Below, piece after piece: positions 1 to 64,000 of a stretch of 64,000 bases of DNA. The translations under genes were made by a program, and so were the position numbers. The stretch comes from an uncultured archaeon (GTDB lineage Archaea > Micrarchaeota > Micrarchaeia > Micrarchaeales > CABMGC01): contig CAVWAD010000002.1 of the NCBI GenBank assembly GCA_963752955.1, positions 8,573 through 72,572 of the forward strand. Reading direction: 5' to 3'. The notes under the pieces were generated by a model, which saw only the letters and a program-made list of their open reading frames with translations, was not told the origin of the DNA and made no database searches. How positions within the stretch are numbered: the first letter of the stretch is position 1; the number at the start of each line of letters is the position of its first letter.

Positions 1-411
1 TGGACTAGCGGTGATGGGGGTGGTGTCGGTGGTGGGGATTGCGCCTGCGTCGATGGTGGTGGTGCCGACAGGGCCAAAGGCTGAGCTGGGGCTAGGCTCT
101 CCCTCGCCAGCACGGCTCCGCCATCGCCGTGGGCTCGGACTCGCGCTCAGCGCAGCGCAGCTCGACTAAGCTTCTTTTCGCAGGGCGTCTACGTGTAGTC
201 GCCTTACGACGGGACTACGCTTGGCTGCGGCGTTCCAGGACTACACATCGGTCAGACGCAGTTCCAAGCCCACTAAAGGCTTAGGGAGACAGTCATAGCG
301 ATAGCATGGGAAAATATAGCAAGATGATAGCGAACCTGGGTAAGGAAGAGGAGGCCTGGCTCGAACTACAAGGCCGGTCAAGGCTACAAGAAGGCTGCCC
401 TTCTGCGGAAC

Positions 412-705
412 TTGATACGGCGGGCCATAGAGAAAGATGAAGAGTATGCCAAGACAATGCAGAAGGCGCGGGAAGCGCAGCCGAAGCACGCGGGAAAACG
501 GATTGACGCCGCGGAGCTTGTCGCCGACATGTGCAAAGACGAGAGCATCGATCCTAAGAGCAGAAAACTGTACGAACACATGGATTGGGCGTTCAAAAAC
601 CTGAATCATTTGCCTCCAGAAAGTGCCATGGCCCTGGGGATCCTAAAGGAAAGGTTTGAAAGGATTAGCGAAGATATAGATAACGAAGCGCCGGAATCGG
701 GATGA
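412..705 (+). CDS. hypothetical small charged protein (97 aa, TTG start in track)
   Basis: This is the only ORF with protein-like composition in 240-930. No family was recognised. The overlapping antisense ORF 241..609 looks like a GC artefact. Confidence 0.3.
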   Translation: MIRRAIEKDEEYAKTMQKAREAQPKHAGKRIDAAELVADMCKDESIDPKSRKLYEHMDWAFKNLNHLPPESAMALGILKERFERISEDIDNEAPESG

Positions 706-1150
706 CAAGAATGAGGAAACGGTATTCTACGTCGACAAACGTCTTGATGGACAGATGATAGCGTTTGACGTCGTAGGATTCCGGTGGTGAAGCACTTTTG
801 TCGTCAGTAGAACGGTCGGAGCAGGTCGACGACAAATCGAAGACAAAATTAGATGAAGGTTAATGTATTTCGAATCCTAAGCCTAAAAGGACACAGAGTA
901 TTTTAATGATTGTGCGCAACATAGTAAAATCTCAACTTGTCTAGGGCATTGTACATGAGAATCATTGTAGTAAGGCATGGGGAAACAGAAGAGAACAGAA
1001 GGCATGTGCTGGCGGGACATGCTCCCGGTAAATTGAATAGAACTGGGAAGAGCCAGATAGCTAAGCTTGCAATCAAATTGAAAACGGAAAAAATTGACAA
1101 GATATTCTCAAGCGACCTTAAACGCGCAGTCGATACTACGAAGGGGATAG

Positions 1151-2231
1151 GGTTGTGTCCAACAATTCCACTAATTACTAGGGGTTTTTAGCCCCTAGTT
1201 GCACTGGATTTTGGCGATTCAGTGCAGAACCATAAGAGAGATTGGAGTTTGTATAACCGACAGTTGGTTGACAGGGGAAGGACTTCCACCTATCTCGGAC
1301 CTGCACTTTCGCATCAGACGGAAGACCTTTCCGTTATGAACAACGGAAAGGTAGGCCATCCGTATGAGTACAGTGACCTTCTAATTATTGCAGGGTTTGC
1401 AGTGAAGTCTGTCTTCAAAATAGGCTACAGGGAGGCGGCAGGAAATGTCGCCGATTACGTGGATAGAATCGGTGTGAAAGGGCATCCCGATTTCAGAACG
1501 ATGCACTGGAGGATATCGCAGATGAAGAAGGACGGAATAAAGTTCATGATCTACCAAAAACACGGCAGTGACCTCGAAGTGATTATCGACTCCACTGGCA
1601 TAAAGTCAGTGAACGATGGCGAATACCGGAGCACCAAATACGGGAAAATGAAGGAGTGGGACAAGATGCACATCGCAATCGAACGAAAGACACACAGAAT
1701 ATTGAATGTCGAAGTGACGGGCAAAGACGTCGGCGATGTTCGCGAATTCATCCCCTTGATGAAACCCATAACGGAGATGAATGACGTCTCCCGCGCGACT
1801 ACAGATGGTGCATATGACTCGGAAAAGAACTTCGAATACTGCGACGACAGAGGCATAGAGCCAATATTGCCCGTCCACATCAATGCCTCTGGCAAGGAGG
1901 GCAGGCACCGTCGGAAGTACGTCGAAGAGCAGTTGGGTGTTAGGCGTAGGAGAGGCATGAACCGTAATGTGTCTCCACCAGAGAATATCAGAAGAAAGAA
2001 CCAGGAGGCGTGGAAGAATCGAACAGGTTATCACGATAGATCTCTTGTAGAGACCGTAATCGGCGTGTTCAAGGGCGCGTTTGGCGAATACACTTTTTCT
2101 AGAAACGATGATATGAAGGAGAAGGAATTGCTTCTGAAAGCAGTGGTCTACAATACGTTCCTGATTTGATTACTGGAGTCAAGAGTTAGGGGAACCCGTG
2201 CTGAGGTTAGGTTGAGTTATTGGACACAGCC
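1151..2231 (+). mobile_element. IS5-family-like insertion sequence (1081 bp)
   Basis: The terminal inverted repeats are GGTTGTGTCCAACAA (1151-1165) and TTATTGGACACAGCC (2217-2231), matching at 13/15. An 8-bp target duplication GGGGATAG lies at 1143-1150 and 2232-2239. The element carries a single transposase ORF. Confidence 0.85.
1222..2169 (+). CDS. DDE transposase, IS4/IS5 superfamily
   Basis: The 315-aa ORF fills the IS. It has DSTG..(D), TTDGAYDS (D) and a downstream E-region typical of DDE_Tnp_1 transposases. The start is GTG. Confidence 0.8.
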   Translation: MQNHKRDWSLYNRQLVDRGRTSTYLGPALSHQTEDLSVMNNGKVGHPYEYSDLLIIAGFAVKSVFKIGYREAAGNVADYVDRIGVKGHPDFRTMHWRISQMKKDGIKFMIYQKHGSDLEVIIDSTGIKSVNDGEYRSTKYGKMKEWDKMHIAIERKTHRILNVEVTGKDVGDVREFIPLMKPITEMNDVSRATTDGAYDSEKNFEYCDDRGIEPILPVHINASGKEGRHRRKYVEEQLGVRRRRGMNRNVSPPENIRRKNQEAWKNRTGYHDRSLVETVIGVFKGAFGEYTFSRNDDMKEKELLLKAVVYNTFLI

Positions 2232-2755
2232 GGGGATAGCAAAATATCATAAAGTCCCTATAGTATATACCGCGGACTTAAGAGAACAGAATTATGGAAT
2301 ATTTCAGGGAAAGACGCTGAAGGATCTTCTTGCTGTCCAAAAATCAAACCTTCGATATACCCCACCAAATGGAGAAAGTCTATACGATGTAAGAAGAAGA
2401 GTTAAACGTTTTGTGCGCTTACTACAGAGGGATAAAAACCTAAAACAAAAGATCGTGCTCGTCTCTGCACATGCGGGCGTCGTATACGGCATGTATTCAA
2501 TTTTTATGCACATATCCATGCAAAAAGCGATGGAGATGCACCCTAAGAATACCGACATTGTAATTTTCAATAGGCGGCTGGTGGCAAGTACAGAGAGGGC
2601 ATTCCGCTGAGTAAATAACAGGTAATATTAAAGCATATTTATCAATATTGATTGGGCATTTGACTTGTTCGACCATTCTCGGTCGTAGCATCTAGCTGAG
2701 ATTCCAAGGGGTTTGATTGACAAGAAGTGGCAAGGTCTCGGTAAAGAGGCAGACG

Positions 2756-3805
2756 ATGGAAAGAAAGGAGAGCCACATAAAGGTCTGTTTGGAAAAGCCG
2801 GTTCAGGCCAGAGAGCTGAAGACGCTGTTTGGCGACGTGCACCTCATCAACGACGCCCTGCCCGAGATGGATCTCGATGACGTTGACACCTCGACTACCT
2901 TCTTGGGCCACAAATTCTCGGCGCCGCTTATGATAGGCGCAATGACTGGAGGTGCATACCTCGCTAAGACCATAAACAGGAATCTTGCCGAGGCGGCGCA
3001 GGAGGCCGGCATAGGCATGGCGGTCGGCAGCCAGAGGGCGGGGTTCCTGGACAAATCCCTTGCCGAGACGTACTCGATAACGAGGAAGGTCGCGCCGGAC
3101 ATATTCCTCGGCTCGAACATAGGCGGCGCGCAGATTGCGAAAGGATTCGGCGTTGAAGAAGGCAGAAAACTCGTGAAGATGATAGATGCCGACGCGCTTT
3201 ATATTCATTTGAATCCTGCGCAGGAGGTGGTGCAGCCCGAAGGCGAAGAGAGGTATAGGAATGTCCTCTCTGGCATAAAGCCGTTCGTCGATGGGCTCGA
3301 CGTTCCTGTGGTGGTCAAGGAGGTAGGTTTTGGCATCTCGGGAGCGGTATCGAAAAAACTGGAGGACATTGGCATCGACGCGATAGAAGTTGCCGGATCG
3401 GGTGGCACAAGCTATGCCGCGGTCGAATATTACAGGGCAAAGGAGTCAGGGATGCAGATGAAGCAGAGGATGGGCGATCTCTTCTGGGACTGGGGCATAC
3501 CCACGGCGGCGTCCCTGTGTATGGCAAGGAAGGCGGTTAGGATCCCGATCGTCGCTTCGGGCGGAATCAGGACCGGCCTCGATATCGCAAAATCAATAGC
3601 CATGGGCGCGTCGATGAGTGCGGTCGCGCTTCCACTGCTCAGACCCGCAACGATATCTGCAGAGAAGGTCGGAGAGAAGCTCAACGAACTGACGTACGGA
3701 CTGAAGCTTGCCATGTTCTTGACAGGATGCAGGAACATTGCAGAGCTTGGCAGGGTCAAGCGCGTCGTTACAGGGGATCTCAAGGATTGGCTGGACCAGA
3801 TATGA
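2756..3805 (+). CDS. fni: isopentenyl-diphosphate delta-isomerase, type 2 (FMN-dependent)
   Basis: Motifs FLGHKFSAPLMIGAMTGG, VVKEVGFGIS and ASGGIRTGLDIAKSIAMGA are characteristic of IDI-2. The ATG at 2756 is preferred over the TTG at 2717. Confidence 0.9.
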   Translation: MERKESHIKVCLEKPVQARELKTLFGDVHLINDALPEMDLDDVDTSTTFLGHKFSAPLMIGAMTGGAYLAKTINRNLAEAAQEAGIGMAVGSQRAGFLDKSLAETYSITRKVAPDIFLGSNIGGAQIAKGFGVEEGRKLVKMIDADALYIHLNPAQEVVQPEGEERYRNVLSGIKPFVDGLDVPVVVKEVGFGISGAVSKKLEDIGIDAIEVAGSGGTSYAAVEYYRAKESGMQMKQRMGDLFWDWGIPTAASLCMARKAVRIPIVASGGIRTGLDIAKSIAMGASMSAVALPLLRPATISAEKVGEKLNELTYGLKLAMFLTGCRNIAELGRVKRVVTGDLKDWLDQI

Positions 3806-3809
3806 TGCC

Positions 3810-4292
3810 CTAGTGGCCTGCCATCGGTTTTCTCATGCGGGCCGCAAGCCTCCTGAGGTTCTCGTCGCTCTCGCGCTCCTTTCCGGACATGCTTATTATG
3901 AATCCGCTGTACCAGTTCGGCTTCAGGAGGCCGATGAGCTTGCCGTAGGTCTCCTTGCCCACCGTCTTCTTCCTTACCCGCTTGACCGGGAACAGCTTCG
4001 TGTGCACGTGGTCTATGGCATAGCCCTGGAACACCTGCATGCACCTCTCCGCGCCCATAGCGGAGTCTATTCGCTTCGCGACTTTCTGCGTGAAGGCCGC
4101 GAGCTCTTTCAGGTCTTTCTCCGGGATGTCGAAGACGTAGCCGCCGAAGTGCTTCTTGGGTATCGCTATCGCCTGGCCTTCGACTAAGGGAAAGACGTCC
4201 AGAAAGGCGATGTGTTTCCTGTCCTCAAGTATCATGTGGCCCTTCTCCTCCCCGGACGCTATCCTGCAGAACAGGCACTTTTTAGTTTCCAT
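3810..4292 (-). CDS. HIT-family (histidine triad-like) protein
   Basis: The protein has an N-terminal CLFCRI motif and the HIT fold pattern. The triad region reads DHVHTKLFP, so the third His of HxHxH is replaced. Confidence 0.6.
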   Translation of the reverse strand: METKKCLFCRIASGEEKGHMILEDRKHIAFLDVFPLVEGQAIAIPKKHFGGYVFDIPEKDLKELAAFTQKVAKRIDSAMGAERCMQVFQGYAIDHVHTKLFPVKRVRKKTVGKETYGKLIGLLKPNWYSGFIISMSGKERESDENLRRLAARMRKPMAGH

Positions 4293-4308
4293 AATACACA
4301 CTAAAAAC

Positions 4309-5181
4309 TCATCTTATTCCGTCCGCCCAATTTAGGGTAATGCGAGCCAGCTCTTTTTCCTTTCTGTGGAAAGAGTGGTCCGCGCCCGCTATTATCTTCC
4401 ACTCGAAGTCTGCGGACACCGTCTTGGACTCTAATATGCTCATATATTTTCTTACTGGTTTAGTTCTATGTTCTTCCTTGCTACCGAATACGGCGAGAAT
4501 AGGCTGCCTTATTCGCCCGAATTCCTCCAGATCTGAGTCATAATTGAATAATCTGGCCTCTACATTTCTAGGTTCCGCGTAACTCAGGAACCTCCTCGCT
4601 GTGTAATAGTATATCCCCCCTGAAGCCAACTCATCGCCCCTGCCGCGCCTGACCATGTCCTTCGCTATCCTCACTGCAAGCGGGAACCTGTCTTTGAGTT
4701 CCTGCCTGGCGACATTATAATCGTCTACCGGCGCGAGGAGTATTACGCCTCTGACCTTTCGATCCTTTCTTTTCGAACAGTAATAGGTTACTTTTTGGCA
4801 GCCCGTGCTTTGACCTTGGAGAATTATGCTCCTATAGCCCAGCCTCGAGAGGAATCTTATCGCCCCTTCGATGTCGAACAGGCAGTCTTCGAATTTCTCC
4901 CTTGCCGTGCCTATGTACCTTCTGTCTTTTCCGGTCGTGTGAAAACTGTTTACCGATCCCATGCCCCTGTTGTTTGCCAGGAATATGTCCACGTTGCCGC
5001 CCTTGGCCACGGAATATAGCGCCCTGTACCGCTCAGAGGAAAAGAAGTTGGAGGTCATCCCGAAGACGTTCAGTATGACCTTTCTGTTTCGGCTCCTGGA
5101 CCTCAGCAGGAATCCGTCCAGCCTCAGGCCGTCCTTCGTCGTGAACTTGACCAGCTCTCCGTACATGCGGCTATCGGCCAT
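4309..5181 (-). CDS. alpha/beta-fold hydrolase
   Basis: The 290-aa protein has a GQSTG nucleophile elbow (GxSxG) and a later D...H pattern (AGADHSF). Confidence 0.6.
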   Translation of the reverse strand: MADSRMYGELVKFTTKDGLRLDGFLLRSRSRNRKVILNVFGMTSNFFSSERYRALYSVAKGGNVDIFLANNRGMGSVNSFHTTGKDRRYIGTAREKFEDCLFDIEGAIRFLSRLGYRSIILQGQSTGCQKVTYYCSKRKDRKVRGVILLAPVDDYNVARQELKDRFPLAVRIAKDMVRRGRGDELASGGIYYYTARRFLSYAEPRNVEARLFNYDSDLEEFGRIRQPILAVFGSKEEHRTKPVRKYMSILESKTVSADFEWKIIAGADHSFHRKEKELARITLNWADGIR

Positions 5182-5254
5182 GGCCTGACCCGTTTCTGAT
5201 TTGGTGCCAGTTAGATTAAAAATACTAGCGTCGCATATTAATCGTGCCTTGGCG

Positions 5255-5647
5255 ATGTTTCATATGGCGAACGCGATAGTTTCGGTATTGGTCATCGCGA
5301 TAGTCCTGCTGTCCGCCTACATGCTGTACCTCTTATCGGCGAACTGGTCCCCCTTGTTGGCGCCGGCGCAGAGACAGAACAGCGTCGTGGTGAGCGGGAC
5401 GATAACGACCGGTGTCCTGACCAGGCCCACCCTGGCGGCGTTCACATCGAAGAGCACGGGCGCAAGGTTCGTCACGTCGATAAACGGCGGCGGCCACTAC
5501 GCGATCTCGCTCCTGGGCAACGACACCTACGCGGTCAAGGTCTATTACAGCAGCCTATTCGGGAACACGACCAGCCCCGCCTGCGGCTCGCGCACGGTAG
5601 CGCTGAACGGCAGCTCGCTGAGCGCCAACTTCACGATGAGCTGCTAG
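5255..5647 (+). CDS. membrane-anchored secreted protein with a beta-sandwich (CarboxypepD_reg-like) look
   Basis: An N-terminal TM helix (AIVSVLVIAIVLLSAYMLYLL) is followed by VVVSGTITTG..GGHYAISLLGNDTYAVKVYY. A TATA-like box lies about 30 nt upstream. The start could be 5255 or 5264. Confidence 0.5.
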   Translation: MFHMANAIVSVLVIAIVLLSAYMLYLLSANWSPLLAPAQRQNSVVVSGTITTGVLTRPTLAAFTSKSTGARFVTSINGGGHYAISLLGNDTYAVKVYYSSLFGNTTSPACGSRTVALNGSSLSANFTMSC

Positions 5648-5657
5648 CGCCGCCGGC

Positions 5658-7112
5658 TCAGAGCACGAAGACGAAGTTCCTGAACTGCCACACGTCGCTC
5701 GAGTCCGCCATGCTCAGCGGGTTCTCCTTGAAAAAGACCTTCCTGTTCTTCAGCGGCGTCCAGTCGCTCTGCATCGAGACCAGCTTGCCGAGGTACGGCT
5801 TGGCTATCTTCAGTATGAACTCGTGCGGCAGGTCGTCCGGCAGGCATACCCCCCTCCTCGGGTTCTCGAGCGCCCACAGCAGGGCCGAGACGACGCCTAT
5901 CGCGACCTGCAGGGTCGTGGCGTTCTGGTGCGGCACCAGCCTCCGGGTCTCGTTTATGCTGAGCACAGAGCCCGTCCACCAGGAGACGAAGGGGTGGCCC
6001 ATTATGAGCGCGCCGAGGATGTCCTCGCCCTTCTTGATGTCGTCGGACATTATCCTGAGCTTGGGCTGCATCTCGTAGTTCCTGGCCCTGAGCTCCCATA
6101 GCGACGAGAGCGTCTCGTGGCACGGCATGTAAGCGTAATGGACCGTGGGCCTGTACACGGCAGCACCGTCCTTCCAGACCGTGAGGTGCTCCGATATGCT
6201 GAACGCCTCGCCGTGCCTTATCACCATCCCCAGTATCTCCTGCCCGGGTATCCACGACCTCACCCAGGTGTTCATGCCCATCTGAGAGAGGAAGATCTGG
6301 TTCCTCGGCCCGACCGCCGGGACGTTGGCCAGCTGCGGGAGGTACTTCTCGTGGGTCCCCCATCCCATCTCCGCGGGGGCCACGCCCTCCTCGCGAAGGC
6401 CCTCGATGCTCCACGTGCCGACGAACTCGTTCACCTCCTTCGGCCTGCTCGTTATCTGCGTGTCGCGCTCCGAGCAGTGTATGACCTTGACCTCGAGCTC
6501 CATGCTTAGCTCCGCGTATCGCTTCCCCGCGATCAGCTCCTTTAGGAGCTCCGCCCTCTTCTGGGGGATCTTCTTGTCCCTGATCAGCTTCTCGGATATG
6601 TCGATGAGGCCCTTCTTGACGAAGTGCGATATGAGGCCGGGGTTCGCGCCGTGCTCCAGCACCGCGGTCGGGGCGCCCTCCCAGTCCTTTGTCAGGTCCC
6701 TTATCTGCATGTACCTGTGGTACAGCGATTTCTCATAGGGGGTCTTCTCCGTCATCCCCTTCTTGGGATCCCACTGCTCCACCGAGGTGTTGACGTAGAG
6801 GATCTCGTTGTCGTGGCACCACTTGAGAAGCTCGCAGCAGTCTATGTTCCACGCCAGGTCGATGAGCAGGTCACCGGGGGCCAGGTGCTTCGCCAGCATG
6901 CTCGGCAGGTTCTCCTGGGTTATCTTGCACCTCACGAAGGTCACCCCTTTCCTGATCCAGGGCGCCAGCTCCTTCGCCTTGTCCTCGAAATCTATCACCG
7001 TGATGTTCTTGAGGGGGACGTCGACGTGCGCCAGAAGCACGGGAAGCGTGCATCGCGCGACCGCGCCGTAGCCCAGCATCAGGATTCTGTTCTCGAAAAT
7101 CGCCTTTTTCAT
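5658..7112 (-). CDS. hss: homospermidine synthase (bacterial type, saccharopine-dehydrogenase-like)
   Basis: The 484-aa protein appears colinear with bacterial HSS as I remember it: the LGYGAVARCTLPVL Rossmann start, GANPGLISHFVK, ERDTQ, TWSIEG, YRPTVHYAY, NATTLQV and a C-terminal DVWQFRN. Confidence 0.8.
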   Translation of the reverse strand: MKKAIFENRILMLGYGAVARCTLPVLLAHVDVPLKNITVIDFEDKAKELAPWIRKGVTFVRCKITQENLPSMLAKHLAPGDLLIDLAWNIDCCELLKWCHDNEILYVNTSVEQWDPKKGMTEKTPYEKSLYHRYMQIRDLTKDWEGAPTAVLEHGANPGLISHFVKKGLIDISEKLIRDKKIPQKRAELLKELIAGKRYAELSMELEVKVIHCSERDTQITSRPKEVNEFVGTWSIEGLREEGVAPAEMGWGTHEKYLPQLANVPAVGPRNQIFLSQMGMNTWVRSWIPGQEILGMVIRHGEAFSISEHLTVWKDGAAVYRPTVHYAYMPCHETLSSLWELRARNYEMQPKLRIMSDDIKKGEDILGALIMGHPFVSWWTGSVLSINETRRLVPHQNATTLQVAIGVVSALLWALENPRRGVCLPDDLPHEFILKIAKPYLGKLVSMQSDWTPLKNRKVFFKENPLSMADSSDVWQFRNFVFVL

Positions 7113-7352
7113 GGTTTTTCAGCCTCGAAGAATAGATAACAGGCAATTCCTTAAAAAGCTTTCTGAATACAAAGGCGGGACAGCCGTCGGCTGGGCTACC
7201 CTGCGCCGGCTTTTTCTGCAGGCGGGACGACAAGGAATATATATCTAACGGGAGATAATAGTATTCGGAAAGAATCGTGTGGTGGAATTAAAAAGACGCG
7301 CTGTTCTTTCTACGAAGACTCTAATTTTCGCATAAATAATCCGGCGCGAAGT

Positions 7353-8072
7353 TTACCTTATTGGTGCGTACTCCTCGTTGGGCTTCTTGAAGAGATGGTA
7401 CCTGAATATGTTGAGTATGTGGTACAGAAAGAAGCCGGATACGCCCCAGGCCCTGATCCTCCTGACGCTCGTGTACACTACCGCGTCATCCAGGTACGCT
7501 ATCCTGCCAAGCTTGCGTATCCTGAGGGAGAGGTCCCAGTCCTCGTAGGTCTGGTACTTCTCGTTGAAGCCTTTAACCTTCTCGAATATCTTCCTGCGGA
7601 CCGCGAAGTTCAGGCCGACTATAGAGGGCCTGCCGAAGAGTATGGAAGACTTGACGAACAGTATGGAGACGAACTTGTATCCGAGGTTCACCCTCTTCTT
7701 GGTCCTCTCGAGCGGCAGTATGGGCCCCGTGGCCGCGACGTCGTCCGTGTTCTTGAACGCGTCGTAGTAGGTCTCGAGCAGCGCCTTTGAGGGCCTGGTG
7801 TCCGCGTCCAGGAACACGAGCAGGTTCCCTTTGGCCGCCTTCGCCCCAGTGTTCCGGGCTATCCCGATCCCCCGCCGCTTCTCCACTACGACGCGCGCGG
7901 ATCTCCTTGCTATCTCGCGGGTCCCGTCCGTGCTGTTACCGTCGGCCACTATGGTCTCGAAGTCCCTGAACGTCTGGACCCTGAGGCCGTCAAGGACGTG
8001 CCTTATGTACTTCTCCTCGTTCAGTGCGGGAATTATTACGCTTATGGCCACGCCGTCCTTCATACGGTTCAA
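7353..8072 (-). CDS. glycosyltransferase family 2
   Basis: VIIPALNEE, ADGNSTDGT and FLDADT motifs indicate a GT-A fold with a DxD motif. Confidence 0.8.
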   Translation of the reverse strand: MNRMKDGVAISVIIPALNEEKYIRHVLDGLRVQTFRDFETIVADGNSTDGTREIARRSARVVVEKRRGIGIARNTGAKAAKGNLLVFLDADTRPSKALLETYYDAFKNTDDVAATGPILPLERTKKRVNLGYKFVSILFVKSSILFGRPSIVGLNFAVRRKIFEKVKGFNEKYQTYEDWDLSLRIRKLGRIAYLDDAVVYTSVRRIRAWGVSGFFLYHILNIFRYHLFKKPNEEYAPIR

Positions 8073-8185
8073 TAAACGTATTAAAGTATAAAAAGAGGCA
8101 CGTGAAAGAGCGAAGTGGGGGCCGGGAAAGCATTTCTAACTAAATGTATATATATGCCGGAAGAAATCCCTAATTGGGTAAGTAA

Positions 8186-9670
8186 GTGAAAAGCGCAAGA
8201 ATCATGCAAGGGAACGCGCCTGCGATAATGTACAAAAGCACAAACGGATCCCCAGAGATTGTAGATTTTAAGAAGGCATTGTTTAAAGGGCAGGCCTCTG
8301 ACAGGGGGCTTTTCATGCCGACCGAGATTCCAGTCATACCTCAGGAGGTCATTTCATCAATGAAAGATATGGCGTACCCTGAGATAGCGTCAATAGTGCT
8401 TAGCTATTTCCTTGGAGGCGAGATACCGCAGAAAGAGCTCGGGGCGCTGGCCAAGGACGCGTATAACTTCGATGTCCCTATGCAGACGGTAAGTAATGAT
8501 GAGAGCATTCTGTGGCTGACCCGTGGCCCGACGCTGTCTTTCAAGGATCTCGCTGCAAGGATGATGTCCAGAATCATGCAGTACTATCTTAGAAAAGACG
8601 CGGAGGAAAAAAAAGTGCACCGCTCTCCCGAAGACGACGTGACCATCTGGGAGGACGACTTTGGCAAGATCACGATGCCTGCCTGGAAGGACAGTTCCGG
8701 CAAGATTACCGTGTTGCTCTCGACGTCTGGCGATACCGGCAGCGCGGTCGCACATGCGCTTTACGGATTGAGCAACATCGACTGCATAGTGCTGTTTCCG
8801 GAGAACGAAGTCACGGAGCTTCAGAGAAAGCAGATGACGACCCTTGGAAAGAACGTGACGACGTATGCGGTAAAGGGCACGTTTGACGACTGCCAGGCGC
8901 TGGTTAAAAGGGCGTTTGCGGACCCCGAGCTTGAATACCTCAACCTGACATCGGCGAACTCAATCAATTTCGGCAGGCTTCTGCCTCAGATAATACAGTA
9001 TTTCTACGCTTACTCCAGATCGGCCAAGGGGGAGGAGGACGAGCCTGTCATCTCCGTCCCCTGCGGAAATTTCGGTCATCTTACCGCGGGCATCATAGCA
9101 AAACGCATGGGGCTACCCATCCACAAGTTCGTCGCCGCCACCAACGCGAACGATGAGTTTCCGGAATTCCTAAAGAGGGGAATATACGAGCCCTTGGTGC
9201 CATCGAAAAACTGCATCTCCAACGCCATGAACGTTGGTCACCCCAGCAATCTTGCCAGGATAGTCGCTCTGTACGGGGGACAGATGGATGAGAAAGGCAA
9301 GATAGTCAAGATGCCCGATCTCGAGGCGATGGGAAAGGACATCTTCTCGGTGAGCATATCGGACGAAGAGACAATGCGAGCAATGCGGGGGATGTATGAC
9401 AAATACGGCATAATCCTAGATCCGCACGGCGCGGTTGGATGGGCGGGCCTGAAAGAATATCTGAAACAGGCGGTGGGCGCGAGACCTTGCGTCCTGTTCG
9501 AGACTGCGGATCCCGGCAAGTTCCTCAAGCCGATAAAGGACGCCTTGGGCATCGACCTAGAAGTCCCGAAAGTGCTGGCGGAACTGATGCATAAGAAGGA
9601 GAACTACAAGGTAATCCCGAACGAGTATGAGGAGCTGAAGAAAGCGCTGATGGCCTCGCTGAAGAACTGA
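8186..9670 (+). CDS. thrC: threonine synthase
   Basis: The PLP-lysine motif GPTLSFKD is present, together with STSGDTGSA and SANSINFGRLLPQ. The exact start is uncertain (GTG at 8186, or a downstream ATG). Confidence 0.85.
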   Translation: MKSARIMQGNAPAIMYKSTNGSPEIVDFKKALFKGQASDRGLFMPTEIPVIPQEVISSMKDMAYPEIASIVLSYFLGGEIPQKELGALAKDAYNFDVPMQTVSNDESILWLTRGPTLSFKDLAARMMSRIMQYYLRKDAEEKKVHRSPEDDVTIWEDDFGKITMPAWKDSSGKITVLLSTSGDTGSAVAHALYGLSNIDCIVLFPENEVTELQRKQMTTLGKNVTTYAVKGTFDDCQALVKRAFADPELEYLNLTSANSINFGRLLPQIIQYFYAYSRSAKGEEDEPVISVPCGNFGHLTAGIIAKRMGLPIHKFVAATNANDEFPEFLKRGIYEPLVPSKNCISNAMNVGHPSNLARIVALYGGQMDEKGKIVKMPDLEAMGKDIFSVSISDEETMRAMRGMYDKYGIILDPHGAVGWAGLKEYLKQAVGARPCVLFETADPGKFLKPIKDALGIDLEVPKVLAELMHKKENYKVIPNEYEELKKALMASLKN

Positions 9671-9698
9671 TCTTCCGCTTGCCATTCCAGCCTATGCC

Positions 9699-10217
9699 TT
9701 ATTGCCACCTACCGAGTTTTAGCACGGACACAGTTGTTTTTCTAGACCCGTAATTCCTTCGCTTAGGGTCAAAGAAGGTTTCAATTTCAACAAAGCCGTT
9801 CTTCTCCATCATCCTTCGCGAAGCATCGTTTTCAGAATGCCTCTCGGCATATATCGAATCGAACCCCGCAGCCCGGAGTTCTTTAACTGCAAGGGAAAGA
9901 AGACGACTTCCTATGCCCTTGCCTTTTAACTCACGGTCAACTACTGCCTCCCCGATATATCCATGATCTTTCTTCCCAAGGACTTTTGGACGCTTGACCA
10001 TCCGACCCCAGGTAAAAGAAACAAAACCGACTATCCTTCCATCGCGCAGAGCAAGCACCGCCCTGACAGTGCCTTTCTCTATATTATTCAGATGCACTTC
10101 AACCGATTTCCTCGGCAAGTAATTATAGGAGTTGGGACCATGCTGGAAGATTACGCGCTTCATCTCTTCCACATCTGCACCAGTCGCGTTCCGGTAGTGA
10201 ATCTTAATCATACTCAC
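9699..10217 (-). CDS. GNAT family N-acetyltransferase
   Basis: The acetyl-CoA binding pattern VDRELKGKGIGSRLL (Q/RxxGxG/A) sits in a 172-aa protein. Confidence 0.8.
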   Translation of the reverse strand: MSMIKIHYRNATGADVEEMKRVIFQHGPNSYNYLPRKSVEVHLNNIEKGTVRAVLALRDGRIVGFVSFTWGRMVKRPKVLGKKDHGYIGEAVVDRELKGKGIGSRLLSLAVKELRAAGFDSIYAERHSENDASRRMMEKNGFVEIETFFDPKRRNYGSRKTTVSVLKLGRWQ

Positions 10218-10224
10218 CCAAATC

Positions 10225-10650
10225 TTATTCGGACACCGTGAACCTATTTTCTAGGTAACAGTTAATCAGATTTTTCGCAGGGGGAAACAGGTTTTGTGGT
10301 ATCTCATTCTTGGAGAACCACTTCCATTCGCTCCAGTCCTCTGGAATCAGATTTTGGGGCTCACCCTCGATCTCAGCGATCACGCCTACGCCTACGTAGT
10401 GGTTGCCCAGGGCGTAATTCGCGTTAACGCAGATAACTTTCTGTTTTGTCACGCCGCAATCTAATTCCTCCCTGATGTCCCTTCTGACGGCGTCGGATAT
10501 TCTCTCTCCGAACCTGATGTCTCTTCCCGGGACGCCCCAGACTAGTTTTCCTTGGTACTTCCATCGCTCCGTCAGCAGCCCAAGCAGTATTTTGCCGTCC
10601 CTGACCACCAGGATATCTACATTTGCCTTTGGGTTCTTGCCATTTTCCAT
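10225..10650 (-). CDS. NUDIX hydrolase
   Basis: The Nudix box reads PGRDIRFGERISDAVRRDIREELD. The ATG at 10650 (MENGK) is preferred. Confidence 0.8.
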   Translation of the reverse strand: MENGKNPKANVDILVVRDGKILLGLLTERWKYQGKLVWGVPGRDIRFGERISDAVRRDIREELDCGVTKQKVICVNANYALGNHYVGVGVIAEIEGEPQNLIPEDWSEWKWFSKNEIPQNLFPPAKNLINCYLENRFTVSE

Positions 10651-10685
10651 CAGGATACCTTGTGTTTTAATTAGCACGAAAGAGT

Positions 10686-11369
10686 TTAGGCAAGGGCCGG
10701 ATCGCGTTCTGCGAACAGCCAGGATCCAAACGGGCCTGATTTTGATTCGTAAGGTTCAAGCCGATTCTGGATCTCTGTTATCTCTTTGGCCTGTTTGCCG
10801 CCCGGATAAAAGTGGGCCAGCGCATTCCATGCATCGCCTATTATTATCAGGGACTGGGTCACGACCTCCTTTTCGTTGGGTATCTCTCCCTTGGCTCCAG
10901 CCGCCCAGACCGTCAGTTTCGCCGTCCCGTAGGCAGCGTCGGCCGCCAGTTCCATCCCTATCGCGGACATCGAGTTCTGAGAGTTGCAGTCCCTTTTCGC
11001 CGGGGACAGCGCGGCCTTGGACCTGACAATCTTGGCCTTCTTGGCGGCCGTCTCTGCATTGAGTATGTTTTCAGCGGTGGGATCTTCCGCGCAGGCCCTC
11101 GCCGCATTTATCGCTTTAATCAGGGGATCCTTGTCGAGATATAGAGGGTGCATCTCGTTGCTGACGACGAACGAGCTCATGGCGGAGAGGCCGGGACGCA
11201 GTATGTCTCCGGTGAGCCTGCAGTAGTTGTTGAGTATGTGCAGGCTCTTCTCTGCGGCGTCGCACGCCGTCAGTACAGCCAGCTTCCTGACGTCCACATC
11301 CGTCCTTTCCGCCAAACTGATGGTGGGCTTCTTGCTCTCAATTTCCAGGGGTATCCAGCCCTCTTTCAT
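10686..11369 (-). CDS. hypothetical protein (227 aa, alpha-helical look)
   Basis: This is a long ORF with coding-like composition. No family was recognised. Confidence 0.5.
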   Translation of the reverse strand: MKEGWIPLEIESKKPTISLAERTDVDVRKLAVLTACDAAEKSLHILNNYCRLTGDILRPGLSAMSSFVVSNEMHPLYLDKDPLIKAINAARACAEDPTAENILNAETAAKKAKIVRSKAALSPAKRDCNSQNSMSAIGMELAADAAYGTAKLTVWAAGAKGEIPNEKEVVTQSLIIIGDAWNALAHFYPGGKQAKEITEIQNRLEPYESKSGPFGSWLFAERDPALA

Positions 11370-11450
11370 GCGCTCACATAAGGGGGTTGCCTTTCCTCAT
11401 TTATAAACTTAATCTGTGTTCTGCGATGCCGCGGTGCATGCCTCAGGCGT

Positions 11451-11477
11451 AGGGGGAGAGATTTGAACTCTTGCACC
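11451..11477. repeat. partial copy of the tRNA-Leu 3' end (attR-like)
   Basis: AGGGGGAGAGATTTGAACTCTTGCACC matches 12200-12226 inside tRNA-Leu at 26/27 positions. Confidence 0.9.
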
Positions 11478-11478
11478 G

Positions 11479-11910
11479 CTACACGAAGTCCCTGATGTGA
11501 ATTACCCGCGGCAATTTTGCCGACCTTATCAGTTTTTCGTCCGCGGTGTACAGCTCGGAATCGGTATTGATTGCCAGGGCCACATATGCCGCATCGTAGA
11601 ATGAGATGCTATGCTTTGCTGCGACATCGATGGTTCGCTCCATCAGACCCGCATCCAAATCGAACACTGCGAAGTTATAGTTCTCCAGCGCATTCGCTAT
11701 CACTTTCAGTTCTTCGACGGTGAATCTCCTCGCCTTCGAATAGCGCATGGCGTTCATCACCTCGTAGAACAGGAGGGAAGGCTCGCTGAGGCTTATATTT
11801 CCCGAGATGAGCGAGTCCCTGAGCCGGTGCGCCGCCTCCGAGTGCACTTCGTTAACGAAGAACTTCGCTATGACGCTGGCGTCAGCCACTACCCTCTCCA
11901 TATCGCTCAT
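11479..11910 (-). CDS. vapC: PIN-domain toxin (VapC-like)
   Basis: The VVADASVIAKFF start carries the first acidic PIN residue. The protein is 143 aa and overlaps the upstream antitoxin ORF. Confidence 0.8.
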   Translation of the reverse strand: MSDMERVVADASVIAKFFVNEVHSEAAHRLRDSLISGNISLSEPSLLFYEVMNAMRYSKARRFTVEELKVIANALENYNFAVFDLDAGLMERTIDVAAKHSISFYDAAYVALAINTDSELYTADEKLIRSAKLPRVIHIRDFV

Positions 11911-12130
11911 CCCTGAACTTCCTTATGGTAGAAGCGATGTCGCTCTTATGCTTCTTCTGCGAGTTGAATATCTTGTCGGTCAACGCGACGGCAAGGGCAA
12001 GGTTCCTCTGCTCATTTATCTTCTCCTTTATGAATTCCCTGATCTCCGCCGACCAGTTTATGTTGGCCCTCTTCATGCTGGCCTTGGTGGCCTTATCGAC
12101 CTTGACCAGGATCTGTTCCGCGTTCGCCAT
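11882..12130 (-). CDS. vapB: VapB-type antitoxin
   Basis: This 82-aa ORF overlaps the vapC start by 29 nt and has a charged N-terminal putative DNA-binding region. Confidence 0.6.
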   Translation of the reverse strand: MANAEQILVKVDKATKASMKRANINWSAEIREFIKEKINEQRNLALAVALTDKIFNSQKKHKSDIASTIRKFRDERYGEGSG

Positions 12131-12196
12131 GAACTCACTTTATATACTGTATATACTATATAGATATAAAAGGATTGCGTTTTTCATACGCCGTCG

Positions 12197-12282
12197 TGCA
12201 GGGGGAGAGATTTGAACTCTCGCACCCACAAAGGGAACGGGTCCTAAGCCCGTCGCATTTGGCCAAGCTCTGCCACCCCTGC
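12197..12282 (-). tRNA. tRNA-Leu (anticodon UAG)
   Basis: The hand-folded cloverleaf has acceptor GCAGGGG/CCCCTGC, anticodon stem ACGGG/CCCGT, loop CTTAGGA, a long variable arm and T-arm GAGAG-TTCAAAT-CTCTC. Confidence 0.9.
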
Positions 12283-12342
12283 ACAGAATAGAGTAGGGCA
12301 CACAGCATTTATATTGTTTCATTGAGAGTTATCCTTGATCTC

Positions 12343-13641
12343 ATGTTGACACCCAGGTACGTCAGGGACAACCTCGACGCCATAAGGCAGTCCCTCGCGA
12401 GGAGGAAGAGCGATTATCCAATCGACGAGCTCGTTGACCTGGAGGAGCAGACGAGAAAGACTGGCACGGAGCTCCAGGAGCTCAGGGCGAAGCGGAACAA
12501 AGGCACGATGCAGATCTCGGAGGCGAAGAAGCAGGGAAGGCCCCTCGATGACAAGCTCATTACGGAGCTAGCGGAGCTGAAGAAGAGGATAGACGAGCTG
12601 GAGAGCACGCTCCCGAAGTCCATGGAGAGGCTGGACTTCCTTCTGTGGAACCTGCCCAACATCCTGCACGAGTCGGTGCCGTACGGCAGGGACGACACCG
12701 AGAACGCGGAGATAAGGAAGTGGGGCGAGCCGAGGAAGAGGCAGATCCCGGGCCACGCGGAGATACTAGAGAAGCTGGGCCTGCTCGACATCGAGCAGGC
12801 GTCGAAGGTCGCCGGGGCGAGGTTCTTCTACCTCAAGGGCGACCTTGCGCTGCTGGAGCAGTCGCTGATAAGGTTCGCGATAGACGAGCTCAACAGGAAG
12901 GGATTCACGCTGGTGGCCCCCCCGTTGATGATGAGGCGGGAGTACTACAGGGGGGTGACCGCCTTGGGCGACTTCGAGGAGGCGCTCTACGGCTCCGCCG
13001 ATACCAGCGAGGCCAGGGCGAAGAAGGAACTGGAGCACACCGACGAGACCCTCTTCATAGTCTCCACCTCGGAGCACCCGCTGGCCGCGATGTGCGCCAA
13101 CAAGGTGTTCGGCGCCAAGGAACTGCCCGCGAAGTACATGGGTTGGAGCCCCTGCTTCAGGAGGGAGGCGGGCGCTCACGGCAAGGACACGAAGGGCATA
13201 TTCAGGGTCCACCAGTTCTACAAGGTGGAGCAGTTCGTCTTCTCCAGGCCGGAGGACTCGTGGAGGATAGTCGAGGAGCTCATCGGGAACGCCGAGGGGC
13301 TCTTCCAGAAACTGAAGATACCCTATCGCGTCGTAAACATCTGCACCGGGGACATCGGAGTGGTCGCGGCGAAGAAGTACGACCTCGAGGCGTACCTGCC
13401 AGGGCAGGACGCGTACAGGGAGATGGTGTCGTGCTCCAACTGCACGGACTGGCAGTCTCTCAGGCTCAACATCAAGTACGACGAGAAGGGCGAGAGGAAC
13501 TACGTGCACACGCTCAACTCGACGGCGATAGCCACGAACAGGACCATAGTCGCGATAGTCGAGAACTACTACAACGAGGACGGCACCATAACCGTGCCGG
13601 AAGCGCTCGTGCCCTACATGGGCAAGAGCAGGATAGGCTGA
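12343..13641 (+). CDS. serS: seryl-tRNA synthetase
   Basis: An N-terminal coiled-coil arm is followed by class II motifs (FRREAG.., RVHQFYKVEQF, GDIGVVAAKKYDLE, NSTAIAT). The ATG at 12343 is preferred. Confidence 0.9.
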   Translation: MLTPRYVRDNLDAIRQSLARRKSDYPIDELVDLEEQTRKTGTELQELRAKRNKGTMQISEAKKQGRPLDDKLITELAELKKRIDELESTLPKSMERLDFLLWNLPNILHESVPYGRDDTENAEIRKWGEPRKRQIPGHAEILEKLGLLDIEQASKVAGARFFYLKGDLALLEQSLIRFAIDELNRKGFTLVAPPLMMRREYYRGVTALGDFEEALYGSADTSEARAKKELEHTDETLFIVSTSEHPLAAMCANKVFGAKELPAKYMGWSPCFRREAGAHGKDTKGIFRVHQFYKVEQFVFSRPEDSWRIVEELIGNAEGLFQKLKIPYRVVNICTGDIGVVAAKKYDLEAYLPGQDAYREMVSCSNCTDWQSLRLNIKYDEKGERNYVHTLNSTAIATNRTIVAIVENYYNEDGTITVPEALVPYMGKSRIG

Positions 13642-13661
13642 TGGAGGAAATGTGATCTCTG

Positions 13662-16600
13662 ATGCTTGACCTTAACAAGAGCGAGGAAGAGGTGCTGCGG
13701 TACTGGAAGGAGCACGACATAGTTGCCAAGGTCAGAGCCAAGAACGCGGGCAAAAAACCGTTCTACTTCCTCGACGGGCCGCCCTTCGTGACCGGCGACC
13801 TGCACCTGGGCCAGGTGTGGACCAAGTCCTTCAAGGACCTGATAGTCCGCTACAAGCGGAGCAGGGGCTTCGACGTCGTCGACAGGGCGGGGTACGACAC
13901 GCAGGGCCTGCCCGCGGAGAACCTCGTGGAGAAGAGGCTCGGCATAAAATCCAAGAAGGAGATCGAGGAGGTGGTCGGCATCGAGAACTTCATCAAGGGC
14001 TGCAGGGAGCTGATAGACCACTACATAAGCAGGTGGGAGAACGACTTCGAGAGGTTCGGCGTCTCGCTCGACTTCAGCAGGCCCTACCTGCCGCACACCA
14101 ACGAGTACATGGAGGGGGAGTGGGCGCTGTTCAAGACCATAGACCAGAAAGGTTACCTCTACCAGGGCAAGAAGACAACGGCGTACTGCCCGCACTGCGA
14201 GTGCGTGGTCTCGCAGGGGAGCATGGAGGTCGAGCACTCCGAGGAGAAGGACCCGTCCATCTTCGTTACGTTCAAGGTAGACAGGGCGGGGTCGAAGGGC
14301 GCGAAACTGCCTCTGGAGGGAGACGCGTACCTCCTCGTGTGGACGACCACGCCGTGGACGCTGCCCGCGAACTTGGCCATCGCGATGGCCCCGGAGACGA
14401 TGTACGTGGTCGCCAGGATCGGCGGAAAGAACATGATACTCGCAAAGGCAAGGCTGGACCACGTCTCCGCCCTGCTGAAGGAGAGCGCGGTGGTGCTGAA
14501 GGAGTTCTACGGAAGCGAGCTGAAGGGCGTGCGCTATGTCAGCGCGCTGGAGGGCAAGGTCCCGAAGCAGAAGGAGCTGAGGGAGCACCACAGGATCCTC
14601 GCCGCGCCGGAGCTGGTCTCGAGCGAGGAGGGGACCGGGCTCGTGCACATCGCGCCGGGGCACGGACTTGAAGACTACAGTATGGGAATAAAGAACAAGC
14701 TGCCGATCTTCTGCCCGGTCGGGGCTGACGCTAAGTACACCGGGGACGCGGGCGCGTACTCCGGGATAAGGGTGCCGGCGGACGCCAACGCCGCGGTGCT
14801 GTCGGACCTGAAGGCTCAGGGAGCGCTCGAGTACAGCGGCGAGGAGACGCACAGCTACCCTCACTGCTGGCGCTGCCACAGCAAGGTGATATTCATAGCC
14901 ACGCCGCAGTGGTTCCTCAACGTCCAGAAGATAAAGAGGAAGCTCCTCGCGATGAACGAGAGGATAGGATGGCACCCCGAGGAGGCCAGGGCTTGGGAGC
15001 GGGACCTGCTCACGAACTCGCCGGACTGGTGCGTCTCGCGACAGAGGTACTGGGCGACGCCGATGCCGATCTGGATCTGCGGTAAGTGCAACGAGAGGAC
15101 GGTGATAGGCTCCAGGAGGGAGCTGGAGGAGAGAGCGGTCGACAAGGACTACGTGCGCGCCATGACCGACCTCCACAGGCCCCACATAGACAAGGTGGTG
15201 CTGAGGTGCGGCAGCTGCGGAGGCGAGAGCAGGAGGATAAAGGACGTGCTCGACGTGTGGTTCGATTCGGGCATGTCGTTCAGGCTCGGGGTCACGGAGG
15301 AGCAGTTCGAGAGGCTGTTCCCCGTCGATTTCATAGTGGAGTACGTGGAGCAGACGCGCGCGTGGTTCAGCGTCCTCCTGAAGTGCGGCGCGTTCGCCTA
15401 CGGCAGGAGCCCGGTCAGGGACATCGCAGTGCACGGCATACTTCTGGGCTCCGACGGGAAGAAGATCAGCAAGAGCCTGGGCAACTTCGTGCCGGTGAAC
15501 GAGCTGGTAAAACACATGAGCGCAGACTCGGTAAGGCTGTGGTTCCTGGGCCGCAACCAGATAGACAACCTGAACCTGAACGAGCAGGAGATCAGGGACA
15601 ACGACAAGATCGTCATGCTGCTCCACAATGTCGCGAACCTCGTCAAGGAGTACTCCGACGCGATGGAGTACGTTCCGAGGCTCAAGGTGCCGAGGGCGGG
15701 CCTGGAGAGCGAAGAGGCGTGGCTGCTCTCCCGATACGCGACGACTCTCGGCAAGGTGACCGCGAGCCTCGACGCCTACGAGCCGTGCGGTGCGGTCGAC
15801 GCGGTCAGGCGTTTCGTCGTGGAAGACCTGAGCAGGTTCTACCTAAAGGCCGCGAAGAAGAAGATCACCGGCGATAACAGGAAGCGTGCAAGATCGGCGT
15901 TAAACGTGATAAACTACGTGCTGTTCAACACCCTGATAATGATTGCGCCGATGGCCCCGTTCGTGGCGGAGGGCGTCTACCAGGAAAGATACAAGCTCAA
16001 GGAAAGCGTCTTCCTTGAGGACTGGCCCAAGGCCAAGAAAGGCGCGGTCGACGCCCGGCTCGAGGAGGAGTTCGTCGTCGCGCAGGAGGCCATAACCTCG
16101 CTGCTGAACAGCAGGGAGAAGGCCAACGTGAAGCTCAGGTGGCCGATCGCGAACGCCACGGTCGAGGTCAACGACGACGCCGTGGAGGGCGCGCTGCTCC
16201 GGCTGACCCCGATGGTCGAGGACTTCGTAAACGCGAAGCACCTCGCAGTCAGGAGGGTGGAGGGATTCGGGAGGGAGATAAGACCGGTATTCACCAGGAT
16301 AGGCCCCGCGTTCAAGGCGGACGCGCCGGCGGTCGCCGAGGCGCTGAAGAAGGAGGACGCTGACAAGGTGGAGAACGCGGTCGCGCAGAGCGGCCATTAC
16401 TCGCTGCACACCGACCGCGGCCTGTTCGACATAAAGGCGGAGCACTTCGCGGTCGTGGAGAGGCTGGAGAACCCCAACGCGATCCCGTTCAGGCACGGCA
16501 TGGCCTACGTGGACAAGGAGATCAGCGAGGAGCTCAGGGAGGAGGCGATGGTCAGGGAGTTCGAGCGGAGGGTCCAGATGGCGAGGAAGGAGGCGATGCT

Positions 16601-16799
16601 CAAGAAGGCGGACAGGATAGCGCTGTTCTACGAGGCGGGCCCGCGGCTGGCCGCGATAATAAAGAAGAACTCCAGGGAGATAAGGAAATATGTCGGCGCC
16701 AAGGAGATGCGCGACTCCATACTGGACTCTGCCAAGGCCAAGGAGCTCGAGATCGCCGAGGAGAAGATAAGACTTGAGATAGAGCCGCTGCCGAAGTAG
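13662..16799 (+). CDS. ileS: isoleucyl-tRNA synthetase
   Basis: The 1045-aa class I enzyme has WCVSRQRYWATPMPIW, a KISKS (KMSKS) motif and CP1 editing-domain colinearity. The HIGH region reads GDLHLGQV. Confidence 0.9.
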   Translation: MLDLNKSEEEVLRYWKEHDIVAKVRAKNAGKKPFYFLDGPPFVTGDLHLGQVWTKSFKDLIVRYKRSRGFDVVDRAGYDTQGLPAENLVEKRLGIKSKKEIEEVVGIENFIKGCRELIDHYISRWENDFERFGVSLDFSRPYLPHTNEYMEGEWALFKTIDQKGYLYQGKKTTAYCPHCECVVSQGSMEVEHSEEKDPSIFVTFKVDRAGSKGAKLPLEGDAYLLVWTTTPWTLPANLAIAMAPETMYVVARIGGKNMILAKARLDHVSALLKESAVVLKEFYGSELKGVRYVSALEGKVPKQKELREHHRILAAPELVSSEEGTGLVHIAPGHGLEDYSMGIKNKLPIFCPVGADAKYTGDAGAYSGIRVPADANAAVLSDLKAQGALEYSGEETHSYPHCWRCHSKVIFIATPQWFLNVQKIKRKLLAMNERIGWHPEEARAWERDLLTNSPDWCVSRQRYWATPMPIWICGKCNERTVIGSRRELEERAVDKDYVRAMTDLHRPHIDKVVLRCGSCGGESRRIKDVLDVWFDSGMSFRLGVTEEQFERLFPVDFIVEYVEQTRAWFSVLLKCGAFAYGRSPVRDIAVHGILLGSDGKKISKSLGNFVPVNELVKHMSADSVRLWFLGRNQIDNLNLNEQEIRDNDKIVMLLHNVANLVKEYSDAMEYVPRLKVPRAGLESEEAWLLSRYATTLGKVTASLDAYEPCGAVDAVRRFVVEDLSRFYLKAAKKKITGDNRKRARSALNVINYVLFNTLIMIAPMAPFVAEGVYQERYKLKESVFLEDWPKAKKGAVDARLEEEFVVAQEAITSLLNSREKANVKLRWPIANATVEVNDDAVEGALLRLTPMVEDFVNAKHLAVRRVEGFGREIRPVFTRIGPAFKADAPAVAEALKKEDADKVENAVAQSGHYSLHTDRGLFDIKAEHFAVVERLENPNAIPFRHGMAYVDKEISEELREEAMVREFERRVQMARKEAMLKKADRIALFYEAGPRLAAIIKKNSREIRKYVGAKEMRDSILDSAKAKELEIAEEKIRLEIEPLPK

Positions 16800-16881
16800 A
16801 AACTATGAGCAGAAAGAACGGGTTCGACGTCGTCAGGGAAGCACACTCTTCAGTGAACTTGCCACGACGAAACCGATGGCA

Positions 16882-17139
16882 CTACTTGCGAACTTTTGTC
16901 AGTGCCTTGACTTCCTTTGGCACCTCTACACCAGGAAGGAGGGCCAACACTGCCTGCTGAGTTAGCTCTTCTTTCTTGACTTTGGCGTTCGCGGCTTTCA
17001 GGGCGCAATCCCGATTGACCTGTATGACGCAGACCGCGCGATCCAACTCTGGAGCAATGCTTTCCCTCAGGATTCCGGCATCGAGCAGCTCTCTCCTCAA
17101 TAACGCGTCCGTTCTCGCTCTCTGAATGCGCCGTTCTAT
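16882..17139 (-). CDS. hypothetical ORF open up to the IS boundary (possibly the 3' part of an IS-disrupted gene)
   Basis: The reading frame IERRIQRARTDALLRRELLDAG...TKVRK has no stop between 17139 and 16882. The track lists it from 17100. Confidence 0.3.
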   Translation of the reverse strand: MERRIQRARTDALLRRELLDAGILRESIAPELDRAVCVIQVNRDCALKAANAKVKKEELTQQAVLALLPGVEVPKEVKALTKVRK

Positions 17140-18660
17140 CTTGACTTCGCCAAATAGGCCGCGAAGTGTCTGACAGTTGCCTCCAACTCAATTCGCCAAA
17201 ACGGTTCCTACCAGCGCAGATTGAGGTTTTTCGTACCATATCTGCGCAGGAAACTGCCGAAAATCTCCGAAATCGGGGGAGAAATGTTGCTCACTACCGT
17301 GAATTTGAACCTTCCGGGAGGGTAAACGAAGGTCGCTGTCAAATTCGTCAGGTATTTTTTGAGGAGCTTTACGTTCTTGACGAGGGGATTCTTGCATGAA
17401 AGCAGTGTCAAACTTATCAGGGATTCCGCGAGGAATGCGATCAGGATTGCGCCGATTATTGCATATTTCGTCCAGTGCCTGACAGGCCTCAGTTCGATCC
17501 CTTCCTTCATGTTGCGCACGAGTTTCTCCGCGGCATCCCTTTGCTTGTATATCCTCAGGATATCATCGGGACTCGCTTTCACCGTGCTCTCGAGGATAAA
17601 GAACCCCTCTATCCCGTTTATGTAGGGGTTCTCGACGCATCCCAGTGCGGTCTGGAGTTCCGGGTAGAGTTCGACCCATCCCCTCTCGCAGGGGTAAGTC
17701 TCCACCGCCTTGTGTTTTCCCGCTTTCTTCGCGAGTTTGTTACCCATCTTCTTTCGCCTTTCGAACTTCCTGTTCTTGTTGCGTATCTGCGTCTCGAGAA
17801 GCGTCTTCGAGAAGTAGATGTATTGGAATTCGCCGTTCTCTTCCACCACTGCCGCAAAGTAGGTGTTGTCGCCGATTTTTATCGTCGATTTCTCCGCGGA
17901 CTTGAACATGGCGATATATTTCCTATAGTTCTTGACGTTCTTCTGCTTCAGGGTCAGGTAGTTGAACCTGTCATGGACTATCATCTCCTTGTTACCTTTC
18001 GTGTTCGCGCCGCAGTCGAATATCAATAGGGAATCCTTCTGCAGTATCCTCTTGACGACGTTGTACGTCTCGACAAAATGCTTCTTGTCCAGGACGTTCC
18101 CCTTCTGAATCGTCAGTGCAGTAGGGATTCCATTGATTCCCGTCGCTATCCCGAAGGTCACCTGCTTCTTGTCGGGGCGGTGGTCCCTGGAGTAACCCAG
18201 TGCGCCCATCTCGGCCTTATTCCCCTCGAAATATATCGACGACCAGTCTATGTTCTGGTCCTTGTCTGCGAGATCCCTCGTGTTGAGGAAGTTCTGATAC
18301 CTTTCTACTATCGCCGCCGAGAGCAGCCCCACTTTCTCGACGGTTCTGTACAGCGACCTCTCCGAGGCGCCCTCTGCGCCGAGAAGCGCACAGGTGTCTT
18401 CAGAGGAGGTGGGAATTACCTGGTGTATCGACGTCGCGAAAGTCAGGCGGTTGTTGAGGAGCAGTTTCAACCGCCCGACGTATGCGGGACTCATGATCCC
18501 TCCGAAGACCGAGGAGAGCAGACCGAAATCATTTTCTATCTTGTCGATGATAGCTATACCGCCCAAGGGCGTAGTTGTGTTCTTCATCTTATCAATGAGA
18601 ATACTGCCCTTGGCATAAAAATAGTTTTCGTCAGTTTACGAGAGAAGTGGCGAAGTCAAG
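17140..18660 (-). mobile_element. IS1634-family (IS4 group) insertion sequence, copy A
   Basis: The 1521-bp element has 13-bp terminal inverted repeats CTTGACTTCGCCA/TGGCGAAGTCAAG. All six-frame ORFs are identical to those of copy B at 28233..29753. No flanking target duplication is visible (GTTCTAT versus TTGTAAA). Confidence 0.9.
17208..18587 (-). CDS. IS1634-family transposase
   Basis: The 459-aa protein has IDWSSIYFEG and GYSRDHRPDKKQ signatures typical of IS1634/IS4-group DDE transposases. Confidence 0.85.
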   Translation of the reverse strand: MKNTTTPLGGIAIIDKIENDFGLLSSVFGGIMSPAYVGRLKLLLNNRLTFATSIHQVIPTSSEDTCALLGAEGASERSLYRTVEKVGLLSAAIVERYQNFLNTRDLADKDQNIDWSSIYFEGNKAEMGALGYSRDHRPDKKQVTFGIATGINGIPTALTIQKGNVLDKKHFVETYNVVKRILQKDSLLIFDCGANTKGNKEMIVHDRFNYLTLKQKNVKNYRKYIAMFKSAEKSTIKIGDNTYFAAVVEENGEFQYIYFSKTLLETQIRNKNRKFERRKKMGNKLAKKAGKHKAVETYPCERGWVELYPELQTALGCVENPYINGIEGFFILESTVKASPDDILRIYKQRDAAEKLVRNMKEGIELRPVRHWTKYAIIGAILIAFLAESLISLTLLSCKNPLVKNVKLLKKYLTNLTATFVYPPGRFKFTVVSNISPPISEIFGSFLRRYGTKNLNLRW

Positions 18661-18938
18661 TTGTAAATCTTATTCAGCTCGGGCATTTTGATCAGCTTCA
18701 GGATTAATAACAGATAAAGGTCTTTAAAACTTGCTTCCGCGATAGAAGGTCCGGTTCGCGTATCCCGTCATGAAGAGTGGAACGCATTTGTAGATGCACA
18801 AGGATTAAAAGCCTTAAGCGCAGAAATTTACCTAGGCAAAGAATTGGATGGCCGACGCGACATCTTCGAGAATCAGCAACACGGATGCTGTTTATTGGAT
18901 TGAATAGTCAGTCAAGGGCCGTGAACTAGGGGTTAGCC

Positions 18939-19988
18939 GTGAAACGCGTAAGAGTCTGTCTCGTAGGCAATGAGGGAGAGTTTACGGCATCCAGCGGGCA
19001 GGGCGTGCAGAGGTACATGTACGAACTTGCAAGAAGGCTCGCGGCGAGCAAGGAAATTGATTTGCGCGTGAGAAAGTACAGGCCGCTGCCGTTCCTGTAT
19101 AACGGATTCACCCCCTACGTGAGGAGCATGTTCGACGGCTTCGGTTCTTACGATCTGGTTCACAGTCCCGACTTGCGACCCCTATCTAAGGTCGGTTACG
19201 GCAAGGCGCTGACTGTGACCACCGTGCACGATTTTCATGTTGTGACAATGCCCTCGCCCGAGGACCGTACCAGTCTCCGAAGGATCCTGGGGCTATACTT
19301 CGTCCTTCTTCCGGGAGTGAAAGAGGGATTGAATTCTGATTATCTCATTGCGGATTCCACCCAGACGCGGGACGAGGCGGCGGCCCTAGGATACGACCGA
19401 AAGAAAGTATACATAGCGAGCCTCGGGGTTGACGAGAGATTCCTAAGGGGACGCGGCGTAGCTAGAAAAGCGGCGCGCGGATTCAAGGTAGGCTACGTTG
19501 GCTCCCTCAGCAGCGCCAAGAACGTCGAGTTCGCGATAAAGTCGTTCAGGCACATCGGCGCAAAGGACGTATCCTTTGATCTTTGGGGGCTTGGATTGAC
19601 CGAAGACCTCAGGAATCTGGCAGGGGCAGACAAGCGAATAGGATTCAAGGGCTTTGCTCCCGAGAAGGATCTTATTTCGATATATGACTCGTTCGACTGT
19701 TTCGTCCACCCGACCTTCTATGAGGGTTTCGGACTGCCCATATTGGAGGCGCAAGCCAGGGGATTGCCCGTCATAATCTACAAAAAGGCGAAGATACCTG
19801 CGGAAGTAAGGAAGTTCTGCATCGAGGCTAAGGACGAGCGGCACATGGCGGAGCTCATTGAAAACATACGCAAAAACGGCTATCCGGAAAAAACAAGAAA
19901 AAAGGCAACCGCCTATGCAAGAAGCTTCACTTGGGACAGAACAGCACTGGAGACTGTGAGGGCGTACAGGAGCATGGTCAGGGAGTAG
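18939..19988 (+). CDS. glycosyltransferase family 4
   Basis: The C-terminal motif HPTFYEGFGLPILEAQARGLPVI (E-x7-E) indicates a GT-B fold. Confidence 0.85.
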   Translation: MKRVRVCLVGNEGEFTASSGQGVQRYMYELARRLAASKEIDLRVRKYRPLPFLYNGFTPYVRSMFDGFGSYDLVHSPDLRPLSKVGYGKALTVTTVHDFHVVTMPSPEDRTSLRRILGLYFVLLPGVKEGLNSDYLIADSTQTRDEAAALGYDRKKVYIASLGVDERFLRGRGVARKAARGFKVGYVGSLSSAKNVEFAIKSFRHIGAKDVSFDLWGLGLTEDLRNLAGADKRIGFKGFAPEKDLISIYDSFDCFVHPTFYEGFGLPILEAQARGLPVIIYKKAKIPAEVRKFCIEAKDERHMAELIENIRKNGYPEKTRKKATAYARSFTWDRTALETVRAYRSMVRE

Positions 19989-20241
19989 AAACCGGTGGCC
20001 AGCAGAGGCGCGGATCCGCGCAGGGTGCAGAGCCGCTCGGCAAACGTGCGGGCGCGGGATAAATAAGCCATTTAAATTAATTGATTCCAATATACATTCG
20101 ACAAACGCTAGTTAGAGTGATCTTCTGGACCCATCTCCTTCGGATAAAAAGGCAGGCGCGTGGCACCTCGACCAGAGAACGGTCCTTTTCCTCCTGCTTG
20201 CCGTAGCGATAATCGGGGTTACGGTCTACTACCGCATCCCG

Positions 20242-22719
20242 ATGCTGCGCTACTTCGGCTTCTACGAGCCGGACGGCTACTACCACTTCTCAGTAGTCAG
20301 GTCCGCTGTCCTGCATGGTTTTACCATACCCCACTACCTCAGCACATCAGGGTGGCCCAGCGACACCCCGGTCTCCGAGCCCTTCGGGCTCTACTGGGTC
20401 ACGCTCGCGCCCTACGCGCTCCTGCAGTTCTTCGGGGTCAGCTACTACATCATCATGCGCCTCGTCCCGGTGCTCTTCGGCATCTTCGACGTCATTGGCG
20501 CATACTTCCTCTCCCGCTACCTCAGCAAGGACAAGCTCTTCGGGCTTCTGGTGATGCTCTTCGTCGCGGTGAACATGGGGAACGCGGCCAGGACCAGCGC
20601 GTTGATCTACAGGGGGGACAGCTTCGTGACGGCGTTCCTGATTGTGACGCTGATTTTCGCGATAGAGATATTCAGGACGGAGGACCGCAGGAGGAAGATC
20701 GCCTTCGCTTTGGCATCCGGGCTATTCCTAGGCCTGTGCAACCTGGTGTGGGACGGCGGTTCCTTCGCTACCGCGATCTACGTCTTCGCGTTCACGCTGA
20801 TGGTCCTGCTGGGCTTCACTTTCGACAGGAAGAAGCTGATAAGCGACAGCAAATACCTGCTCGGCGCCCTATTCGTCTTCTATCTGTTCGCACAGTTGTT
20901 CTTCTATACTGGAAACATAATTGCAGAGCCCACTTTTGCAGGTTCGTACTTCTTCCTTATGTTCGCCGCGATGATCGTAGGGTGGCTGGCCGCCAGCGCT
21001 CTGGTAGGCGAGGGGCCTCTCAAGCTGCCTGAGAGTTACTCCAGGCACATATCGCGCTTCGTTGACACGCCATACAAGCGCTTTGCGATCGCGATTGCCT
21101 TCACGCTCGCGGCGGTCGCGGTGATATACTTCGTGATACCTGGTTTCGTCTATAACATCTTCGTCTCCAACGGATTCGAGACCAACGGCAGCACCTTCTG
21201 GGGCACCGTGCAGGAGCTCCAGCCGCCGACCCCGTCGTTCATCTTCGCGAGCTTCAGCCTGCAGACCTACCTGTCCCCAATGGACCTGCTAGTTCTGGCG
21301 TCCACTTACGCGCCTGCGCTCGTCGATGCCTTCTGGGTGCTGTCTCTACTCGCGTTCCTGCCCTACTTCTTCATGCGCGTCTACGACAGCAGAGGCTTCA
21401 ACTCGGGAAGCGCGCGGTTCGTCTTCGACTTCGACGCTGGGCTCCTGGTGCTGGTGTCGTTCTTCGCGCTTACCGCGTACCTGCAGATGCACGCGATAAG
21501 GTTCAACTCGCTTCTCTCGGTGCCCCTCTCCATCTTCTCGGCGTACACGGTGTACTGGGCGGTGACCTTCTTCAAGAATCATGACGTAAAGGGCGCATTC
21601 GGCGGCGGACTCTTCGGGAACCGCGGGGCCCTTGGAATGGCCGCGATCCTGATCCTGATGGCGTCAGCGTTCGCGGCGGTGGCCCTGTCGTACTCCGTCG
21701 ACATCATGAACCTGCAGCCGTATCTGGCTGGCGTCGCCCTTTACGCGGACGGCGCCCTTTACACGGTCCTGATGGTAACGCTCGTGCTGGCGTACCTCGT
21801 TGCATCCAGACTCGTCAAGGACCGCGGGACTCTTTATTTCTTTTCGATAGTTCTCGTCGCAGCATTCGCCCTCCTGCTCATATACATCGCCTCACAGTAC
21901 ATAGTCGGCCTCTACCCCGCGGACAACATCAACCCGCTCTTCATAAATGCCCTGGCGTGGATGAGGAACAACACGCCCGGCAACAGCGTAGTACTCACCC
22001 TATGGCCCGACGGATCCGTGGTCGAGGGGGTCGCGAACCTAACCAGCGTCACGGACAGCGTCGGCTCGCAGAACGCGAGCAAGGGAGAGCCCTTCGCGGC
22101 GTGGCTCTTCAACTCCAGCCCGGACCCGCAGTTCCTGACGAGCAGTATAAACGGGAAGCCGGACTACCTGGTGGTCAGGTCGACATGGCTGCTCGAAACC
22201 AGCGGCATATACACGGAGTCCAACTTCACCGCGCCGCCCAGCGCGTACGGCTACAACCAGTTCACCGGCCTGGACGAGCGGGTCAACTCCACGGCGCGGG
22301 TGTTCAGGTTCTACACCGGGAACCTCACCGAGGTGACCGAGCTGCAGAAGGCCAACGGCACGCAGAGCGTATCGAGCTACCTCGTGATAAACAACAACAC
22401 AGTCTCTCCGCTGGCGTACGTCTACTTCTACAACGAGAACAACGGCAACTTCTCCATAGTCAAGCAGACGGAGTTCAGCAGGACGAACAACGAGTCGTTC
22501 CTCATAGTCTACTCCAGCGTCCCGAGCCCGAGCATCTACGTGAACATAACCAACGCTTACCTGCTCAGCCCGGGCCTCGCCGCCAGCAACATGGCGAAGT
22601 TCCTATTCCTCTGCGGCCCTAACGCGTGCGCGTGGGACAACGGCCTCGCCAGCCTGCAGACGGTCTACGTCAACCCGGACACGAAGATCTTCAGGATAAT
22701 CTACAACGGGAGCGCGTAG
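20242..22719 (+). CDS. GT-C membrane glycosyltransferase, AglB/STT3-like oligosaccharyltransferase candidate
   Basis: The protein is multi-pass with a first-loop motif FYEPDGYYH. A possible degenerate WWDYG equivalent reads TLWPDGSVVEG. The C-terminal soluble domain is large and rich in N-x-S/T sequons. An in-frame TM helix (WHLDQRTVLFLLLAVAIIGVTVYY, 20161-20232) lies upstream of the first ATG without any ATG/GTG/TTG start. Confidence 0.6.
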   Translation: MLRYFGFYEPDGYYHFSVVRSAVLHGFTIPHYLSTSGWPSDTPVSEPFGLYWVTLAPYALLQFFGVSYYIIMRLVPVLFGIFDVIGAYFLSRYLSKDKLFGLLVMLFVAVNMGNAARTSALIYRGDSFVTAFLIVTLIFAIEIFRTEDRRRKIAFALASGLFLGLCNLVWDGGSFATAIYVFAFTLMVLLGFTFDRKKLISDSKYLLGALFVFYLFAQLFFYTGNIIAEPTFAGSYFFLMFAAMIVGWLAASALVGEGPLKLPESYSRHISRFVDTPYKRFAIAIAFTLAAVAVIYFVIPGFVYNIFVSNGFETNGSTFWGTVQELQPPTPSFIFASFSLQTYLSPMDLLVLASTYAPALVDAFWVLSLLAFLPYFFMRVYDSRGFNSGSARFVFDFDAGLLVLVSFFALTAYLQMHAIRFNSLLSVPLSIFSAYTVYWAVTFFKNHDVKGAFGGGLFGNRGALGMAAILILMASAFAAVALSYSVDIMNLQPYLAGVALYADGALYTVLMVTLVLAYLVASRLVKDRGTLYFFSIVLVAAFALLLIYIASQYIVGLYPADNINPLFINALAWMRNNTPGNSVVLTLWPDGSVVEGVANLTSVTDSVGSQNASKGEPFAAWLFNSSPDPQFLTSSINGKPDYLVVRSTWLLETSGIYTESNFTAPPSAYGYNQFTGLDERVNSTARVFRFYTGNLTEVTELQKANGTQSVSSYLVINNNTVSPLAYVYFYNENNGNFSIVKQTEFSRTNNESFLIVYSSVPSPSIYVNITNAYLLSPGLAASNMAKFLFLCGPNACAWDNGLASLQTVYVNPDTKIFRIIYNGSA

Positions 22720-22797
22720 CGGATCGCTGATCTGCCAGGAACCTCGTCCTTGCCTGGCCACGTTTGCACTACTGGTAAGAACAAAGAAAAAGAAAAA

Positions 22798-23205
22798 TTA
22801 CCTTCTCGGGCCGGACATCATGAACATGCCGGAGCCAAGGTACGCGAGCGCGAAGCCCACTACCGCCCCAGCCATGTACGTCATGTTGCCCCACGTCAGG
22901 GCCACCAGGCTGACGCCCGCCAGCACCGACGCCGTCGTCGCGGCCTTCGCCGTGTACTCCGACGCCATGCCCATGTTGGCAAAGCTCAGGAAGAACAGGG
23001 CCACCGAAGCGATTACCGCCGAGCCCACGAAGAACGGAAGCCATATGCCGCCGTTTGCCGTTCCCCATACCGTCGCCATCGAGGGTATCAGCATCGCGAC
23101 CCCCGCGAAGACCGTCCAGAGAAGGACCAGACTGCCGACGAGCTCCAGGATAAAAGCTCCCCAATTCTGTGTTGGTTTAGCCATCACACCACTGCATAAC
23201 AACAA
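22798..23205 (-). CDS. small multi-pass membrane protein (4 TM)
   Basis: The hydrophobic helices are clear on the minus strand. The overlapping plus-strand ORF 22820..23263 has non-coding-like composition. The likely start is MAKPTQ at 23184. Confidence 0.5.
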   Translation of the reverse strand: MLLCSGVMAKPTQNWGAFILELVGSLVLLWTVFAGVAMLIPSMATVWGTANGGIWLPFFVGSAVIASVALFFLSFANMGMASEYTAKAATTASVLAGVSLVALTWGNMTYMAGAVVGFALAYLGSGMFMMSGPRR

Positions 23206-23362
23206 GAAGATTAAGCTTTTAAATTTATGCGCCGAGCTGGCAAAGGACGAATGGACGGCCTGACGTTTGACGAGAGGTACTTATTTCGAGATCGTACAAC
23301 GGAAAAACCCTAGGTAATGTATATTAAGGGGAAAACGCAAAAAGGGCTATTGGGAGTGACAG

Positions 23363-24088
23363 ATGGCAGAGCTAAGAATCAAACCGCAGCCAAAGTTTGC
23401 GGATCCAAAGCAGTACGAGCTGTTTCAGGAGCGCATGGAGGAGATCAACCTGCAGCGCGACCCTGCGGAGAGCGAGAGGTTCCTGAGGCGCATGGAGGGG
23501 ATCGGGCGGAATCGGGAGTTTCTGAGCGCGGAGCTGTACGCGCAGCTTAGGACCCTGGCCCCCATATTGTGCATTGACGTGTTTCTGGTCCTCACAGGGC
23601 CGGACGGGGAAACGGTGGGCGTGCTCATGGGAAGGCGGGCAGAGGAGGATAAGGCCGCCGAGAATAGAGTGTGGCCCATCGGGGGGCGAGCCTTCTACAG
23701 GGAACGCCCTGAGGACACGCTGGCGTACACCGTCTTCAAGGAAACCGAGCTGCACGTGGAACTGATGGGGGACGGTCCAATAGGAGTGGGCTGGACTAGA
23801 TTCACGGTGGGGGAGAAGGGGAGGGTCACCCTCAACGCGACTTGCCTCGCCAGGGTGGTTGGCGGGGAGCTGAAGCCGTCGGAGTATTTCAGCGAATATG
23901 TATTGGTGGACAGAGAGGCGTTTGAAAACAATCCTAAGACGCATTATCTCTGCGATTACGTTTATGGCCTGCTGAAGGCCAGCGGTGTCCTTACCGGCAA
24001 TACCAATCCCGGGAGCCCCTTTGTGTATTATGACGAGGAGGACGAGGCCACCAGGCGCGAGGCCCTGAGAATAATAGGCAGGTCCTGA
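23363..24088 (+). CDS. NUDIX-like protein with a degenerate box (GDP-sugar hydrolase-like?)
   Basis: WPIGGRAFYRERPEDTLAYTVFKETEL resembles a modified Nudix signature. The gene lies in a glycosylation context. Confidence 0.4.
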   Translation: MAELRIKPQPKFADPKQYELFQERMEEINLQRDPAESERFLRRMEGIGRNREFLSAELYAQLRTLAPILCIDVFLVLTGPDGETVGVLMGRRAEEDKAAENRVWPIGGRAFYRERPEDTLAYTVFKETELHVELMGDGPIGVGWTRFTVGEKGRVTLNATCLARVVGGELKPSEYFSEYVLVDREAFENNPKTHYLCDYVYGLLKASGVLTGNTNPGSPFVYYDEEDEATRREALRIIGRS

Positions 24089-24112
24089 TCCTTGGACTGC
24101 CCCGGCAATGCC

Positions 24113-24745
24113 CTAATACGGACTCTGCAGTCTTCCTGAATCTGCCGGGCGCTTGTATTTCTTGACAAAGTTCATGACCGCGGCGGACGTGTGTTCATCG
24201 TACTTGCTAAGATATGCTTTTAATTTGGGCACGCCCACAGCTTTCAGCAGGCCACCATAGTTCTGCAGCGATAGCCTTACCTTATAATGGAACAGGTCTA
24301 TCAGCGTCTTCTCCGGATCGGAGACGGGAAGCATCAGCTTGCCGCAGCCGAGCATGCCATAGCCGAAGAAGTATCTGAGGGGCACATGGTGCACAAATAC
24401 GGTGTTGTCCCGCTCTCCGAATATCGACACGGTTGAGGCGCGCACGCCTTTTATCGTCATTATCTCGGGCTTGGATCCTTGCGTCCACAGGCCGCGCAGG
24501 GTCAGCGCGGACAGGAGACCATAGTAGAAGGGAGCGTAGGCAAAGCCCGCGACCATGCTGTCTTTCATCACAGTGTAGACGCCCTTCCTTACTGAGTATA
24601 TCCTGTTTCCGCTCTTAAGATAAGAAAGCGTCCTTGCAAGGTCCGTTTTTTCTGCCTTTTTGCGTCCGAAGTACCTCCTGACATCACCATAGGTGAAGAC
24701 GGGGTACTTTGAGAATCGGTCAAGTATATCGTTGTTAAGCGTCAT
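24113..24745 (-). CDS. abiEi: AbiEi-like antitoxin / wHTH transcriptional regulator
   Basis: The N-terminal pattern is FTYGDV..LSYLKSGNRIYSVRKGVYTV. The ORF overlaps the AbiEii ORF by 11 nt. Confidence 0.6.
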   Translation of the reverse strand: MTLNNDILDRFSKYPVFTYGDVRRYFGRKKAEKTDLARTLSYLKSGNRIYSVRKGVYTVMKDSMVAGFAYAPFYYGLLSALTLRGLWTQGSKPEIMTIKGVRASTVSIFGERDNTVFVHHVPLRYFFGYGMLGCGKLMLPVSDPEKTLIDLFHYKVRLSLQNYGGLLKAVGVPKLKAYLSKYDEHTSAAVMNFVKKYKRPADSGRLQSPY

Positions 24746-25412
24746 CCACCCATCCCTTTATCTTTTTCATCATGAAACTGAAGGTCGGCGCGGCGCCGCT
24801 CAGGATCAGGTGGTCGAGGCTGCGCAGGTTCGGAGGGGGATTGCTCTCGACCGCCTTGACGAGGACTCTGAGCCTCCCAACGATCTTTGATTTTCTCGAT
24901 TTTATAATCGTAGTCAGATGGTAGATGTCATACAGGTCCTGCACCTCAGGCTCCCGGAACCGGTTTTTGCCCTGCATCTTGTCCTCGTAAGCGTCTATCT
25001 TTTCTTCCAGAAGCTCCTCGGGCGTAAGGGCCAGCACCACCATCCTGCTGCCGTCCACGTTCACATATTCCGCCGGGACCCCTTCCTTGCGCTTCAGGTT
25101 TATGTCCACCTTCATCTTAGTCGTCGATTCCACCAGGAAGTGCATGACGCCGTTGGCGCCATCGTATCCTTTCTCCTTTATCGCGAAGCCGCGGTCCTTC
25201 AGGAACCCTGCTAACTCTCGGTACTGCGTCCTCTTGTCCTTTGCGGCGTCCAGGTAGAAGTCGATGTCCCTTGAGAACCTGTTTCCAGAGTAGCACCTCC
25301 ATATCGCGGTGCCGCCGTGGAACACGAGTCCCTTGTATCTGCCGTAGAGCATGCTCACCAGGACGTCTTCAAGCCTGGCCTTTTCAAGCTGCTCCTCGTT
25401 CCTGAAGTCCAC
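24735..25412 (-). CDS. abiEii: AbiEii/AbiGii nucleotidyltransferase toxin (DUF1814)
   Basis: The hallmark motif LVFHGGTAIWRCYSGNRFSRDIDFYL is present. Confidence 0.8.
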   Translation of the reverse strand: MDFRNEEQLEKARLEDVLVSMLYGRYKGLVFHGGTAIWRCYSGNRFSRDIDFYLDAAKDKRTQYRELAGFLKDRGFAIKEKGYDGANGVMHFLVESTTKMKVDINLKRKEGVPAEYVNVDGSRMVVLALTPEELLEEKIDAYEDKMQGKNRFREPEVQDLYDIYHLTTIIKSRKSKIVGRLRVLVKAVESNPPPNLRSLDHLILSGAAPTFSFMMKKIKGWVDDA

Positions 25413-25430
25413 GACATCTCCATTTTACAA

Positions 25431-25466
25431 ATGCAGTTTATTACAATTTTATGTAATAATATGCAT
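25431..25466. promoter_or_regulatory. imperfect 36-bp palindrome in the abiE promoter region (candidate operator)
   Basis: ATGCAGTTTATTACAATTTTATGTAATAATATGCAT has 13 of 15 outer positions pairing by hand. It is A/T-rich and lies 19 nt upstream of the abiEii start. Confidence 0.4.
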
Positions 25467-25635
25467 TTCTATAAGTTAGTCTTCCTCTGTAAAGGTTATT
25501 ATGGTTTTGCCTTGAAGGCTGCGATATAAGGAACCCATGGGCCCTCCCACCAGATGGCTTTTCCTTGCCGATGACCTAGTCAGGTATTCTTTTTAAGCTT
25601 GACGAGCGTAGAGATTCCGTAATACCGGAGATCCC

Positions 25636-26778
25636 ATGCGCATCGCATTCGTCTACGACGCCCCGTACCCCTGGCACGTGGGCGGCATCGAGGTGCTGAA
25701 CCACAACGAGGTCAAGGAGCTCGCGAAGCACAACGACGTCCACTTCTTCACGACGAAATGGCCGGGCATGCCCTCCTATGAGTTCACATACAACGGCGCT
25801 AAGTACCACGCGCGCCGCGAGATCAACAGGGACATGCTCTACAGGCACAACAGGCGCTCGATAAGGGAGGCGGTGCTGTTCTCCCTGGGCCTCTTCAGGA
25901 TCTTCCGCTACGACTTCGACGTGGTCGTCGGCAACTACTTCCCGATCCTCCACCTTCCCGTGCTCTGGCTCTACTGCAGAATAAAGGGTGCGAAGCTGGT
26001 CATGGAGGTGGCCGAGGTGTGGGAGAGGAAGTACTGGATAAGCTACCTCGGGCAGCCCTGGGGCGAGCTCGCCAGCCTCTACTCTTCGGTGCTGATACAC
26101 GCCGGCGATGCATACGTGTGCGACTCCAGCGTGACCGCCAGGAAGCTCGCGGCGCGCGGCGTGGAGAGGGGGAAGATGCGCGTCTTCGCGCCCTGCATCG
26201 ACGGCGCGGAGATGGCCTCGATCGCTAGGTCATCCAGGGGAGAGAGGCGCAGGAGGATAATCTTCTCCGGGAGGCTCATAAAGGAGAAGCGGCTCGACAA
26301 GTGGCTGGCCGCGGTCAGGGCGGTGAGCGAGAGGATGCCCGGCGTGGAGGCGGTCATAATAGGCGACGGGCCTGAGCTGGGGCGGATAAGGGGCCTGGTG
26401 CGCGCGATGGGCCTGTCGCGGACGGTCAGGATGATGCCCTTCTACGAGGACAAGGCAGACCTGTACAGGGCGATAAGCGAGTCCTCGCTGCTACTGCACA
26501 TGTCCGAGAGGGAGGGCTTCGGGATAGTCTGCGTGGAGAGCATCTCGCTCGGCACGCCTGTGGTCCTGCCGTCGTACACGCCGATACCCGAGGAGGTGAG
26601 CGGCATGTGCGTCGTGAGGGACGAGAAGGACCTGCCGGACGCGATCATAAGGATCCTCAGGAGCAGGGACAAGTCCTCATTCATACGCAACGGGCGGAAC
26701 ATGGACAAGTTCCTGGTCTCGAAGGTGAACGGCTTCTACGGCGCGCTCTTCAGGAGGATCGGCCTGACGAAGAAATGA
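25636..26778 (+). CDS. glycosyltransferase family 4
   Basis: The N-terminus is MRIAFVYDAPYPWHVGGIE and the C-terminal motif is SEREGFGIVCVESISLGTPVV. Confidence 0.85.
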   Translation: MRIAFVYDAPYPWHVGGIEVLNHNEVKELAKHNDVHFFTTKWPGMPSYEFTYNGAKYHARREINRDMLYRHNRRSIREAVLFSLGLFRIFRYDFDVVVGNYFPILHLPVLWLYCRIKGAKLVMEVAEVWERKYWISYLGQPWGELASLYSSVLIHAGDAYVCDSSVTARKLAARGVERGKMRVFAPCIDGAEMASIARSSRGERRRRIIFSGRLIKEKRLDKWLAAVRAVSERMPGVEAVIIGDGPELGRIRGLVRAMGLSRTVRMMPFYEDKADLYRAISESSLLLHMSEREGFGIVCVESISLGTPVVLPSYTPIPEEVSGMCVVRDEKDLPDAIIRILRSRDKSSFIRNGRNMDKFLVSKVNGFYGALFRRIGLTKK

Positions 26779-26795
26779 GCCGGCCTGGCCAAGGG

Positions 26796-27926
26796 TCAGG
26801 ACCGCTTCGCGACATTCCTGACCCTGTCGTCGAACACCTTGAAGAACCTCTTCCAGGAGTACCTCTCCCTGACGCGCCTCATCCCGCTCCTTCCCATCTT
26901 GGACATGTCGTGCTCCGAGACGTACAGCATCCTCTCGGCCATCTCGGACTCGCTGTTGACGAGGAAGCCGGTCTCCCCGTCGACTACCGTGTCCTTGGGC
27001 CCGCCCTCGTTCACGGCTATCACCGGCTTGCCGCTCGCCATCCCTTCCAGCGGCACCAGGCCGTAGTCCTCGTTCATCGGCGGGTACAGCACGGCCGTCG
27101 CCCTTGAGAGCAGCTCCCTGTACCTCCTGTCGGAGACGCTGCCAAGCACCTCGACGTCGCCGACCTGCCTCGCCAGGGGCGCCACGACATCCGAGTAGTA
27201 CGAGCGGAGCTGCCTGTCCTTCGAGACGGGCCCGGCCAGCACGAGCCTGTACCCCCTCTTCCTCCTCTTGAACGCGCCGAACGCGCGTATCGCGTACTCC
27301 TGCCTCTTGTTCGGGGAGATCCTGGAGGGGTAGAGGAAGTACCTCTCCGCGCCGCGGTTCCCGAAGAGCTCGTAGTCGACGCCGCCGTTCAGCACCTCCG
27401 ACTCCCTCCCGTAGTATTTCGTTATCCTTGACTTCGTGTTGCCGCTGTTAGCGAATATGTACTCGAGCTTCCTAACCGCACCCCTGTCCATCGCCCTGAC
27501 CGCGGACGCGCCAAGCACGTAGACCGGCCTCTGGTAGGGCTTCTTGAGGGAGAGCCTGAACTTGTACAGGTCGTAGACGTCCCTCAGCGGGGTGTGGCAG
27601 TACCACAGCACGCGCTCGTTCCTGTTCCTTATCCAGTGGCTCGGCGCCATGTGAGCGTTTATGACGTCGTAATCGTCCTTCATCCTGAAGTTGTAGAAGG
27701 AGAGGCCGTAGTTCAGCCCCTGCATCACCCTGCCGTAGGGCAGGGCCCCGAGGAACGACTTGGACCCTATCACCTCGACGTCGAGCCCCTTGAACTCCGG
27801 GAAGGTGGTCTTGCTGTTGTACTCGGCGGTGTATATCTTGGCGTCGTAGTGCTGCGCTATCTTCAGCACCACCCTCTCCCCTCCGCCGAACAGCGTCAGG
27901 TTGGACTGCGCTATCGCGAGCTTCAA
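26796..27926 (-). CDS. glycosyltransferase family 4
   Basis: The PPMNEDYGLVPLEGMASGKPVIAVNEGGPKDTV motif is present. Confidence 0.85.
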   Translation of the reverse strand: MKLAIAQSNLTLFGGGERVVLKIAQHYDAKIYTAEYNSKTTFPEFKGLDVEVIGSKSFLGALPYGRVMQGLNYGLSFYNFRMKDDYDVINAHMAPSHWIRNRNERVLWYCHTPLRDVYDLYKFRLSLKKPYQRPVYVLGASAVRAMDRGAVRKLEYIFANSGNTKSRITKYYGRESEVLNGGVDYELFGNRGAERYFLYPSRISPNKRQEYAIRAFGAFKRRKRGYRLVLAGPVSKDRQLRSYYSDVVAPLARQVGDVEVLGSVSDRRYRELLSRATAVLYPPMNEDYGLVPLEGMASGKPVIAVNEGGPKDTVVDGETGFLVNSESEMAERMLYVSEHDMSKMGRSGMRRVRERYSWKRFFKVFDDRVRNVAKRS

Positions 27927-27984
27927 TGAATCACTTTCTCGTTAGGTATCCGATGAAACTTATTTATATGTCTTCGGTGGCTCC

Positions 27985-28203
27985 GTGCCCTGGCGCCTCG
28001 ACCGCCTGCTCGATGTCGTTCATGGTAAGCTCCAGCAGCGCGTCATCCAAGACCCCGAGCGTGGGGGCGCGCTCAGCGAGCTCTCGAGGAACTACGCGGC
28101 GCACGCGAAGAGGAACGCGAGGATAAGCAGGGAGGTGCTCGGGGAGTTCTCCGGGGACAGGGCCGACGAGGTCTACGAAAGGATAATCGGCGGGCTGAAG
28201 TGA
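27985..28203 (+). CDS. hypothetical small protein (72 aa, GTG start)
   Basis: The ORF ends 30 nt before IS copy B. Its composition is acceptable but no family was recognised. Confidence 0.25.
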   Translation: MPWRLDRLLDVVHGKLQQRVIQDPERGGALSELSRNYAAHAKRNARISREVLGEFSGDRADEVYERIIGGLK

Positions 28204-28232
28204 TGGCGCCTGGGGCCGAGGCTTATTATTTA

Positions 28233-29753
28233 CTTGACTTCGCCACTTCTCTCGTAAACTGACGAAAACTATTTTTATGCCAAGGGCAGTATTCTCATTG
28301 ATAAGATGAAGAACACAACTACGCCCTTGGGCGGTATAGCTATCATCGACAAGATAGAAAATGATTTCGGTCTGCTCTCCTCGGTCTTCGGAGGGATCAT
28401 GAGTCCCGCATACGTCGGGCGGTTGAAACTGCTCCTCAACAACCGCCTGACTTTCGCGACGTCGATACACCAGGTAATTCCCACCTCCTCTGAAGACACC
28501 TGTGCGCTTCTCGGCGCAGAGGGCGCCTCGGAGAGGTCGCTGTACAGAACCGTCGAGAAAGTGGGGCTGCTCTCGGCGGCGATAGTAGAAAGGTATCAGA
28601 ACTTCCTCAACACGAGGGATCTCGCAGACAAGGACCAGAACATAGACTGGTCGTCGATATATTTCGAGGGGAATAAGGCCGAGATGGGCGCACTGGGTTA
28701 CTCCAGGGACCACCGCCCCGACAAGAAGCAGGTGACCTTCGGGATAGCGACGGGAATCAATGGAATCCCTACTGCACTGACGATTCAGAAGGGGAACGTC
28801 CTGGACAAGAAGCATTTTGTCGAGACGTACAACGTCGTCAAGAGGATACTGCAGAAGGATTCCCTATTGATATTCGACTGCGGCGCGAACACGAAAGGTA
28901 ACAAGGAGATGATAGTCCATGACAGGTTCAACTACCTGACCCTGAAGCAGAAGAACGTCAAGAACTATAGGAAATATATCGCCATGTTCAAGTCCGCGGA
29001 GAAATCGACGATAAAAATCGGCGACAACACCTACTTTGCGGCAGTGGTGGAAGAGAACGGCGAATTCCAATACATCTACTTCTCGAAGACGCTTCTCGAG
29101 ACGCAGATACGCAACAAGAACAGGAAGTTCGAAAGGCGAAAGAAGATGGGTAACAAACTCGCGAAGAAAGCGGGAAAACACAAGGCGGTGGAGACTTACC
29201 CCTGCGAGAGGGGATGGGTCGAACTCTACCCGGAACTCCAGACCGCACTGGGATGCGTCGAGAACCCCTACATAAACGGGATAGAGGGGTTCTTTATCCT
29301 CGAGAGCACGGTGAAAGCGAGTCCCGATGATATCCTGAGGATATACAAGCAAAGGGATGCCGCGGAGAAACTCGTGCGCAACATGAAGGAAGGGATCGAA
29401 CTGAGGCCTGTCAGGCACTGGACGAAATATGCAATAATCGGCGCAATCCTGATCGCATTCCTCGCGGAATCCCTGATAAGTTTGACACTGCTTTCATGCA
29501 AGAATCCCCTCGTCAAGAACGTAAAGCTCCTCAAAAAATACCTGACGAATTTGACAGCGACCTTCGTTTACCCTCCCGGAAGGTTCAAATTCACGGTAGT
29601 GAGCAACATTTCTCCCCCGATTTCGGAGATTTTCGGCAGTTTCCTGCGCAGATATGGTACGAAAAACCTCAATCTGCGCTGGTAGGAACCGTTTTGGCGA
29701 ATTGAGTTGGAGGCAACTGTCAGACACTTCGCGGCCTATTTGGCGAAGTCAAG
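28233..29753 (+). mobile_element. IS1634-family insertion sequence, copy B
   Basis: It has the same 1521-bp element and inverted repeats as copy A, in inverted orientation. A 7-bp target duplication TTATTTA lies at 28226-28232 and 29754-29760. Confidence 0.9.
28306..29685 (+). CDS. IS1634-family transposase
   Basis: The translation is identical to that of 17208..18587. Confidence 0.85.
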   Translation: MKNTTTPLGGIAIIDKIENDFGLLSSVFGGIMSPAYVGRLKLLLNNRLTFATSIHQVIPTSSEDTCALLGAEGASERSLYRTVEKVGLLSAAIVERYQNFLNTRDLADKDQNIDWSSIYFEGNKAEMGALGYSRDHRPDKKQVTFGIATGINGIPTALTIQKGNVLDKKHFVETYNVVKRILQKDSLLIFDCGANTKGNKEMIVHDRFNYLTLKQKNVKNYRKYIAMFKSAEKSTIKIGDNTYFAAVVEENGEFQYIYFSKTLLETQIRNKNRKFERRKKMGNKLAKKAGKHKAVETYPCERGWVELYPELQTALGCVENPYINGIEGFFILESTVKASPDDILRIYKQRDAAEKLVRNMKEGIELRPVRHWTKYAIIGAILIAFLAESLISLTLLSCKNPLVKNVKLLKKYLTNLTATFVYPPGRFKFTVVSNISPPISEIFGSFLRRYGTKNLNLRW

Positions 29754-29766
29754 TTATTTATATATC
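29754..29766 (+). promoter_or_regulatory. TATA-like box of the giant surface-protein gene
   Basis: TTATTTATATATC lies about 30 nt upstream of the ATG at 29792. Its first 7 nt are the IS target duplication. Confidence 0.45.
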
Positions 29767-29791
29767 TAGTCAGTTACAGTATAACGTTTGT

Positions 29792-32700
29792 ATGCGAAGG
29801 CGAAAAACAGCCACGAGACCCGCATTACTGTACACCGCGCTGTTCCTGATCCTAGTCGCAGTCATCTCACTGAGCTTCATCCCCGCGAAATCGGCCGCGC
29901 ACGCGGGCGCGGCGGCGCAGTCCGTCGCGTTCTCCGCGCCGATTGCCTCGGGCGCGGGGCCGGCGAACGTGATCCGCCCCGCGGTCATGCAGGAAAGCTC
30001 GGAGTGCTCGGGCAATTCCGACTGCGCCTGCACGAATCCGTGGTGCTACTCGGACTCCGTTGGCGGGCCCGAGAGCTGCCATCCCTGCCCTTTGGGTTCG
30101 CAGCTGGGCCAATCGGCCGACGGGACGGCGATCTGCGCTTATAACAGCGGGGGCTCCATGCCTTTCAGCGCCGGGGCGTCCGGCACCTGCATCAGCGGAG
30201 TGCCGACCGCGAGCAGCACGGCGGCCCAGAGCATCGCGCCCGCGGGGACCCAGTGCTCGGCCGCCAACCCGTGCCCCTGCACGGAGTCGTGGTGCGTCGG
30301 AGGGAGCTGCCAGGCGTGCCCCCAGGGCTTCTACCCGAACGGCGTCGGGGAGTGCGAATCCTTGAGCGGCGGGAGCTATCAGGGCTTCACGACGTCGTCC
30401 GGCTGCACACCCAGCACCGCCGCGTCGACGATCAGCAACACGGGCGGGAGCATCGGGAGCGGGAGCGTGGCGGCGAACTGCCACGGCACCTCTGACTGCT
30501 ACTGCAGCGAACCTTACTGCGTGCAGGGGAACTGCTACCCGTGCCCTGCGAAATACAAGTGGGACAGCGAGACGTCGCAGTGCATATCGCTCGCAGATGG
30601 CTCCATATATTCCGGAACTGCGCCCACCGGCTGCATGAGCGGCATCGTGCAGACGTCGTCGGGCGAGAGCATAGGAAGCGGGAGCGTGGCGGCGAACTGC
30701 GCGAGCCCCGCCGACTGTTTCTGCAGCGAACCGTACTGCAACAGCGGGAACTGCTATCCCTGCCCGCCGACATACTACTGGAACAGCGAGAACTCGCAGT
30801 GCATATCGATCAGCAACGGCGCGGTATACTCCGGGGCGGCGCCCACAAACTGCAAGAGCACCCTTCCCTCGACTTCGGGCAACAGCGGCGGGAGCATCGG
30901 GAGCGGGAGCGTGGCGGCGAACTGCCATGGCACCTCCGACTGCTACTGTAGCAGCCCGTACTGCGTCCAGGGCGACTGCTACCCGTGCCCGTCGACATAC
31001 TACTGGGACAGCCCGGACGCGAAATGCGTATCGCTCGCCGACGGCTCCATCTACGCCGGCGCGAGGCCCACCGACTGCATGAGCGGCGTTCCGTCGACCG
31101 CCGCCACGGCGACCCAGACCACCTCGTCGGGAGGGACCCAGTGCTCGGCCACCAACCTGTGTTCCCAGTGCACTGATTCATGGTGCGTCAGCGGGGAGTG
31201 CCAGCCGTGCCCGTCCGGCTGCTACCTGAGCGGCGCGGGAGGGGCGTGCCTGTCCTATCCGTCGACGCCGGGGGCCAGCGGGGTAAGCAAGTGCGCGCTC
31301 GCCTCGTCTCCTGCCTCCACGTGCGGCAGCACGTCGTCCGGCGGAACTTCATCCAACGGCGTGGCTGGCGGCTCGACGCTCATCGTCAGCCTGCCCGGTT
31401 CCGCGGGCGTCGTTAGCATAGGAGCGGGCTCGCAGGCCGCGCAGCCGAGCGTGAAGACGACGGACGCGACCCTCACGTCGCCGCCCGCGCCCGCTGGCCT
31501 GTCGAAGATCTCGGCCGTCACAGTCAGCGTGACCCCGAACACGTCCGCGCCGGTCAGCGTGACGCTGCCCTACCCGTGCTCCGCGTCTTCGGGAGACATA
31601 GCGCCCTACGCCGTGGTCAACGGCGCGTGGAGCAAGATAGGCTCATTCACGATAAACCCGAAGGCGTGCTCAGTATCGTTTCCGATAAGCTCCGGGTCCC
31701 AGGCTTCCGGCGGCAGCGGCACAACGTCCCAGGCTTCCGGCAGCGGCGCTTCAACAGGCAGCGGGACCGCTTCGAGCGGCGGCGCTTCCTCGAACAGCGG
31801 CGGATTTCCCTCGGTCACGCTACCGATCCAGGCTTCTAGCGCCGTCGGCGCGCGCCCCTTAGTTCCCGCCATCGACGCCGCCCCCGCGGCGCAGGGCGGC
31901 GCTTCCCCAAACGCGGGAATCTCCCTTGACAGTTCGTCCTCGTCGGAGGGCACTTCCCAGACGGTGGGCATATTCGAGACGTCTTCCGGCTCATGCACCA
32001 ACTACTGCGACGGCGTCGGCGGATCCGGCGCCTCGTGCACTAGCATCATGAGCGTGGACGCGCAGGTGGTGCAGATCAGCATATGCCACCTCTACCAGAC
32101 GGTCACGACCGCCTTCGATAACCCGGGGTCGGAGCTGGCGGCGTCGGGACAGGCGGGGCCGTTCGACACCTCCCCGGCGAACGCGGTGAACGACTACAAC
32201 GCGCAGAGCGCGCTGCCCCTCCTCACCTGCCCGAACGCGCCCGAGAAGAACCCAACTGACGCAAGCTACTTCTACTCGGGAGCGGTCCCAAACGTGGCGG
32301 GCGACGCGTGCACGCCGGTGCCCTCGAGTCTGAAGACCGGCATAGACCTCCAGACCGATTTTTCGACCATGCAGATGGTCGCATACTCCTACAGCACCTC
32401 GCCGCTGCCCATACAGGTCAATGGCCACCTGGTGGAACAGCCCACCACGTTCTACGACTACGTGAGCATCGAGGACGCGAAGGTGAACCCCGACATGGTA
32501 GTGTCGAACGTCGGAAGCCTGCAGCTCGAGGACATCGCGTACTCGCCGATGATCCTGGATGGGTCGGGCGGCACGATATCTAGCGCCTTCGCGACCAACA
32601 GCTACGTCTTCGACGGCGTCCCGGCCTCGGCGCAGCACGCCATATGGACCTGGACCGCCCAGTTCGCGGACCTGTCCAACGCCGCGCCCGACCAGCAGAC

Positions 32701-35700
32701 AGTGGTGCTCACCGACCTCCGGGCGAGCTACTCATGGTCGCCGCAGGCGATACACCCCAGCAGCAGCTGCAGCTCCGTCCTGTACTCCTGCGTCTACAGC
32801 TACACCCTCACCGCGGTGACGTCGCTGAGCGGCATCGCCAACACCTACGTGCCCTTCAACGTGGTGACCCCGGACGGGCCGAAGCCGGTGAGCTCCAACG
32901 TACTTCCCTACTTCACGTTCGGCGCCTCGATGCCGACGCCGGACGGGCAGCCGATGTCGCAGTCCTACGACGTCTTCAGCCCGCTGAACTACTACACGCC
33001 GGGGAACTCCATCGAGATGTTCCCCATCAACACGCCGGGCGCGTTCTTCGTGCAGCGCGCCGTGAGCCCGCCCTTCACCAGCTACCTGCTCTCGATGCCC
33101 GAGGGCACGGTGAACAACGCCCTTGCCTTCGGCAGCGCGCTGGACGCCGCGTACGGCAGCGATCCGAAGTTGCCGCCGAGTCTCGTCAGCCTGAGTGCGG
33201 CGAATCCCGGCGCTGGCGCGGCGAATCCGTTCCCGGCCAACCCGATCTCGGTCACCGGCACGCCCGAGGGCTATGTCTTCGTACTAAATTCGAGCTGCAC
33301 GGGGCCGTATCCCTGCACGCCCACTTACTACCTCAGCATCCTCAGGCCGGTGGACAAGGGCTACTACAGCATCCCCGGCTACCAGCCGAACGGCGTGCCC
33401 CAGGCCGCCGCGGGGACCGACGCGGCGGCGAACGCCCTGTGGGCCGGCAACTGGAAGAGCTACTGGGAGAACGTCATGGCGCTGCAGAGCAACTCGATCT
33501 ACGTGGTTAACACGCTCACCCTCAGCACCCCCGGGACCCTCAAGGTGCCCGAGGGGACGGGCCTGCTCTCCGGCTACACCAAGCAGCTCCAGAGCCAGGA
33601 GTTCGGGCTCGGATGGGGGTTCGTGCCGCTCAACATAAGCGCCGACTCGAGCGGGGACGTCTTCATAACCGGCTCCGAGGGCGCGCTGCTGGGCCTGGGC
33701 GGCGGCTTCCCGGCGATAGTGGAGGTAAGCAACACGCTCAACCCCACGCAGACGCAGGTCACAGCGACGCCGCTCGACTGGTCGAGCAGCGTCGGGATCA
33801 ACGCCCTGCCCGAGATAGCGGCCACCTCCACAGGCGGGCTGATCTTCGCGACGGGCCCGAAGGAGGGCAAGATCTACGCGTTCGCGCCGTCAGGCGACGG
33901 GATCTCCAACGCCTACGACATCGACCTCGCTTACTCCGCCAGCACATCCGTGAGCGGATCCGGGACCGTGATGCTTAACGTGAGCTACTACCTGTACCAC
34001 GGCGGGCCCTACGGCGTCCCTATGAACGGCGCTGTGGTGAACGGGGTCCAGACGCCCAACGCCATCGACGGGAACAACAACCTCGACGCTGGCAGGGACT
34101 TCGACACCGACCTGCAGCACCACCCGCTCGGGATCCAGGAATCCGGGGGCTTCCTCTACGTTCTGGACGACTGGAGGGGCTACGCGGGCTCCAGGGAGTC
34201 CTGCCCGCTGCTGGGCTCCTGCACGTTCACGGGCGGGATGGCCTTCGACATGCTCTCTGTGAGGGTGCTCAACTCCACGGGTTCGAACCTGCCCGTGGAC
34301 CCTACGCGCTTCAACGACATGTGGCAGTCGCAGTCGTGCGACAACCCGATGTTCCTGGGCCACACTTCCGGCGGCCTGTCGGCCGGCGACATCACACCGA
34401 GCGCCCCCACGATAAGCAGCGGGCAGTCCGTCACCCTCACCGCCAACCCCTCTGGAGGGACGCCTCCGTACACCTACGGCTGGTACGTGGACCCCGGCTG
34501 CACGTCGCAGATAGCCAGAGCGGCATCCAGTACCTACACCACGTCCCCGACGGGCACGGACACCTTCTATTACAAGGTCAAAGACAGCGCCGCGACTCCC
34601 GCGACGGTGTGCTCCGCGGGAGACACCGTGACCGTGAGCAACGGCGGCGGAGGAAGCGGCATCGGAGCAGCGACCTGCGGCGGACCGATACTCCCGCCCT
34701 GCCCGGCTTCGGGCAGCGCCTCCCAGAGCGGCGGCACCGCTTCGGGTACCGCACCAGCCTCGCAGACTCCGAGCGCCGGCTCGCAGCCCGTGCAGGCCGA
34801 CGTGAACACGTGCTACGACACGACCAAGCCGCCGGCAACTTCCATACCCACGTGCTCGCCGAAGGAGTGCAGCCTCGCCATGGCGGGCTGCGACCTCCCG
34901 GGCGGGGTCGTCGGGACCAAGTTCTCGTGCGAGGACAAGAGCACGGGTAGCGGAGCCTACTCCACGCTCGCCACGAGCCAGTACGCCAGCGGCACCTACC
35001 CCCCCTATGGCTGGGTCCTCTCAGCGGACGTCGTCCCGTGGGGCGGCGAGGGACCCGCCGACAATGCCAAGGAGGTGACCTTCTGCTCCTCGTCGGGATG
35101 CTCGTTCAACCCGGGCAAGATGCCGGGCCCGGACATGTACTCCGGCGGCTACACGCCAGTCGGGCCCGAGCTCTCTGTCGCGAACGCGGAGATAGACTCG
35201 CCCGCCTTCTCGGTGAACTTCAACGGCACGCTTGACCTGCTGCTGAACACGCCGAAGCCGGGCATAGTATCGAGCCTGTGCAGCTTCTTCCTCGGCGCGC
35301 TCTGCGGAAAGCCGCCCAACCCGACGGCCTATTCAGAACTGCTCACCGCGGACCTCAACATACTGAACTACACGAAGATCCTCCAGGGCGAGCCGGCGTA
35401 CACCTGCTACACGACGGACACCAACGACCAGAACTACCGCGCCGGAGGGTGCAACTACCTGCCGGAACTGGGCGACAGCGCGTACACCGGCCCGATATAC
35501 ACTTTCCCGAACCCGCTCGAGTACCTAGAGAGGGTGGGCGGCGCGCAGACGCTGAGCTTCGCAGGCCAGGTGTCCTCGTCATACCCGTCGGGCACCAGCC
35601 ACGAGGGCTGCCAGAGCCTGATAACCGGGGGTCAGGGATGCACGTCCAACGCGCTGTACAACCCCGGCCCGCCCGCGCTGACGATCCAGCAGGATCCCGT

Positions 35701-38122
35701 CGGGTGGGGGCAGCCCGACGTCATAACCGGCAAGGCGGAGGCGGCGACCGACGAGGTCGTCATCTACTTCAACAACGAGGTGGCGATGACCGGAACCGGC
35801 ACCGCGTCGTTCACCGTATCCGGCAATCCTGCGATATGCACCAACCCCGGCAGCGTCACCGAACAGTACACCCTGCCCATCGAGAACTGCCCGCCGCCCC
35901 GCGCGGAACCGTACTCCGTGAACGTTGTCGACCTAACGACCGGCCAGTACAACGCCAACGCGCTGACCGTATATCCCGCGCCGCTCCTTGCGCTGCAGAG
36001 CTCCACGGTAGACGTCGAGCAGTCGGGCGCCGGGAACTCGTGCACCAGCGACCTCATAACCGCGAACGCGCTGGACAACGTGGGCACCGTCGTCATATCC
36101 ATAGCGGAACCCGGGGGCGGCGAGGTCGCGAGCGCCTCTGGCACGGGCTCCGCCTACTACATAATACCGGGCAGCGCCGGGCTCTGCGACGGCCTCACCG
36201 CGGGCACGTACACCGTCACCGCGAGCGTGGCCGGCCAGAGCCCCGTCAGCCAGAGCCTCTACGTCAGCACGACCACGACCCAGCAGGCCCTGCCGGCCGG
36301 GTCGGTGGCGACGCAGGCGCTGTCGACCAGCGTGGGCGGCTATGTTGTGGTGCCCTATAAGTACACCTACTCACTGCAGCAGGACTGGGGCGGCGCCGCC
36401 GAGGTCGTCAGCCTGTCCAGCACCACGCAATGTGACTGCAAGACGGGCTGCAGGACGCCTACTGTGGGAGCCGACTGCCCCTACAACGTGGTCCCCGACC
36501 GGCAGTTCTCGCAGCAGACGGTCTACAGCTACGCGCTCACGAGCGGCACTTCGGATACGCTGACCGCGACGGTCGAGAGCGGCGACACCTACCTGAAGAG
36601 CCTCAGCTCCGGCACGCTCTACGTCCCGAACATGTCCGACGCGGGCGTAGTGGTGCCTCCGCAGGTGCTCTACGTCCTTATGAACAACAGGCTCTTCGGC
36701 ACGCTCTACGTCAACGACACTGGCTGCAAGCATAACGGCGCCTCGGTCTGGGACTGCTCCGGGAACCCGCAGTACGTGCTCAACGCGACCAGGCAGGACA
36801 AGTACGCCATGAACTCATACTCGCAAGACGGCGGCGGCGCCGGTGGCTCCGGAAGCTACGAGACCCTGCAGGTCCTGCCCGAGGAGGAGCCCGAGTACGG
36901 CGCGAACCTCATAGCCCCGTCCCAGCTCCAGCAGGCGGTGACCACCCAGAACGCGATCGGCTTCGCGTACGAGCTGACGGGCGGGATGGACTTCGTCTCG
37001 ATCTTCGACCTCTACAGGCAGGTCGCCTACTCCAACCCGCTCTACATGTACCTCAACAGCACGCCGTTCTTCGAGAACGGGCTGCCGGTCAACGCGATGG
37101 GCTACCACAGGCTGACGTACGTCATGGAGGACAGGTTCGGCAACAGGATCATGGCGCCGATGGACGTCGACGTGGCCAACCCAGTGACGATAGCCCTCAA
37201 CGTCAGCACCGCGGTGGACCAGAACAACGCCAACCAGACCGCCCTCACGATAAACGGGGTCGCCGGGTCGTACTCGGACTTCGGCACGGTCTTCACCCCG
37301 CTGCCGGCGGGCCAGCCGGTATACCTCTACTACAACAGCAACCTCAACTACGTCGAGTACAACCCCATGCGCAACCCGCTCGACGCCGTCATCTGCGCCT
37401 ACAACCTCAACGACCCGACGAAGCAGCCGTGCCACCAGTCCGACCCGACTTACACCGGAAGGCAGGCGAACGCCGGCCAGATGACTTTCGCGACGTCGTA
37501 CAACTCCGCAAGCCCGGACGAGTGCAACCCCCCGCCGAACAGCCTGCTGGCCAAGAGCTGGACACCGTGCAACGTCTACGGGAACCTCGACCTCCCCTCG
37601 GCGTGCACCGGCGCGGGGCCGCAGCAGTTCTGCATGCCCGTGTACGCCAACGGCACGGGCGAGTGCACGTCGCAGCTCGGGCTCTTCGCGATCGCCCAGA
37701 CCGACGCCAGCGGCGCGTTCAGCGCAAACATAATAGCGTGCGGGAGCAGGCAGGACGAGATAACCGCGCAGTACTACGGATGGTCACCTACGCCGGAGCC
37801 GATCTCCGTGACGCAGGTGCCGCTCGCGCTCTCCGAGAGCAGGGTCAACACGCCGGGCTCAGCGGGGAGCGCGGCGATAACGTCCAACGAGCTCAACTAC
37901 TACTCGGCTCCGGCGCAGGCCACGACGACTTTCACGATAGGCCTCTTCGAGCTCAACTACGGCGACCTTGGGGTAGCCGCGTTCGGAATCGGCATAGTGG
38001 CGGTGCTGGCGATCCTGGTCGCGAAGAAGGCGGCGGAGGATAGGAGGGCGAAGAGGCGGCGCGTCGGGGTCCGCGGCCGGACGGCAGCAGGAAGGATGCG
38101 GAGGCGGACGCCTCCGATGTAG
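29792..38122 (+). CDS. giant (2776 aa) secreted, C-terminally membrane-anchored cell-surface protein with Cys-rich modules
   Basis: The signal peptide reads MRRRKTATRPALLYTALFLILVAVISLSF..AKSAA. It is followed by six tandem 8-Cys modules, S/T/G-rich linkers, an Ig/PKD-like segment (SGGTPPYTYGWY) and many N-x-S/T sequons. The C-terminus has a TM helix (VAAFGIGIVAVLAILVA) and a basic tail. The track ORF start at 29654 lies inside the IS and is an artefact. Confidence 0.85.
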   Translation: MRRRKTATRPALLYTALFLILVAVISLSFIPAKSAAHAGAAAQSVAFSAPIASGAGPANVIRPAVMQESSECSGNSDCACTNPWCYSDSVGGPESCHPCPLGSQLGQSADGTAICAYNSGGSMPFSAGASGTCISGVPTASSTAAQSIAPAGTQCSAANPCPCTESWCVGGSCQACPQGFYPNGVGECESLSGGSYQGFTTSSGCTPSTAASTISNTGGSIGSGSVAANCHGTSDCYCSEPYCVQGNCYPCPAKYKWDSETSQCISLADGSIYSGTAPTGCMSGIVQTSSGESIGSGSVAANCASPADCFCSEPYCNSGNCYPCPPTYYWNSENSQCISISNGAVYSGAAPTNCKSTLPSTSGNSGGSIGSGSVAANCHGTSDCYCSSPYCVQGDCYPCPSTYYWDSPDAKCVSLADGSIYAGARPTDCMSGVPSTAATATQTTSSGGTQCSATNLCSQCTDSWCVSGECQPCPSGCYLSGAGGACLSYPSTPGASGVSKCALASSPASTCGSTSSGGTSSNGVAGGSTLIVSLPGSAGVVSIGAGSQAAQPSVKTTDATLTSPPAPAGLSKISAVTVSVTPNTSAPVSVTLPYPCSASSGDIAPYAVVNGAWSKIGSFTINPKACSVSFPISSGSQASGGSGTTSQASGSGASTGSGTASSGGASSNSGGFPSVTLPIQASSAVGARPLVPAIDAAPAAQGGASPNAGISLDSSSSSEGTSQTVGIFETSSGSCTNYCDGVGGSGASCTSIMSVDAQVVQISICHLYQTVTTAFDNPGSELAASGQAGPFDTSPANAVNDYNAQSALPLLTCPNAPEKNPTDASYFYSGAVPNVAGDACTPVPSSLKTGIDLQTDFSTMQMVAYSYSTSPLPIQVNGHLVEQPTTFYDYVSIEDAKVNPDMVVSNVGSLQLEDIAYSPMILDGSGGTISSAFATNSYVFDGVPASAQHAIWTWTAQFADLSNAAPDQQTVVLTDLRASYSWSPQAIHPSSSCSSVLYSCVYSYTLTAVTSLSGIANTYVPFNVVTPDGPKPVSSNVLPYFTFGASMPTPDGQPMSQSYDVFSPLNYYTPGNSIEMFPINTPGAFFVQRAVSPPFTSYLLSMPEGTVNNALAFGSALDAAYGSDPKLPPSLVSLSAANPGAGAANPFPANPISVTGTPEGYVFVLNSSCTGPYPCTPTYYLSILRPVDKGYYSIPGYQPNGVPQAAAGTDAAANALWAGNWKSYWENVMALQSNSIYVVNTLTLSTPGTLKVPEGTGLLSGYTKQLQSQEFGLGWGFVPLNISADSSGDVFITGSEGALLGLGGGFPAIVEVSNTLNPTQTQVTATPLDWSSSVGINALPEIAATSTGGLIFATGPKEGKIYAFAPSGDGISNAYDIDLAYSASTSVSGSGTVMLNVSYYLYHGGPYGVPMNGAVVNGVQTPNAIDGNNNLDAGRDFDTDLQHHPLGIQESGGFLYVLDDWRGYAGSRESCPLLGSCTFTGGMAFDMLSVRVLNSTGSNLPVDPTRFNDMWQSQSCDNPMFLGHTSGGLSAGDITPSAPTISSGQSVTLTANPSGGTPPYTYGWYVDPGCTSQIARAASSTYTTSPTGTDTFYYKVKDSAATPATVCSAGDTVTVSNGGGGSGIGAATCGGPILPPCPASGSASQSGGTASGTAPASQTPSAGSQPVQADVNTCYDTTKPPATSIPTCSPKECSLAMAGCDLPGGVVGTKFSCEDKSTGSGAYSTLATSQYASGTYPPYGWVLSADVVPWGGEGPADNAKEVTFCSSSGCSFNPGKMPGPDMYSGGYTPVGPELSVANAEIDSPAFSVNFNGTLDLLLNTPKPGIVSSLCSFFLGALCGKPPNPTAYSELLTADLNILNYTKILQGEPAYTCYTTDTNDQNYRAGGCNYLPELGDSAYTGPIYTFPNPLEYLERVGGAQTLSFAGQVSSSYPSGTSHEGCQSLITGGQGCTSNALYNPGPPALTIQQDPVGWGQPDVITGKAEAATDEVVIYFNNEVAMTGTGTASFTVSGNPAICTNPGSVTEQYTLPIENCPPPRAEPYSVNVVDLTTGQYNANALTVYPAPLLALQSSTVDVEQSGAGNSCTSDLITANALDNVGTVVISIAEPGGGEVASASGTGSAYYIIPGSAGLCDGLTAGTYTVTASVAGQSPVSQSLYVSTTTTQQALPAGSVATQALSTSVGGYVVVPYKYTYSLQQDWGGAAEVVSLSSTTQCDCKTGCRTPTVGADCPYNVVPDRQFSQQTVYSYALTSGTSDTLTATVESGDTYLKSLSSGTLYVPNMSDAGVVVPPQVLYVLMNNRLFGTLYVNDTGCKHNGASVWDCSGNPQYVLNATRQDKYAMNSYSQDGGGAGGSGSYETLQVLPEEEPEYGANLIAPSQLQQAVTTQNAIGFAYELTGGMDFVSIFDLYRQVAYSNPLYMYLNSTPFFENGLPVNAMGYHRLTYVMEDRFGNRIMAPMDVDVANPVTIALNVSTAVDQNNANQTALTINGVAGSYSDFGTVFTPLPAGQPVYLYYNSNLNYVEYNPMRNPLDAVICAYNLNDPTKQPCHQSDPTYTGRQANAGQMTFATSYNSASPDECNPPPNSLLAKSWTPCNVYGNLDLPSACTGAGPQQFCMPVYANGTGECTSQLGLFAIAQTDASGAFSANIIACGSRQDEITAQYYGWSPTPEPISVTQVPLALSESRVNTPGSAGSAAITSNELNYYSAPAQATTTFTIGLFELNYGDLGVAAFGIGIVAVLAILVAKKAAEDRRAKRRRVGVRGRTAAGRMRRRTPPM
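30005..31330 (+). repeat. six tandem ~75-aa Cys-rich coding modules
   Basis: The module consensus is C-x5-6-C-x-C-x3-(W/Y)C-x3-4-C-x2-CP...C...C. The DNA stretches starting at 30443 and 30887 are identical for 41 nt and have 3 mismatches over about 67 nt. Confidence 0.85.
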
Positions 38123-38163
38123 CCCCTCGGTGCCCGCGGGTTTCACGCCCGTCATACCATGGG

Positions 38164-39394
38164 GGCTTCATCCCATAATTCATGCCGACGCTAATCCTGA
38201 CCTTTTCGGGCGGTAAGATTTTGTTCCTTTCCGTCGATGCCACATTATGGGAAAGCCCAAAAGGAGGGCAAACCCGAAGGTGGTAACGAGAGTCGATAGA
38301 AACATAGCGGTATTGACCGCAAAGACCGCGAAGAGATTCGCCAATAGGCTTCCTCCCCCTTGGGAGAAGAAGACGAGGGGAAGTCCCCCGATACACGACA
38401 GCAGAACAGTATTCGTGCTGTGCCTCCTAATGGTCTCCCTGAACCTGACTTATGATGGCATGGAGGTGGAAAAACGGAAGGGATACCTTCAACAGGTGTT
38501 GAAGGCCCCGAACCTCCCGAGTCGTAGCGCATTACATCGAGGAATGCAACGACTTGATCAAAAATACATCAGGAAGTTCAATAAACTTCTCGTTAGGAAG
38601 TTTGTCAACAAGGGAATGACCGTTGCGGTGGATTCGACAGGGATACGACTGATGGTCAGCAGTTCGTGGTACGACATCCGAATTGGGAGGGTCAACAAAA
38701 GGAGGGACAACGCGAAATTGCACATATCTGTGGCCCTGCGAAGAAACATTATCGTAGGATACAAGATAACGTCGTGGAAACGAAACGATTCGCCGCAACT
38801 GGGGTTCCTATTGCGCGACATCGACGAACTTCTCCAGGTGCTGGGAGATGCAGGATACCTCGGCCGAGACAACTGCAACGTAGTTGCCAGCAAGAACGGG
38901 AGGCCGTTCTTCGCCCTTAAGGATGGAGTAAAAAGCAGGGCGAAAGGTTCGCAGGCATGGAAGGAGATGGTCGTATTCGCGAGGAAAAAGAAGGAGCTGT
39001 ACGACGCGATTTATCATGCGCGTTCGGTGATAGAAAGCATCTTCTCCGCGGTAAAGAGACGGTATGGAAGTTGCGTAAGGGCTGTGAATCGGAAGACGCG
39101 AAACATGGCGATCGCGCTGAGGGTGATCGCCTTCAACATAAAACAGCGCCTCTACGACGCAACGGCAAGGCGACTAGGGTTGCCATTCTGGGTAAAGTGC
39201 GACCGGTAAAAAGGACCTGAAGGTCATCAACAGTTAGCGGAAGCGAAGTCACATGAGTTCTAGGCCGATGTTTTCCGTCGAAATCTACGCCTTTTTCAGA
39301 AAATCGATGCCACATACGGCCCAGAACATGCAGACAATTCTTTCTCATCGACGGACAACCGCCTTCGCGGCGTCATTCTTTATGGGATGAAGCC
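38164..39394 (+). mobile_element. IS5-family-like insertion sequence (1231 bp)
   Basis: Perfect 15-bp inverted repeats GGCTTCATCCCATAA (38164-38178) and TTATGGGATGAAGCC (39380-39394) bound the element. A 9-bp target duplication TACCATGGG lies at 38155-38163 and 39395-39403. Confidence 0.9.
38247..39209 (+). CDS. DDE transposase, IS4/IS5 superfamily
   Basis: The 320-aa protein has VAVDSTGIRL, LGDAGYLGRD and a YHARSVIESIFSAVKRRYG (Y-x2-R-x3-E) region. Confidence 0.85.
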   Translation: MGKPKRRANPKVVTRVDRNIAVLTAKTAKRFANRLPPPWEKKTRGSPPIHDSRTVFVLCLLMVSLNLTYDGMEVEKRKGYLQQVLKAPNLPSRSALHRGMQRLDQKYIRKFNKLLVRKFVNKGMTVAVDSTGIRLMVSSSWYDIRIGRVNKRRDNAKLHISVALRRNIIVGYKITSWKRNDSPQLGFLLRDIDELLQVLGDAGYLGRDNCNVVASKNGRPFFALKDGVKSRAKGSQAWKEMVVFARKKKELYDAIYHARSVIESIFSAVKRRYGSCVRAVNRKTRNMAIALRVIAFNIKQRLYDATARRLGLPFWVKCDR

Positions 39395-39398
39395 TACC

Positions 39399-40544
39399 AT
39401 GGGGATACCTATTTATAGGAAGAAACGCACAATCATACACATGGGATGGGTGTTTGGAATGGCGTTGGTGCTGCTGCCGGTGCTGCTGACGTTCGGCGCG
39501 ATAGACGCGCTGGTGCCGGTCCTGATCATAATCGTGCTCATAGCCGCGGCCGCGACCCTGACGAGGGGCTGGAACGCGCTTAACATATTCGGCATAGGCG
39601 TACTCGCGGGCGTGGCCAGGCAGGCCGGCACAAGGGGCTCGATGAGGGGAAAGTCGACCATGACCGGAGGGAGGACGCCCGGGCGTGGCTACTCTAAGCT
39701 GGCTGCGGGGGCGTTCAGGATCAAGGGCAGGACCAGCGACCTGCTCAACACCAAAGCGGCGCTCGCGCCGAAGGAGGCGCAGAAGCTCAGGGCGGAGGCC
39801 AAAACCCTGCCCGACGCTGAAAGAATGGCGAAGGAAAAACAGGCAATGCAGCTGGAGAAGAGGGCCCCGATGTACGTGAAGCTAGCGACCGGGCTGGACA
39901 TCGTGGGCATGACGCACGCGAAGAAGATGTGGGGTTCCATGCGCGCGGACATGAAAGATGCAAAGACCGAGAAGGAGGTGCGCGACTCGACGGGAATCAA
40001 CCCGAACTACAATGTTGTGAACTACAATGTTGTGGCCCCCGAGGAGCAGCTGTCCAAGGCGAAGGACGAGATAGCGAAGGAGGTGGCCAAGCGGCAGGGC
40101 GAGCTGAACAGGACATACTACAACATGAACGTCAATCCGAAGATGGCGAGCAAGCTGGAGGCGGAAGCGAATACCGCAATCCAGCCGCTGGTGGCGAAGG
40201 CAGTGCTCTGGGAGCAGGTCAGGGCCGGCCACCTTAGCAATACACTTACAGAAGGGGGGGTCTGGGACCTCGTAAGCCAGATGAGGGAGAGCAGGGGGGT
40301 CTTCGCCCCAGAGAACCTGAGTAGGGAGGCCGGGGTATACACCTCCTCCATTCCGGCCGCGCTGACTTCGTACGTTCCGACGGACTCAAACACCAGGAAG
40401 CTTGCAGACCTGCTGGAGCTGCCTCCGAAGCCTCTCGACCTGGCGGTGCTGGCAGCGGGGTCGCTCATGACGGGAGGCGCATACTTCGCGGCTCACGTGG
40501 TCAACAGAAAGATCGAAAAGAGAAGGAAATACGAGGAGCTTTAG
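39399..40544 (+). CDS. membrane protein with N- and C-terminal TM segments and a K/E-rich helical middle
   Basis: The start ATG at 39399 lies inside the right copy of the IS duplication. The track start at 39387 is inside the IS inverted repeat, and an alternative ATG is at 39441. The N-terminal TM pair is MALVLLPVLLTF../VPVLIIIVLIAAAATL and the C-terminal TM is LAVLAAGSLMTGGAYFAAHVV. Confidence 0.6.
   Translation: MGIPIYRKKRTIIHMGWVFGMALVLLPVLLTFGAIDALVPVLIIIVLIAAAATLTRGWNALNIFGIGVLAGVARQAGTRGSMRGKSTMTGGRTPGRGYSKLAAGAFRIKGRTSDLLNTKAALAPKEAQKLRAEAKTLPDAERMAKEKQAMQLEKRAPMYVKLATGLDIVGMTHAKKMWGSMRADMKDAKTEKEVRDSTGINPNYNVVNYNVVAPEEQLSKAKDEIAKEVAKRQGELNRTYYNMNVNPKMASKLEAEANTAIQPLVAKAVLWEQVRAGHLSNTLTEGGVWDLVSQMRESRGVFAPENLSREAGVYTSSIPAALTSYVPTDSNTRKLADLLELPPKPLDLAVLAAGSLMTGGAYFAAHVVNRKIEKRRKYEEL
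40004..40033 (+). repeat. perfect 15-bp tandem duplication (encodes NYNVV NYNVV)
   Basis: GAACTACAATGTTGT occurs twice back to back, in frame. Confidence 0.95.
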
Positions 40545-40654
40545 GCCCCGCCAATTCCGAGGAGAAGAAGGGCGAGCAACCCGCCTCCGGGGCGGCGCGG
40601 CAGACAGTAAGACGTTCGGTACGAAGAAAAAAGAGCAGGGGCCCTGATGAGCCT

Positions 40655-40771
40655 TCAGAATTCGTCGGTGTCGTCGTAGTCGTCCTCGTCGTCCGAATCC
40701 GAGTCGAAGTCCTCGTCGTCCTCGTCTTCATCGCTGTCCGCGGCATCGTCCTCTTTTTTTGGCATCGTCAT
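40655..40771 (-). CDS. hyper-acidic microprotein (38 aa, 23 D/E)
   Basis: The product is MTMPKKEDDAADSDEDEDDEDFDSDSDDEDDYDDTDEF. GGAGGT lies 8 nt upstream of the second ATG (40765), and TATA-like CTATATAA/TTTAAATA lie about 30-45 nt upstream. The ORF is below the track threshold. Confidence 0.45.
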   Translation of the reverse strand: MTMPKKEDDAADSDEDEDDEDFDSDSDDEDDYDDTDEF

Positions 40772-40896
40772 CGACCTCCGATCGTTGAATCGCATTTCAT
40801 TATATAGAAAAACTATTTAAAGGTATTGGGGAAGCCCGCGGGCCGCGAGAAGCGCCGAGAAAAGCGTTATAAAACAGATGAGACAGAGTATTTCCG

Positions 40897-40968
40897 GGGC
40901 TTGTAGCGCAACGGTAGCGCGTCTCGTTTGCAACGAGAAGGTTACGGGTTCGAATCCCGTCAAGTCCA
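40897..40968 (+). tRNA. tRNA-Ala (anticodon UGC)
   Basis: The cloverleaf has acceptor GGGCTTG/CAAGTCC with the G3:U70 Ala identity pair, anticodon stem TCTCG/CGAGA, loop TTTGCAA and T-arm ACGGG-TTCGAAT-CCCGT. Confidence 0.9.
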
Positions 40969-40996
40969 CTTTTCGATCTGATGGGACGGCCTAGGC

Positions 40997-41266
40997 CTAG
41001 TATTTATCTGGATGATGCTCGAGATTCACCAAGGAGACTATCTGTTCCTTGTCGTCAACTCTGAACATCAGCACAAACCTGCCGTGCATCAGGTGCACTT
41101 CCCGTACGCCGGCATAGCTGCCATGCATCCATTTGCCTGCCGTATAAGGCGCTTCGGCTATCTTGTCAAGCTTTTTCATAAGCTGATAATAAAGCGCCCT
41201 GTCCCGCTTCTGCAATCTGGCAAGCTCGGCTTCCACACTCTCTACGGGCCTTACCAGATACGTCAT
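40997..41266 (-). CDS. RelE/ParE-family toxin
   Basis: The 89-aa protein has the C-terminal pattern GRFVLMFRVDDKEQIVSLVNLEHH. It lies immediately downstream of a small antitoxin ORF. Confidence 0.65.
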   Translation of the reverse strand: MTYLVRPVESVEAELARLQKRDRALYYQLMKKLDKIAEAPYTAGKWMHGSYAGVREVHLMHGRFVLMFRVDDKEQIVSLVNLEHHPDKY

Positions 41267-41277
41267 TCTAACACGAA

Positions 41278-41505
41278 TTAGGCAAGATTGCGTCTCTTTA
41301 TCGCCCTGTCAAGCTCAGAAACAGATCTGTAAGTGTGGTATTTGCCTTTCGACAGCTCCATGAGCCCGCGTTCCAGCCCAAGGTTCCGCTTCTGACTTAC
41401 CACTTTCCTCAGTACCTTGACCTCGGCTTCAAGGCGGCCTATTTTGGCCGCCATACCCTTCAGTTCCTTCATAATCTGTACCTGTTCGGCCTTCATGTCC
41501 ATCAA
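41278..41505 (-). CDS. antitoxin partner (75 aa, coiled-coil)
   Basis: It is positionally coupled, 11 nt upstream of the toxin. It is similar in layout to 46972..47172. Confidence 0.5.
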   Translation of the reverse strand: MMDMKAEQVQIMKELKGMAAKIGRLEAEVKVLRKVVSQKRNLGLERGLMELSKGKYHTYRSVSELDRAIKRRNLA

Positions 41506-41627
41506 ATATTATGTGATTATAATGACTTAATAATCTTGCGTATGACAGTGAGATTGAGCGACATCTTTAGATAGCCAATTATTGATGCCATGAGGACTTA
41601 TGATGTAGTTTGTATCGTCTGGCAGCA

Positions 41628-41667
41628 AAAATACGCCTCACCTTATGTAGTAAGTCCGTCAAGTCCA
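41628..41667 (+). repeat. cassette junction A: conserved arm plus a 12-nt copy of the tRNA-Ala 3' end
   Basis: AAAATACGCCTCACCTTATGTAGTAAGT is followed by CCGTCAAGTCCA, which equals 40957-40968. It matches junction B at 37/40. Confidence 0.9.
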
Positions 41668-41678
41668 TCTAACCCAGG

Positions 41679-41897
41679 CTAGACGTACTTGAGGATATCT
41701 TCTTTTGTCAAGTTGCAATCGCTTAGGATCTTATTTAGTATTCCCTGCCCCAGTTCCCTGTTGTGGTAGGGAATCGTGGTGTAGTGCTGACCGTCGGTCA
41801 AGAAAATATGGCTTCCCTTTTGCCTAAGGGCGCGGTAGTTGTAGTATTTAGTAAGTATCTTGAGCAAACCCGTGTCTTTGATGGTCAGACGAGGCAT
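41679..41897 (-). CDS. hicA: HicA-family toxin
   Basis: The protein has the pattern RQKGSHIFLTDGQHYTTIPYHNRELGQGILNKIL. Confidence 0.8.
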   Translation of the reverse strand: MPRLTIKDTGLLKILTKYYNYRALRQKGSHIFLTDGQHYTTIPYHNRELGQGILNKILSDCNLTKEDILKYV

Positions 41898-41911
41898 ATG
41901 ACCACCGATCC

Positions 41912-42097
41912 TTAGACGCTGGCTCTAATGGCGATCTTATTCTTGCGCATCTCAACTAGGCCTTCGACTGTGACCTCTATGGCCTCTTTCAGGTTCTTTT
42001 TAAGCTCCCTTATCGTCTTTGCCTGAGTGTTTATGTGGAGCGAGGGTATTCGCGCAGCGTACATCCCTTTCTCCTTCCATATTTCTATGTTTTGCAT
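41912..42097 (-). CDS. hicB: HicB-like antitoxin (UPF0150 type)
   Basis: This 61-aa ORF lies upstream of hicA and has the YAARIPSL..TQAKTIRELKKNLKEAIE pattern. Confidence 0.65.
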   Translation of the reverse strand: MQNIEIWKEKGMYAARIPSLHINTQAKTIRELKKNLKEAIEVTVEGLVEMRKNKIAIRASV

Positions 42098-42159
42098 GCG
42101 CCTACCAAATATATTATGCTATGAAAACTTATAAAGCAGTTAGCCGTCTTCCGGTATCG

Positions 42160-42205
42160 AAAATACCCCTCACCTTACGTCGTAAGTCCGTCAAGTCCAC
42201 TTTTC
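42160..42205 (+). repeat. cassette junction B: conserved arm plus an 18-nt copy of the tRNA-Ala 3' end and its downstream flank
   Basis: AAAATACCCCTCACCTTACGTCGTAAGT is followed by CCGTCAAGTCCACTTTTC, which equals 40957-40974. Confidence 0.9.
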
Positions 42206-42234
42206 TTGTCCTCCATGAGTCTCACAGATGGCTA

Positions 42235-42750
42235 TCACCCGCGTGTCATTATTGCTTTCTTAACCAGTCGTTTAAGGTACTGATTCTTCAGCCTTCTGTA
42301 GGTCTCACCGTCTCCCCTGGCGAGCTTCACCGCCTTCCGCTTTACCTCCTCGTACTTCCTGGCTTCTTCCCTGTGCTCCCTCAGATAATCCCTCAAGGCG
42401 ACCATTTCGATAAAGTCCCTGCTGCCCTGGAAGGTAAGGTGCAGGTGAACCCTCCGTTCTCTTCCATTCAATCCGTAGTCCCTGAAGAAAAACATCCTCA
42501 CCCGAGTACCGGCGGCGGGCACGAATTCATAGCCTCCCTTTTCCAGCAAGTTAGTTGCGGGGCCGATGCTCCTTCTTGGGACCGCTATTGCGATATCGAT
42601 CAGGCCCTTGCCCCTTAATCCCTTCACGGCGCTGCTGCCGACGTGCTCTATTCTCGCGTGCCTTGGCAGTATTCTTCTCAGCCGCGCCAGCTCCTTCTTG
42701 TACAGTATCGGGAAATCCCTGCTGTACCTCCTGAACTTGTATTTCTCCAT
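42235..42750 (-). CDS. GrpB-family protein
   Basis: IEHVGSSAVKGLRGKGLIDIAIAV and HLHL motifs are present. The ATG at 42750 (MEKYKF) was chosen because the longer track ORF overlaps nac on the other strand. Confidence 0.75.
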   Translation of the reverse strand: MEKYKFRRYSRDFPILYKKELARLRRILPRHARIEHVGSSAVKGLRGKGLIDIAIAVPRRSIGPATNLLEKGGYEFVPAAGTRVRMFFFRDYGLNGRERRVHLHLTFQGSRDFIEMVALRDYLREHREEARKYEEVKRKAVKLARGDGETYRRLKNQYLKRLVKKAIMTRG

Positions 42751-42847
42751 CCTATCCGATGTCTTATTTGGCCACGCCAGCCTTGATAAGGCATGCCTTT
42801 CCCAATTCCTATTTAACTTTTGCCCGCCAATTATCCCCGGTGCATTT

Positions 42848-43189
42848 ATGTTTCCGAACATGGACCCCAGGGCGCTGAAGGGGATGCTCGACAGGCTCGG
42901 CATAAAGAGCAGGAGCATAGCCAGCAGCAGGGTAGTAATAGAGTGCGACGGCAAGGACATCGTGATAGAGGAGCCCGAGGTAACTCTCGTGGAGGGCCAG
43001 GGCATGAAGTCGTTCCAGATAAGCGGGAGGGTCAGCGAGGTCGACAGGACCGCCGCGGAGATAAGCGACGACGACGTGAAGTTCGTCAAGGAGCAGACCG
43101 GGGAGCAGGACGATGCTCTCGTCAGGAGGACGCTCGAGGAGACGAAGGGCAACATAGCCGAAGCGATACTGAAGCTCAAGAAGGCCTAG
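42848..43189 (+). CDS. nac: nascent polypeptide-associated complex protein (archaeal NAC)
   Basis: The N-terminus is MFPNMDPRALKGMLDRLGIKS, followed by the NAC domain and a C-terminal UBA-like NIAEAILKLKK. Confidence 0.85.
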   Translation: MFPNMDPRALKGMLDRLGIKSRSIASSRVVIECDGKDIVIEEPEVTLVEGQGMKSFQISGRVSEVDRTAAEISDDDVKFVKEQTGEQDDALVRRTLEETKGNIAEAILKLKKA

Positions 43190-43200
43190 CCCTTCCGCCG

Positions 43201-43509
43201 CTACACTATCGCGTACAGCTGGACGAAGGGCACGCCCTCCACCGCCTTGACGTCATCGGCGCCGACCAGCCCGGACTTCACCACTATCCCGACGGACCTC
43301 TCGCCGACTATGTTCGCCGAGTATATCCTCTCGCCGCTCAGCCTTCCCGCGGCCTCTTCCTCGCTGAGCAGCTCGCCCTTATAGAACGACGCGTACCTGT
43401 CCAGATCCAGCACCAGCTTGCCGCTCCGCAGCACCCTGCCTATGAGCTCCTCGTCGCACATCGCGACCACGCTCCCCTGCTCCGTCAGGTAGCTCTTGAA
43501 GTATATCAT
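43201..43509 (-). CDS. DUF424-family archaeal protein
   Basis: The MIYFKSYLTEQGSVVAMCDEELIG start is typical of DUF424. The protein is 102 aa. Confidence 0.7.
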   Translation of the reverse strand: MIYFKSYLTEQGSVVAMCDEELIGRVLRSGKLVLDLDRYASFYKGELLSEEEAAGRLSGERIYSANIVGERSVGIVVKSGLVGADDVKAVEGVPFVQLYAIV

Positions 43510-43513
43510 GGCG

Positions 43514-45112
43514 TCACCCGTACTTGAAAAAGAAGAAGAAGGTCGAGCCGTACAGGGCCGAGTACCAGAGCAGCCACAGGCCCCCGAAGAGGTTGCTGGC
43601 GGCCACCGCGACGACTCCAGCGGCCAGGAGTATGCCGGAGAAGGACAGCTCCGCGGCGGAGTTCCTGAACGACGAGAAGAGCTTCGCGCCGACCTCGAGC
43701 CCGTCGCCCTTGATCCAGCCCCTCATCGGGCTGTTGTGCAGGACCGCCGCGATGGCCGCCTTCATCCTGGTGAAGGAGAGGGCGAAGTTGAGGACGAAGA
43801 GCATCAGCCCCTTGGAGAAGGAGCCGAAGTAGACCTTCGTGATGACGGCGGGCGTCAGTATCGAGAGCGTGAAGGCGAGCGCGGCGAGGATCTCCAGGTC
43901 CACCACGGGGTACCTTATGAACAGTATCTGCCTCAGGGACGCGGACGCGAACGGCGCGGCCGAGAGCACGACCAGCATCGAGACCAGGGAGAAGAGTATG
44001 AGAACGACGGAGATGTAGTTCAGCCCGAAGCCGTGCGCCACGTAGTCTATCTTCGAGGACGCGGTCATGCCGCGCCTCTTGGCCTTGGCGCCGCCCCTGT
44101 TGAAAGACCTGAACAGGTACGCGAGGAACTGGGTGTCGCCGTAGTTGTAGCGCCACTGCTGCCTGGCCAGCTCGGTGAATGTCAGCAGGGGCCTGCCGAG
44201 GGCGTAGACCTTCGGGAGGTAGACGCTCTTGAAGGAGTTCACGTCGGACTCGAAGCTGAAGAAGGTGTCCTCGGTCACGTACTCGGGGAAGCCGCCTATC
44301 GCGTCGAGCGCCGACCGCCTTATCATGCCGCACGACCCGGCGAAGATGGCCGTGCCGTTGAGCGCCCTCGACGTCTGTATGAACCTGAAGAAGATCGCGT
44401 CGAAGAGGTCGATGCTGTCCGAGAAGAACGTGCCCTTGGCGTACCTCTTCTCGGTCTGCACGAACGCCACGCGCCCGTCCCCGAAGTAGGGGACCAGGTC
44501 CCTGAGGAAGCCCGTGTCGGCCAGGTACTCGTCAGAGTCGAAGACCGCCAGGAACTCCTCCCTGGAGTTGGAGAGCAGGTTGTTGAGCGCCCCGGCCTTG
44601 AACCCCTTCCGGTCGTCGCGGTGTATGTACACCGCCCCGTTGCGCCCGCTCGCGAGCTCTACGCCCCTTCGGATCTCTGGATCCGACGAGTCGTCCAGCA
44701 CGTAATAGGTCACCTTGCCCCTCTCGTAGTCCAGCTCCCTGAGCCGCCTGAGGTTCCTCTCGACCATTGCGGGGTCCTCGTTGTACACGGGCATCGCCAC
44801 GGCCACGCTCGGATAGTGGCGCACCGGCGCGAGGCCCCTCTTAAGCTTCGCGAGATAGCCGTCGTAGAAGTACGACCTGTAGTAGAAGTTGGCGGAGACG
44901 AAGTTCAGGAAGCCGGACGTGGCCGAGAGGGCGGCGAAGCACGCCGCCAGGAAGTACATGTACGCAGTCGTGGCGGTCAGCAGCAGGAACACCGAGAAAG
45001 CGATCCCCACCGCTGAGAGGGCGACGAAGAACACCATTATCAGGAGGCGAGGCAGCACACCCATTGCGAAAGACTTCTCCATCGGATCCCGTTTTTTGCG
45101 CCGGTCAGGCAT
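43514..45112 (-). CDS. processive membrane glycosyltransferase family 2 (cellulose/chitin-synthase-like)
   Basis: TM helices flank a GT-A domain with VAMPVYNED, YYVLDDSSD, VFDSDEY, TED and a QQWRY (QxxRW) motif. Confidence 0.8.
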   Translation of the reverse strand: MPDRRKKRDPMEKSFAMGVLPRLLIMVFFVALSAVGIAFSVFLLLTATTAYMYFLAACFAALSATSGFLNFVSANFYYRSYFYDGYLAKLKRGLAPVRHYPSVAVAMPVYNEDPAMVERNLRRLRELDYERGKVTYYVLDDSSDPEIRRGVELASGRNGAVYIHRDDRKGFKAGALNNLLSNSREEFLAVFDSDEYLADTGFLRDLVPYFGDGRVAFVQTEKRYAKGTFFSDSIDLFDAIFFRFIQTSRALNGTAIFAGSCGMIRRSALDAIGGFPEYVTEDTFFSFESDVNSFKSVYLPKVYALGRPLLTFTELARQQWRYNYGDTQFLAYLFRSFNRGGAKAKRRGMTASSKIDYVAHGFGLNYISVVLILFSLVSMLVVLSAAPFASASLRQILFIRYPVVDLEILAALAFTLSILTPAVITKVYFGSFSKGLMLFVLNFALSFTRMKAAIAAVLHNSPMRGWIKGDGLEVGAKLFSSFRNSAAELSFSGILLAAGVVAVAASNLFGGLWLLWYSALYGSTFFFFFKYG

Positions 45113-45201
45113 AGCTCTGCCTGGGCGGCTTGAATAGATAGCATTAGATAAAAATATTAATTAACCCTGACAAATGAATTCTATGCCAACGGGGCAGTCA
45201 T

Positions 45202-45303
45202 GCCGGGATGGCGGAACCAGGTAACGCGCCAGAACCATTGGCGGCGAAACTCGAGATCTGGTTGCCCTCGCGGGCATTTTGGGTTCGAATCCCAATCCCG
45301 GCG
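45202..45303 (+). tRNA. tRNA-Ser (anticodon CGA) with a putative 16-nt intron at a non-canonical position
   Basis: The acceptor is GCCGGGA/TCCCGGC with discriminator G. A long variable arm (GCCC..GGGC) makes it class II, and the T-arm is TTGGG-TTCGAAT-CCCAA. The anticodon stem CCAGA/TCTGG encloses 23 nt; removing ACCATTGGCGGCGAAA (45234-45249) leaves the loop CTCGAGA. Confidence 0.75.
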
Positions 45304-45375
45304 CCTGACATTTCAACGGCACGGCAGGGTTCGGAGCCGCGCCCAATCACTACAATAGGGATTGGGAATTTACTA

Positions 45376-45573
45376 CTATGTTCTTTTCAACGACCTTAAC
45401 TCTTGAGAAAGCGCAGCACAATTGTAACAGGCAAAGGCACCGGCACCAAATAGGAAAGCGTTCCCAAGGTGACCTGAAAATAATTCTCCAAATGCACTCG
45501 CGCCCCAGGAGACAGTAGCCAGTTTCCACATCGTTGGGGAATGCCTAAACCATGTTTCTGCCACCTTTACCAC
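45376..45573 (-). CDS. hypothetical small membrane protein (65 aa)
   Basis: This is a short ORF with one or two hydrophobic segments. Support is weak. Confidence 0.3.
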   Translation of the reverse strand: MVKVAETWFRHSPTMWKLATVSWGASAFGELFSGHLGNAFLFGAGAFACYNCAALSQELRSLKRT

Positions 45574-45668
45574 CGTATATATTATGGCTAACCAAGTATA
45601 TCGCAGTTAGTGCCTAATTTTAGTCCGAAAAGGTAATATTTATATATTTTAAGTTAATAAATGTCAAA

Positions 45669-46639
45669 ATGCACTACAGCCCGGATTCGCGCGACAGGAG
45701 GCTCCTGTACGAGCTGGACCTCAACAGCCGGCAGCCGTTCAGCGGGCTTGCGAAAAAGCTGCGCCTCAGCAAGGGTGCGGTGGCCTATCGCGTCGAGAAT
45801 CTGCAGGAAAGGGGAGTAATAAAGCAGTTTCAGGCGATTGTCGATACCGGAAAGCTGGAATACACCAGCTTCCGCCTTTACCTCAAGCTCTCGGGGGCGA
45901 CCCCCAGAAAGAGCAGGAGATAATCGATTTCCTGAAGCGGAAGGAGATCGCGATGTGGCTCGTCTCGATAGAGGGGGAATACGACATAGGCGCGGCGTTC
46001 CTTGCAAGATCCATAGGCGAGATGAATGCCCTCTGGAAGGAGCTTCTTGAAAGATACCTCAATTACATTGACGAAAGGCGCTTCGCGATACTTACGAGGG
46101 TACGCTACTTCTCCCGCGCATACCTGGCGGGTCTGGACCAGAACGATTACGAGGCGGATTTCGCGACCGAGCCCGAAGAAACGGACTTGGACGAAACGGA
46201 CATGGCGATCCTGAAGCTGCTCGCGCGGGACGCAAGGATGCCGATCATCGACATCGCGTCAAAAACAGGAATCACCCCCAAAACGGTGATTGCAAGGATC
46301 AGGAGCCTTGAGAAGAAAGGGATCATTGTCGGATATAGGACGGTATTCGATCTGGAGATGCTCGGCTATCAGTATCTCAAGATCGATTTCAGGCTGCACA
46401 ACCTGACGCAGGAAAAGCTGAGGCGTTTCAAGAGCTACATCCGATCGCATCCGAATATCGTCTATGAAGATGAAGCCCTGGGAGGAGATGATATCGAGAT
46501 CGAAATGCAGGTTGCGAACACGCAGGAATTAAACAAGATACTCATGGAGATAAGGTTGAATTTCGCCGAAATAATAAAAGGGTACAGGACGATGCTCTTC
46601 ACAAAAGAGCACAAGTATGCCCCTTTCCCGTCCGGGTAG
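45669..46639 (+). pseudogene. tandem (double) Lrp/AsnC-type regulator interrupted by a frameshift
   Basis: ORF 45669..45923 has an HTH (RRLLYELDLNSRQPFSGLAKKLRLSKGAVAYRVENL). The frame of ORF 45953..46639 is already open from about 45905 as QKEQEIIDFLKRKEIAMWLVSIEGEYD, which continues the RAM domain. The frames switch at the G5/C5 runs at 45893-45905. Confidence 0.7.
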
Positions 46640-46704
46640 GCTCTGAACCACTAACTCCCCTCAGCAATTCCCTGGGCCCCCTCCGCCTTCAGCTCGACAT
46701 AGCT

Positions 46705-46967
46705 CTATTTGTACGCGCCGCCACGCCATTCTATGTCGGATACCTCTATCTGCTCGAGGTTCCAGACGACATTGTAAAGTACGCGTATGCCTCTATCCTT
46801 ATCCTGTAGGTGTCGTCCATGCCCTGAAGCTTCTTCACATCGTACAGGCCCGCGGGCACGGCGTCATTCTTGAGCGTCTCAATAAGTTCTTCCGCCCGCT
46901 TCCGGTAATGAATCGGCATCCCTTCCGCCGATTTCTGCGCCCTTTTGGCGACCTTCACCAGGAACAA
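46705..46967 (-). pseudogene. relE: RelE-family toxin with a frameshift
   Basis: Frame A reads ..KKLQGMDDTYRIRIE and then runs into a stop at 46746. The conserved continuation GIRVLYNVVWNLEQIEVSDIEWRGGAYK* is in another frame, ending at 46705. The shift is near 46788-46794. Confidence 0.7.
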
Positions 46968-46971
46968 TAAA

Positions 46972-47172
46972 TCAGCCCGTGCTCTTGAAGAGCCTCTCCG
47001 CAGCCACCCATTCGCCGCGCGCCATCTCCTTCTTGGCCTCCTCTATGGCCTTCAGCTCCCTCTTCGTGGGCTTCGCGGTAGGCAGCAGCATCGCCCTGAG
47101 CCTCATCAACTCGATCTCCACCGAGCCGAGCCTGCCCATCACTTCCTTCATCTCAGTCTGCGTAATCGCCAT
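46972..47172 (-). CDS. antitoxin partner of the decayed relE (66 aa from MAITQ)
   Basis: It lies directly upstream of the toxin, 4 nt away. It has a coiled-coil segment and a KAIEEAKKEMARGE segment. Confidence 0.5.
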   Translation of the reverse strand: MAITQTEMKEVMGRLGSVEIELMRLRAMLLPTAKPTKRELKAIEEAKKEMARGEWVAAERLFKSTG

Positions 47173-47239
47173 GATATTGTTGGGAAAGAGCAAATATTTA
47201 ACATTTGCTTCTTCCTTTGAATCGGAGCGGCGGGCGGCG

Positions 47240-49003
47240 TCAGCTCGCCAGCCTTCCCCCGTTGGGCAGCTCGATCGTGGTGTCGTACTTGTAGCCGATG
47301 CCCAGCTTGACGCACATCTCGGCCTTCGCGAGCTCGGCGCCTATGAACACCGCGTGATCGATCCTCGATATTATGTCGAAGTGCTTTATCTTGTAGAGGA
47401 GCTGCCTGGCGGTCTTGCCCTCCAGCTCGAGCAGAATGCCCCCGGTCTCCGGGTTCTGCAGCTTCAGCTTTATAGTGCCGTCGACGACCACGATGTTGAC
47501 GATCCCCCTGGGGTCCAGGTCCTTCTCCGGCTCGAAGTACATGTTTATGGGCGCGTCGTCGACCCTCTCCTTGATCAGACTCTCGACGGTCTGCCAGTCC
47601 TTCTGGTATACGTGCGCGGACTGGCTCTCTATCACGACGAATCCCGGGCGCTTGCCGGATTCCCTCGCCACCCTCCCCAGCAGCCTGGTTATCCCGTAGA
47701 AGTTGAAGAACCATCCCTGGCAGATGTCGTGGGTTCTCACGAACACGTGCAGGTCCACCCTGTCGTTCCTGACCGAGAAAGAGAATTTCAGCAGGCATGG
47801 CCTGCCTGTCTCGAGCTTCGAATGGTACCTGACGTCCCATAGGATGGCCTCCTTGTCCAGTTCGGAGCTCTTCCTCTTTATCCTGTCTATGACGTTCGCT
47901 ATCTGGTCGGTCTTCGGCATAAGGCCCTCCACCAGTATATCCAGTTTTTCCTTTTCGGGAAGGCCCTTTGCCTCCACCGCCGCGATCAGCGCCTCCGTCC
48001 CGCTCTTGTCCCTCTGGGAGTTGAGCTTCACGAACTCCTTTGCGGCATCGTAGCCCTTCCTCTCGAAGAGATCCTTGATCGTCCTGTCGACCTCATGGGG
48101 TCTCGGGAACGCGTGGAGGAGTTCCGTGTACATGTACGAATAGTCCTTCGGCCTCTCGAACTTGCGGACGCCCTCGAAGATCTGGGTGGTGTATGGCTCG
48201 GCGGTGAACTGGGCCTTGTAATAGTTCTCCAGGCTCTCCTTCGTTATGCCGAGCGCCTTCGTCTTCAGCAGCCAATCGGGCAGGTACACGTCGTCGGGGT
48301 TCTCGTTCTCTATGACGACCACCGCATCCCTTATCTCCTTGACGTCAGATTCGCCTTCGTTGATGGGATGCTTGATCCCGTATTTCCATATGCTGTGCAA
48401 CAGCCTCAGATACGCGTCGGCGCCCTTCTTTTCCCTTATGAGATAGGTGTATCTCTCGGAAGGCAGCATGTCGGGGGCCCTGACTACGAACTCGCTGAAC
48501 CTCACGGGCTCCATGTACTTCGCACCGGATTCCAATTGGAGTTCCTGCGCGTCGGGAGTGGCACCCGAGCCTATATCCTTCAGTTCCACGTTCTTCAGTA
48601 TGCTTGCCAGAACCTTCTTGTCGATCTCGTCGACCAGCCTGAACGGCGTGCCGTTTATCTGCCCTCTATCGTCGAAACCGTTGTTCCAGAGACTGACCAG
48701 AGTATTCTTTCCGGCAATACCGATATCGGTGTTGCTGAGCTTGTCCGCCCCCCACACGACCAGGCGCTTTATCTGCGGGTTCATCGCCAGGTTGTAGAGG
48801 ATTATGTTCACCCCGAAAGGCGACCTCAGGTTGCCGATCAGCGCGAAGGCGTCCTTGAAGGAGGGGTTGGCGTCCATCACGCTCTTGACGTCCTGCCACA
48901 CCACGCACAGCGCGGTGCCGCTGCTGGGGTTCCCGACCACGACAGGGAACTCCACGTTCTTGTACAGCTCCAGGCCGTCAACATTGGAAATGTAATCCAT
49001 CAA
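47240..49003 (-). CDS. thymidylate-synthase-like protein with large N- and C-terminal extensions
   Basis: The core motifs GRPCLLKFSF (P-C nucleophile) and VRTHDICQGWFFNFYG correspond to ThyA PCH.. and RS.D..LG.PFN. The protein is 587 aa, versus about 220-320 aa expected for ThyA. Confidence 0.65.
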   Translation of the reverse strand: MMDYISNVDGLELYKNVEFPVVVGNPSSGTALCVVWQDVKSVMDANPSFKDAFALIGNLRSPFGVNIILYNLAMNPQIKRLVVWGADKLSNTDIGIAGKNTLVSLWNNGFDDRGQINGTPFRLVDEIDKKVLASILKNVELKDIGSGATPDAQELQLESGAKYMEPVRFSEFVVRAPDMLPSERYTYLIREKKGADAYLRLLHSIWKYGIKHPINEGESDVKEIRDAVVVIENENPDDVYLPDWLLKTKALGITKESLENYYKAQFTAEPYTTQIFEGVRKFERPKDYSYMYTELLHAFPRPHEVDRTIKDLFERKGYDAAKEFVKLNSQRDKSGTEALIAAVEAKGLPEKEKLDILVEGLMPKTDQIANVIDRIKRKSSELDKEAILWDVRYHSKLETGRPCLLKFSFSVRNDRVDLHVFVRTHDICQGWFFNFYGITRLLGRVARESGKRPGFVVIESQSAHVYQKDWQTVESLIKERVDDAPINMYFEPEKDLDPRGIVNIVVVDGTIKLKLQNPETGGILLELEGKTARQLLYKIKHFDIISRIDHAVFIGAELAKAEMCVKLGIGYKYDTTIELPNGGRLAS

Positions 49004-49109
49004 ACCACGCGTTCCGATCAGTAGCTTTGATGCTCATTTATTGAGCTTTTTATCCTTAAATATATGCGCATTATGATGTCTTTGCACCTAAATCGACTTA
49101 AAATGCGAA

Positions 49110-49141
49110 TTTTAGGTGCAACTTTCACCTTTTAGGTGCAA
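49110..49141. repeat. 32-bp subterminal direct repeat, left copy
   Basis: TTTTAGGTGCAACTTTCACCTTTTAGGTGCAA is identical to 50484-50515. It contains two TTAGGTGCAA motifs and the palindrome CACCTTTTAGGTG. Confidence 0.95.
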
Positions 49142-49209
49142 GATTAACTTAGATGCAAAGCCGGACCAAGGTATAGTAAAGGATCATTTAAAAACCCAGC
49201 TATGCTATT

Positions 49210-50307
49210 ATGAACATGGCAGTTATAGGGATAGATACCCTATCCATCGATATAAAAAACTCTCAACGTCAGAATGCAAAAGAATCATCTTTTGCATTTA
49301 GAACCATTCTTGGAGTTGGAGTCGTAGTAAATGATTATGAAAAATTTAGATTGGCGTATTCAGAAGCTATATTAAAAGCGTTCAAAACAATTTCATATAC
49401 TGAAAAAGAAAAGGAAGTTTATTGCAATTACGATTTCAGGAAAATATATGAACTTAGCAATGCCCCCGTACATAACTTGTTTTTCAGGGAAATTTCAAAG
49501 CACATAGATGGGCTATATGTCTTTAACACAACTTTTTCAAAATCAACAAAGATGTTTGCCTATAGTGAGATAAGCGAAGAGCTAGGGCATAAGCTTTCTG
49601 AAGACGCATTTGATTTTGATAAGGCAATAAATAAGATAACTGCTTACTTTCCTCTGATTGGAGTATGGTGTGATAGGGACTATCTGCGCGATGAAGTCTC
49701 ACAGATATATATTGATGGAATTACTCCGATACGTTTCAATGGCTGGAGAAACATCCAGCATCTGCCCCTAGAGATTTTATTCGAAGGAGATAAGTGCAAT
49801 GCTGTAATCGCAACCGCGGATATCATTGCATATCTTATTAGTATGAGATTGCGCCAAAAACGGCTAAAATACGGCGAGGATGGATTCAGGGAAGCACTGC
49901 CAGAGCTAAACGATAGATTACGGTATGTTGCTGTTACTCGAGGATTTTTCAAGTATATAAACCCGGTCAGTAATAAAAACTTGAATATTAACAGTTACCT
50001 AAACCATCCCATAATATTCTTATTCAAAGACGAAGCCAAACAAGTTACAACAGAAGTAATTCGTGCATTACCTGGATTCGACTCTGTTTATAATTTTGCT
50101 TTTAGGAAAAATGGGTCTGTTAAATTCTTCGACAAACAAAACGACCAAGGTAAAATCAGAGAGGGCGACTATATAGTTTATTTTTCTGAAGATGGTAAAA
50201 GAGAACTAAGTACAATTAAAGGAGTTATGGGAGAGAACATAAACCTTCTAAGCTTTGACCAAGTGCGCAAAGAAGGTGTTTATAAACATGCCAAACCGCA
50301 AGGATAA
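49210..50307 (+). CDS. uncharacterised 365-aa protein (possible RNase-H-like/DUF3800-like fold)
   Basis: This is an intact AT-rich ORF. The only motif-level hints are the N-terminal VIGIDT and a later NAVIATADIIAYLIS. No confident family assignment was made. Confidence 0.6.
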   Translation: MNMAVIGIDTLSIDIKNSQRQNAKESSFAFRTILGVGVVVNDYEKFRLAYSEAILKAFKTISYTEKEKEVYCNYDFRKIYELSNAPVHNLFFREISKHIDGLYVFNTTFSKSTKMFAYSEISEELGHKLSEDAFDFDKAINKITAYFPLIGVWCDRDYLRDEVSQIYIDGITPIRFNGWRNIQHLPLEILFEGDKCNAVIATADIIAYLISMRLRQKRLKYGEDGFREALPELNDRLRYVAVTRGFFKYINPVSNKNLNINSYLNHPIIFLFKDEAKQVTTEVIRALPGFDSVYNFAFRKNGSVKFFDKQNDQGKIREGDYIVYFSEDGKRELSTIKGVMGENINLLSFDQVRKEGVYKHAKPQG

Positions 50308-50483
50308 TCTTATATAGCCAGACGTTCTGTAAATAATTACGCCATGCACTATACCAGGGGCATGTCTACCTTGCATAGATATGTATGTGGGGCAACGTTC
50401 GCGTTGCCTCACCAGTAAAGTCTCTCTAGTTCGGCGGATTACTAAAAAGCCATTTAAGTACGCTATTTCTTATAGGAGTTCCT

Positions 50484-50515
50484 TTTTAGGTGCAACTTTC
50501 ACCTTTTAGGTGCAA
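50484..50515. repeat. 32-bp subterminal direct repeat, right copy
   Basis: This copy is identical to 49110-49141. Confidence 0.95.
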
Positions 50516-50620
50516 AATCGACTTTAAGTGCAAAGCCCATTATGATATCCACTCCAGAGAGTCGCCACATTACAGAAAGGGATATAAATTCGGGATCAGA
50601 TATTTAACCGTGGCGTTAGG

Positions 50621-51178
50621 ATGATACTTTCAGATAGGGACATAAGAGCGAACATTAATAGCGGCAAGATAAAGGTGGAGCCTTGCGACCTTGAGACGCA
50701 GCTCTCGTCCGTAGGCATAGACCTCAGGCTGGGGAACGAGTTCAGGCTGTTCAAGGTAACGCACAAGTCCCACGTGGACCTCTCGAAGGTCAACACGCAG
50801 ATCGACACGGAGCTCGTTGAGGTGCCGGACGGCGAGACGTTCATGCTGCACCCGGGGGAGTTCGTGCTGGGCATAACGAAGGAGACCGTCGAGCTGCCGG
50901 ACGACATCGCGGCGCGCATAGACGGCAGGTCGAGCCTGGGCAGGCTCGGCATCATCGTCCACTCCACTGCGGGGCACGTGGACCCCGGCTGGAGGGGCAA
51001 GCTCACGCTCGAGATAAGCAACATAGGGAAGCTCCCCATCGCGATAATACCCGGGATGAGGTTCTGCTCCCTGATGTTCGAGAGCCTCAGCTCCCCGGTG
51101 GAGAAGAAGTACAAGGGCAAGTACCTCGACTCCTCGACCCCGCTGTCGTCCAAGATAAACGAGGAGTTCAAGAGATAG
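50621..51178 (+). CDS. dcd: dCTP deaminase (possibly bifunctional dCTP deaminase/dUTPase)
   Basis: MILSDRDI, GIDLRLG, ARIDGRSSLGRLGI and VDPGWRGKLTLEI motifs are present. Confidence 0.9.
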   Translation: MILSDRDIRANINSGKIKVEPCDLETQLSSVGIDLRLGNEFRLFKVTHKSHVDLSKVNTQIDTELVEVPDGETFMLHPGEFVLGITKETVELPDDIAARIDGRSSLGRLGIIVHSTAGHVDPGWRGKLTLEISNIGKLPIAIIPGMRFCSLMFESLSSPVEKKYKGKYLDSSTPLSSKINEEFKR

Positions 51179-51314
51179 CCCCGATCCCGGCCGTAGCGGG
51201 TTCGCACACGCTCGGAATGGATCGATGGGCAGTTTGACCTGCCAGAGAGTCGTTCCTCAGGGATAGCCATATCTAGCTTCAGGCTAGGATTGCGCCTTGG
51301 AATGGGCCTGCCTC

Positions 51315-51602
51315 CTACTTATTCCTGCGCTTGACCTTGCTCCTGCCGTACTTTATCGCGAAGAGTACTATCGCGACAATCACGAACCAGACGACTACGT
51401 CGATAACAAAGCTTGCGGCCTGGAAGCTCCAGGGATTGTACTGCGGCCCGACCACCATGTATATGTTCCAGCTCGCGGGGTAGCCGTACCAGGTTGCGCC
51501 AACCAGCGGATATGGCGTGCTGTTTATCAAGCCCGTAAGAAGAGTTATCAGTAGCCCTCCGATCACCGACAGGACCAGGACCATCGGACTGCCAATCTTC
51601 AT
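51315..51602 (-). CDS. small membrane protein (95 aa, 2-3 TM)
   Basis: The protein has hydrophobic helices and a basic C-terminus. Confidence 0.5.
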   Translation of the reverse strand: MKIGSPMVLVLSVIGGLLITLLTGLINSTPYPLVGATWYGYPASWNIYMVVGPQYNPWSFQAASFVIDVVVWFVIVAIVLFAIKYGRSKVKRRNK

Positions 51603-51624
51603 GGGTTGGGATAGGAAGGATAGT

Positions 51625-52650
51625 TTAAAAAAGCTTCGCGGCGCCAGCGATCTTGAGCCGGCATCCGCACTTCGCGCAGCGCATGCCGCTGCCGAGGTGC
51701 CACTTCAGTATCGAGAGCGAGCCGCGTTCCACCGCTAGCGCGCCGCAGCCGGGGCAGTAGGTGTCCTCGTAGGGGTTGCCGGGGACGTTCCCGATGTAGA
51801 CGTACCTCAGCCCGGCCTTCCGCGCGACGTCGCGGTGCGCCTCCAGCGTCTCGTACGGCGTCGGGGGAATGTCGACCTTGTAGTCGGGATAGAACCTCAG
51901 GAAATGGACGGGCGTGTCCGGCCCGAGATTCCTGAAGATCCACCCGGCGAGCTCGCCGCACGCCTCGAGGGAATCGCCGTCCCGCGGGACCACGAGGTCG
52001 GTGATCTCGATGTGGATGCCCGCCTTGCGCATCGCGGCCAGCGACTCCTTTATGGGCTCGTTCGACGGCACCGCCTCGTACTTCTTCGCGAACCCGGGTT
52101 CCCCGCTGCCCTTGTAGTTCACCACGGCGGCGTCGATCAGGCCCTTCATCGCGCCGACCGCCTCGACCGTCATGAATCCGTTGGTGACCATGACGTTGAA
52201 CAGCCCCTTTTTGTGCGCCTCCCGGGCCACGTCCAGCGCGTACTCCAGGAATATCGTCGGCTCGTTGTAGGTGTAGGCGACGCCCTGCGCGCCGTTGCGC
52301 AGTGCCAGTTCGACGACCTGCGCCGGCGCCAGCTCTTCGCCCGCTATCCCCGTGCTCTTCGATATCTCGTGGTTCTGGCAGAACGAGCACCCGAAGTTGC
52401 ACGACGACGTGCCTATGCTGAAGACCCGCGTCCCGGGCATGAAATGGTTGAACGGCTTCTTCTCGATCGGGTCGACCTGCACGGACGCGAGCGTGCCGTA
52501 GTTCATGAGGTACAGCTTCCCGCCGGAGTTCTGCCTCACGAAGCAGAATCCGTGGCCGCCTTCGGGTATCCTGCAGAGCCTCGCGCAGGCGCGGCACTCT
52601 ACGCCCCCGTTCTGCGTGCTCCTGTAGAGCGTTGCTTCCTTCTTCATCAT
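51625..52650 (-). CDS. AmmeMemoRadiSam-system radical SAM enzyme
   Basis: CRACARLCRIPEGGHGFC, DPIEKKPFNHF and the CNFGCSFCQN (CxxxCxxC) cluster are present. The ATG at 52650 (MMKKEATLY) is preferred. Confidence 0.8.
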   Translation of the reverse strand: MMKKEATLYRSTQNGGVECRACARLCRIPEGGHGFCFVRQNSGGKLYLMNYGTLASVQVDPIEKKPFNHFMPGTRVFSIGTSSCNFGCSFCQNHEISKSTGIAGEELAPAQVVELALRNGAQGVAYTYNEPTIFLEYALDVAREAHKKGLFNVMVTNGFMTVEAVGAMKGLIDAAVVNYKGSGEPGFAKKYEAVPSNEPIKESLAAMRKAGIHIEITDLVVPRDGDSLEACGELAGWIFRNLGPDTPVHFLRFYPDYKVDIPPTPYETLEAHRDVARKAGLRYVYIGNVPGNPYEDTYCPGCGALAVERGSLSILKWHLGSGMRCAKCGCRLKIAGAAKLF

Positions 52651-52803
52651 ATGTATTGGCGCTTCCGAGATATTTAACCTTAATCTCGGAAAACTTAGGT
52701 CACCGGGATTTGCTCGGGGAACCGCACCGAAAGGGGTTCTGAGGAAAAAGGAGAGTACAGAGGGCATCAACACATAATAAGCTGATTTTGTCTATATACC
52801 GCT

Positions 52804-53661
52804 ATGTTGAGCCCGGGATTGGAAATCGCGTTCGGCGCCCTCGCCGCGTACGTCATTGCCGACATGCTTGCGAAGAATGCCTCTGCAAAGCTGGGAGCGC
52901 AGAGATCGGCGCTCGCAAAGGCGGGCTTCCAGCTATTTCCTATGCTGTTGCTGGCATATTTCTTTGGCGTTACGACCCTGAACGCGACAGTAGCGCTCTT
53001 CTCGGTCCTGGCAGGCATTGCGACCGCGCTGACGTGGTTTCTCGTGTATAAGACTCTCGAGACCGAACAGGTGTCCAACACGGTCTCCCTGACGGGGCTA
53101 TCTGCGATAATGATAATCGTGTTCGGTATCCTGATCCTTAAGGAAAACGTGACGGCCGTTGAAGGCCTCAGCATTGTGGCGATTCTGGTCGGGGCGTTCC
53201 TTGCCACGACCAACTCCAGATTCAGATTAAACAGGGGATATGTTCCTGCCATAGCCGCGCAGGCATTTAGCGGCGCGTCCGCCTTCCTTCTGGTTTTTGC
53301 GCTTCAGGCCTCGGGGGGAATCTTCACGCCGCTGATAATCGCGGGCATCGCGGAGTTTGCCACGATGGCGGCATATCTTAAGATACGCCCGCAGAACACC
53401 AAACACCTGAAAACAGCAAATGCTTCCGTCAGGCAACGCGCATACGGCGCTTTTCTAGGGATATTTCAGGGTCTGGGCGGGGTGGGATTCCTTGCCCTTG
53501 CGTACGTAAATTTCTTGGCGGTCGGTTATGCAATAACCGCGACGGAAGGGGGGTTCGTAATCCTTTTGGGATATCTCATTTACAGGGATAGATTCGAGAA
53601 GCACCAGGCAATAGGCCTGATTCTGCTTGTCATCGGGGCCATTGCAATAAGCGTCGCATGA
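52804..53661 (+). CDS. EamA/DMT-family transporter
   Basis: The protein has about 10 TM segments arranged as two EamA-like halves. Confidence 0.7.
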   Translation: MLSPGLEIAFGALAAYVIADMLAKNASAKLGAQRSALAKAGFQLFPMLLLAYFFGVTTLNATVALFSVLAGIATALTWFLVYKTLETEQVSNTVSLTGLSAIMIIVFGILILKENVTAVEGLSIVAILVGAFLATTNSRFRLNRGYVPAIAAQAFSGASAFLLVFALQASGGIFTPLIIAGIAEFATMAAYLKIRPQNTKHLKTANASVRQRAYGAFLGIFQGLGGVGFLALAYVNFLAVGYAITATEGGFVILLGYLIYRDRFEKHQAIGLILLVIGAIAISVA

Positions 53662-56192
53662 ATCTGGTGCTACCCCGGCGAAACAAGTCGGGCCAGCCGT
53701 GTTTTTATTTCTGCACTTTTCATACTCCATTGGATGGGATTCGAGTGGCGGACCAAGGTCGCGAGGGGCTCAGTTTTGCGGAGGCCGGAAGGCGGCTGCT
53801 GAAGTTCGGCCCCAACCGGATCTACAAGCCGACGAAGGTCAGCTTCCTCGGCATAGCGAAGCGCGAGATCACGGAGCCGATGATACTCCTCCTGTTCGTC
53901 GTGGGCGTCATATACAGCGCCTGGGGCAGCCTCGATGACGCGGTCACCATATTCGTGGTGATAACCGCGCTCGTCCTCGCCGAGGTCAACAACGAGTTCA
54001 GGGCCGTCAAGGCCATAACGGCGCTCTCGAAGGTCACCGCTCCCAGGACGAAGGTGATCAGGGACGGCCGCGCGGTCGAGATCGACGCGGAGGAGGTCGT
54101 GCCCGGGGACGTGCTGATCCTGACTCCGGGGACCCGGATTGTCGCCGACGCGAAGATCGTGGAATCGATAGGCCTGCAGCTCGACGAGTCGGCGCTGACC
54201 GGGGAGTCCGTTCCCCTGGACAAGTCAGGCGGCGGCGAGATCTACGCGGGCACCACCGTGTCGTCCGGGGAGGGATCCGCCGTAGTCGCGGTTACGGGAG
54301 CGGGCACCAGGTTCGGCGCGATCGCCAGCGCGGCCAAGGCGGTGAAGCCCCCGCGGACGAAGCTGCAGCTGGAGATGAAGTCGCTCGCCGGGAAGCTCGT
54401 CTACGTCGCCCTGTTCTTCTCCATAGCCATACCGCTGGTCGGCATCGCGCAGGGGCGGAACCTGGAGACCATGATCCTCACCGGGCTGTCGCTGGCCTTC
54501 GCCACCATTCCCGAGGAGCTGCCGATAATAATAACCATGGTGCTCGGCCTGGGCGCGTACACTCTGTCCAGGAACAAGTTCCTGGTCAAGAGCCTGAACT
54601 CGGCGGAGACGCTCGGCACGACGACCGTGATAATCACGGACAAGACGGGAACCATAACCGAGGGCAGGATGAGGATCGCGCTAGTCTACCCCGGGGGCAG
54701 CGAGAAGGAGACCGTCGGGACGGCGCTCAACGCGATATCCGATTACGAAACGTCCTACATGGACCAGGGAATCCGGGACGAGGCCCGGCGGCTGAGAGTA
54801 ACGCCGGTCTCCCGGTCGATCTTCCGCCAGAGGGGCTTCGGGGACGGAAGGAAGACGAAGACGGCCATAAGAAAATCCGGGAAGGGCTACGAACTGTTCA
54901 TGAGCGGCGCGCCCGAGGAGGTGTTCGCGCGATGCAGGAATGTCGGATCTGGGGTCAGGAAAAAGCTGGCCGAGGAGACCGCCAGCGGCAGGAGGGTGAT
55001 CGCCGTCGCCTTCAGGAAGCTCGGGCCCGCCGAGAAGGGCCTCGCCATTCCGAAACTCGAAAAAGGCCTGGAGCTCGCCGGACTCATATGCTTTGAGGAT
55101 CCCGTGAGAAAGGGCGTCGAGGAGACCATACGCGACGTCACGAGGGCGGGGATAAGGACGATGATGATAACAGGGGACCATCCCCTCACCGCCGGATTCA
55201 TAGCCAAGAAGGTCGGCATACCCGCGGGCAGGGTGATGACCGGCGAGGAGCTGGACAAGCTGACCGACGCCGCGCTGCGCAAGACGGTCAGGGAGGTCTT
55301 CGTCTTCGCCAGGGCCACGCCGATGCACAAGTACCGCATAATGCGCGCGCTCCAGAAGAACGGCGAGGTGGTCACCGCGACTGGCGACGGGATCAACGAC
55401 GTGCTGGCGCTGGAGGGCGCCGACATAGGCATAGCGATGGGCATCAAGGGCACCGACGTCGCGAAGGAGGCCGCGGGCGTGGTGCTCGCCGACGACAACT
55501 ACGTGACCATAGCGCAGGGCATCTTCGAGGGCAGGAAGTTCTTCGACAACCTCAGGAAGGGCATAGAGTACTACCTCTCCGTCAAGGTCGCGCTCGTCCT
55601 GATATTCCTCCTGCCGATACTCCTGCTGCTGCCGCTGCCGTTCGCCCCGATACAGATAATCCTGCTTGAGCTCTTCATGGACCTCGCGGCGTCCGCCGGG
55701 TTCGTCGCCGAACCCAAGGAGAGGGACCTCTACTCGAGGCCGCCGCGCGATCCCAGGGAGCCCATATTCAACGGCAGGCTCGTGAAGAGCTTCTTCCTGA
55801 AGGGCGCCGCGCTCTTCGCCGCGGTGATGGTCGCATACCTCTACGCGCTGCACGCGGGCCTCGGGCAGCTGCAGGTCCAGACGTTCGCCTTCTCGGCGTG
55901 GATGATCGGCTACATGGCGCTCGCCTTCGTCTCGCGCTCCGAGAGCGAGCCGCTGCTCTCCCTGGGGCCTTTCTCGAACAGGGTGATCAACATCTGGACG
56001 GCGGCGTCGGCCTGCTTCCTGCTGGCCGCGGTCTATTTCGCGCCGGTCAGCGGCGCCCTGGGCCTGACCGCGATAAGCCCAGCGCAGCTGGCGCTGGTTG
56101 CGGCGTCGACCGTGGTCATCATAGGGCTGCTCGAGGCCAGGAAATACCTGAAGGGAGGCGGAGCCGGGCGCGGGAAGAATCTACGCCAATGA
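53658..56192 (+). CDS. cation-transporting P-type ATPase (P2-like)
   Basis: GLSFAEAGRRLLKFGPN, TGES, IPEELP, ITDKTGTIT (phosphorylation Asp) and TGDGINDVLALEGADIGIAMG motifs are present. The start is uncertain: ATG at 53658 overlapping the upstream stop (ATGA), or TTG 53730, or GTG 53745. Confidence 0.9.
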   Translation: MNLVLPRRNKSGQPCFYFCTFHTPLDGIRVADQGREGLSFAEAGRRLLKFGPNRIYKPTKVSFLGIAKREITEPMILLLFVVGVIYSAWGSLDDAVTIFVVITALVLAEVNNEFRAVKAITALSKVTAPRTKVIRDGRAVEIDAEEVVPGDVLILTPGTRIVADAKIVESIGLQLDESALTGESVPLDKSGGGEIYAGTTVSSGEGSAVVAVTGAGTRFGAIASAAKAVKPPRTKLQLEMKSLAGKLVYVALFFSIAIPLVGIAQGRNLETMILTGLSLAFATIPEELPIIITMVLGLGAYTLSRNKFLVKSLNSAETLGTTTVIITDKTGTITEGRMRIALVYPGGSEKETVGTALNAISDYETSYMDQGIRDEARRLRVTPVSRSIFRQRGFGDGRKTKTAIRKSGKGYELFMSGAPEEVFARCRNVGSGVRKKLAEETASGRRVIAVAFRKLGPAEKGLAIPKLEKGLELAGLICFEDPVRKGVEETIRDVTRAGIRTMMITGDHPLTAGFIAKKVGIPAGRVMTGEELDKLTDAALRKTVREVFVFARATPMHKYRIMRALQKNGEVVTATGDGINDVLALEGADIGIAMGIKGTDVAKEAAGVVLADDNYVTIAQGIFEGRKFFDNLRKGIEYYLSVKVALVLIFLLPILLLLPLPFAPIQIILLELFMDLAASAGFVAEPKERDLYSRPPRDPREPIFNGRLVKSFFLKGAALFAAVMVAYLYALHAGLGQLQVQTFAFSAWMIGYMALAFVSRSESEPLLSLGPFSNRVINIWTAASACFLLAAVYFAPVSGALGLTAISPAQLALVAASTVVIIGLLEARKYLKGGGAGRGKNLRQ

Positions 56193-56195
56193 AGT

Positions 56196-57332
56196 TCATT
56201 CGCCCTTGTGCCGGTCGAACCTCCTCGGCGTCGCGAGGTCCAGGAACCAGTCCCGGCCGCCCTCGACGGCCTTCGCCATGTGCCTGCCGGCGACCCAGCT
56301 GGTGACTATGCCCTGGTCCCCCATCCCTATCGCGACAAGGATGTTGGGCGTCACCTTTCCGACTATGGGCAGCCAGTCCCTGGTCTTGGCCCAGACGTCT
56401 CCCCACTGATCCCTGACCTCGAACCCCGCGCCGGGATAGTAGTAGCGCAGCTTCTTTTCGGACCCTGCGAGGTCGTACATCTCGAGGGCCATCCGATCGC
56501 CCAGGGGATACAGGACGTCGTACCTGTCCTCCATGGACCAGATTATCTTCTCCCGGGGCCACACCTTCCCGATGTCCTTGGCGGGTGCGCTCGCCAGCAC
56601 GACCGACGACTCGATCCTGAAGTGCCTCTCAAGTCCGAAGCAGGGCTGGTGGTTCGTCGCGAGGACGAGCTTCGAGCAGGAGATCCTTGCGCGCGGCGTC
56701 CTTGCCGAGACGCCGTCCTTCGTCTCCTTCCAGCCGACGAGCGGGGACCGCTCGAAGACGCGGATTCCGGCGGCGCGCGCCAGGCCGGACGCCATCATCG
56801 CGGGATGGATCTGCGCGCAGGCGTCGAACGCGATGCCCCGCAGGAACGGCCTCGGGGGGAATATCTCCCGTAGATCCTCCGGCGACAGCAGCCGCGCGCT
56901 TATCCCGGCCCCGCGGAGGCCCGACTGCTCCGCCCTGAGCTCCTCCGCCTCCCTCTCCCTCTTCGCGACCATCACCGCGCCGCATGTCCTGAGGCCGCAC
57001 GGAATGTCCCTGGCCTTCGCCGTCCTCACAATCTCCCTGATCGCCGAGCCGCTCTCCCTCCAGAGCAGCCGCGCGCTCTTCTTGCCGAAGAGCCTTGCCG
57101 CTGGGACGAAGTTCGTGCCCGTGCCGTAGTAGAGCACGCCCGAGCTCGCCCCGGAGGCGCCGCTCCCGAGCTCGTCCTTCTCTATGAGCGCGACGTCGTA
57201 TCCCTCAAGAGACAGCCGGTACGCGGACGCTATGCCCGCCATACCGCCGCCTACCACGAGGACGTCGGCCCTGAGCCCTCCGCCTAGCCTGGGAAACCTC
57301 GTTTCGACGGGCCAGAGGGGATTGGATTGCAT
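56196..57332 (-). CDS. FAD-dependent oxidoreductase (DAO family)
   Basis: The dinucleotide-binding motif DVLVVGGGMAGIASAY is present in a 378-aa protein. Confidence 0.8.
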   Translation of the reverse strand: MQSNPLWPVETRFPRLGGGLRADVLVVGGGMAGIASAYRLSLEGYDVALIEKDELGSGASGASSGVLYYGTGTNFVPAARLFGKKSARLLWRESGSAIREIVRTAKARDIPCGLRTCGAVMVAKREREAEELRAEQSGLRGAGISARLLSPEDLREIFPPRPFLRGIAFDACAQIHPAMMASGLARAAGIRVFERSPLVGWKETKDGVSARTPRARISCSKLVLATNHQPCFGLERHFRIESSVVLASAPAKDIGKVWPREKIIWSMEDRYDVLYPLGDRMALEMYDLAGSEKKLRYYYPGAGFEVRDQWGDVWAKTRDWLPIVGKVTPNILVAIGMGDQGIVTSWVAGRHMAKAVEGGRDWFLDLATPRRFDRHKGE

Positions 57333-57394
57333 ATGCGTCTAGATGGAGAGCCAAGGATTAAAAAGCAGGCCAGAGGGGAAGAGCAAGCCGCACT

Positions 57395-57796
57395 TCAGTC
57401 TGGAGCGGCCACTTCGTGCACTGGCTTCTGCTCCATCCTGTTGACCAGGTGGATCAGGTCCAGCGCGTCAGCGTACTTTATCCCGACGAGCCACTTCTGC
57501 GGGTCCGCGAGGTCCTCCTGCTCGCCCTCCATGCTGAAGTGTATCCTGCAGAACATGGGGCCCCGCTCGAGCTTTACGTCGGTTATGCTGCCGTACTTCA
57601 TGATCTTGTAGTCGGTATGCAGTCCCATGGCGCTCTTCCGGATTACGATTATGCCGTAGTTGGTGCCGAAGATGTGAGCGGGCGAGAGCATCTTTGCCCC
57701 GCCCAGCCTGTGCTCGACTATCTCGAGCTCCACGGTCTCGCCCTCCCCCAGCAGGTCCTTCACCATCGGGTAGTCTTTCGCAACCGCGTCGGCCAA
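57395..57796 (-). CDS. bacterial-type PH-domain (DUF304/YdbS-like) protein
   Basis: The pattern is LLGEGETVELEI...IIVIRKS...ITDVKLERGPMFCRIHF. Confidence 0.5.
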   Translation of the reverse strand: MADAVAKDYPMVKDLLGEGETVELEIVEHRLGGAKMLSPAHIFGTNYGIIVIRKSAMGLHTDYKIMKYGSITDVKLERGPMFCRIHFSMEGEQEDLADPQKWLVGIKYADALDLIHLVNRMEQKPVHEVAAPD

Positions 57797-57889
57797 TGCA
57801 TCACCAGAATATCTTACACGTCAGGTTAAAATTACTTGCTTCCTGAGGGGCTCCGTTCTGAGCCAAGAGATATATAGGGGAAAATCAGA

Positions 57890-58321
57890 ATGACATCGGG
57901 GGCGCGGATGAGAAGTACGTACGAGAGACGGGGAACCTGGCCCCGCCCGAGCGCGGAGCGGCGATACGAGAGTTATGGGTTAATATTCGACGGGCAGGTG
58001 CTGAGGGGCGCGGCGGACAGGGAATCCGGATACTTCAGCTACAGGATAGCCCCGGACGGGGATCCGGAAGAGATCGGGGCGCGGCTCATGGAGGATATCG
58101 GCCGGACGGGGATGCCAAGGAAGCACGCGGGCGTCAGGATTGGGGTCGAGACGAAGGAGTACGGGGGGAAGCGATACTTGGAGATTCGTGCCATGGGGAT
58201 AGGGAAGGCCGAATTTGACGAGGTCAAGGCAGGCCTGCTTGCGGTCTGTTCGGCTGAGGCGACGCGATGCGAGTCGGCCGAACAGGCCCAGTGCGACCTT
58301 GCGGAGTCGGTGCGGGTCTAG
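57890..58321 (+). CDS. hypothetical protein (143 aa)
   Basis: This is an ORF with acceptable composition. No family was recognised. Confidence 0.4.
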   Translation: MTSGARMRSTYERRGTWPRPSAERRYESYGLIFDGQVLRGAADRESGYFSYRIAPDGDPEEIGARLMEDIGRTGMPRKHAGVRIGVETKEYGGKRYLEIRAMGIGKAEFDEVKAGLLAVCSAEATRCESAEQAQCDLAESVRV

Positions 58322-58409
58322 CACGCTAGTGGCGCTGTGGCTCAGTCCGCCCATTATCCCGCGGTGGGCGCGCGGTATAAAAACCCCGCCGTCTTAAGTT
58401 GAATCGACC

Positions 58410-58727
58410 GTGGTGCAGGAAATGGACAAAATAGTGAGGAAGGGTCTCGAGTTCGGGCTGGGCGTGGGCTACATAACCGTGGAGGCGCTTGAGGAGGCGA
58501 TGGACAGGCTCGCCAGGGAGGGGAAGATAAGCAAGAAGGACGGGGAGAAGATGGTGCGCGAGCTGGTGAGCAAGTACGAGATAGCCGGAAGCAAGTACTC
58601 CAGGGAGGTGCAGGCGCGCCTCGACAGGTTCGTGAAGCAGGCCCCGTTCGCCACGAAGAAGGACATAGCCGACCTCAACGCGAAGATAGCGCGCATGGGC
58701 AGGCCCGCCAGGAAGCGCCGCAAGTGA
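58410..58727 (+). CDS. small helical protein (phasin/PHA-granule-regulator-like?)
   Basis: The 105-aa protein is helical and charged, with an ATKKDIADLNAKIARM segment and a basic tail. Confidence 0.35.
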   Translation: MVQEMDKIVRKGLEFGLGVGYITVEALEEAMDRLAREGKISKKDGEKMVRELVSKYEIAGSKYSREVQARLDRFVKQAPFATKKDIADLNAKIARMGRPARKRRK

Positions 58728-58939
58728 TTGCGGAAAGCGGGACCTGGAAAAATCGGAGGCTAGCGGAGCGGGTTGGTATTTTCCCTACGCCGCGTGCGCG
58801 TCAAAAAATCGGCACCCGTCTAACAAGTAGAGGGGCAAGGGACTCAGGGGGCAGAACGGGCAGTTCGTCTTCCAACCCAATGTTTAAATATGCGGAAACC
58901 CATAACATACTATTACAGGGCTCTGAAGGGTGGGGAAAA

Positions 58940-58978
58940 GGAAGGGCCGTGCTCTGCACAGGCCCTTCCTCAAAAAAA
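58940..58978 (-). terminator. 9-bp-stem hairpin adjacent to a T7 run (minus strand)
   Basis: GGAAGGGCC-12 nt-GGCCCTTCC spans 58940-58969. A7 on the plus strand (T7 on minus) spans 58972-58978, about 50 nt downstream of the 37-aa minus-strand ORF. Confidence 0.3.
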
Positions 58979-59027
58979 TAGTCAAGTCCTGATTTTCTTA
59001 CCTAATTGACCTTAATCCAATAAAAAT

Positions 59028-59141
59028 TCAATCCACGTAAACGACTCTCCAGACGTTAGTTCCTTCCTGCACAAACCCTACTCGCCTCTCCTCCGGCTCC
59101 GGCTCAACGGCCTTTCCAAACAGAAAATCTTGTATTGACAT
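59028..59141 (-). CDS. possible 37-aa small protein
   Basis: The product is MSIQDFLFGKAVEPEPEERRVGFVQEGTNVWRVVYVD. It is followed by an oligo-T run. No clear TATA or SD was seen. Confidence 0.2.
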   Translation of the reverse strand: MSIQDFLFGKAVEPEPEERRVGFVQEGTNVWRVVYVD

Positions 59142-59382
59142 CTTTCCACCAATTGCAAGCATGATGCGCAGCCCCCGCTGCGCACAATAGGCGGAATAAG
59201 TGGATGAACTTTACAGCCGTGGGGTGGCTAAATCAGGCATGATAAGATATCTCCTGATTGCAAAGCCCACCCAGCAGATCCCGCTCTAAAATAGTTATGG
59301 TTCGTCTAATATAAATACCTGGCTTTTTAAGAAATTATCTGCAATATTATTCCATATTTTGGCACTATGTCGTCTGGGGTTT

Positions 59383-60624
59383 TCAGAGCTTTACCATCTT
59401 TTCGGACAGGTCGCTGAAGAAACCCTCCCCCTCCTCGATGCTCCCTACTTTGATCACGACGATGTCCCCGTCGCGCGCGTCGACAGTCTGCTTCACGAAG
59501 TCCGACTCCTCGGAGACGGCGGGATGGCTCTCCGTGAACAGGTTCCGGTTGCTCTCATCTATCGCCAGCGAGTCGATCAGGTCCCGGTGCCTGCCATCGA
59601 CCCTCATCGCCAGAACCCTGCCGCCGTTCTTGATCGTACTGCTTATGGCCACGTTGCCGTTGTCGGCGAACGCACCCGTCACGTCGAAGATCACGGAATC
59701 CCTCAGCTTTTCACTGAACGATTTGGACAGGTGTGATCCGCCTATCTTGTCCGATCTCTGTATTATTATTCCCGCGGAGACGAGCGCCGCTATCGCCAGG
59801 TAGTAAAGCTTTATCTGCTCGGCGAAGAGCGCAGCGGCGTATCCCATGGTTAGGAAGGACGAGAACGCGAAGACGTTCATAACCATCGTGGTCTTGAGGG
59901 TCTTGAGCGCGTAGAAATACATGTAGAAGCTCGCTATGTTCGTTACCGCCAGGTACGCGATTATGGACATGTCCGCGGCGGTAAGGGGAGCGAACCTCGC
60001 GCCGCCGGCCACGAACAGCAGCCCGAAGAACACCGAGAGGATGATCCCAGACAGGGACAGCAGCACGTCGGTGTCGAACATCTGCCACTTTATGACGACG
60101 TTCGCGAACGCGTAGCCGAAGGCCATCAGCAGGAGGAAGGCCAGTATCGGCGCCGAGGCATTCCCTGCTAGGAGGCTAGAGAAGTTCCCGCCGCTCAGCC
60201 CTATCAGGACGCCAACGAACGCGAGGCTCAGCGCCAGTACCTGGCGTTTGCTGAGCCTCTCGCGAAGGAATATCGGAAGCAGCGCAAGCATGAATAGGGG
60301 ATTCGCCCTGAATATCACAGTTGCCAGGGAGGCGCTAACGAAATGCTCAGCGTAGGCTATCCCGTACTCGTACGGCACGTACATCAGGAGGACCGCCATT
60401 GCCAGGAAGAAGAGCTTCCTCCCGTTGCCCGCCAGGGCGGCCACGTCCCGGGTCTTCTTCCTTGAGAGGACCAGCGCGAGCCCTACGGGAATGCTGAGAA
60501 CCGACGCAACCAGGAAGAACTCCGGCATGCTCGTCCCTCCGGTCTGCGCGAGTAGCACGGGCGTCAGCGAGCCTATGAGTAGGGCTGTCACCAGGTAGGC
60601 ATAGGCGCGATTCCTCAGCTTCAT
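59383..60624 (-). CDS. EamA/DMT-family transporter with a ~120-aa C-terminal soluble domain
   Basis: About ten TM segments are followed by a cytoplasmic-looking domain (..VLAMRVDGRHRDLIDSLAIDE..DGDIVVIKVGSIEEGE..). The ATG at 60624 (MKLRNRAYAY) is preferred. Confidence 0.7.
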   Translation of the reverse strand: MKLRNRAYAYLVTALLIGSLTPVLLAQTGGTSMPEFFLVASVLSIPVGLALVLSRKKTRDVAALAGNGRKLFFLAMAVLLMYVPYEYGIAYAEHFVSASLATVIFRANPLFMLALLPIFLRERLSKRQVLALSLAFVGVLIGLSGGNFSSLLAGNASAPILAFLLLMAFGYAFANVVIKWQMFDTDVLLSLSGIILSVFFGLLFVAGGARFAPLTAADMSIIAYLAVTNIASFYMYFYALKTLKTTMVMNVFAFSSFLTMGYAAALFAEQIKLYYLAIAALVSAGIIIQRSDKIGGSHLSKSFSEKLRDSVIFDVTGAFADNGNVAISSTIKNGGRVLAMRVDGRHRDLIDSLAIDESNRNLFTESHPAVSEESDFVKQTVDARDGDIVVIKVGSIEEGEGFFSDLSEKMVKL

Positions 60625-60753
60625 GATGTGGGATGGGCTGCGATGATTAAAGAACGTTCCATATTTTGAAAAAATAGGCATAGTATTTCACTAAATTGTA
60701 ACATTGGCGCGGTTTAAATACCTTGCCAGAGGAGGTTCCCAGAGGTATCTTGC

Positions 60754-61815
60754 ATGGACGAGGAGCACCTGTTCAGGAGCGAGTTCAACGAGAGGTACAG
60801 CGTCCTCGTGAGGAGGGTAGTGCGCATCCTCTCGGCAGATTCGCGCAGGTCGGTCTCCGAGATGTCGCGCGAGCTTGGAGTCTCCAGGCACACAGTGGTT
60901 GAGAAGATAAGGCAGGCCGAGAAGGAGTTCGGGCTCAGGTACACCCTGGAGCTCGACGAGGAGGCGCTCGGGCTCAACAACCCGAGGCTGATACTCGTAA
61001 GGTTCGAGCGCACGCCGGACCCCGACGAGGTGGCGGCGGTCCTCGGGAAGTCGCACATACCACAGGCGGTAGCGGCCGTGGACGGCAAGTCCGACCTGCT
61101 GATATACGCCAACGCGGAGTCCACGAGCGAGTACGTCTACTGGGACAAGACCACGCAGGTCCTCCTCTCTAAGTACGGGGTACTCTGGCAGCCGTCCGAC
61201 CTCGCGTTCAGGCACATCGGGTTCTTCCCTCTCAGGTCGGAGCTACTGCAGAGGCTCGACATCCCGAAGAAGTACAAGGACATACTCCTGCTCCTAAACG
61301 AGAACTCCAGGATGACCTTCATGGAGATGTCGCGTAGGCTGGGCGTGCGCTTCGACACCGTGACCTACAACTTCGGCAAGCTGATGAAGATGGGATACAT
61401 CAGGCGCTTCACCACCGTGATGAGGAGCCCGCCGGACGCGTCAATGACCTACCTCTTCGGTAAGTACATCATCTCAGAGGGCTTCGAGGAGGACTCGATG
61501 AGGATGAGAAAGGAGATAACCCTGATCGACGACAAGATGCCCCTGGTGAGCAGGTGCCTCTTCTCCGCACAGCTTGTTGGAAGCTACGACTTCTTCTTCG
61601 TCGGCGCGTACGACGACCAGAGGACGGGCTACGAGCGGCTGATAAAGTACTACAGGAAGAGGTTCAGCAGGCACAAGGTGAAGGAGGTGCACGGCGCCAT
61701 AGGCAGGATGCTGATAGGCGACTTCCCGATAAGGAACCTGGACGTGCGCAAGGAGTTCAACATGATAAAATGGATCCCGAACGCCACGCCGGTCATAACG
61801 AAGCCGGGCCTCTGA
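60754..61815 (+). CDS. tandem (double) Lrp/AsnC-like transcriptional regulator
   Basis: There are two HTH+RAM-like halves (..RRSVSEMSRELGVSRHTVVEKI.. and ..NSRMTFMEMSRRLGVRFDTVTYNFGKL..). The architecture matches that of 45669..46639. Confidence 0.6.
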   Translation: MDEEHLFRSEFNERYSVLVRRVVRILSADSRRSVSEMSRELGVSRHTVVEKIRQAEKEFGLRYTLELDEEALGLNNPRLILVRFERTPDPDEVAAVLGKSHIPQAVAAVDGKSDLLIYANAESTSEYVYWDKTTQVLLSKYGVLWQPSDLAFRHIGFFPLRSELLQRLDIPKKYKDILLLLNENSRMTFMEMSRRLGVRFDTVTYNFGKLMKMGYIRRFTTVMRSPPDASMTYLFGKYIISEGFEEDSMRMRKEITLIDDKMPLVSRCLFSAQLVGSYDFFFVGAYDDQRTGYERLIKYYRKRFSRHKVKEVHGAIGRMLIGDFPIRNLDVRKEFNMIKWIPNATPVITKPGL

Positions 61816-61866
61816 ATGAACGCCGCGACGTTGCCTCTCAGAGGCTTTTGCATCTGCGGTCTATTT

Positions 61867-62493
61867 CTAAGACTCTGGGGCCCTACTGACTTCTGCCTTT
61901 ACTAGCTCATACGCCTTATCGCAAATGCCGCGTGAGTGCGTAATATTCGCCTCGGCGGCAATCAGCATCAGCTCATCGTCGCTTGCTCCCCTGAGGGTTG
62001 CTTCTCTGAAGTCTGCCCTGAAGTCTTCTATGCGGCTAATGAGCTTTTCAGGCTTCCACAGCAGGCAGGTGCCCTTTACGGAACCCATTTTCTTAATCGC
62101 AGCGTACAATTCATCAAAGGTCTTTGCGGCGGCCACCCCATCTGACGGCAGTCTTTTCTCCCTCTCCTCCTTCTCCGCGAGCTCAGCCACCTTATCGCGA
62201 ATGCCGTGCGTGGGCGGTATCCTGTCCAGGACATGACTTAGCCCATTCTCCCTGTAGTCTTCTATGAGATTCTTGATGCCTTCTGGCGTCACCCTTCCAT
62301 ACCAACCGCCTTTCACCGGGCCTATACTTTCGATAGCGGCATAGAGCTTCTCAAACGTATCCGCGCCATTGATCAACTTCTCGGGCGACGCGTTTTCTTC
62401 AGTTCTTATTATTCCCTTCGCCCCTGTGATTCCAATTGCTCCTATCTGTTTAATTCCTTCAAACATTTCATCGCAGGGAATGTAGTTTTCCAC
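61867..62493 (-). CDS. hypothetical protein with an internal ~70-aa duplication
   Basis: The two repeat units are TFEKLYAAIESIGPVKG..EGIKNLIEDYR..THGIRDKVAEL and TFDELYAAIKKMGSVKG..EKLISRIEDFR..HSRGICDKAYEL. Confidence 0.5.
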   Translation of the reverse strand: MENYIPCDEMFEGIKQIGAIGITGAKGIIRTEENASPEKLINGADTFEKLYAAIESIGPVKGGWYGRVTPEGIKNLIEDYRENGLSHVLDRIPPTHGIRDKVAELAEKEEREKRLPSDGVAAAKTFDELYAAIKKMGSVKGTCLLWKPEKLISRIEDFRADFREATLRGASDDELMLIAAEANITHSRGICDKAYELVKAEVSRAPES

Positions 62494-62586
62494 CTATAAA
62501 AACATTACTCGTGAATCAGTTCCGGCCTTTTTCAGTTCCGGGTGGACGAAAGCCTGTTTATGGGTTAGGAGTAGTTGAGGAGTTAT

Positions 62587-62629
62587 ATGGAGGCACAGGT
62601 CATCCTACGTCAGGTGATGTGCATTTTCG
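62587..62629. repeat. cassette junction: 13-nt copy of the tRNA-Val 3' end plus the conserved arm
   Basis: ATGGAGGCACAGG (62587-62599) equals 63398-63410. The adjacent 62600-62627, reverse-complemented, gives AAAATGCACATCACCTGACGTAGGATGA, which matches the tRNA-Ala junction arm at 20/28. Confidence 0.85.
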
Positions 62630-62652
62630 GTGTTGCAGGCAACCTTATGGAA

Positions 62653-63069
62653 TTACATTATACTTTTCTTCAGCAATAACGACAAGTCGCCTATTGAGAA
62701 TATCTTTACTTTGCGCTGTTTCCTAAAATCGGTATCATAACTCCATATACCATCTGCGCGCAGACTCAGCGCGAGTGCGATATAGGGTTCATCGTCCTTG
62801 TCTATGCCTCCTATCACCTTATGAGCTTCTCTCATACTTTTCGCGTAAAACTGTTTCGGCATTATCCTGATTTTCTTAGTGATGAGTTCCAAGGCGGATT
62901 TGTATCCCTTTCCGGTTTTGGCAGATATTTCTTTTTCGTGTTCCTTTATCTCATCAAGCAGGAAGTCAGGCGAATAATAGTCAATATAGGGATAAAGCAG
63001 CACTTCCCTCGTTATTGAAGATCTGACCAACGCAGCAACAACTACATTGGCATCGACTACTATCTTCAT
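62653..63069 (-). CDS. vapC: PIN-domain toxin (VapC-like)
   Basis: The MKIVVDANVVVAAL start is present and the protein is 138 aa. It overlaps the antitoxin stop by 4 nt. Confidence 0.8.
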   Translation of the reverse strand: MKIVVDANVVVAALVRSSITREVLLYPYIDYYSPDFLLDEIKEHEKEISAKTGKGYKSALELITKKIRIMPKQFYAKSMREAHKVIGGIDKDDEPYIALALSLRADGIWSYDTDFRKQRKVKIFSIGDLSLLLKKSIM

Positions 63070-63287
63070 AGGCCATGCCTTTTGGCTACACCCTGCTTTA
63101 TCTTTTGACCTATTTCTATGGCGTCCTTCTCAGTTAGCTCGGATTTTTCAAGAAGTCTATCCAGTATGGCCAGCTTTCTGGCGTATTCCTGCATCGCACG
63201 CCTGGCGACTTCGCTCCACCTTATCTGCTTGTGCTTCTTTATTGTCTTGTATAGTTCTTCGGATATGGATATCGTTACATTCGGCAT
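63066..63287 (-). CDS. vapB: VapB-type antitoxin (RHH-like)
   Basis: The 73-aa protein begins MPNVTISISEELYKTIKK (a beta-strand followed by a helix) and is translationally coupled to vapC. Confidence 0.65.
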   Translation of the reverse strand: MPNVTISISEELYKTIKKHKQIRWSEVARRAMQEYARKLAILDRLLEKSELTEKDAIEIGQKIKQGVAKRHGL

Positions 63288-63398
63288 TCAATTCACATAT
63301 ATTATGTGAACTCACATATATTTAACTATTTGTATAAATCTGGGTTTGAGCAAAATAGTTATGAGAATTGGCCGAAGTCCACCGTACTTAAGGTGCGA

Positions 63399-63469
63399 TG
63401 GAGGCACAGGGAATCGGACCCCGGCTTGCAGAATGTCAATCTGCCGTCCTACCACTAGACTATGCCTCC
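63399..63469 (-). tRNA. tRNA-Val (anticodon GAC)
   Basis: The cloverleaf has acceptor GGAGGCA/TGCCTCC, D-stem GTCT/GGAC, anticodon stem GCAGA/TCTGC, loop TTGACAT and T-arm CGGGG-TCCGATT-CCCTG. Confidence 0.85.
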
Positions 63470-63533
63470 GCGGAAAGAATATTGGCTCTAAACTTATAAA
63501 AGGCTTAAAGCTCGGCCCTCTCCCGACTTCAAG

Positions 63534-64000
63534 TCACAGCTCGATCGCTTCGCCCTCCTTCGCGATCTCCGCCTTCGGGAAGATCCTCTTCGCCTCCTTG
63601 AGCAACTCCGCGGTGTCCCTGTGCCTCGCGCTTATGTGAGTCAGGAGCAGCCTCTTCACCTTCGCCTTCTTCGCGATCTCGGCGGCCTCCTCAGCTGTCG
63701 AGTGCTTCCTCTTGACGGCCAGCTCCTTCTCCGCCCTGGTGTAAGAGGCCTCGTGTATCAGCAGGTCCGCGCCTTTCACGGCTGCGACGGTCACGCCCAT
63801 GGGCCGCGAGTCCGCCGCGTAGGCTATCTTCTTGCCGACCTGCCTGTTCGTCAGCTGCCCTATCGTGATCCTCCTGCCCTTCACTGTCATCGATCCCTTC
63901 TTCTGCAGCTCCGAGAACATCGGGCCCTTAAGGCCCGCCTTCTTCGCCTTGTCGGTTATGAACCTGAGCCTGTCGTCCTCCTTGAAGACGTAGCCGTACG
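63534..64000 (-). CDS. rnz: ribonuclease Z (C-terminal part; the gene continues beyond the window)
   Basis: The frame is open to the window edge (..YGYVFKEDDRLRFITDKAKKAGLKGPMFSELQKKG..). AYAADSRP, LLIHEASY, HSTAEEAA and LLLTHISARH are metallo-beta-lactamase/RNase Z motifs. Confidence 0.8.
   Translation of the reverse strand, partial: YGYVFKEDDRLRFITDKAKKAGLKGPMFSELQKKGSMTVKGRRITIGQLTNRQVGKKIAYAADSRPMGVTVAAVKGADLLIHEASYTRAEKELAVKRKHSTAEEAAEIAKKAKVKRLLLTHISARHRDTAELLKEAKRIFPKAEIAKEGEAIEL

Follow-up and report, generated by a model that had tools for sequence, protein, structure and literature searches.

What is the conserved stretch of about 28 nt that closes three toxin-antitoxin (TA) cassettes beside tRNA genes of a Micrarchaeota genome, and which process placed it there? 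The genomes of Micrarchaeota, like those of other DPANN archaea, are tiny, and gene exchange among DPANN archaea is, to our knowledge, poorly known. In the 64 kb of DNA analysed here (the window), tandem cassettes consisting of a TA pair only occupy the 3' ends of tRNA genes. Three of them (Ala-A, Ala-B and Val) have a distal end formed by that stretch, which we call the arm, followed by a 12-13-nt copy of the 3' end of the neighbouring tRNA, the core. We favour, with a probability of roughly 0.55, the reading that arm and core are what remains of the att sites of CIME-like, non-autonomous TA cassettes that integrated at tRNA ends and were mobilised in trans.

The Ala array starts at the tRNA-Ala(TGC) gene (40897-40968, plus strand; ARAGORN, and Rfam tRNA with 75 bits), whose last 12 nt, CCGTCAAGTCCA (40957-40968, plus strand; tRNA positions 62-73), represent the Ala core and the putative attB-type target. 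Cassette A (40969-41667, 699 nt) carries on the minus strand a RelE/YafQ/ParE-like toxin (40997-41266) and a small antitoxin, detected as an open reading frame (ORF; 41278-41505); the matches of this toxin (Pfam ParE_toxin, E=5e-4; NCBIfam YafQ, 1e-7, and RelE_StbE, 2e-5) range from 1e-7 to 5e-4 and lie below the curated cut-offs. The cassette ends in arm A (AAAATACGCCTCACCTTATGTAGTAAGT; 41628-41655, plus strand; nhmmer E=2e-12) and in core copy 2, a direct repeat of CCGTCAAGTCCA (41656-41667, plus strand) that forms the junction between cassettes A and B. Cassette B (41668-42199, 532 nt) encodes HicA (41679-41897, minus strand; Pfam HicA_toxin, 8.7e-9) and HicB (41912-42097, minus strand; Pfam UPF0150, 1.6e-4), and ends in arm B (AAAATACCCCTCACCTTACGTCGTAAGT; 42160-42187, plus strand; nhmmer E=1e-12) and core copy 3, again CCGTCAAGTCCA (42188-42199), after which the native downstream DNA resumes with CTTTTC (core and flank at 42188-42205, plus strand). 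Core copy 3 with its flank and the tRNA-Ala locus (40957-40974) are identical over 18 nt, CCGTCAAGTCCACTTTTC.

At the tRNA-Val(GAC) gene (63399-63469, minus strand; ARAGORN and Rfam), the core is CCTGTGCCTCCA (63399-63410 in plus-strand numbering, minus strand), which also corresponds to tRNA positions 62-73. The Val cassette (62600-63398, minus strand) encodes a ribbon-helix-helix VapB (63066-63287, minus strand; RHH_12) and a VapC (62653-63069, minus strand; Pfam PIN_2, 1.1e-22), and its arm, AAAATGCACATCACCTGACGTAGGATGA in tRNA orientation (62600-62627), together with the distal core copy (62588-62599), occupies 62588-62627 on the minus strand (nhmmer E=7e-10). The direct repeat here measures 13 nt (62587-62599 and 63398-63410). 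In tRNA-Ala and tRNA-Val alike, the identity block starts at position 62, which is the second base on the 3' side of the T stem, and each of the direct repeats (12, 18 and 13 nt) has one copy that coincides with the 3' end of a tRNA gene, intact according to ARAGORN and Rfam.

The cargo qualifies as type II TA, since each cassette has a pair of small genes, adjacent or overlapping, with a match to a known toxin family in one of the two; the antitoxin matches include one to VapB_Sulfo (1e-11). Beyond the TA pair, cassettes A, B and Val hold no further plausibly coding ORF of at least 40 aa, in agreement with the preliminary description of this locus, which had placed no recombinase within any cassette.

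The arm itself is real and non-random. A scan of the 64 kb with the pattern AAAATNCNCNTCACCTNANGTNG, tolerating up to 3 mismatches, returned only three matches, at 41628 (plus strand), 42160 (plus strand) and 62605-62627 (minus strand), against 0.11 expected by shuffling, and three matches were reached in 0 of 100 shuffles. The identities that had been counted by hand, 25/28 between Ala-A and Ala-B and 20/28 between Ala-B and Val, were right, and the likeness of the two Ala arms runs beyond the 28 nt, back to 41615 in arm A and to 42147 in arm B, giving 53 nt at 85% identity (41615-41667 versus 42147-42199). The consensus reads AAAAT.C...TCACCT.A.GT.G.A.G.

A motif that accompanies TA genes could be a regulatory or RNA element (an operator, promoter, terminator or small RNA) serving the TA operons or genes nearby, with no role in recombination, and the A-rich stretch and short palindromes of the arm would suit such a function, as TA operators are often palindromic. 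However, the arm lies on the upstream side of the operons in the Ala cassettes and downstream of vapC in the Val cassette, as the preliminary description had stated, and yet it always stands in register with the core, whichever way the TA operon points. It is common to cassettes that differ in cargo (RelE/ParE-like, HicAB and VapBC, with three unrelated antitoxin families) and in tRNA (Ala and Val), it has no Rfam match, and the TA promoters lie elsewhere, in a block conserved at 89%. A regulatory role is in our view exceedingly improbable, and the evidence supports the earlier claim that the arm is part of the distal end of the cassette regardless of cargo or orientation.

Other origins of the arm were considered and rejected. 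As a degenerate tRNA T arm, it would match at 9/17 positions for Val and at 9/13, with a gap, for Ala (both hand counts), but the Ala and Val arms are closer to each other than to their own tRNAs. A fragment of a split SSV-type integrase finds no room in the cassettes, and the arm is not crossed by any reading frame; priming of a retroelement via a primer-binding site is inconsistent with the orientation, which varies between cassettes.

Related Micrarchaeota loci and base composition support the earlier proposal that each TA-only segment was inserted as a discrete unit at a tRNA 3' end. Contig L079 holds an empty tRNA-Ala site (GTCCACTTTTCTTTGG), where the tRNA end GTCCA is directly followed by CTTTTCTT, the same flank as after core copy 3 of the window; the syntenic tRNA-Ala locus of L081 is also without a cassette, and in L082 a single HicAB cassette sits directly at tRNA-Ala. 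The GC content at third codon positions (GC3) is 0.47-0.64 in the cassettes (0.56-0.60 in cassette A and 0.47 in the Val cassette) versus 0.8-0.9 in core genes. Cassette B of the window has about 81% nucleotide identity to both HicAB cassettes of L082, and cassette A is absent from L079, L081 and L082; judging from these loci, the insertion of cassette A between tRNA and cassette B postdates the lineage split. For the toxin of cassette A, look-ups gave window-identical copies only (L087 and L088), with no circle or empty site among them and hence no strain variation. The Val cassette has an ortholog in L063 with a related arm and a degenerate core: between the two, VapC is 84% identical, the arm 68% and the core 10/12, while the proximal non-coding 66 nt of the cassette are 36% identical, approximately the level of unrelated sequences, and the outer flanks are unrelated.

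These comparisons bear directly on an alternative in which each cassette would be a fossil, the remainder of a larger plasmid or virus that its own integrase had brought into the tRNA gene and that then decayed. Deletions of the TA pair being counter-selected, only attL, the TA pair and attR would stay, and the arm would be an inherited attP flank that is out of use. Archaeal tRNA genes commonly hold several integration remnants, some with vapBC (PMC3718332), and CIMEs are thought to arise by such decay (PMC5704250); in addition, identity between the arms of orthologous HicAB cassettes has fallen to just about 61%, the distal cores of L063 (TCTGTGCATCCA) and L082 (CCGTCAAGGCGT and CCGTCAAGTCAA) are degenerate, as expected for sites out of use, and no recombinase was found in the ORFs searched in the window and in L082/L083. 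Decay would nevertheless have had to cut at least six cassettes down to a TA operon plus just 11-160 nt of non-coding DNA (window A, B, Val and Leu, and the first and second HicAB cassettes of L082) with no pseudogene debris, which is unlikely to happen by independent random events, and to keep arm and core at 68-83% while the neighbouring neutral DNA became saturated at 36%. The addition of cassette A after the lineage split also speaks against it, as does a junction in L083-L085 that shows recent recombination at the core. We consider this alternative unlikely.

The junction in question involves two of those in L082, tRNA/HicAB-1 and arm1-core/HicAB-2. Contigs L083, L084 and L085, from three other samples, have the junction arm1-core/HicAB-1, the exact reciprocal recombinant of the two: its left 70 nt are identical to one L082 junction and its right 70 nt to the other, and the switch point falls within CCGTCAAGTCCATCTTAC, an 18-nt identity block to the left of which there is no homology. 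Because the switch lies inside this block, the core is an active and precise crossover point, and, because the recombining sequences are 99-100% identical, a recently used one; arm1-core/HicAB-1 is the attP-type junction expected from core-by-core recombination. What recombined here is a composite of HicAB and at least 6.8 kb, and not a single TA cassette. The description of these segments as TA-only accordingly stands for the window cassettes but is not universal, given that arm1 plus core terminates a segment of several genes and at least 6.8 kb in L082/L083. The HicAB cassettes of L082 carry inverted arm-like copies as their proximal ends (e.g., GCACCTTACGTGACGTAAGA versus TCACCTTACGT-CGTAAGT; shuffle p<=0.001), so that a circularised cassette would read arm-core-inverted arm; such inverted similarity of the ends is confined to these L082 cassettes, and window cassettes A and B lack an inverted proximal copy.

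Inverted ends are also what a transposon-type explanation would call for. MITEs and mobile insertion cassettes are short, non-autonomous elements mobilised in trans by insertion-sequence (IS) transposases. Applied to the present case, the arm and its inverted copy would be the TIRs for a DDE transposase encoded elsewhere, and the core a 12-nt target-site duplication, with the transposase targeting a fixed position downstream of the conserved tRNA T loop. The inverted arm-like ends of the L082 HicAB cassettes do adjoin 12-nt direct repeats, Ala and Val use the same tRNA register, the genome is rich in DDE insertion sequences, and the terminus of a 1.5-kb IS (ACTTGAC...) has a 7-mer in common with the reverse complement of the Ala core. 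Like MITEs, described in PMC3718332, the cassettes have short direct repeats, and some have inverted end similarity, but their repeat is always a tRNA end and varies in length (12, 13 and 18 nt), in place of a fixed-length duplication at varied targets. Contrary to transposon tips, moreover, the outermost 8 nt or so differ between the two ends and the likeness lies further in (ACGT.AAGGTG), and cassettes A and B do without the inverted copy altogether. The IS termini of the window (ACTTGACTTCGCCA) are unrelated to the arm, for which reason an IS transposase was rejected as the mobiliser, and no arm copy lies scattered away from a tRNA core in about 197 kb. Finally, TA cassettes in L065 and L093, like the one at tRNA-Leu, are flanked by diverged repeats of 29-90 nt, which cannot be target duplications. 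Transposition is, on balance, improbable.

If the cassettes are CIME-like and mobilised in trans, the distribution of their arm and the source of the recombinase become the points of interest. An nhmmer profile of the arm, run on about 197 kb (the window plus 14 related loci), found at E<1e-4 seven distinct arms, each with a core in register after it, be it that of tRNA-Ala, that of tRNA-Val or a degenerate one, with none scattered and none in the empty-site loci; the profile scan recommended in the preliminary description thus came out in favour of the association with tRNA ends. Outside these loci, a strict arm pattern had 0 matches in 185,579 GTDB species genomes and 0 in IMG/VR, and a 17-base arm pattern had 60 matches in JGI metagenome contigs, none of them followed by a tRNA-type core, which makes all of them chance matches. 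Relaxing the pattern, with gaps and a final ..CA, gave 11 matches in bacteria of GTDB, about the chance expectation, and 1 in IMG/VR, all of chance type, and an 18-mer of arm end plus core had 0 matches in IMG/VR. No relatives of VapC and HicA were found among viral contigs, and exact-protein look-ups for GrpB and P0054 returned no record. Of the family of cassettes suggested at first, the recurrence of arms within the immediate lineage is upheld, but since the GTDB, JGI and IMG/VR scans found none beyond it, the family is a lineage-restricted one.

The recombinase was sought with Pfam, NCBIfam and PADLOC among the ORFs of the window and of L082/L083, those of unknown function included. No recombinase gene was found in the approximately 45 ORFs of the window, in 9 kb beyond it, in the 6.85-kb L082 segment or in 8 kb of L083, and a single-sequence AlphaFold model of a 365-aa low-GC ORF was unusable (pLDDT 34). 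No autonomous element that combines these att sites with a cognate integrase emerged, either from the 197 kb or so of the lineage or from the arm scans of GTDB, JGI and IMG/VR. As the search of the window and neighbouring loci yielded no candidate, supply of the recombinase in trans is a feature that we infer.

The preliminary description had called arm plus core attC-like and proposed to look for a conserved structure, which leads to another possible reading, namely that the two form a folded single-strand site, a hairpin of the attC or IS200/IS605-end type on which an IntI-like or HUH (Y1) enzyme would cleave or exchange strands at the core. Integrons do exist in archaea, as do attC clusters lacking an integrase, and they are TA-rich (PMC9668308), the succession of cassette, site, cassette and site recalls integron arrays, and a Y1 transposase gene is present in the L082 segment. 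Compared with shuffles, the folds of single arms are somewhat better (z from -0.1 to -3.2, with 1/200 shuffles matching the Val arm), and some arms pair with their own core (7 bp in arm3, CTTGACG/CGTCAAG, and 8 bp in arm2). However, this complementarity is significant for arms 1-3 of L082/L084 only and not for the three window arms or L063 (p 0.26-1.0), the stems of single arms differ in register, and RNAalifold finds 0 consensus pairs across the seven arms, which means that the arm is conserved at the sequence level and that the proposed likeness to attC does not extend to a shared fold. With respect to the attC R' consensus GTTRRRY, Ala has GTCAAGT, with one mismatch, and Val nothing comparable; IntI and attI are both lacking, the head of the array is a tRNA gene whose upstream genes are not recombinases, and Rfam finds tRNAs only at the tRNA-Ala and tRNA-Val loci. 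IS200/IS605 elements, in turn, do not make 12-nt direct repeats, whereas the repeats here are 12-18 nt long and come with no consistent hairpin. We regard a folded site as very improbable.

Under the preferred reading, that of CIME-like cassettes mobilised in trans, arm plus core would be the attR-type distal junction left by site-specific integration of small, probably circular, TA cassettes into the 3' end of a tRNA gene (positions 62-73). The 12-13-nt core, borne by the cassette, would supply the identity for strand exchange and rebuild the tRNA end, and the arm would be a second cassette-borne part of the site, most likely a putative binding element for the recombinase. Since the cassettes encode no recombinase, they would behave as cis-/trans-mobilisable non-autonomous integrative elements, served in trans by an enzyme that may belong to the tyrosine or the serine class. 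They would accrete in tandem at the tRNA and recombine or travel with larger segments ending in the same arm and core, and their TA cargo would favour retention. The predicted circle junctions would read armA-core-CTTTTCGATCTG for cassette A, armB-core-TCTAACCCAGG for cassette B and armVal-core-TCGCACCTTAAG for the Val cassette, and the empty sites tRNA-Ala-CTTTTCTTGTCC and tRNA-Val-TATAACTCC, with tRNA-Ala/cassette B as a partial site.

Among known systems, the CIMEs and the tandem accretion at tRNA 3' ends described in Firmicutes (PMC5704250) likewise have tRNA-derived attL and attR, no integrase or transfer genes, and a position in tandem with other elements at one tRNA, and their composites recombine or excise via the outer sites, as may be compared with the L082 and L083-L085 junctions. 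In contrast to these, the present cassettes are archaeal (DPANN), far smaller (0.53-0.81 kb) and limited to a TA operon, those for two tRNAs share one conserved arm, and no autonomous partner or integrase was found. Archaeal tyrosine-integrase elements of the SSV and pNOB8 types and their remnants (PMC4158269, PMC3718332) also show direct repeats of the tRNA 3' part, multiple or tandem insertions per tRNA gene and, frequently, vapBC in the resulting islands. However, they have an integrase, or split int(N) and int(C), adjoining repeats of usually 30-100 nt or more, whereas the cassettes described here have no int gene or fragment, a 12-13-nt core and a shared arm that does not derive from the tRNA.

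Integron cassettes and CALINs, including archaeal integrons (PMC9668308), are similar in being compact cassette arrays in which each cassette has its own recombination site, with TA as typical cargo, exchange at the cassette boundary and cassettes that can lie far from the integrase. Here, unlike in integrons, the cassettes are anchored at a tRNA 3' end, and their site, 40-53 nt long, is conserved in sequence and devoid of a conserved fold and of an R''/R' consensus, with a core that changes with the tRNA. A bolder possibility, which we hold to be rather unlikely, is a tRNA-anchored, integron-like DPANN system in which a recombinase would read the constant arm of about 28 nt and the swappable 12-nt core would pick the tRNA 3' end, minimal TA cassettes and larger segments with the same arm being shuffled between tRNA loci and episomes. 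At this locus, integrase-less TA cassettes of minimal size have accumulated at tRNA genes, and they share a crossover site. Should recognition rest on the arm and targeting on the core, the site would be modular, with a constant arm and an exchangeable tRNA-specific core, and would point to an undiscovered recombinase; if the cassettes are decay products only, they would represent an ordinary, though tidy, case of TA pairs outliving their carriers. For annotation, it matters that integrase-based island finders miss such cassettes.

The window contains a fourth TA-only cassette, overlooked in the preliminary description and carrying no arm, at the tRNA-Leu gene (12196-12282, minus strand; ARAGORN). 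The arrangement (11449-12282, minus strand) consists of tRNA-Leu, VapB (11882-12130, minus strand) and VapC/PIN (11479-11910, minus strand; PIN, 4e-11), the VapBC pair spanning 11479-12130, followed by a degenerate copy of the tRNA-Leu 3' end of 29-31 nt (11449-11477, minus strand; 28/31 identical).

The tRNA-Ala(TGC) gene (40897-40968) is followed by two tandem segments, A (40969-41667, 699 nt) and B (41668-42199, 532 nt), both terminating in CCGTCAAGTCCA, a copy of the final 12 nt of tRNA-Ala that we call here the core; CTTTTC comes after the third core copy, as it does after tRNA-Ala itself. Similarly, an 811-nt segment lies 3' of tRNA-Val(GAC) (63399-63469, minus strand) and terminates in a 13-nt repeat of that tRNA's end. 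In both tRNAs, the block of identity begins at the second base of the T stem's 3' strand (position 62) and extends to the discriminator base. Immediately 5' of every distal core copy (Ala A, Ala B, and Val) there is a related arm of ~28 nt, and the two Ala arms share 85% identity across 53 nt. With up to 3 mismatches allowed, AAAATNCNCNTCACCTNANGTNG matches three times in the 64 kb, always at these arms, where 0.11 matches would be expected. The layout given for both tRNA genes in the preliminary description was borne out by reading the window sequence, and its hand counts of arm similarity (25/28 for Ala-A against Ala-B, 20/28 for Ala-B against Val) were correct. A notable feature of this arrangement is a constant arm joined to tRNA-specific cores.

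A TA operon is the sole content of each of these segments: a RelE/YafQ/ParE-like toxin with a small antitoxin in cassette A, HicA with HicB in cassette B, and VapB (ribbon-helix-helix) with VapC (PIN_2) in the Val cassette. The third-position GC of the cassettes is 0.47-0.64, as opposed to 0.8-0.9 in the core genes around them, and their extreme compactness is also notable. The window, which in reverse complement forms part of ENA ERZ25039471 contig_18973, comes from a Micrarchaeota (DPANN) archaeon; hundreds of homologues of the neighbouring glycosyltransferase are labelled Candidatus Micrarchaeota at source. A fourth TA-only cassette, overlooked in the preliminary description, lies 3' of tRNA-Leu (VapB and VapC(PIN) at 11479-12130; tRNA and cassette at 11449-12282), so that each of the window's three tRNA genes has at least one TA-only cassette 3' of it. 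The distal boundary of the Leu cassette is a degenerate repeat, 29-31 nt long, of the tRNA-Leu 3' end (28/31), and the AAAAT arm is absent.

These cassettes are insertions. In L079 (a JGI contig; glycosyltransferase 86% identical), the same acidic-protein/tRNA-Ala locus is directly followed by CTTTTCTTTGG, representing an empty site, and the locus L081 (78% identical) likewise has no TA cassette. In L082, from a sister ENA sample, a HicAB cassette abuts tRNA-Ala and cassette A is absent. At a further related locus, L063, an orthologous VapBC cassette (VapC 84% identical) lies after tRNA-Val, among flanking genes other than those of the window; it has a related arm (GGAAATAC, a gap, then TCACCTAACGTGGGACGT) and a degenerate core (TCTGTGCATCCA).

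We favor, with a probability of roughly 55%, the reading of arm and core as an attachment-site junction, one belonging to a small family of TA cassettes that are integrative but non-autonomous, the recombinase being encoded elsewhere. Such cassettes would integrate into tRNA positions 62-73 through site-specific recombination, would accrete in tandem at the tRNA, and would rely on a recombinase supplied from another locus. The nearest known kind is the cis-mobilisable elements (CIMEs) with tandem accretion described in Firmicutes (PMC5704250). Our literature search turned up no account of cassettes like these from Micrarchaeota.

An nhmmer profile built from six arms and searched against the window and 14 related loci (197 kb in total) matched at E<1e-4 only seven distinct arms, of which three lie in the window, one in L063, and three in L082/L083/L084. 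All seven have a core of tRNA-Ala or tRNA-Val, or a degenerate version of it, next in register, in agreement with the association between arm and tRNA end proposed earlier, and the profile had no match at the empty-site loci. Outside the lineage, 185,579 GTDB species genomes (scanned twice), the JGI metagenome contigs (once), and IMG/VR (three times) gave no matches or chance-type matches only. Distant relatives of the same TA pairs in other Micrarchaeota are compact insertions between diverged direct repeats of a target's end: VapBC between 70-nt repeats of a promoter region (L065, 5588-6695), HicAB flanked on each side by a copy of a membrane-protein gene's 3' end (L093, 900-2100), and VapBC and ParE pairs set between tandem units of 1.8 kb close to tRNA-Val (L089-92), with repeats of 150-300 nt between these units ~2 kb from tRNA-Val in L089 (2500-5750). 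L066 is the single case where repeats are absent altogether. The arm is absent from all of these insertions, and thus represents a single, lineage-specific form of a wider habit.

Between the window and L063, the vapBC coding region is 85% identical, the promoter block 89%, the arm 68%, and the core 10/12, the outer flanks are unrelated, and the proximal 66 nt of non-coding cassette DNA are 36% identical, the aligner's level for unrelated sequence. That the arm might instead be a regulatory element is highly improbable in our view. In the orthologous HicAB cassettes of window B and L082, the arms are only ~61% identical and the bodies ~81%, and the likeness of window B to L082 stops within 3 nt of where its likeness to window arm A starts. 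This gap in identity, together with the sharp boundary, suggests that the arm module seems to have been exchanged or converted independently of the TA cargo.

The positions invariant across the seven arms are AAA.T.C......C.T...GT.G...G..C. The site had been described as attC-like; RNAalifold predicts no consensus pair across the seven arms. Single arms fold somewhat better than their own shuffles (z -0.1 to -3.2), and part of these folds pair the arm to its own core, in registers that vary between arms; this complementarity is significant in some arms only, and not in the three window arms or L063. Both L082 HicAB cassettes have inverted arm-like copies at their proximal ends (p<=0.001-0.005), so that a circular cassette would read arm-core-inverted arm, the arrangement of a two-sided recombinase site. 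No inverted proximal copy is present in cassettes A and B of the window, and B has a deletion of ~45 nt where it would lie. Taken together, the missing consensus fold, the inverted copies, and the mixed complementarity favor a double-strand site read by sequence, and we regard a folded attC-like or HUH-type site as quite unlikely. Archaeal integrons rich in TA cassettes exist (PMC9668308); the present cassettes are not members of that family, since IntI, attI, the attC fold, and the R' consensus are all absent.

The tRNA-Ala array of L082 (221-8345, minus strand) reads, in tRNA orientation, tRNA-Ala, HicAB#1, a 6.85-kb segment, HicAB#2, and the native flank. HicAB#1 terminates in arm2 and a degenerate core, the 6.85-kb segment (GC 52% against 59% upstream of the tRNA) in arm1 and a core, and HicAB#2 in arm3 and CCGTCAAGTCAA, followed by the native flank TCTTCGTTGTCCTCC, counterpart of CTTTTCTTGTCCTCC in the window. 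The 6.85-kb segment encodes a 233-aa winged-helix-like ORF beside the degenerate core, an AsnC-type regulator, an IS200/605 Y1 transposase, and radical SAM and CYTH proteins. In three other samples (L083, L084, and L085), arm1-core is joined to HicAB#1: the left 70 nt of this junction are identical to the L082 arm1 junction, the right 70 nt to its tRNA junction, and the switch point falls within CCGTCAAGTCCATCTTAC. The two L082 HicAB copies are 92% alike, and general homologous recombination between them is not expected to resolve at the core edge, because the T arm and arm1, which adjoin the core on its left, differ and share no homology. The junction has the form expected of a circular attP-type composite, or of another core-with-core exchange, and it is recent, given flanks 99-100% identical. 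These junction sequences show the core to be an active crossover point. The main rival to integrating cassettes, possible though doubtful, is that they are the fossil remains of larger elements, in which the TA pairs withstood deletion, remnants of this kind being known at archaeal tRNA genes (PMC3718332).

As for the enzyme that integrating cassettes would require, no recombinase gene was found among ~45 window ORFs, the 9 kb past the window end, the L082 segment, or 8 kb of L083, a notable absence from these regions. The only transposases met were DDE insertion-sequence types and one IS200/IS605 Y1. A transposon-type cassette, with the 12-bp core as target duplication, is an unlikely alternative. 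The termini (ACTTGACTTCGCCA) of the window's own 1525-nt insertion sequence are unrelated to the arm. This element encodes a 459-aa DDE_Tnp_1 transposase and is present in two inverted, 100% identical copies (17137-18661 and 28232-29756); the 9.6-kb segment between them holds glycosyltransferase genes, an STT3-like gene, and an AbiEii/AbiEi type IV TA pair (24113-25412). The 7-mer ACTTGAC, common to its tip and the reverse complement of the tRNA-Ala core, is probably a chance match. A histidine-phosphatase-like ORF appears to be broken into two pieces (937-1191 and 2212-2610) by the gene of an IS5-like DDE transposase (1222-2169), and a second IS5-like copy (38247-39209) lies close upstream of the tRNA-Ala locus.

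Away from the tRNA genes, a 365-aa ORF (49210-50307, in the region 49066-50549) with a very low GC3 (0.33) and no Pfam or PADLOC match is surrounded by 41-nt direct repeats (49110-49150 and 50484-50524; 93% identical; units TTTAGGTGCAA). This region is a further single-gene insertion between direct repeats; the single-sequence AlphaFold model of its product (pLDDT 34) was unusable. The giant ORF at 29654-38122 (2822 aa) has a high GC3 (0.88), and its first residues repeat the start of a small ORF (16850-17239), itself within an insertion sequence; giant genes of ~2000-2260 aa occupy a comparable position in L079 and L081. A 208-aa ORF (61867-62493) that contains an internal repeat, has an intermediate GC3 (0.59), and matches no family starts 95 nt past the distal Val core on the strand of tRNA-Val, and is missing from the L063 counterpart. 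Just past the window end, a nucleotidyltransferase (NTP_transf_2/Polbeta) and two small ORFs (L001:7301-8050) lie upstream of the RNase Z-like gene that adjoins tRNA-Val, and probably represent a further TA-type pair of the MNT/HEPN kind.

What the first reader, a model, noticed from the sequence alone, without database searches (positions are those of the whole stretch)
49069..50549. AT-rich 1.45-kb single-gene insert with imperfect TIRs, 32-bp subterminal direct repeats and a 12-bp flanking repeat, encoding an unrecognised 365-aa protein
A block of markedly lower G+C sits between the divergent ThyA-like gene and dcd. A hand count gives about 18/60 G+C in a line inside the ORF, versus more than 60% in the flanking genes. 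Its ends are TTTGCACCTAAATCGACTT on the left and TTTGCACTTAAAGTCGATT on the right (reverse complement). The 12-mers CATTATGATGTC and CATTATGATATC flank it directly, like a target duplication or att core. Just inside each end lies an identical 32-mer, TTTTAGGTGCAACTTTCACCTTTTAGGTGCAA. Further T(T)AGGTGCAA-like iterons occur at 49081-49090 (inverted), 49150-49160 and 50524-50535. The palindrome CACCTTTTAGGTG sits inside the 32-mer. The single ORF (49210-50307) matches no family I recognise. Its only hints of an RNase-H-like or DUF3800-like enzyme are VIGIDT and NAVIATADIIAYLIS. A GGCAACG-TTCG-CGTTGCC hairpin follows the gene near 50393-50410. Together this looks like a recently acquired mobile or selfish unit of an undescribed type.
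Basis: partly seen in the sequence, partly recalled or inferred. Interest (0 to 1): 0.8.

Follow-up and report, generated by a model that had tools for sequence, protein, structure and literature searches.

The report
Acquired archaeal cassette: DUF8203 nuclease plus sRNA

Summary
G+C is 0.37, against 0.56-0.60 in the flanks. A sister archaeal MAG keeps the thyA-like and dcd genes adjacent, with 41 nt where the window has 1,497 nt, so this is a lineage-specific gain.

The ORF belongs to Pfam DUF8203. That is a rare family seen so far only in archaeal-looking contexts, with 327 cluster representatives among 1.84 billion proteins. Three lines of evidence suggest an RNase HII-like core: secondary-structure order, three invariant Asp residues colinear with the RNase HII catalytic residues, and Foldseek hits from a shallow model. 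The confident AF2 model matched nothing, so this assignment stays tentative.

The "terminator hairpin" is the 3' half of a roughly 75-nt sRNA gene with a fixed-distance TATA box. Its 5' hairpin is conserved and covaries. It sits beside the gene in 8 lineages, downstream, upstream or antisense. Four more distant subfamilies carry their own conserved downstream hairpins.

The gene-plus-sRNA unit (1.2-1.5 kb) sits in unrelated contexts, four times between direct repeats, two of which include tRNA 3' ends. The TIRs and iterons are private to the window copy.

My best reading is a mobile, RNA-partnered nuclease module with a defence or addiction role, an archaeal analogue of DUF3800-ncRNA pairs. 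How it moves and what it does remain unproven.

The parts
49069..49080 (.). Left 12-bp direct repeat, CATTATGATGTC. It is contiguous with the ancestral intergenic sequence on its left.
   Evidence: BLAST homology to L012 ends at 49074
49080..49099 (.). Left terminal inverted repeat, CTTTGCACCTAAATCGACTT. It contains one inverted iteron (49082-49091, minus strand).
49110..49162 (+). Left iteron block: TTTTAGGTGCAA twice at 20-nt spacing plus TTAGATGCAAAGCC. It is a direct repeat of the right block.
49186..49195 (+). CATTTAAAAA, a TATA-like box about 20 nt before the ATG at 49216. This is an inferred promoter of a leaderless DUF8203 mRNA.
   Evidence: Read; an inference from general knowledge of archaeal promoters, not tested.
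49210..50307 (+). DUF8203 (PF26630) protein gene, 365 aa (363 aa from ATG 49216). Residues conserved across the family: D9, S/T10, Y50, W153, D169, G193-D194, N197, D204, P267, K305, D312, D320.
50310..50317 (+). TTATATAG, the TATA box of the sRNA gene. All 8 lineages have such a box 15-16 nt upstream of the start of the covariance-model match.
50340..50414 (+). Small structured RNA gene of about 75 nt. The 5' hairpin is at 50341-50366 (7 + 2 bp, loop AUACCA). A conserved linker follows.
   Evidence: no Rfam match
50484..50537 (+). Right iteron block, a direct repeat of 49110-49162.
50516..50535 (.). Right terminal inverted repeat, AAATCGACTTTAAGTGCAAAG.
50538..50549 (.). Right 12-bp direct repeat, CATTATGATATC. 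It is contiguous with the ancestral spacer on its right.

Best explanation
Window 49081-50537 is a compact cassette acquired by horizontal transfer from a low-G+C archaeal source. It inserted into the thyA-like/dcd spacer, and 12 bp of the target now flank it on both sides.

Its conserved payload is a two-gene module:
- A DUF8203 protein. I read its N-terminal 220 residues as a divergent RNase HII/H2-like metal-dependent nuclease core. D9, D169 and D194 stand in for the catalytic carboxylates. The Glu of the DEDD set is missing, and D204 is also invariant. A C-terminal alpha/beta domain follows.
- A dedicated sRNA of about 75 nt, transcribed from its own TATA promoter.

Inferred mechanism: the protein binds the conserved 5' hairpin of the sRNA, and the resulting RNP acts as an RNA-controlled nuclease. 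This would be a defence or addiction-type selfish module, the archaeal counterpart of the unexplained bacterial DUF3800-ncRNA pairs and of the DUF3800 effectors of type VII retrons.

The cassette most likely travels as a small circle that integrates by a single crossover at a short shared sequence. That would explain direct repeats of different length and sequence at different loci. Recombination would be supplied in trans or by an unknown route. In that picture the seven iterons and the TIR of the window copy form one cluster around the joint of the circular form.

Shown: the insertion, its foreign composition, the family, the conserved structured sRNA gene, and its linkage to the protein on either side and either strand. 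Inferred: the RNase H-like chemistry, RNP formation, the defence/addiction role and the circular intermediate.
For: Gain of the block:
- Sister MAG L012 (ThyA-like protein 83% identical) is colinear on both sides, with 41 nt in place of 1,497 nt.
- G+C is 0.37 against 0.56-0.60.

Family:
- Pfam label DUF8203.
- 327 cluster representatives at E<=1e-3.
- No hit in Pfam, NCBIfam, PADLOC, PHROGs, PDB sequences, plasmids, phages or viral contigs.

RNase HII-like reading:
- The shallow AF2 model's top Foldseek hits are RNase H3 4py5 and RNase H2 3puf (probability 0.93-0.97, E about 3e-3), followed by HIV integrases.
- hhalign against RNase HII picks the catalytic region. IDG aligns with LIDG, GDKCNxxISTADIL aligns with GDSRVPEISAASILAK, and at a looser setting GIDT aligns with GVDE. 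P = 0.03.
- The strand and helix order in the confident model matches what I recall of RNase HII.
- D9, D169, D194 and D204 are present in 65, 66, 61 and 66 of 66 sequences.

sRNA:
- The covariance model finds it next to the gene in 8 lineages. Two of these (L017, L018) were not used to build the model. It is never found elsewhere.
- It lies downstream in six, upstream in L002 and antisense in L011.
- 98.6% of cells pair, 6 of 9 pairs show compensatory changes, and 0 of 500 shuffles reach this.
- The G.U pairs fit only the given strand.
- A TATA box sits at a fixed 15-16 nt in all 8.
- The second hairpin changes sequence but keeps its pairing.

Distant subfamilies:
- They have their own conserved downstream hairpins, at 45% protein identity in one pair.

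Mobility:
- The unit sits in unrelated contexts.
- Direct repeats flank it: 12 bp in the window, 24-33 bp (tRNA-Pro 3' end) in L002, 11 bp (tRNA 3' end) in L009, and about 22 bp in L011.
- L005 and L002 diverge exactly at the cassette's right edge.

Context:
- Neighbours include type I R-M with RadC, GmrSD/Schlafen, and tyrosine recombinases.

Literature:
- DUF3800 is RNase H2-like and serves as a retron and Cas12a2 partner (PMC7736814 and PMC10910872).
Against: - The confident AF2 model (pLDDT 94) has no significant Foldseek match in PDB or BFVD, and no RNase H entry appears among its 50 best hits.
- The hhalign probability is only 1.6-1.8%.
- Only 1 of 129 family members touches Pfam DUF3800 (E = 0.047) and 1 touches RNase_HII (E = 0.23).
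- The Glu of the DE/DEDD motif is absent.
- No PADLOC model matches, and only some loci show a defence-island context.
- No experiment or transcript data exist for the sRNA.
- No recombinase lies in or near the window cassette, so the means of movement is unknown.
- The window sRNA has no oligo-T tract after its second hairpin.
Confidence: 0.45

Rival explanations
1. The cassette is a self-mobilising minimal element. DUF8203 would itself be the recombinase or transposase, an RNase-H-fold enzyme comparable to the DDE or IS110 DEDD enzymes. The sRNA would be its cofactor. The TIR and iteron ends would be its binding sites, and the 12-bp repeat would be its target duplication or att core.
For: - DUF8203 plus the sRNA is the only content shared by four repeat-bounded units of 1.3-2.3 kb, in the window, L002, L009 and L011.
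- None of these units contains a known integrase.
- The window copy has a TIR and subterminal repeats.
- The L005/L002 breakpoint lies at the cassette edge.
- The protein has invariant acidic residues, and D169 to D204 is 35 residues, a DD35E-like spacing.
- An ncRNA sits next to a single ORF, as in IS110 and IS1111.
Against: - The ends are not conserved between copies, and TIRs and iterons are seen only in the window.
- The repeats vary from 11 to 33 bp and are imperfect, unlike a fixed target-site duplication.
- There is one copy per contig, and P0003 sits in the same context in 6 samples.
- No transposase or integrase profile hits the protein.
- The sRNA loop is conserved while the targets differ, and duplex energies between the sRNA and the junctions are not better than shuffles.
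- Tyrosine recombinases sit next to the gene in L008 and L029, so help in trans is available in some genomes.
Confidence: 0.2
2. The block is an integrated miniature plasmid replicon. The iteron cluster would be the origin. The sRNA would be a primer or copy-control RNA. DUF8203 would be an RNase-H-like primer-processing or initiator protein, in the manner of ColE1. Integration would have happened by a single crossover at a chance 12-bp homology.
For: - Seven iterons at roughly 20-nt spacing would form one cluster of about 190 bp in a circularised form.
- The size (1.3-1.8 kb) and the AT-richness fit a small plasmid.
- Variable, imperfect flanking repeats are what Campbell-type integration gives.
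- The pairing of an RNase-H-like enzyme with a small RNA recalls ColE1 RNA II and RNase H. This is my own knowledge, not a tool result.
Against: - tblastn finds nothing in 72,556 plasmid records or in phage records.
- No contig looks like a free circle.
- Iterons are absent from the other copies.
- No known Rep domain is present.
- The distant subfamilies sit in ordinary chromosomal neighbourhoods.
Confidence: 0.1
3. The block is an ordinary resident gene with a chance composition dip and chance repeats, and no mobile or selfish unit is involved.
For: The window and its 119-kb contig hold a single copy, and no recombinase is encoded nearby.
Against: - A sister MAG has an empty site.
- G+C drops by about 20 points.
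- The iteron excess is reached by 0 of 100 shuffles.
- The homologues lie in unrelated contexts.
Confidence: 0.02

Closest known systems
DUF3800 (PF12686) proteins with their associated structured RNAs: the DUF3800-I to -XI, drum and skipping-rope motifs (Weinberg et al. 2017, PMC5737381)
   Same: An uncharacterised protein of about 250-350 aa is linked to a small, conserved, structured RNA. The RNA is encoded nearby on either side and in either orientation and is often followed by a terminator. Different protein subfamilies carry different RNA motifs. The function is unknown. DUF3800 has been modelled as RNase H2-like with a rearranged active site, which is the same lead obtained here.
   Different: DUF8203 is not detected by the DUF3800 profile (1 borderline hit among 129 members). 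It has D-S/T instead of the N-terminal DE motif. The sRNA matches none of the Rfam 15 families, which include the DUF3800 motifs. The family looks archaeal, and here it can be seen as a discrete inserted cassette.
RNase HII / RNase H2 (PF01351; for example 1io2, 3puf)
   Same: The order of strands and helices is the same. Three invariant Asp residues are colinear with catalytic D16, D108 and D126 of E. coli RNase HII. The motif GD..xP.IS.A.IL is shared.
   Different: There is no significant sequence or Foldseek match with the confident model. The catalytic Glu is missing. About 100 residues of helical insertions are present. A C-terminal domain of about 130 aa is added.
IS110/IS1111 elements with a bridge RNA
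   Same: A single ORF with a possible RNase-H-fold enzyme lies next to a structured ncRNA inside a small element. Copy number is low, and some insertions are at specific sites such as tRNA 3' ends.
   Different: There is no DEDD_Tnp_IS110 or Transposase_20 match. The RNA is short (about 75 nt), and its loop is conserved across elements whose targets differ. It shows no complementarity to the junctions. The ends are not conserved.
Type VII retrons (RT + msr/msd + DUF3800 effector; Mestre et al. 2020, PMC7736814)
   Same: An RNase H2-like effector is paired with a dedicated non-coding nucleic acid, in a defence context.
   Different: No reverse transcriptase is present in or near any DUF8203 locus examined.
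Archaeal tRNA-targeting integrative elements with tyrosine integrases (SSV-type and pNOB8-type)
   Same: Direct repeats that include the 3' end of a tRNA gene bound the unit in L002 and L009. L011 abuts a tRNA 3' end. Tyrosine recombinase genes lie next to the cassette in L008 and L029.
   Different: The window target is an intergenic 12-mer, not a tRNA. No integrase lies inside any of the repeat-bounded units.
Type III toxin-antitoxin systems (ToxIN-like)
   Same: A protein nuclease is paired with a dedicated small RNA as a compact selfish or abortive-infection module.
   Different: The RNA here is a single-copy gene with its own promoter, not a tandem repeat array processed by the toxin. There is no sequence similarity, and no toxicity data exist.

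Membership tests
Pfam DUF8203 (PF26630) | Match to the family profile over the full length | tested here: met
   The window protein and all close homologues carry the precomputed label PF26630. A profile of 5 members retrieves 327 full-length representatives of about 340-350 aa. My local Pfam copy lacks this model.
RNase HII/H2-like nucleases | Significant sequence or structure similarity to RNase HII | tested here: inconclusive
   The shallow model hits 4py5 and 3puf (E about 3e-3). The confident model gives no hit. hhalign gives P = 0.03 and probability below 2%. Pfam RNase_HII gives 1 of 129 members at E = 0.23.
RNase HII/H2-like nucleases | The four catalytic carboxylates D-E-D-D | tested here: not met
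   D9, D169 and D194 align with the three Asp residues and are nearly invariant. The position of the Glu holds S, T, A or G in 63 of 66 sequences and never Glu among the commonest residues.
DUF3800 protein + DUF3800 RNA motif pairs | Protein matches PF12686, with an N-terminal DE motif | tested here: not met
   Only 1 of 129 members hits at E = 0.047. The motif is D-S/T.
DUF3800 protein + DUF3800 RNA motif pairs | A conserved structured ncRNA encoded next to the gene, on either side and either strand | tested here: met
   The sRNA is found next to the gene in 8 lineages: downstream in six, upstream in L002 and antisense in L011. Distant subfamilies have other conserved hairpins.
DUF3800 protein + DUF3800 RNA motif pairs | The RNA belongs to one of the described motifs (Rfam) | tested here: not met
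   There is no Rfam 15 match at E<=5-10 to any DUF3800, drum or skipping-rope family.
Insertion sequence / autonomous transposon | Terminal inverted repeats conserved among copies, plus a fixed-length target duplication | tested here: not met
   The window has a TIR and a 12-bp repeat. No other copy shares these ends. The repeats elsewhere are 11, about 22 and 24-33 bp.
Insertion sequence / autonomous transposon | Recognisable transposase, and multiple copies per genome | tested here: not met
   No transposase profile hits the protein. There is one copy in the 64-kb window and one on the 119-kb contig. Whole genomes were not available.
IS110-type bridge-RNA element | ncRNA loops complementary to the target and donor junctions | tested here: not met
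   z-scores of sRNA-junction duplex energies range from -0.8 to +1.9. The loop sequence is conserved across elements with different targets.
tRNA-integrating element with tyrosine integrase | att repeats derived from a tRNA 3' end | tested here: not met
   This holds for L002 (tRNA-Pro, 24-33 nt) and L009 (11 nt). It does not hold for the window copy, whose repeat is an intergenic 12-mer.
tRNA-integrating element with tyrosine integrase | Integrase gene inside the element | tested here: not met
   There is none in the window element or within 10 kb of it. Phage_integrase genes lie next to the cassette, not within it, in L008 and L029.
Iteron-type plasmid replicon | Iterons plus a known Rep protein, and occurrence as a plasmid | tested here: not met
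   Iterons are present in the window only. No Rep domain is found. No match exists in PLSDB.
Integron gene cassette | An attC site with the R''/R' consensus (RYYYAAC / GTTRRRY) next to intI | tested here: not met
   By inspection the hairpins lack the R-box consensus. The hairpin has its own TATA box and G.U pairs, which indicate an RNA.

The most novel reading that the evidence does not exclude
DUF8203 plus its sRNA is a complete, self-mobilising archaeal element of a new class. An RNase-H-fold enzyme, working with a dedicated small RNA, would excise the 1.3-1.8-kb unit as a circle and integrate it at short sequence matches, including tRNA 3' ends. That would make it the smallest RNA-assisted recombination system known. 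The bacterial DUF3800-ncRNA pairs might then work in a similar way.
Probability: 0.15. Interest if true: 0.9.

Novelty: new variant of a known kind. Interest (0 to 1): 0.62.

Why it matters
Pairs of a DUF3800-type protein and a structured RNA have been an open puzzle since 2017. Eleven unrelated RNA motifs are known, and none has a function. This finding adds an archaeal protein family (DUF8203), apparently absent from the literature, with the same signature.

Here the pair is unusually easy to work with. It is a 1.46-kb, two-gene unit with defined borders, an empty-site comparator, a predicted promoter and a confident protein model. That makes direct tests possible:
- Does the protein bind or cut with the RNA?
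- Is the pair toxic or protective?
- Does it move by itself?

If the protein proves to be an RNA-dependent nuclease or recombinase, it would be a new compact RNA-protein tool from archaea.

Tried and rejected
- Known families. Pfam, NCBIfam, PADLOC and PHROGs scans of the window protein and of 129 family members gave nothing consistent. A profile search of PDB sequences gave only antibody noise.
- Structure search. Foldseek with the confident model against PDB and BFVD gave no significant match. The first attempt was lost on the server and had to be repeated.
- Rfam. No family matched the sRNA in the window or in 7 loci.
- Viral origin. There are no DUF8203 relatives in IMG/VR. Five exact hits to the sRNA core pattern in viral contigs were chance matches, since none matched the covariance model. 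There are no tblastn hits in phage or plasmid collections.
- Conserved element ends. Short-word BLAST of the window's non-coding ends against 9 loci found only the sRNA. A k-mer search found iterons only in the window, and weakly in L011 and L017.
- Guide or antisense role for the sRNA. Duplex energies against the junctions and the mRNA 5' region were no better than shuffles, apart from one isolated z of -2.9.
- attC or integron reading. I rejected it by inspection: no R-box consensus, an own promoter, and G.U pairs.
- Archaeal origin (ORB) reading of the iterons. There is only a loose resemblance and no cdc6 gene nearby, so I did not pursue it.
- Retracted guesses. My guesses that window 46746-47193 is a RelE-like pair, and that the L017 upstream ORF is an IS5-type transposase remnant, got no Pfam support.
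- Literature. No paper mentions DUF8203 or PF26630. I found no functional follow-up of the DUF3800 RNA motifs.
Full report
**1.

- The 12-mers CATTATGATGTC (49069-49080) and CATTATGATATC (50538-50549) are the only two matches in the 64-kb window.
- Just inside them lie imperfect inverted ends: 49080-49099 against the reverse complement of 50516-50535.
- An identical 32-mer sits at 49110-49141 and 50484-50515. It is the core of a direct repeat of about 53 nt.
- The decamer TTAGGTGCAA, at up to one mismatch, occurs 8 times in the window. Seven of those are in the element, 1.9 are expected, and none of 100 shuffles reaches 8.
- G+C is 0.37 in the block, against 0.56 and 0.60 in the 5-kb flanks.
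- The flanking genes are a thymidylate-synthase-like fusion protein (MtrA-like + ThyA + pterin-binding DUF4346) and dCTP deaminase.

**2. It is an insertion**

The one relative found in the genome collection is an uncultured archaeal MAG, locus L012. Its ThyA-like protein is 83% identical.

L012 is colinear with the window on both sides. Window 47240-49074 and 50572-51172 align at 84% and 89% nucleotide identity. L012 has 41 nt between those blocks where the window has 1,497 nt.

The left 12-mer continues the homology from the left, and the right 12-mer with its flank continues it to the right. The 12 bp therefore existed once and now flank the insert. Taken with the 20-point G+C drop, this is a lineage-specific gain from a low-G+C donor. 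It is not a conserved housekeeping gene.

**3. The protein**

The ORF most likely starts at ATG 49216, as its homologues do. It carries the precomputed Pfam label DUF8203/PF26630.
- Close relatives are very rare: 5 clusters among 5.8 billion sequences.
- A profile search finds 327 representatives among 1.84 billion proteins. Nearly all are single-domain proteins of about 340-350 aa.
- The contexts look archaeal. Neighbours include tRNA-intron endonuclease, PriX, aIF2-gamma-like and Kae1/Bud32-like genes.
- No curated library recognises the protein or 129 family members. No paper mentions the family.
- Across 66 diverse members the nearly invariant residues are D9, Y50, W153, D169, G193-D194, N197, D204, P267, K305, D312 and D320.

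**4. What fold is it?**

An AF2 model from a 5-sequence alignment had pLDDT 69. Its top Foldseek hits were RNase H3 and RNase H2, at E about 3e-3 and probability 0.93-0.97, followed by HIV integrases.

A model from 66 sequences is confident (pLDDT 94, pTM 0.93). It finds no significant match in PDB or BFVD.

I compared the family profile with RNase HII from E. coli, B. subtilis and T. kodakarensis. The T. kodakarensis sequence was verified against 1io2.
- The best alignment is the catalytic region. '..IDG' aligns with 'LIDG' (D169 with D108). 'GDKCNxxISTADIL' aligns with 'GDSRVPEISAASILAK' (D194 with D126).
- At a looser setting, 'GIDT' aligns with 'GVDE' (D9 with D16).
- The P-value is only 0.03.

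The predicted element order is beta1-beta2-alpha-beta3-alpha-beta4-alpha-beta5-alpha. From memory, this is the order in RNase HII.

The Glu of the DEDD set is replaced by Ser or Thr. I rate 'RNase HII-like core with a rearranged active site' at roughly 55-65%. It is a lead, not a result.

**5. The missed partner: a small RNA gene**

A block of about 48 nt, ATTACG-hairpin-CUAC..CGUAUAG, followed by a second hairpin, lies next to the gene in every close lineage.

I built a covariance model from six lineages.
- It finds the unit in two further lineages, L017 and L018. Within the window it matches only at 50333-50380. It matches nowhere else in 209 kb of loci.
- The unit is downstream on the same strand in six lineages, upstream in L002, and on the opposite strand in L011.

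The 5' hairpin is well supported. 98.6% of cells pair, 6 of 9 pairs show compensatory changes, and 0 of 500 shuffles reach this. Sliding the partners destroys the pairing. Its G.U pairs would be C.A mismatches on the other strand.

The second hairpin has a different sequence in each lineage but always pairs.

A TATA-like octamer (TTATATAG, TTTTATAT or TTATAAAT) lies 15-16 nt upstream of the model start in all eight lineages, within otherwise unconserved DNA. This predicts a transcript of about 75 nt starting at the base of the first hairpin. Most copies have a T-tract after the second hairpin. The window copy does not.

Rfam 15 has no match.

**6. The pairing extends across the family**

Four more distant subfamilies show no hit to the model. 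Each nevertheless has its own conserved block 10-40 nt after the stop codon:
- L025, L027 and L029;
- L013 and L014;
- L019, L026, L020 and L024;
- L021 and L022.

Three of the blocks contain hairpins with compensatory changes. Several share one layout: an outer stem, single-nucleotide bulges, an inner CC/GG stem, and a 6-8-nt loop. The L013 and L014 proteins are only 45% identical. With 2-4 sequences per group these are indications rather than proof.

**7. Is it mobile, and how?**

The gene-plus-sRNA unit is 1.2-1.5 kb long. It lies in unrelated surroundings:
- between thyA-like and dcd (the window);
- after tRNA-Pro (L002);
- next to other tRNA genes (L009, L011);
- directly after a tyrosine recombinase gene (L008), and beside one (L029);
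- after a tRNA-intron endonuclease gene (L015);
- between two RadC genes beside a type I restriction-modification system (L013);
- beside a GmrSD/Schlafen gene (L021);
- inside a pair of 19-nt inverted repeats (L017).

In close relatives the gene is more AT-rich than its flanks.

Direct repeats bound the unit in four loci:
- 12 bp in the window;
- 24 exact nt (33 with mismatches), equal to the 3' end of tRNA-Pro, in L002;
- 11 nt, equal to a tRNA 3' end, in L009;
- about 22 nt in L011.

In one population, contigs L002 and L005 are identical up to the cassette's right edge (ATTATTGAGCC) and then diverge.

None of these units contains a known recombinase. The ends are not conserved between copies, and the TIR and iterons are peculiar to the window. 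Only one copy per contig is seen.

Repeats of varying length and sequence fit a single crossover between a small circle and a short matching chromosomal site better than they fit a transposase with a fixed stagger. In a circular form, the window's seven iterons and the inverted pair would make one cluster of about 190 bp around the 12-mer. I could not test for circles or for excision.

**8. Closest known system**

Weinberg et al. (PMC5737381) reported that DUF3800 genes in bacteria and archaea associate with 11 mutually unrelated structured RNA motifs. They also reported the drum and skipping-rope RNAs, which associate with proteins they considered possibly related to DUF3800. [quoted passage not shown]

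DUF3800 has since been modelled as RNase H2-like with an altered catalytic set. It occurs as the effector of type VII retrons and beside Cas12a2 (PMC7736814 and PMC10910872).

DUF8203 with its sRNA shows the same signature. It fails the DUF3800 membership tests in three ways: the profile does not match, the DE motif is absent, and the RNA is not among the Rfam motifs. So it works like that class, as far as can be seen, but is not a demonstrated member.

An IS110-type bridge-RNA reading is attractive, but two results count against it. The sRNA loop is conserved across different targets, and the sRNA shows no complementarity to the junctions.

**9. Verdict**

Shown:
- a recent horizontal insertion of a compact cassette;
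- a rare archaeal protein family;
- a dedicated, structured, promoter-equipped sRNA gene linked to that family.

Inferred:
- RNase HII-like chemistry;
- formation of an RNP between the protein and the sRNA;
- a defence or addiction role;
- movement through a circular intermediate.

The specific TIR-and-iteron transposon model is not supported as a family trait. The most informative feature, the sRNA, was overlooked.

Noticed in passing
L025:6075-6140, L027:6096-6160, L029:2741-2806; L013:9052-9115, L014:3966-4030; L019:1266-1315, L026:1885-1935, L020:4755-4815, L024:1262-1330; L021:2125-2185, L022:3340-3400: Distant DUF8203 subfamilies each have their own conserved hairpin block just downstream of the stop codon. 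Several share one layout: outer stem, 1-nt bulges, inner CC/GG pairs, 6-8-nt loop. The L024 loop CTACACCAAGGG resembles the window-type loop CTATACCARGGG.
   Followed up: partly
L002:4962-5033 and 5758-5768; L005:4220-5052: Two contigs from one population are identical up to ATTATTGAGCC at the cassette's right edge. L005 then continues with L002 5768..5001 inverted and a second complete tRNA-Pro(cgg) gene. The shared GAGCC suggests a rearrangement with a breakpoint at the cassette end.
   Followed up: partly
L002:3230-3449 and 4987-5024: If the segment between the two tRNA-Pro-derived repeats circularised, a 78-codon ORF would be rebuilt across the joint, with its ATG at 4987. This recalls att sites that lie inside an ORF in SSV-type elements. 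The ORF has no Pfam match.
   Followed up: partly
L017:71-89 and 2117-2135: The DUF8203 + sRNA cassette lies between 19-nt inverted repeats (GCCTTGTTCATAAACTCTG, 95% complementary), together with an upstream ORF of unknown family. It may be a cassette nested in another element.
   Followed up: no
L011:47-65, 133-154, 1441-1462: The block ATTTAAGC-GTGGTGGGTG occurs three times around the cassette. Two of the copies sit about 45 nt upstream of start codons, like duplicated promoter regions, and they bracket the 1.3-kb unit.
   Followed up: partly
window 47240-49003 (-): The 'ThyA-like' gene encodes a 587-aa three-part fusion: an MtrA-like N-terminus, a thymidylate-synthase core and a pterin-binding DUF4346 C-terminus. 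DUF8203 loci L002 (SHMT, ThyX) and L015 (thymidylate kinase) also lie near dTMP-pathway genes, which may be coincidence.
   Followed up: no
window 46746-47193 (-): Two adjacent 73-aa ORFs lie between an AsnC-type regulator gene and the ThyA-like gene. They looked like a toxin-antitoxin pair by eye but have no Pfam match.
   Followed up: partly
window 45350-45650: A second, smaller G+C dip (0.42) lies upstream of the AsnC-like regulator gene. On the matching contig L001, a HicA toxin gene lies further upstream. The neighbourhood may hold other accessory DNA.
   Followed up: no

Follow-up and report, generated by a model that had tools for sequence, protein, structure and literature searches.

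Toxin-antitoxin (TA) gene pairs are known to move between genomes, and the route that they take is rarely clear outside integrons and plasmids. The closest described systems include archaeal elements integrated by tyrosine recombinases. In Thaumarchaeota, such iMGEs target tRNA genes or gene 3' ends, display att sites of 8-26 bp (median 17 bp) and form arrays by re-use of the same site (PMC6563490). One Sulfolobus strain displays the remnants of 13 insertions into tRNA genes (PMC3718332). The locus addressed here, located in a 64-kb window (that is, the whole stretch of DNA that was analysed) of an uncultured archaeon of the DPANN group (Micrarchaeota), resembles these elements (PMC6563490, PMC3718332) by insertion at a tRNA 3' end, by a short gene-restoring repeat and by the tandem re-use of sites; vapBC is a frequent passenger there too. 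However, the archaeal tyrosine-recombinase elements are kilobases long and carry an integrase gene, or visibly once did, whereas the units described here measure 0.5-0.8 kb and comprise one TA operon, without any integrase gene or integrase gene fragment. Furthermore, and again unlike those elements, units that carry unrelated genes have a conserved arm in common.

The CIMEs and the ICE-IME accretion of Streptococcus (PMC5704250; PMC7563491) provide a bacterial parallel, as they involve integrase-less units that are bounded by att sites and form tandem arrays at host-gene 3' ends. CIMEs are also presumed to be mobilised in trans by the integrase of a related element. They are, however, deletion derivatives of ICEs or IMEs that display both att arms of a known integrase, whereas the units reported here have a DPANN host and no known helper and are far smaller. 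Integron cassettes and CALINs, including those of archaeal integrons, which as described carry IntI and attC (PMC9668308), are likewise small, recombinase-less and mostly single-operon units organised in arrays. They also have a recombination element at one end and commonly carry TA genes, and their arrays are often devoid of an adjacent integrase gene.

The Dehalococcoides genomic islands found at ssrA (tmRNA) have dedicated integrases. According to their description (PMC3146451), they also form arrays of units, each followed by a short direct repeat of the small-RNA 3' end, but these units are genomic islands that include whole operons and are much larger than those reported here. Lastly, mobile insertion cassettes (MICs) and MITEs are non-autonomous and flanked by direct repeats, as here, and casposons also target the 3' ends of tRNA and other genes and can be found in tandem. 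However, all of these need terminal inverted repeats and generate duplications of fixed length; neither feature is found here, nor is a Cas1 gene in the window.

The cassettes described below are not a categorically new kind of element. Nevertheless, recombinase-less, single-operon cassettes located at positions 62-73 of tRNA-Val, tRNA-Ala and tRNA-Thr (armed at the first two) and sometimes arrayed are undescribed in the literature searched, which yielded no account of tRNA-anchored TA mini-cassettes from DPANN archaea. What is inserted appears to be the operon itself, together with a conserved arm borne by the cassette, and its docking site is a defined one (tRNA positions 62-73). Four such cassettes are found within 64 kb of this reduced DPANN genome, and another archaeal phylum displays a similar architecture.

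The vapBC cassette and its tRNA-Val anchor

The cassette lies between a tRNA-Val gene and a short copy of the 3' end of this gene. Its features, in the sense of the tRNA, are the following.

63399-63469, minus strand: tRNA-Val(GAC) gene, detected by ARAGORN and Rfam (66 bits)
63398-63410, minus strand: proximal repeat copy (CCTGTGCCTCCA+T in tRNA sense), which covers tRNA positions 62-73 and one base of the trailer
63288-63397, minus strand: left cassette end, with the predicted vapBC promoter and operator (TTAAATAT, then the GTGAGTTCAC palindrome)
63066-63287, minus strand: vapB antitoxin gene, 73 aa, ribbon-helix-helix protein (PF26688 RHH_12)
62653-63069, minus strand: vapC toxin gene, 138 aa, PIN-domain RNase (PF10130 PIN_2, E = 1.1e-22)
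62600-62636, minus strand: arm of ~35 nt (GCAACACCGAAAATGCACATCACCTGACGTAGGATGA in tRNA sense) that adjoins the distal repeat inside the cassette
62587-62599, minus strand: distal repeat copy, attR-like core and right boundary of the cassette

The tRNA-Val(GAC) gene, which does not encode the CCA, is intact and acts as the anchor (attB-like site) of the cassette. Rfam detected tRNAs only and gave no other match. The proximal copy of the repeat includes the final 4 nt of the T-stem, the acceptor strand (7 nt), the discriminator and one trailer base. The 13-mer ATGGAGGCACAGG, which a sequence-only reading of this DNA had placed at 62587-62599 and 63398-63410, indeed has exactly two occurrences in the 64-kb window, namely these two sites, and the count is still two if one mismatch is allowed. 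Only 12 nt of the repeat are probably functional; the 13th base could match by chance or be part of the trailer. Farther downstream of the Val site, no older degenerate copy of the core was detected at up to 3 mismatches.

It could be argued that vapBC merely adjoins a tRNA gene and that the 13-mer is meaningless; the repeat is indeed short and its 13th base may match by chance. However, only 0.05 matches are expected in the window from shuffles, and none of 100 shuffles gave two or more. Furthermore, a k-mer scan of the three tRNAs of the window found copies of the 3' end downstream of each of them, so that the same pattern is seen at all three; in addition, the arm is conserved and homology with relatives breaks exactly at the repeat (see below). 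A chance repeat thus has a vanishingly small probability and is effectively refuted.

The same reading had proposed that only vapB and vapC lie between the two copies, which agrees with the list of open reading frames: the 798 nt concerned hold two plausible genes and no others. vapB is immediately upstream of vapC and the two genes overlap by 4 nt, according to their coordinates. Forty-six VapC homologues were found, and the acidic residues D6, E47, D90, D93 and D112 are invariant in an alignment of 24 homologues. The assignment of VapB to RHH_12 comes from precomputed Pfam hits for the identical protein; the Pfam and NCBIfam scans made in this analysis gave no match for VapB. Taken together, the PIN domain, the acidic residues and the coupled upstream antitoxin gene identify the locus, at the sequence level, as a type II TA system of the VapBC type. 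VapC is presumably toxic and neutralised by VapB, and the pair presumably addictive, as predicted from what is known of the family.

The non-coding remainder of the cassette consists of 110 nt of promoter and operator on the tRNA side and of 53 nt next to the distal repeat. The TATA-like TTAAATAT and the GTGAGTTCAC palindrome are kept upstream of vapB in all close homologues, the motif being present at the loci L008, L010, L011, L021, L024, L026, L031 and L101-L103. The palindrome is expected to be the autoregulatory operator of vapBC.

The conserved arm and the cassettes at tRNA-Ala and tRNA-Leu

Three other cassettes are found in the window, two at a tRNA-Ala gene and one at a tRNA-Leu gene.

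40897-42205, plus strand: tRNA-Ala(TGC) array of two tandem cassettes
40897-40968, plus strand: tRNA-Ala(TGC) gene
Ala cassette 1: ParE/RelE toxin gene, 40997-41266; antitoxin gene, 41278-41505; arm, about 41620-41655; repeat, 41656-41667
Ala cassette 2: HicA gene, 41679-41897; HicB gene, 41912-42097; arm, about 42152-42187; repeat, 42188-42205
11451-12282, minus strand: tRNA-Leu(TAG) cassette, with the tRNA gene at 12196-12282, vapB at 11882-12130 and vapC (PIN) at 11479-11910

The repeats of the Ala array are a 12-nt sequence, CCGTCAAGTCCA, at 41656 and the same 12 nt followed by CTTTTC (18 nt in all) at 42188. Like the Val core, the Ala 12-nt core covers tRNA positions 62-73. According to self-BLAST, the ends of the two Ala cassettes (41575-41667 and 42105-42199) are 78% identical over 95 nt. 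Only 11 nt separate the core from the hicA stop codon in the HicAB cassette. At tRNA-Leu, the repeat is 21 nt long (12200-12220 and 11451-11471), corresponds to the T-arm/T-loop region and has an imperfect extension to some 27 nt or more; the arm found at Val and Ala is absent. The proposal that the same logic governs the three tRNA genes is supported for Ala, where both the 12-nt core at positions 62-73 and the arm are found, whereas Leu, with its T-loop-type repeat and no arm, is a looser parallel.

The sequence-only reading had also noticed that the arm next to the distal Val copy is shared with the tRNA-Ala junctions. Indeed, the pattern GAAAATRCNCMTCACCTKAYGT occurs at 41627, 42159 and 62607 (minus strand) and at no other site of the window, each time immediately adjacent to a distal repeat, on the side of the cassette, for a chance expectation of 0. 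The consensus of the Val and of both Ala junctions is GGYAnC-RAAAATRC-n-C-M-TCACCT-K-A-Y-GT-M-G-K-A-W-G-W. The alignment reveals a fixed register (TCACCT, then 12 nt, then the core) in these three cassettes, although their genes are unrelated; moreover, the TA genes are directed towards the tRNA at Ala and away from it at Val. As genes and orientation differ between cassettes, the arm is a feature of the junction and not of the genes.

Four occurrences of the arm are known in total, all in the genome of the window and in a relative, L008. A scan of 185,579 species genomes with the arm pattern gave no tRNA-linked match; its sole match, in an Oxalobacteraceae MAG, has no tRNA context and is attributable to chance. 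The pattern gave no match in IMG/VR either. Each arm can fold into a small, weakly stable hairpin of 3-5 bp beside the core; the stem sequences differ and the energies are marginally better than those of shuffles (z-scores 0.09 to -2.3). Two other origins were considered and rejected. A remnant of a split, SSV-type integrase gene fits poorly, since the 53 nt between the vapC stop codon and the repeat are too short and no consistent frame links the arms. Similarities to a tRNA-like T-arm mimic or to an inverse core are weak. It is proposed that the arm is the cassette-borne half of a recombination site.

The window thus holds four recombinase-less mini-cassettes at three tRNA genes, a layout that recalls an integron anchored at tRNA genes. 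However, unlike integrons, it includes no IntI or attI beside the array, which begins at the tRNA gene, and displays neither the R''-L''...L'-R' palindrome of attC sites nor a GTTRRRY core. The anchor is the 3' end of a tRNA or another host gene instead of attI, and the core shared by the cassettes is the last 12 nt of this anchor. As an inverse copy of the core is missing from the arm and the GTT crossover motif from the boundary, these units are not canonical integron cassettes.

Relatives of the locus and of its vapBC family

The nearest named relatives of the RNase Z encoded near the cassette are labelled Candidatus Micrarchaeota or Micrarchaeia, as are some of the VapC homologues, so that the host is an uncultured archaeon of the DPANN group. 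A 119.5-kb metagenome contig from ENA (ERZ25039471:contig_18973) is 99.5-99.9% identical to the window. A frameshift in the RNase Z gene near the cassette belongs to the ENA assembly and is not found in the window sequence.

Two relatives are informative about the tRNA-Val site, and the tRNA-Val sequence is identical in both and in the window. The first one, L104 (a 237-kb JGI contig), carries the NFACT gene, the RNase Z gene (88% identical) and tRNA-Val but no vapBC; a lyase gene begins 74 nt after the tRNA. The BLASTN alignment of L104 with the window genome ends at the tRNA 3' end, one base past it. The second one, L008, carries vapBC behind tRNA-Val (VapC 84% identical), followed by the arm, GGAAATAC-TCACCTAACGTGGGACGT, and by a decayed distal repeat, TCTGTGCATCCAT, which matches at 11 of 13 bases. 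Homology between L008 and the window begins at the tRNA promoter and breaks off 2 nt beyond the distal repeat; both flanks are different. The cassette is therefore present in two of these genomes and absent from the third.

The search for an empty site, which the sequence-only reading had put forward as its check, thus yielded both an empty site and a second occupied one. The site is, however, not perfectly clean, as the flanking DNA differs in all three genomes: their homology resumes at a conserved gene of 101 aa (58422-58727 in the window), and the DNA between this gene and tRNA-Val is different in each of them. To judge from these alignments, the cassette is a discrete unit that ends on its right side with the repeat, and the position behind tRNA-Val is a hot spot whose content varies.

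On the few available markers, L104 appears to be the closer relative of the window and L008 the more distant one, which implies either a loss in L104 or two independent gains. As the identity between the cassettes of the window and of L008 (82% at the DNA level) equals that of the flanking genes (80-82%), an old insertion with a later loss in L104 would be the simpler history. The Val cassette may have been immobile for long, as suggested by this divergence at the flanking rate and by the decayed repeat of L008.

The decayed repeat and a divergence at the genome-wide rate would also suit a trimmed remnant ('gene capture'). According to this explanation, a larger virus, plasmid or island that carried an integrase gene was integrated at tRNA-Val and deleted down to the TA pair, which resists loss. 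The repeat would then be a fossil att core, the arm a leftover attP arm, and the cassette would never have been mobile alone. Micrarchaeota have small genomes, in which a strong deletion bias is plausible, and no recombinase gene is found nearby. Furthermore, Sulfolobus offers well-documented cases of integration remnants in tRNA genes, often accompanied by vapBC (PMC3718332). The explanation deserves consideration but is rather unlikely; the evidence that bears against it is given below.

Members of the same vapBC family are found at other targets. In Micrarchaeaceae contigs from many samples, vapBC (VapC 62% identical) lies directly behind tRNA-Thr(TGT); the repeat, CCTCCTGAGGCT, is 12 nt long and covers tRNA positions 62-73 again, and the arm is absent. 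At L102 (71% identical), the operon lies at the 3' end of a gene encoding an aspartyl/asparaginyl-type tRNA synthetase; the repeat of 56-63 nt includes the stop codon of this gene and is only 10 nt away from the vapC stop codon. Other repeats measure 47 nt (L010), 42 nt (L033), 18 nt (L024) and, in tRNA-Arg, 30 nt (L026). Among the 85 loci of the vapC family, 23 display flanking direct repeats of at least 13 nt, and the control in inverted orientation never exceeded 12 nt. Two loci, L101 and L103 (74% and 70% identical), are located between housekeeping genes, without repeat or tRNA. The view that the cassette is a unit bounded by the tRNA 3' end and its short copy gains support from L104, L008 and the tRNA-Thr cassette.

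Searches of IMG/VR with the vapC alignment, HicA, RelE and the VapC of the Leu cassette gave no match, nor did the tRNA-Val 3' end. The tRNA-Ala 3' end matched a phage tRNA cluster of high GC content, which is unrelated.

A unit of exactly one operon is seen in several independent contexts, for example at L102 and in the HicAB cassette of the window. This bears directly on the trimmed remnant. The four window cassettes, L011, L102 and the haloarchaea-like cassettes described below are all reduced to exactly one operon with non-coding ends of 10-110 nt, and contain neither pseudogenes nor integrase fragments; repeated trimming to precisely such a state would be a coincidence. Furthermore, the tandem Ala cassettes have a common 95-nt arm/promoter end but different genes, and the arm is found at a fixed register despite opposite gene orientations. 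Mobility of the mini-cassette itself is favoured because the one-operon anatomy recurs independently and because the Ala cassettes form a tandem array.

Models of integration and the haloarchaea-like arrays

More distant vapBC operons (about 35% identical) are found on haloarchaea-like JGI contigs, in arrays at the 3' end of a gene encoding a chorismate-mutase-like protein of 95 aa. The last ~33 nt of this anchor gene (…CTGAACAAGGTCGAGCAGCGGGAGAGTCGGTAG) are repeated two to four times at a spacing of about 1-2 kb, and an arm, TTTTCACGAGAATCCATCATGGATTTCAGCTAC, precedes almost every distal copy. This arm, which is conserved, includes an inverted repeat of 7 bp, with 86% pairing and a compensatory change at two positions. 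The copies of the repeat differ, yet keep the peptide LNKVEQRESR followed by a stop codon, even through switches between AGT and TCN serine codons. Each haloarchaea-like cassette therefore appears to bring a functional replacement end. As read from these sequences, such copies are the signature of site-specific integration and not of a fresh target duplication. No integrase gene is visible in these loci within 2.5-kb flanks.

These arrays weigh on another explanation, in which the repeat is a target-site duplication made by staggered-cut repair after the action in trans of a transposase or casposase-like enzyme, or results from template switching during replication. Several observations accord with it. 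The repeats of related vapBC operons each match their own target (tRNA-Val, tRNA-Thr, the end of the synthetase gene or intergenic DNA), three junctions have repeats of exactly 12 nt over the same tRNA positions, and the window carries several genes for DDE transposases, the only recombination enzymes found among its scanned open reading frames and in the gene tables. However, the cassette ends are devoid of terminal inverted repeats: in six cassettes, the comparison of the left end with the reverse complement of the right end gave only noise of 5-12 nt. Repeat lengths are not fixed either: those of the window measure 12, 13, 18 and 21 nt, and those of homologous cassettes 30-63 nt (30, 47 and 56-63 nt, for example). 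No Cas1 or casposase gene is found in the window. The absence of terminal inverted repeats and the variable repeat lengths make the mechanism of a transposon, MIC or casposon unlikely. In addition, the haloarchaea-like copies differ while keeping the anchor peptide, which fits replacement ends borne by the cassettes. A target-site duplication is thus highly improbable.

The preferred reading, to which we grant about an even chance of being right, is that the segment 62587-63397 is a TA cassette, integrative but non-autonomous, and that a recombinase provided in trans placed it there by site-specific recombination. The unit would be composed of a self-regulated type II TA operon and of a cassette-borne recombination arm of ~35 nt. 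The arm and 12-nt core of a circular or otherwise excised form would have recombined with the matching last 12 nt of tRNA-Val (positions 62-73), leaving the tRNA intact and a second copy of the core at the far end. No gene encoding an integrase or another site-specific recombinase was found among the window open reading frames scanned, nor in the gene tables for 31.7-73 kb, which extend ~9 kb past the window. Because it is absent from both cassette and window, the enzyme would have to act in trans; it would most likely be an integrase of the tyrosine type, encoded at another place in the genome, or by a virus or plasmid. The two-cassette Ala array would result from repeated use of the same type of site. 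Once inserted, the TA pair would resist loss by addiction, as cells that lose it retain the stable toxin. Neither an excised circle nor a precise empty site, nor any joint that spans the cassette, was seen in public runs, whose contigs from this population are short, low-depth and fragmentary. Against this reading also weigh the lack of a recombinase gene in the sequence covered, the confinement of the four arms to two related genomes, the old divergence and decayed repeat of the L008 cassette, the missing arm at tRNA-Thr, and the close homologues L101 and L103, which have neither repeat nor tRNA.

Finding the trans-acting recombinase would define a simple archaeal cassette-capture system. It would also explain how small symbiotic genomes gain defence or addiction modules without machinery in each element. 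If the cassettes were trimmed remnants only, they would still be a clean example of addiction modules that outlive their carrier elements.

A broader reading, tentative and somewhat doubtful at this stage, extends site-specific integration to a so far undescribed archaeal integron-like system, in which the 3' end of a host gene docks recombinase-less, single-operon cassettes that a trans-acting recombinase stockpiles in arrays. Docking may occur at tRNA genes in Micrarchaeota and at the chorismate-mutase-like gene in haloarchaea, and each cassette may carry an arm specific to its lineage and a replacement end for its anchor. The cargo of such a system may consist mostly of TA genes; one of the haloarchaea-like cassettes encodes a membrane transporter of 419 aa, so that the haloarchaea-like cargo is not confined to them.

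Homologues of the vapBC cassette at other sites

Homologues of the window's vapBC occupy targets of several kinds, and their identities are given here relative to the window's VapC. At locus L102 (1736–2604), a vapBC that is 71% identical has as its target the 3' end of a gene for a tRNA synthetase of the aspartyl/asparaginyl type; the direct repeat measures 56–63 nt and takes in the stop codon, with only 10 nt between it and the vapC stop. At locus L010 (4585–5667; GCA_027332845.1, NCBI), a vapBC 72% identical lies between 47-nt direct repeats that cover the stop of the upstream gene and an intergenic TATA-like sequence; it adjoins a gene encoding a DUF87-family ATPase, for which Pfam gives a faint match to TraG and a weak one to AAA_10. 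At locus L021, a tRNA-like 3' fragment (1105–1200) is found downstream of a vapC 65% identical. It has a CAC anticodon-loop-like stem as well as a T-arm and acceptor end, and neither ARAGORN nor Rfam calls a tRNA there. The contig itself starts with a truncated tRNA-Arg.

The region upstream of vapB (window 63288–63330) and those of the homologous loci display, in order, TTAAATAT, a GTGAnTTCAC palindrome and ATGTGAAT, these elements being conserved among homologues with a VapC identity of only 46–84%. This conserved region is likely a promoter together with the antitoxin operator.

Cassette arrays on haloarchaea-like contigs

On haloarchaea-like contigs with distant relatives of the window's vapBC, a 95-aa chorismate-mutase-like gene has cassette arrays at its 3' end.

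Array-bearing haloarchaea-like loci, with example array positions
L043, L045, L049, L062, L064, L070, L073, L080, L094
L081: 1972, 3059, 4027
L095: 2066, 3057, 5008

The end of each cassette consists of a conserved 30-nt arm, containing the palindrome AATCCAT.ATGGATT, and a copy of the last ~33 nt of the chorismate-mutase-like gene; these gene-end copies have diverged in sequence while preserving the peptide. The cargo includes vapBC, a further PIN gene and a gene for a 419-aa transporter.

Other insertions and genes in or near the window

A 1.5-kb insertion of low GC content (36.6%) lies at 49075–50572 and carries a DUF8203 gene (49210–50307). It is missing in the related genome L104, in which the genes for dCTP deaminase and thymidylate synthase are direct neighbours, and it has its own 54-nt terminal repeats (49110–49162 and 50484–50537), which bear TTGCACCTAAAA motifs and are not target-derived. 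Another insertion, of 1.35 kb, separates the NFACT and RNase Z genes about 0.5–1.8 kb past the window's right end (7243–8589 of L001, the ENA assembly of the window's population). It carries an MNT-like nucleotidyltransferase gene followed by two small ORFs; just 12 nt are found at this junction in L104, and a search for a flanking direct repeat of the L001 insertion found none.

Further features of the window
1222–2169 and 38247–39209: additional DDE transposase genes
17137–18661 and 28232–29756: inverted copies of a 1525-bp insertion sequence, 99.9% identical to each other
24735–25412 (within 24113–25412): AbiEii-type nucleotidyltransferase toxin gene
29654–38122: 2822-aa ORF, in a region of 65–69% GC

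The insertion sequence encodes a 459-aa DDE_Tnp_1 transposase. The AbiEii-type gene adjoins a gene for a 210-aa partner, and 24113–25412 is a further toxin-antitoxin or abortive-infection pair, located away from any tRNA. The 2822-aa ORF contains internal repeats of ~200–440 nt with 74–83% identity (30187–31239).

The RNase Z gene is frameshifted by indels in the ENA assembly (L001 9100–9240) but in frame in the window (63830–63970), indicating that these are two different assemblies of near-identical genomes.
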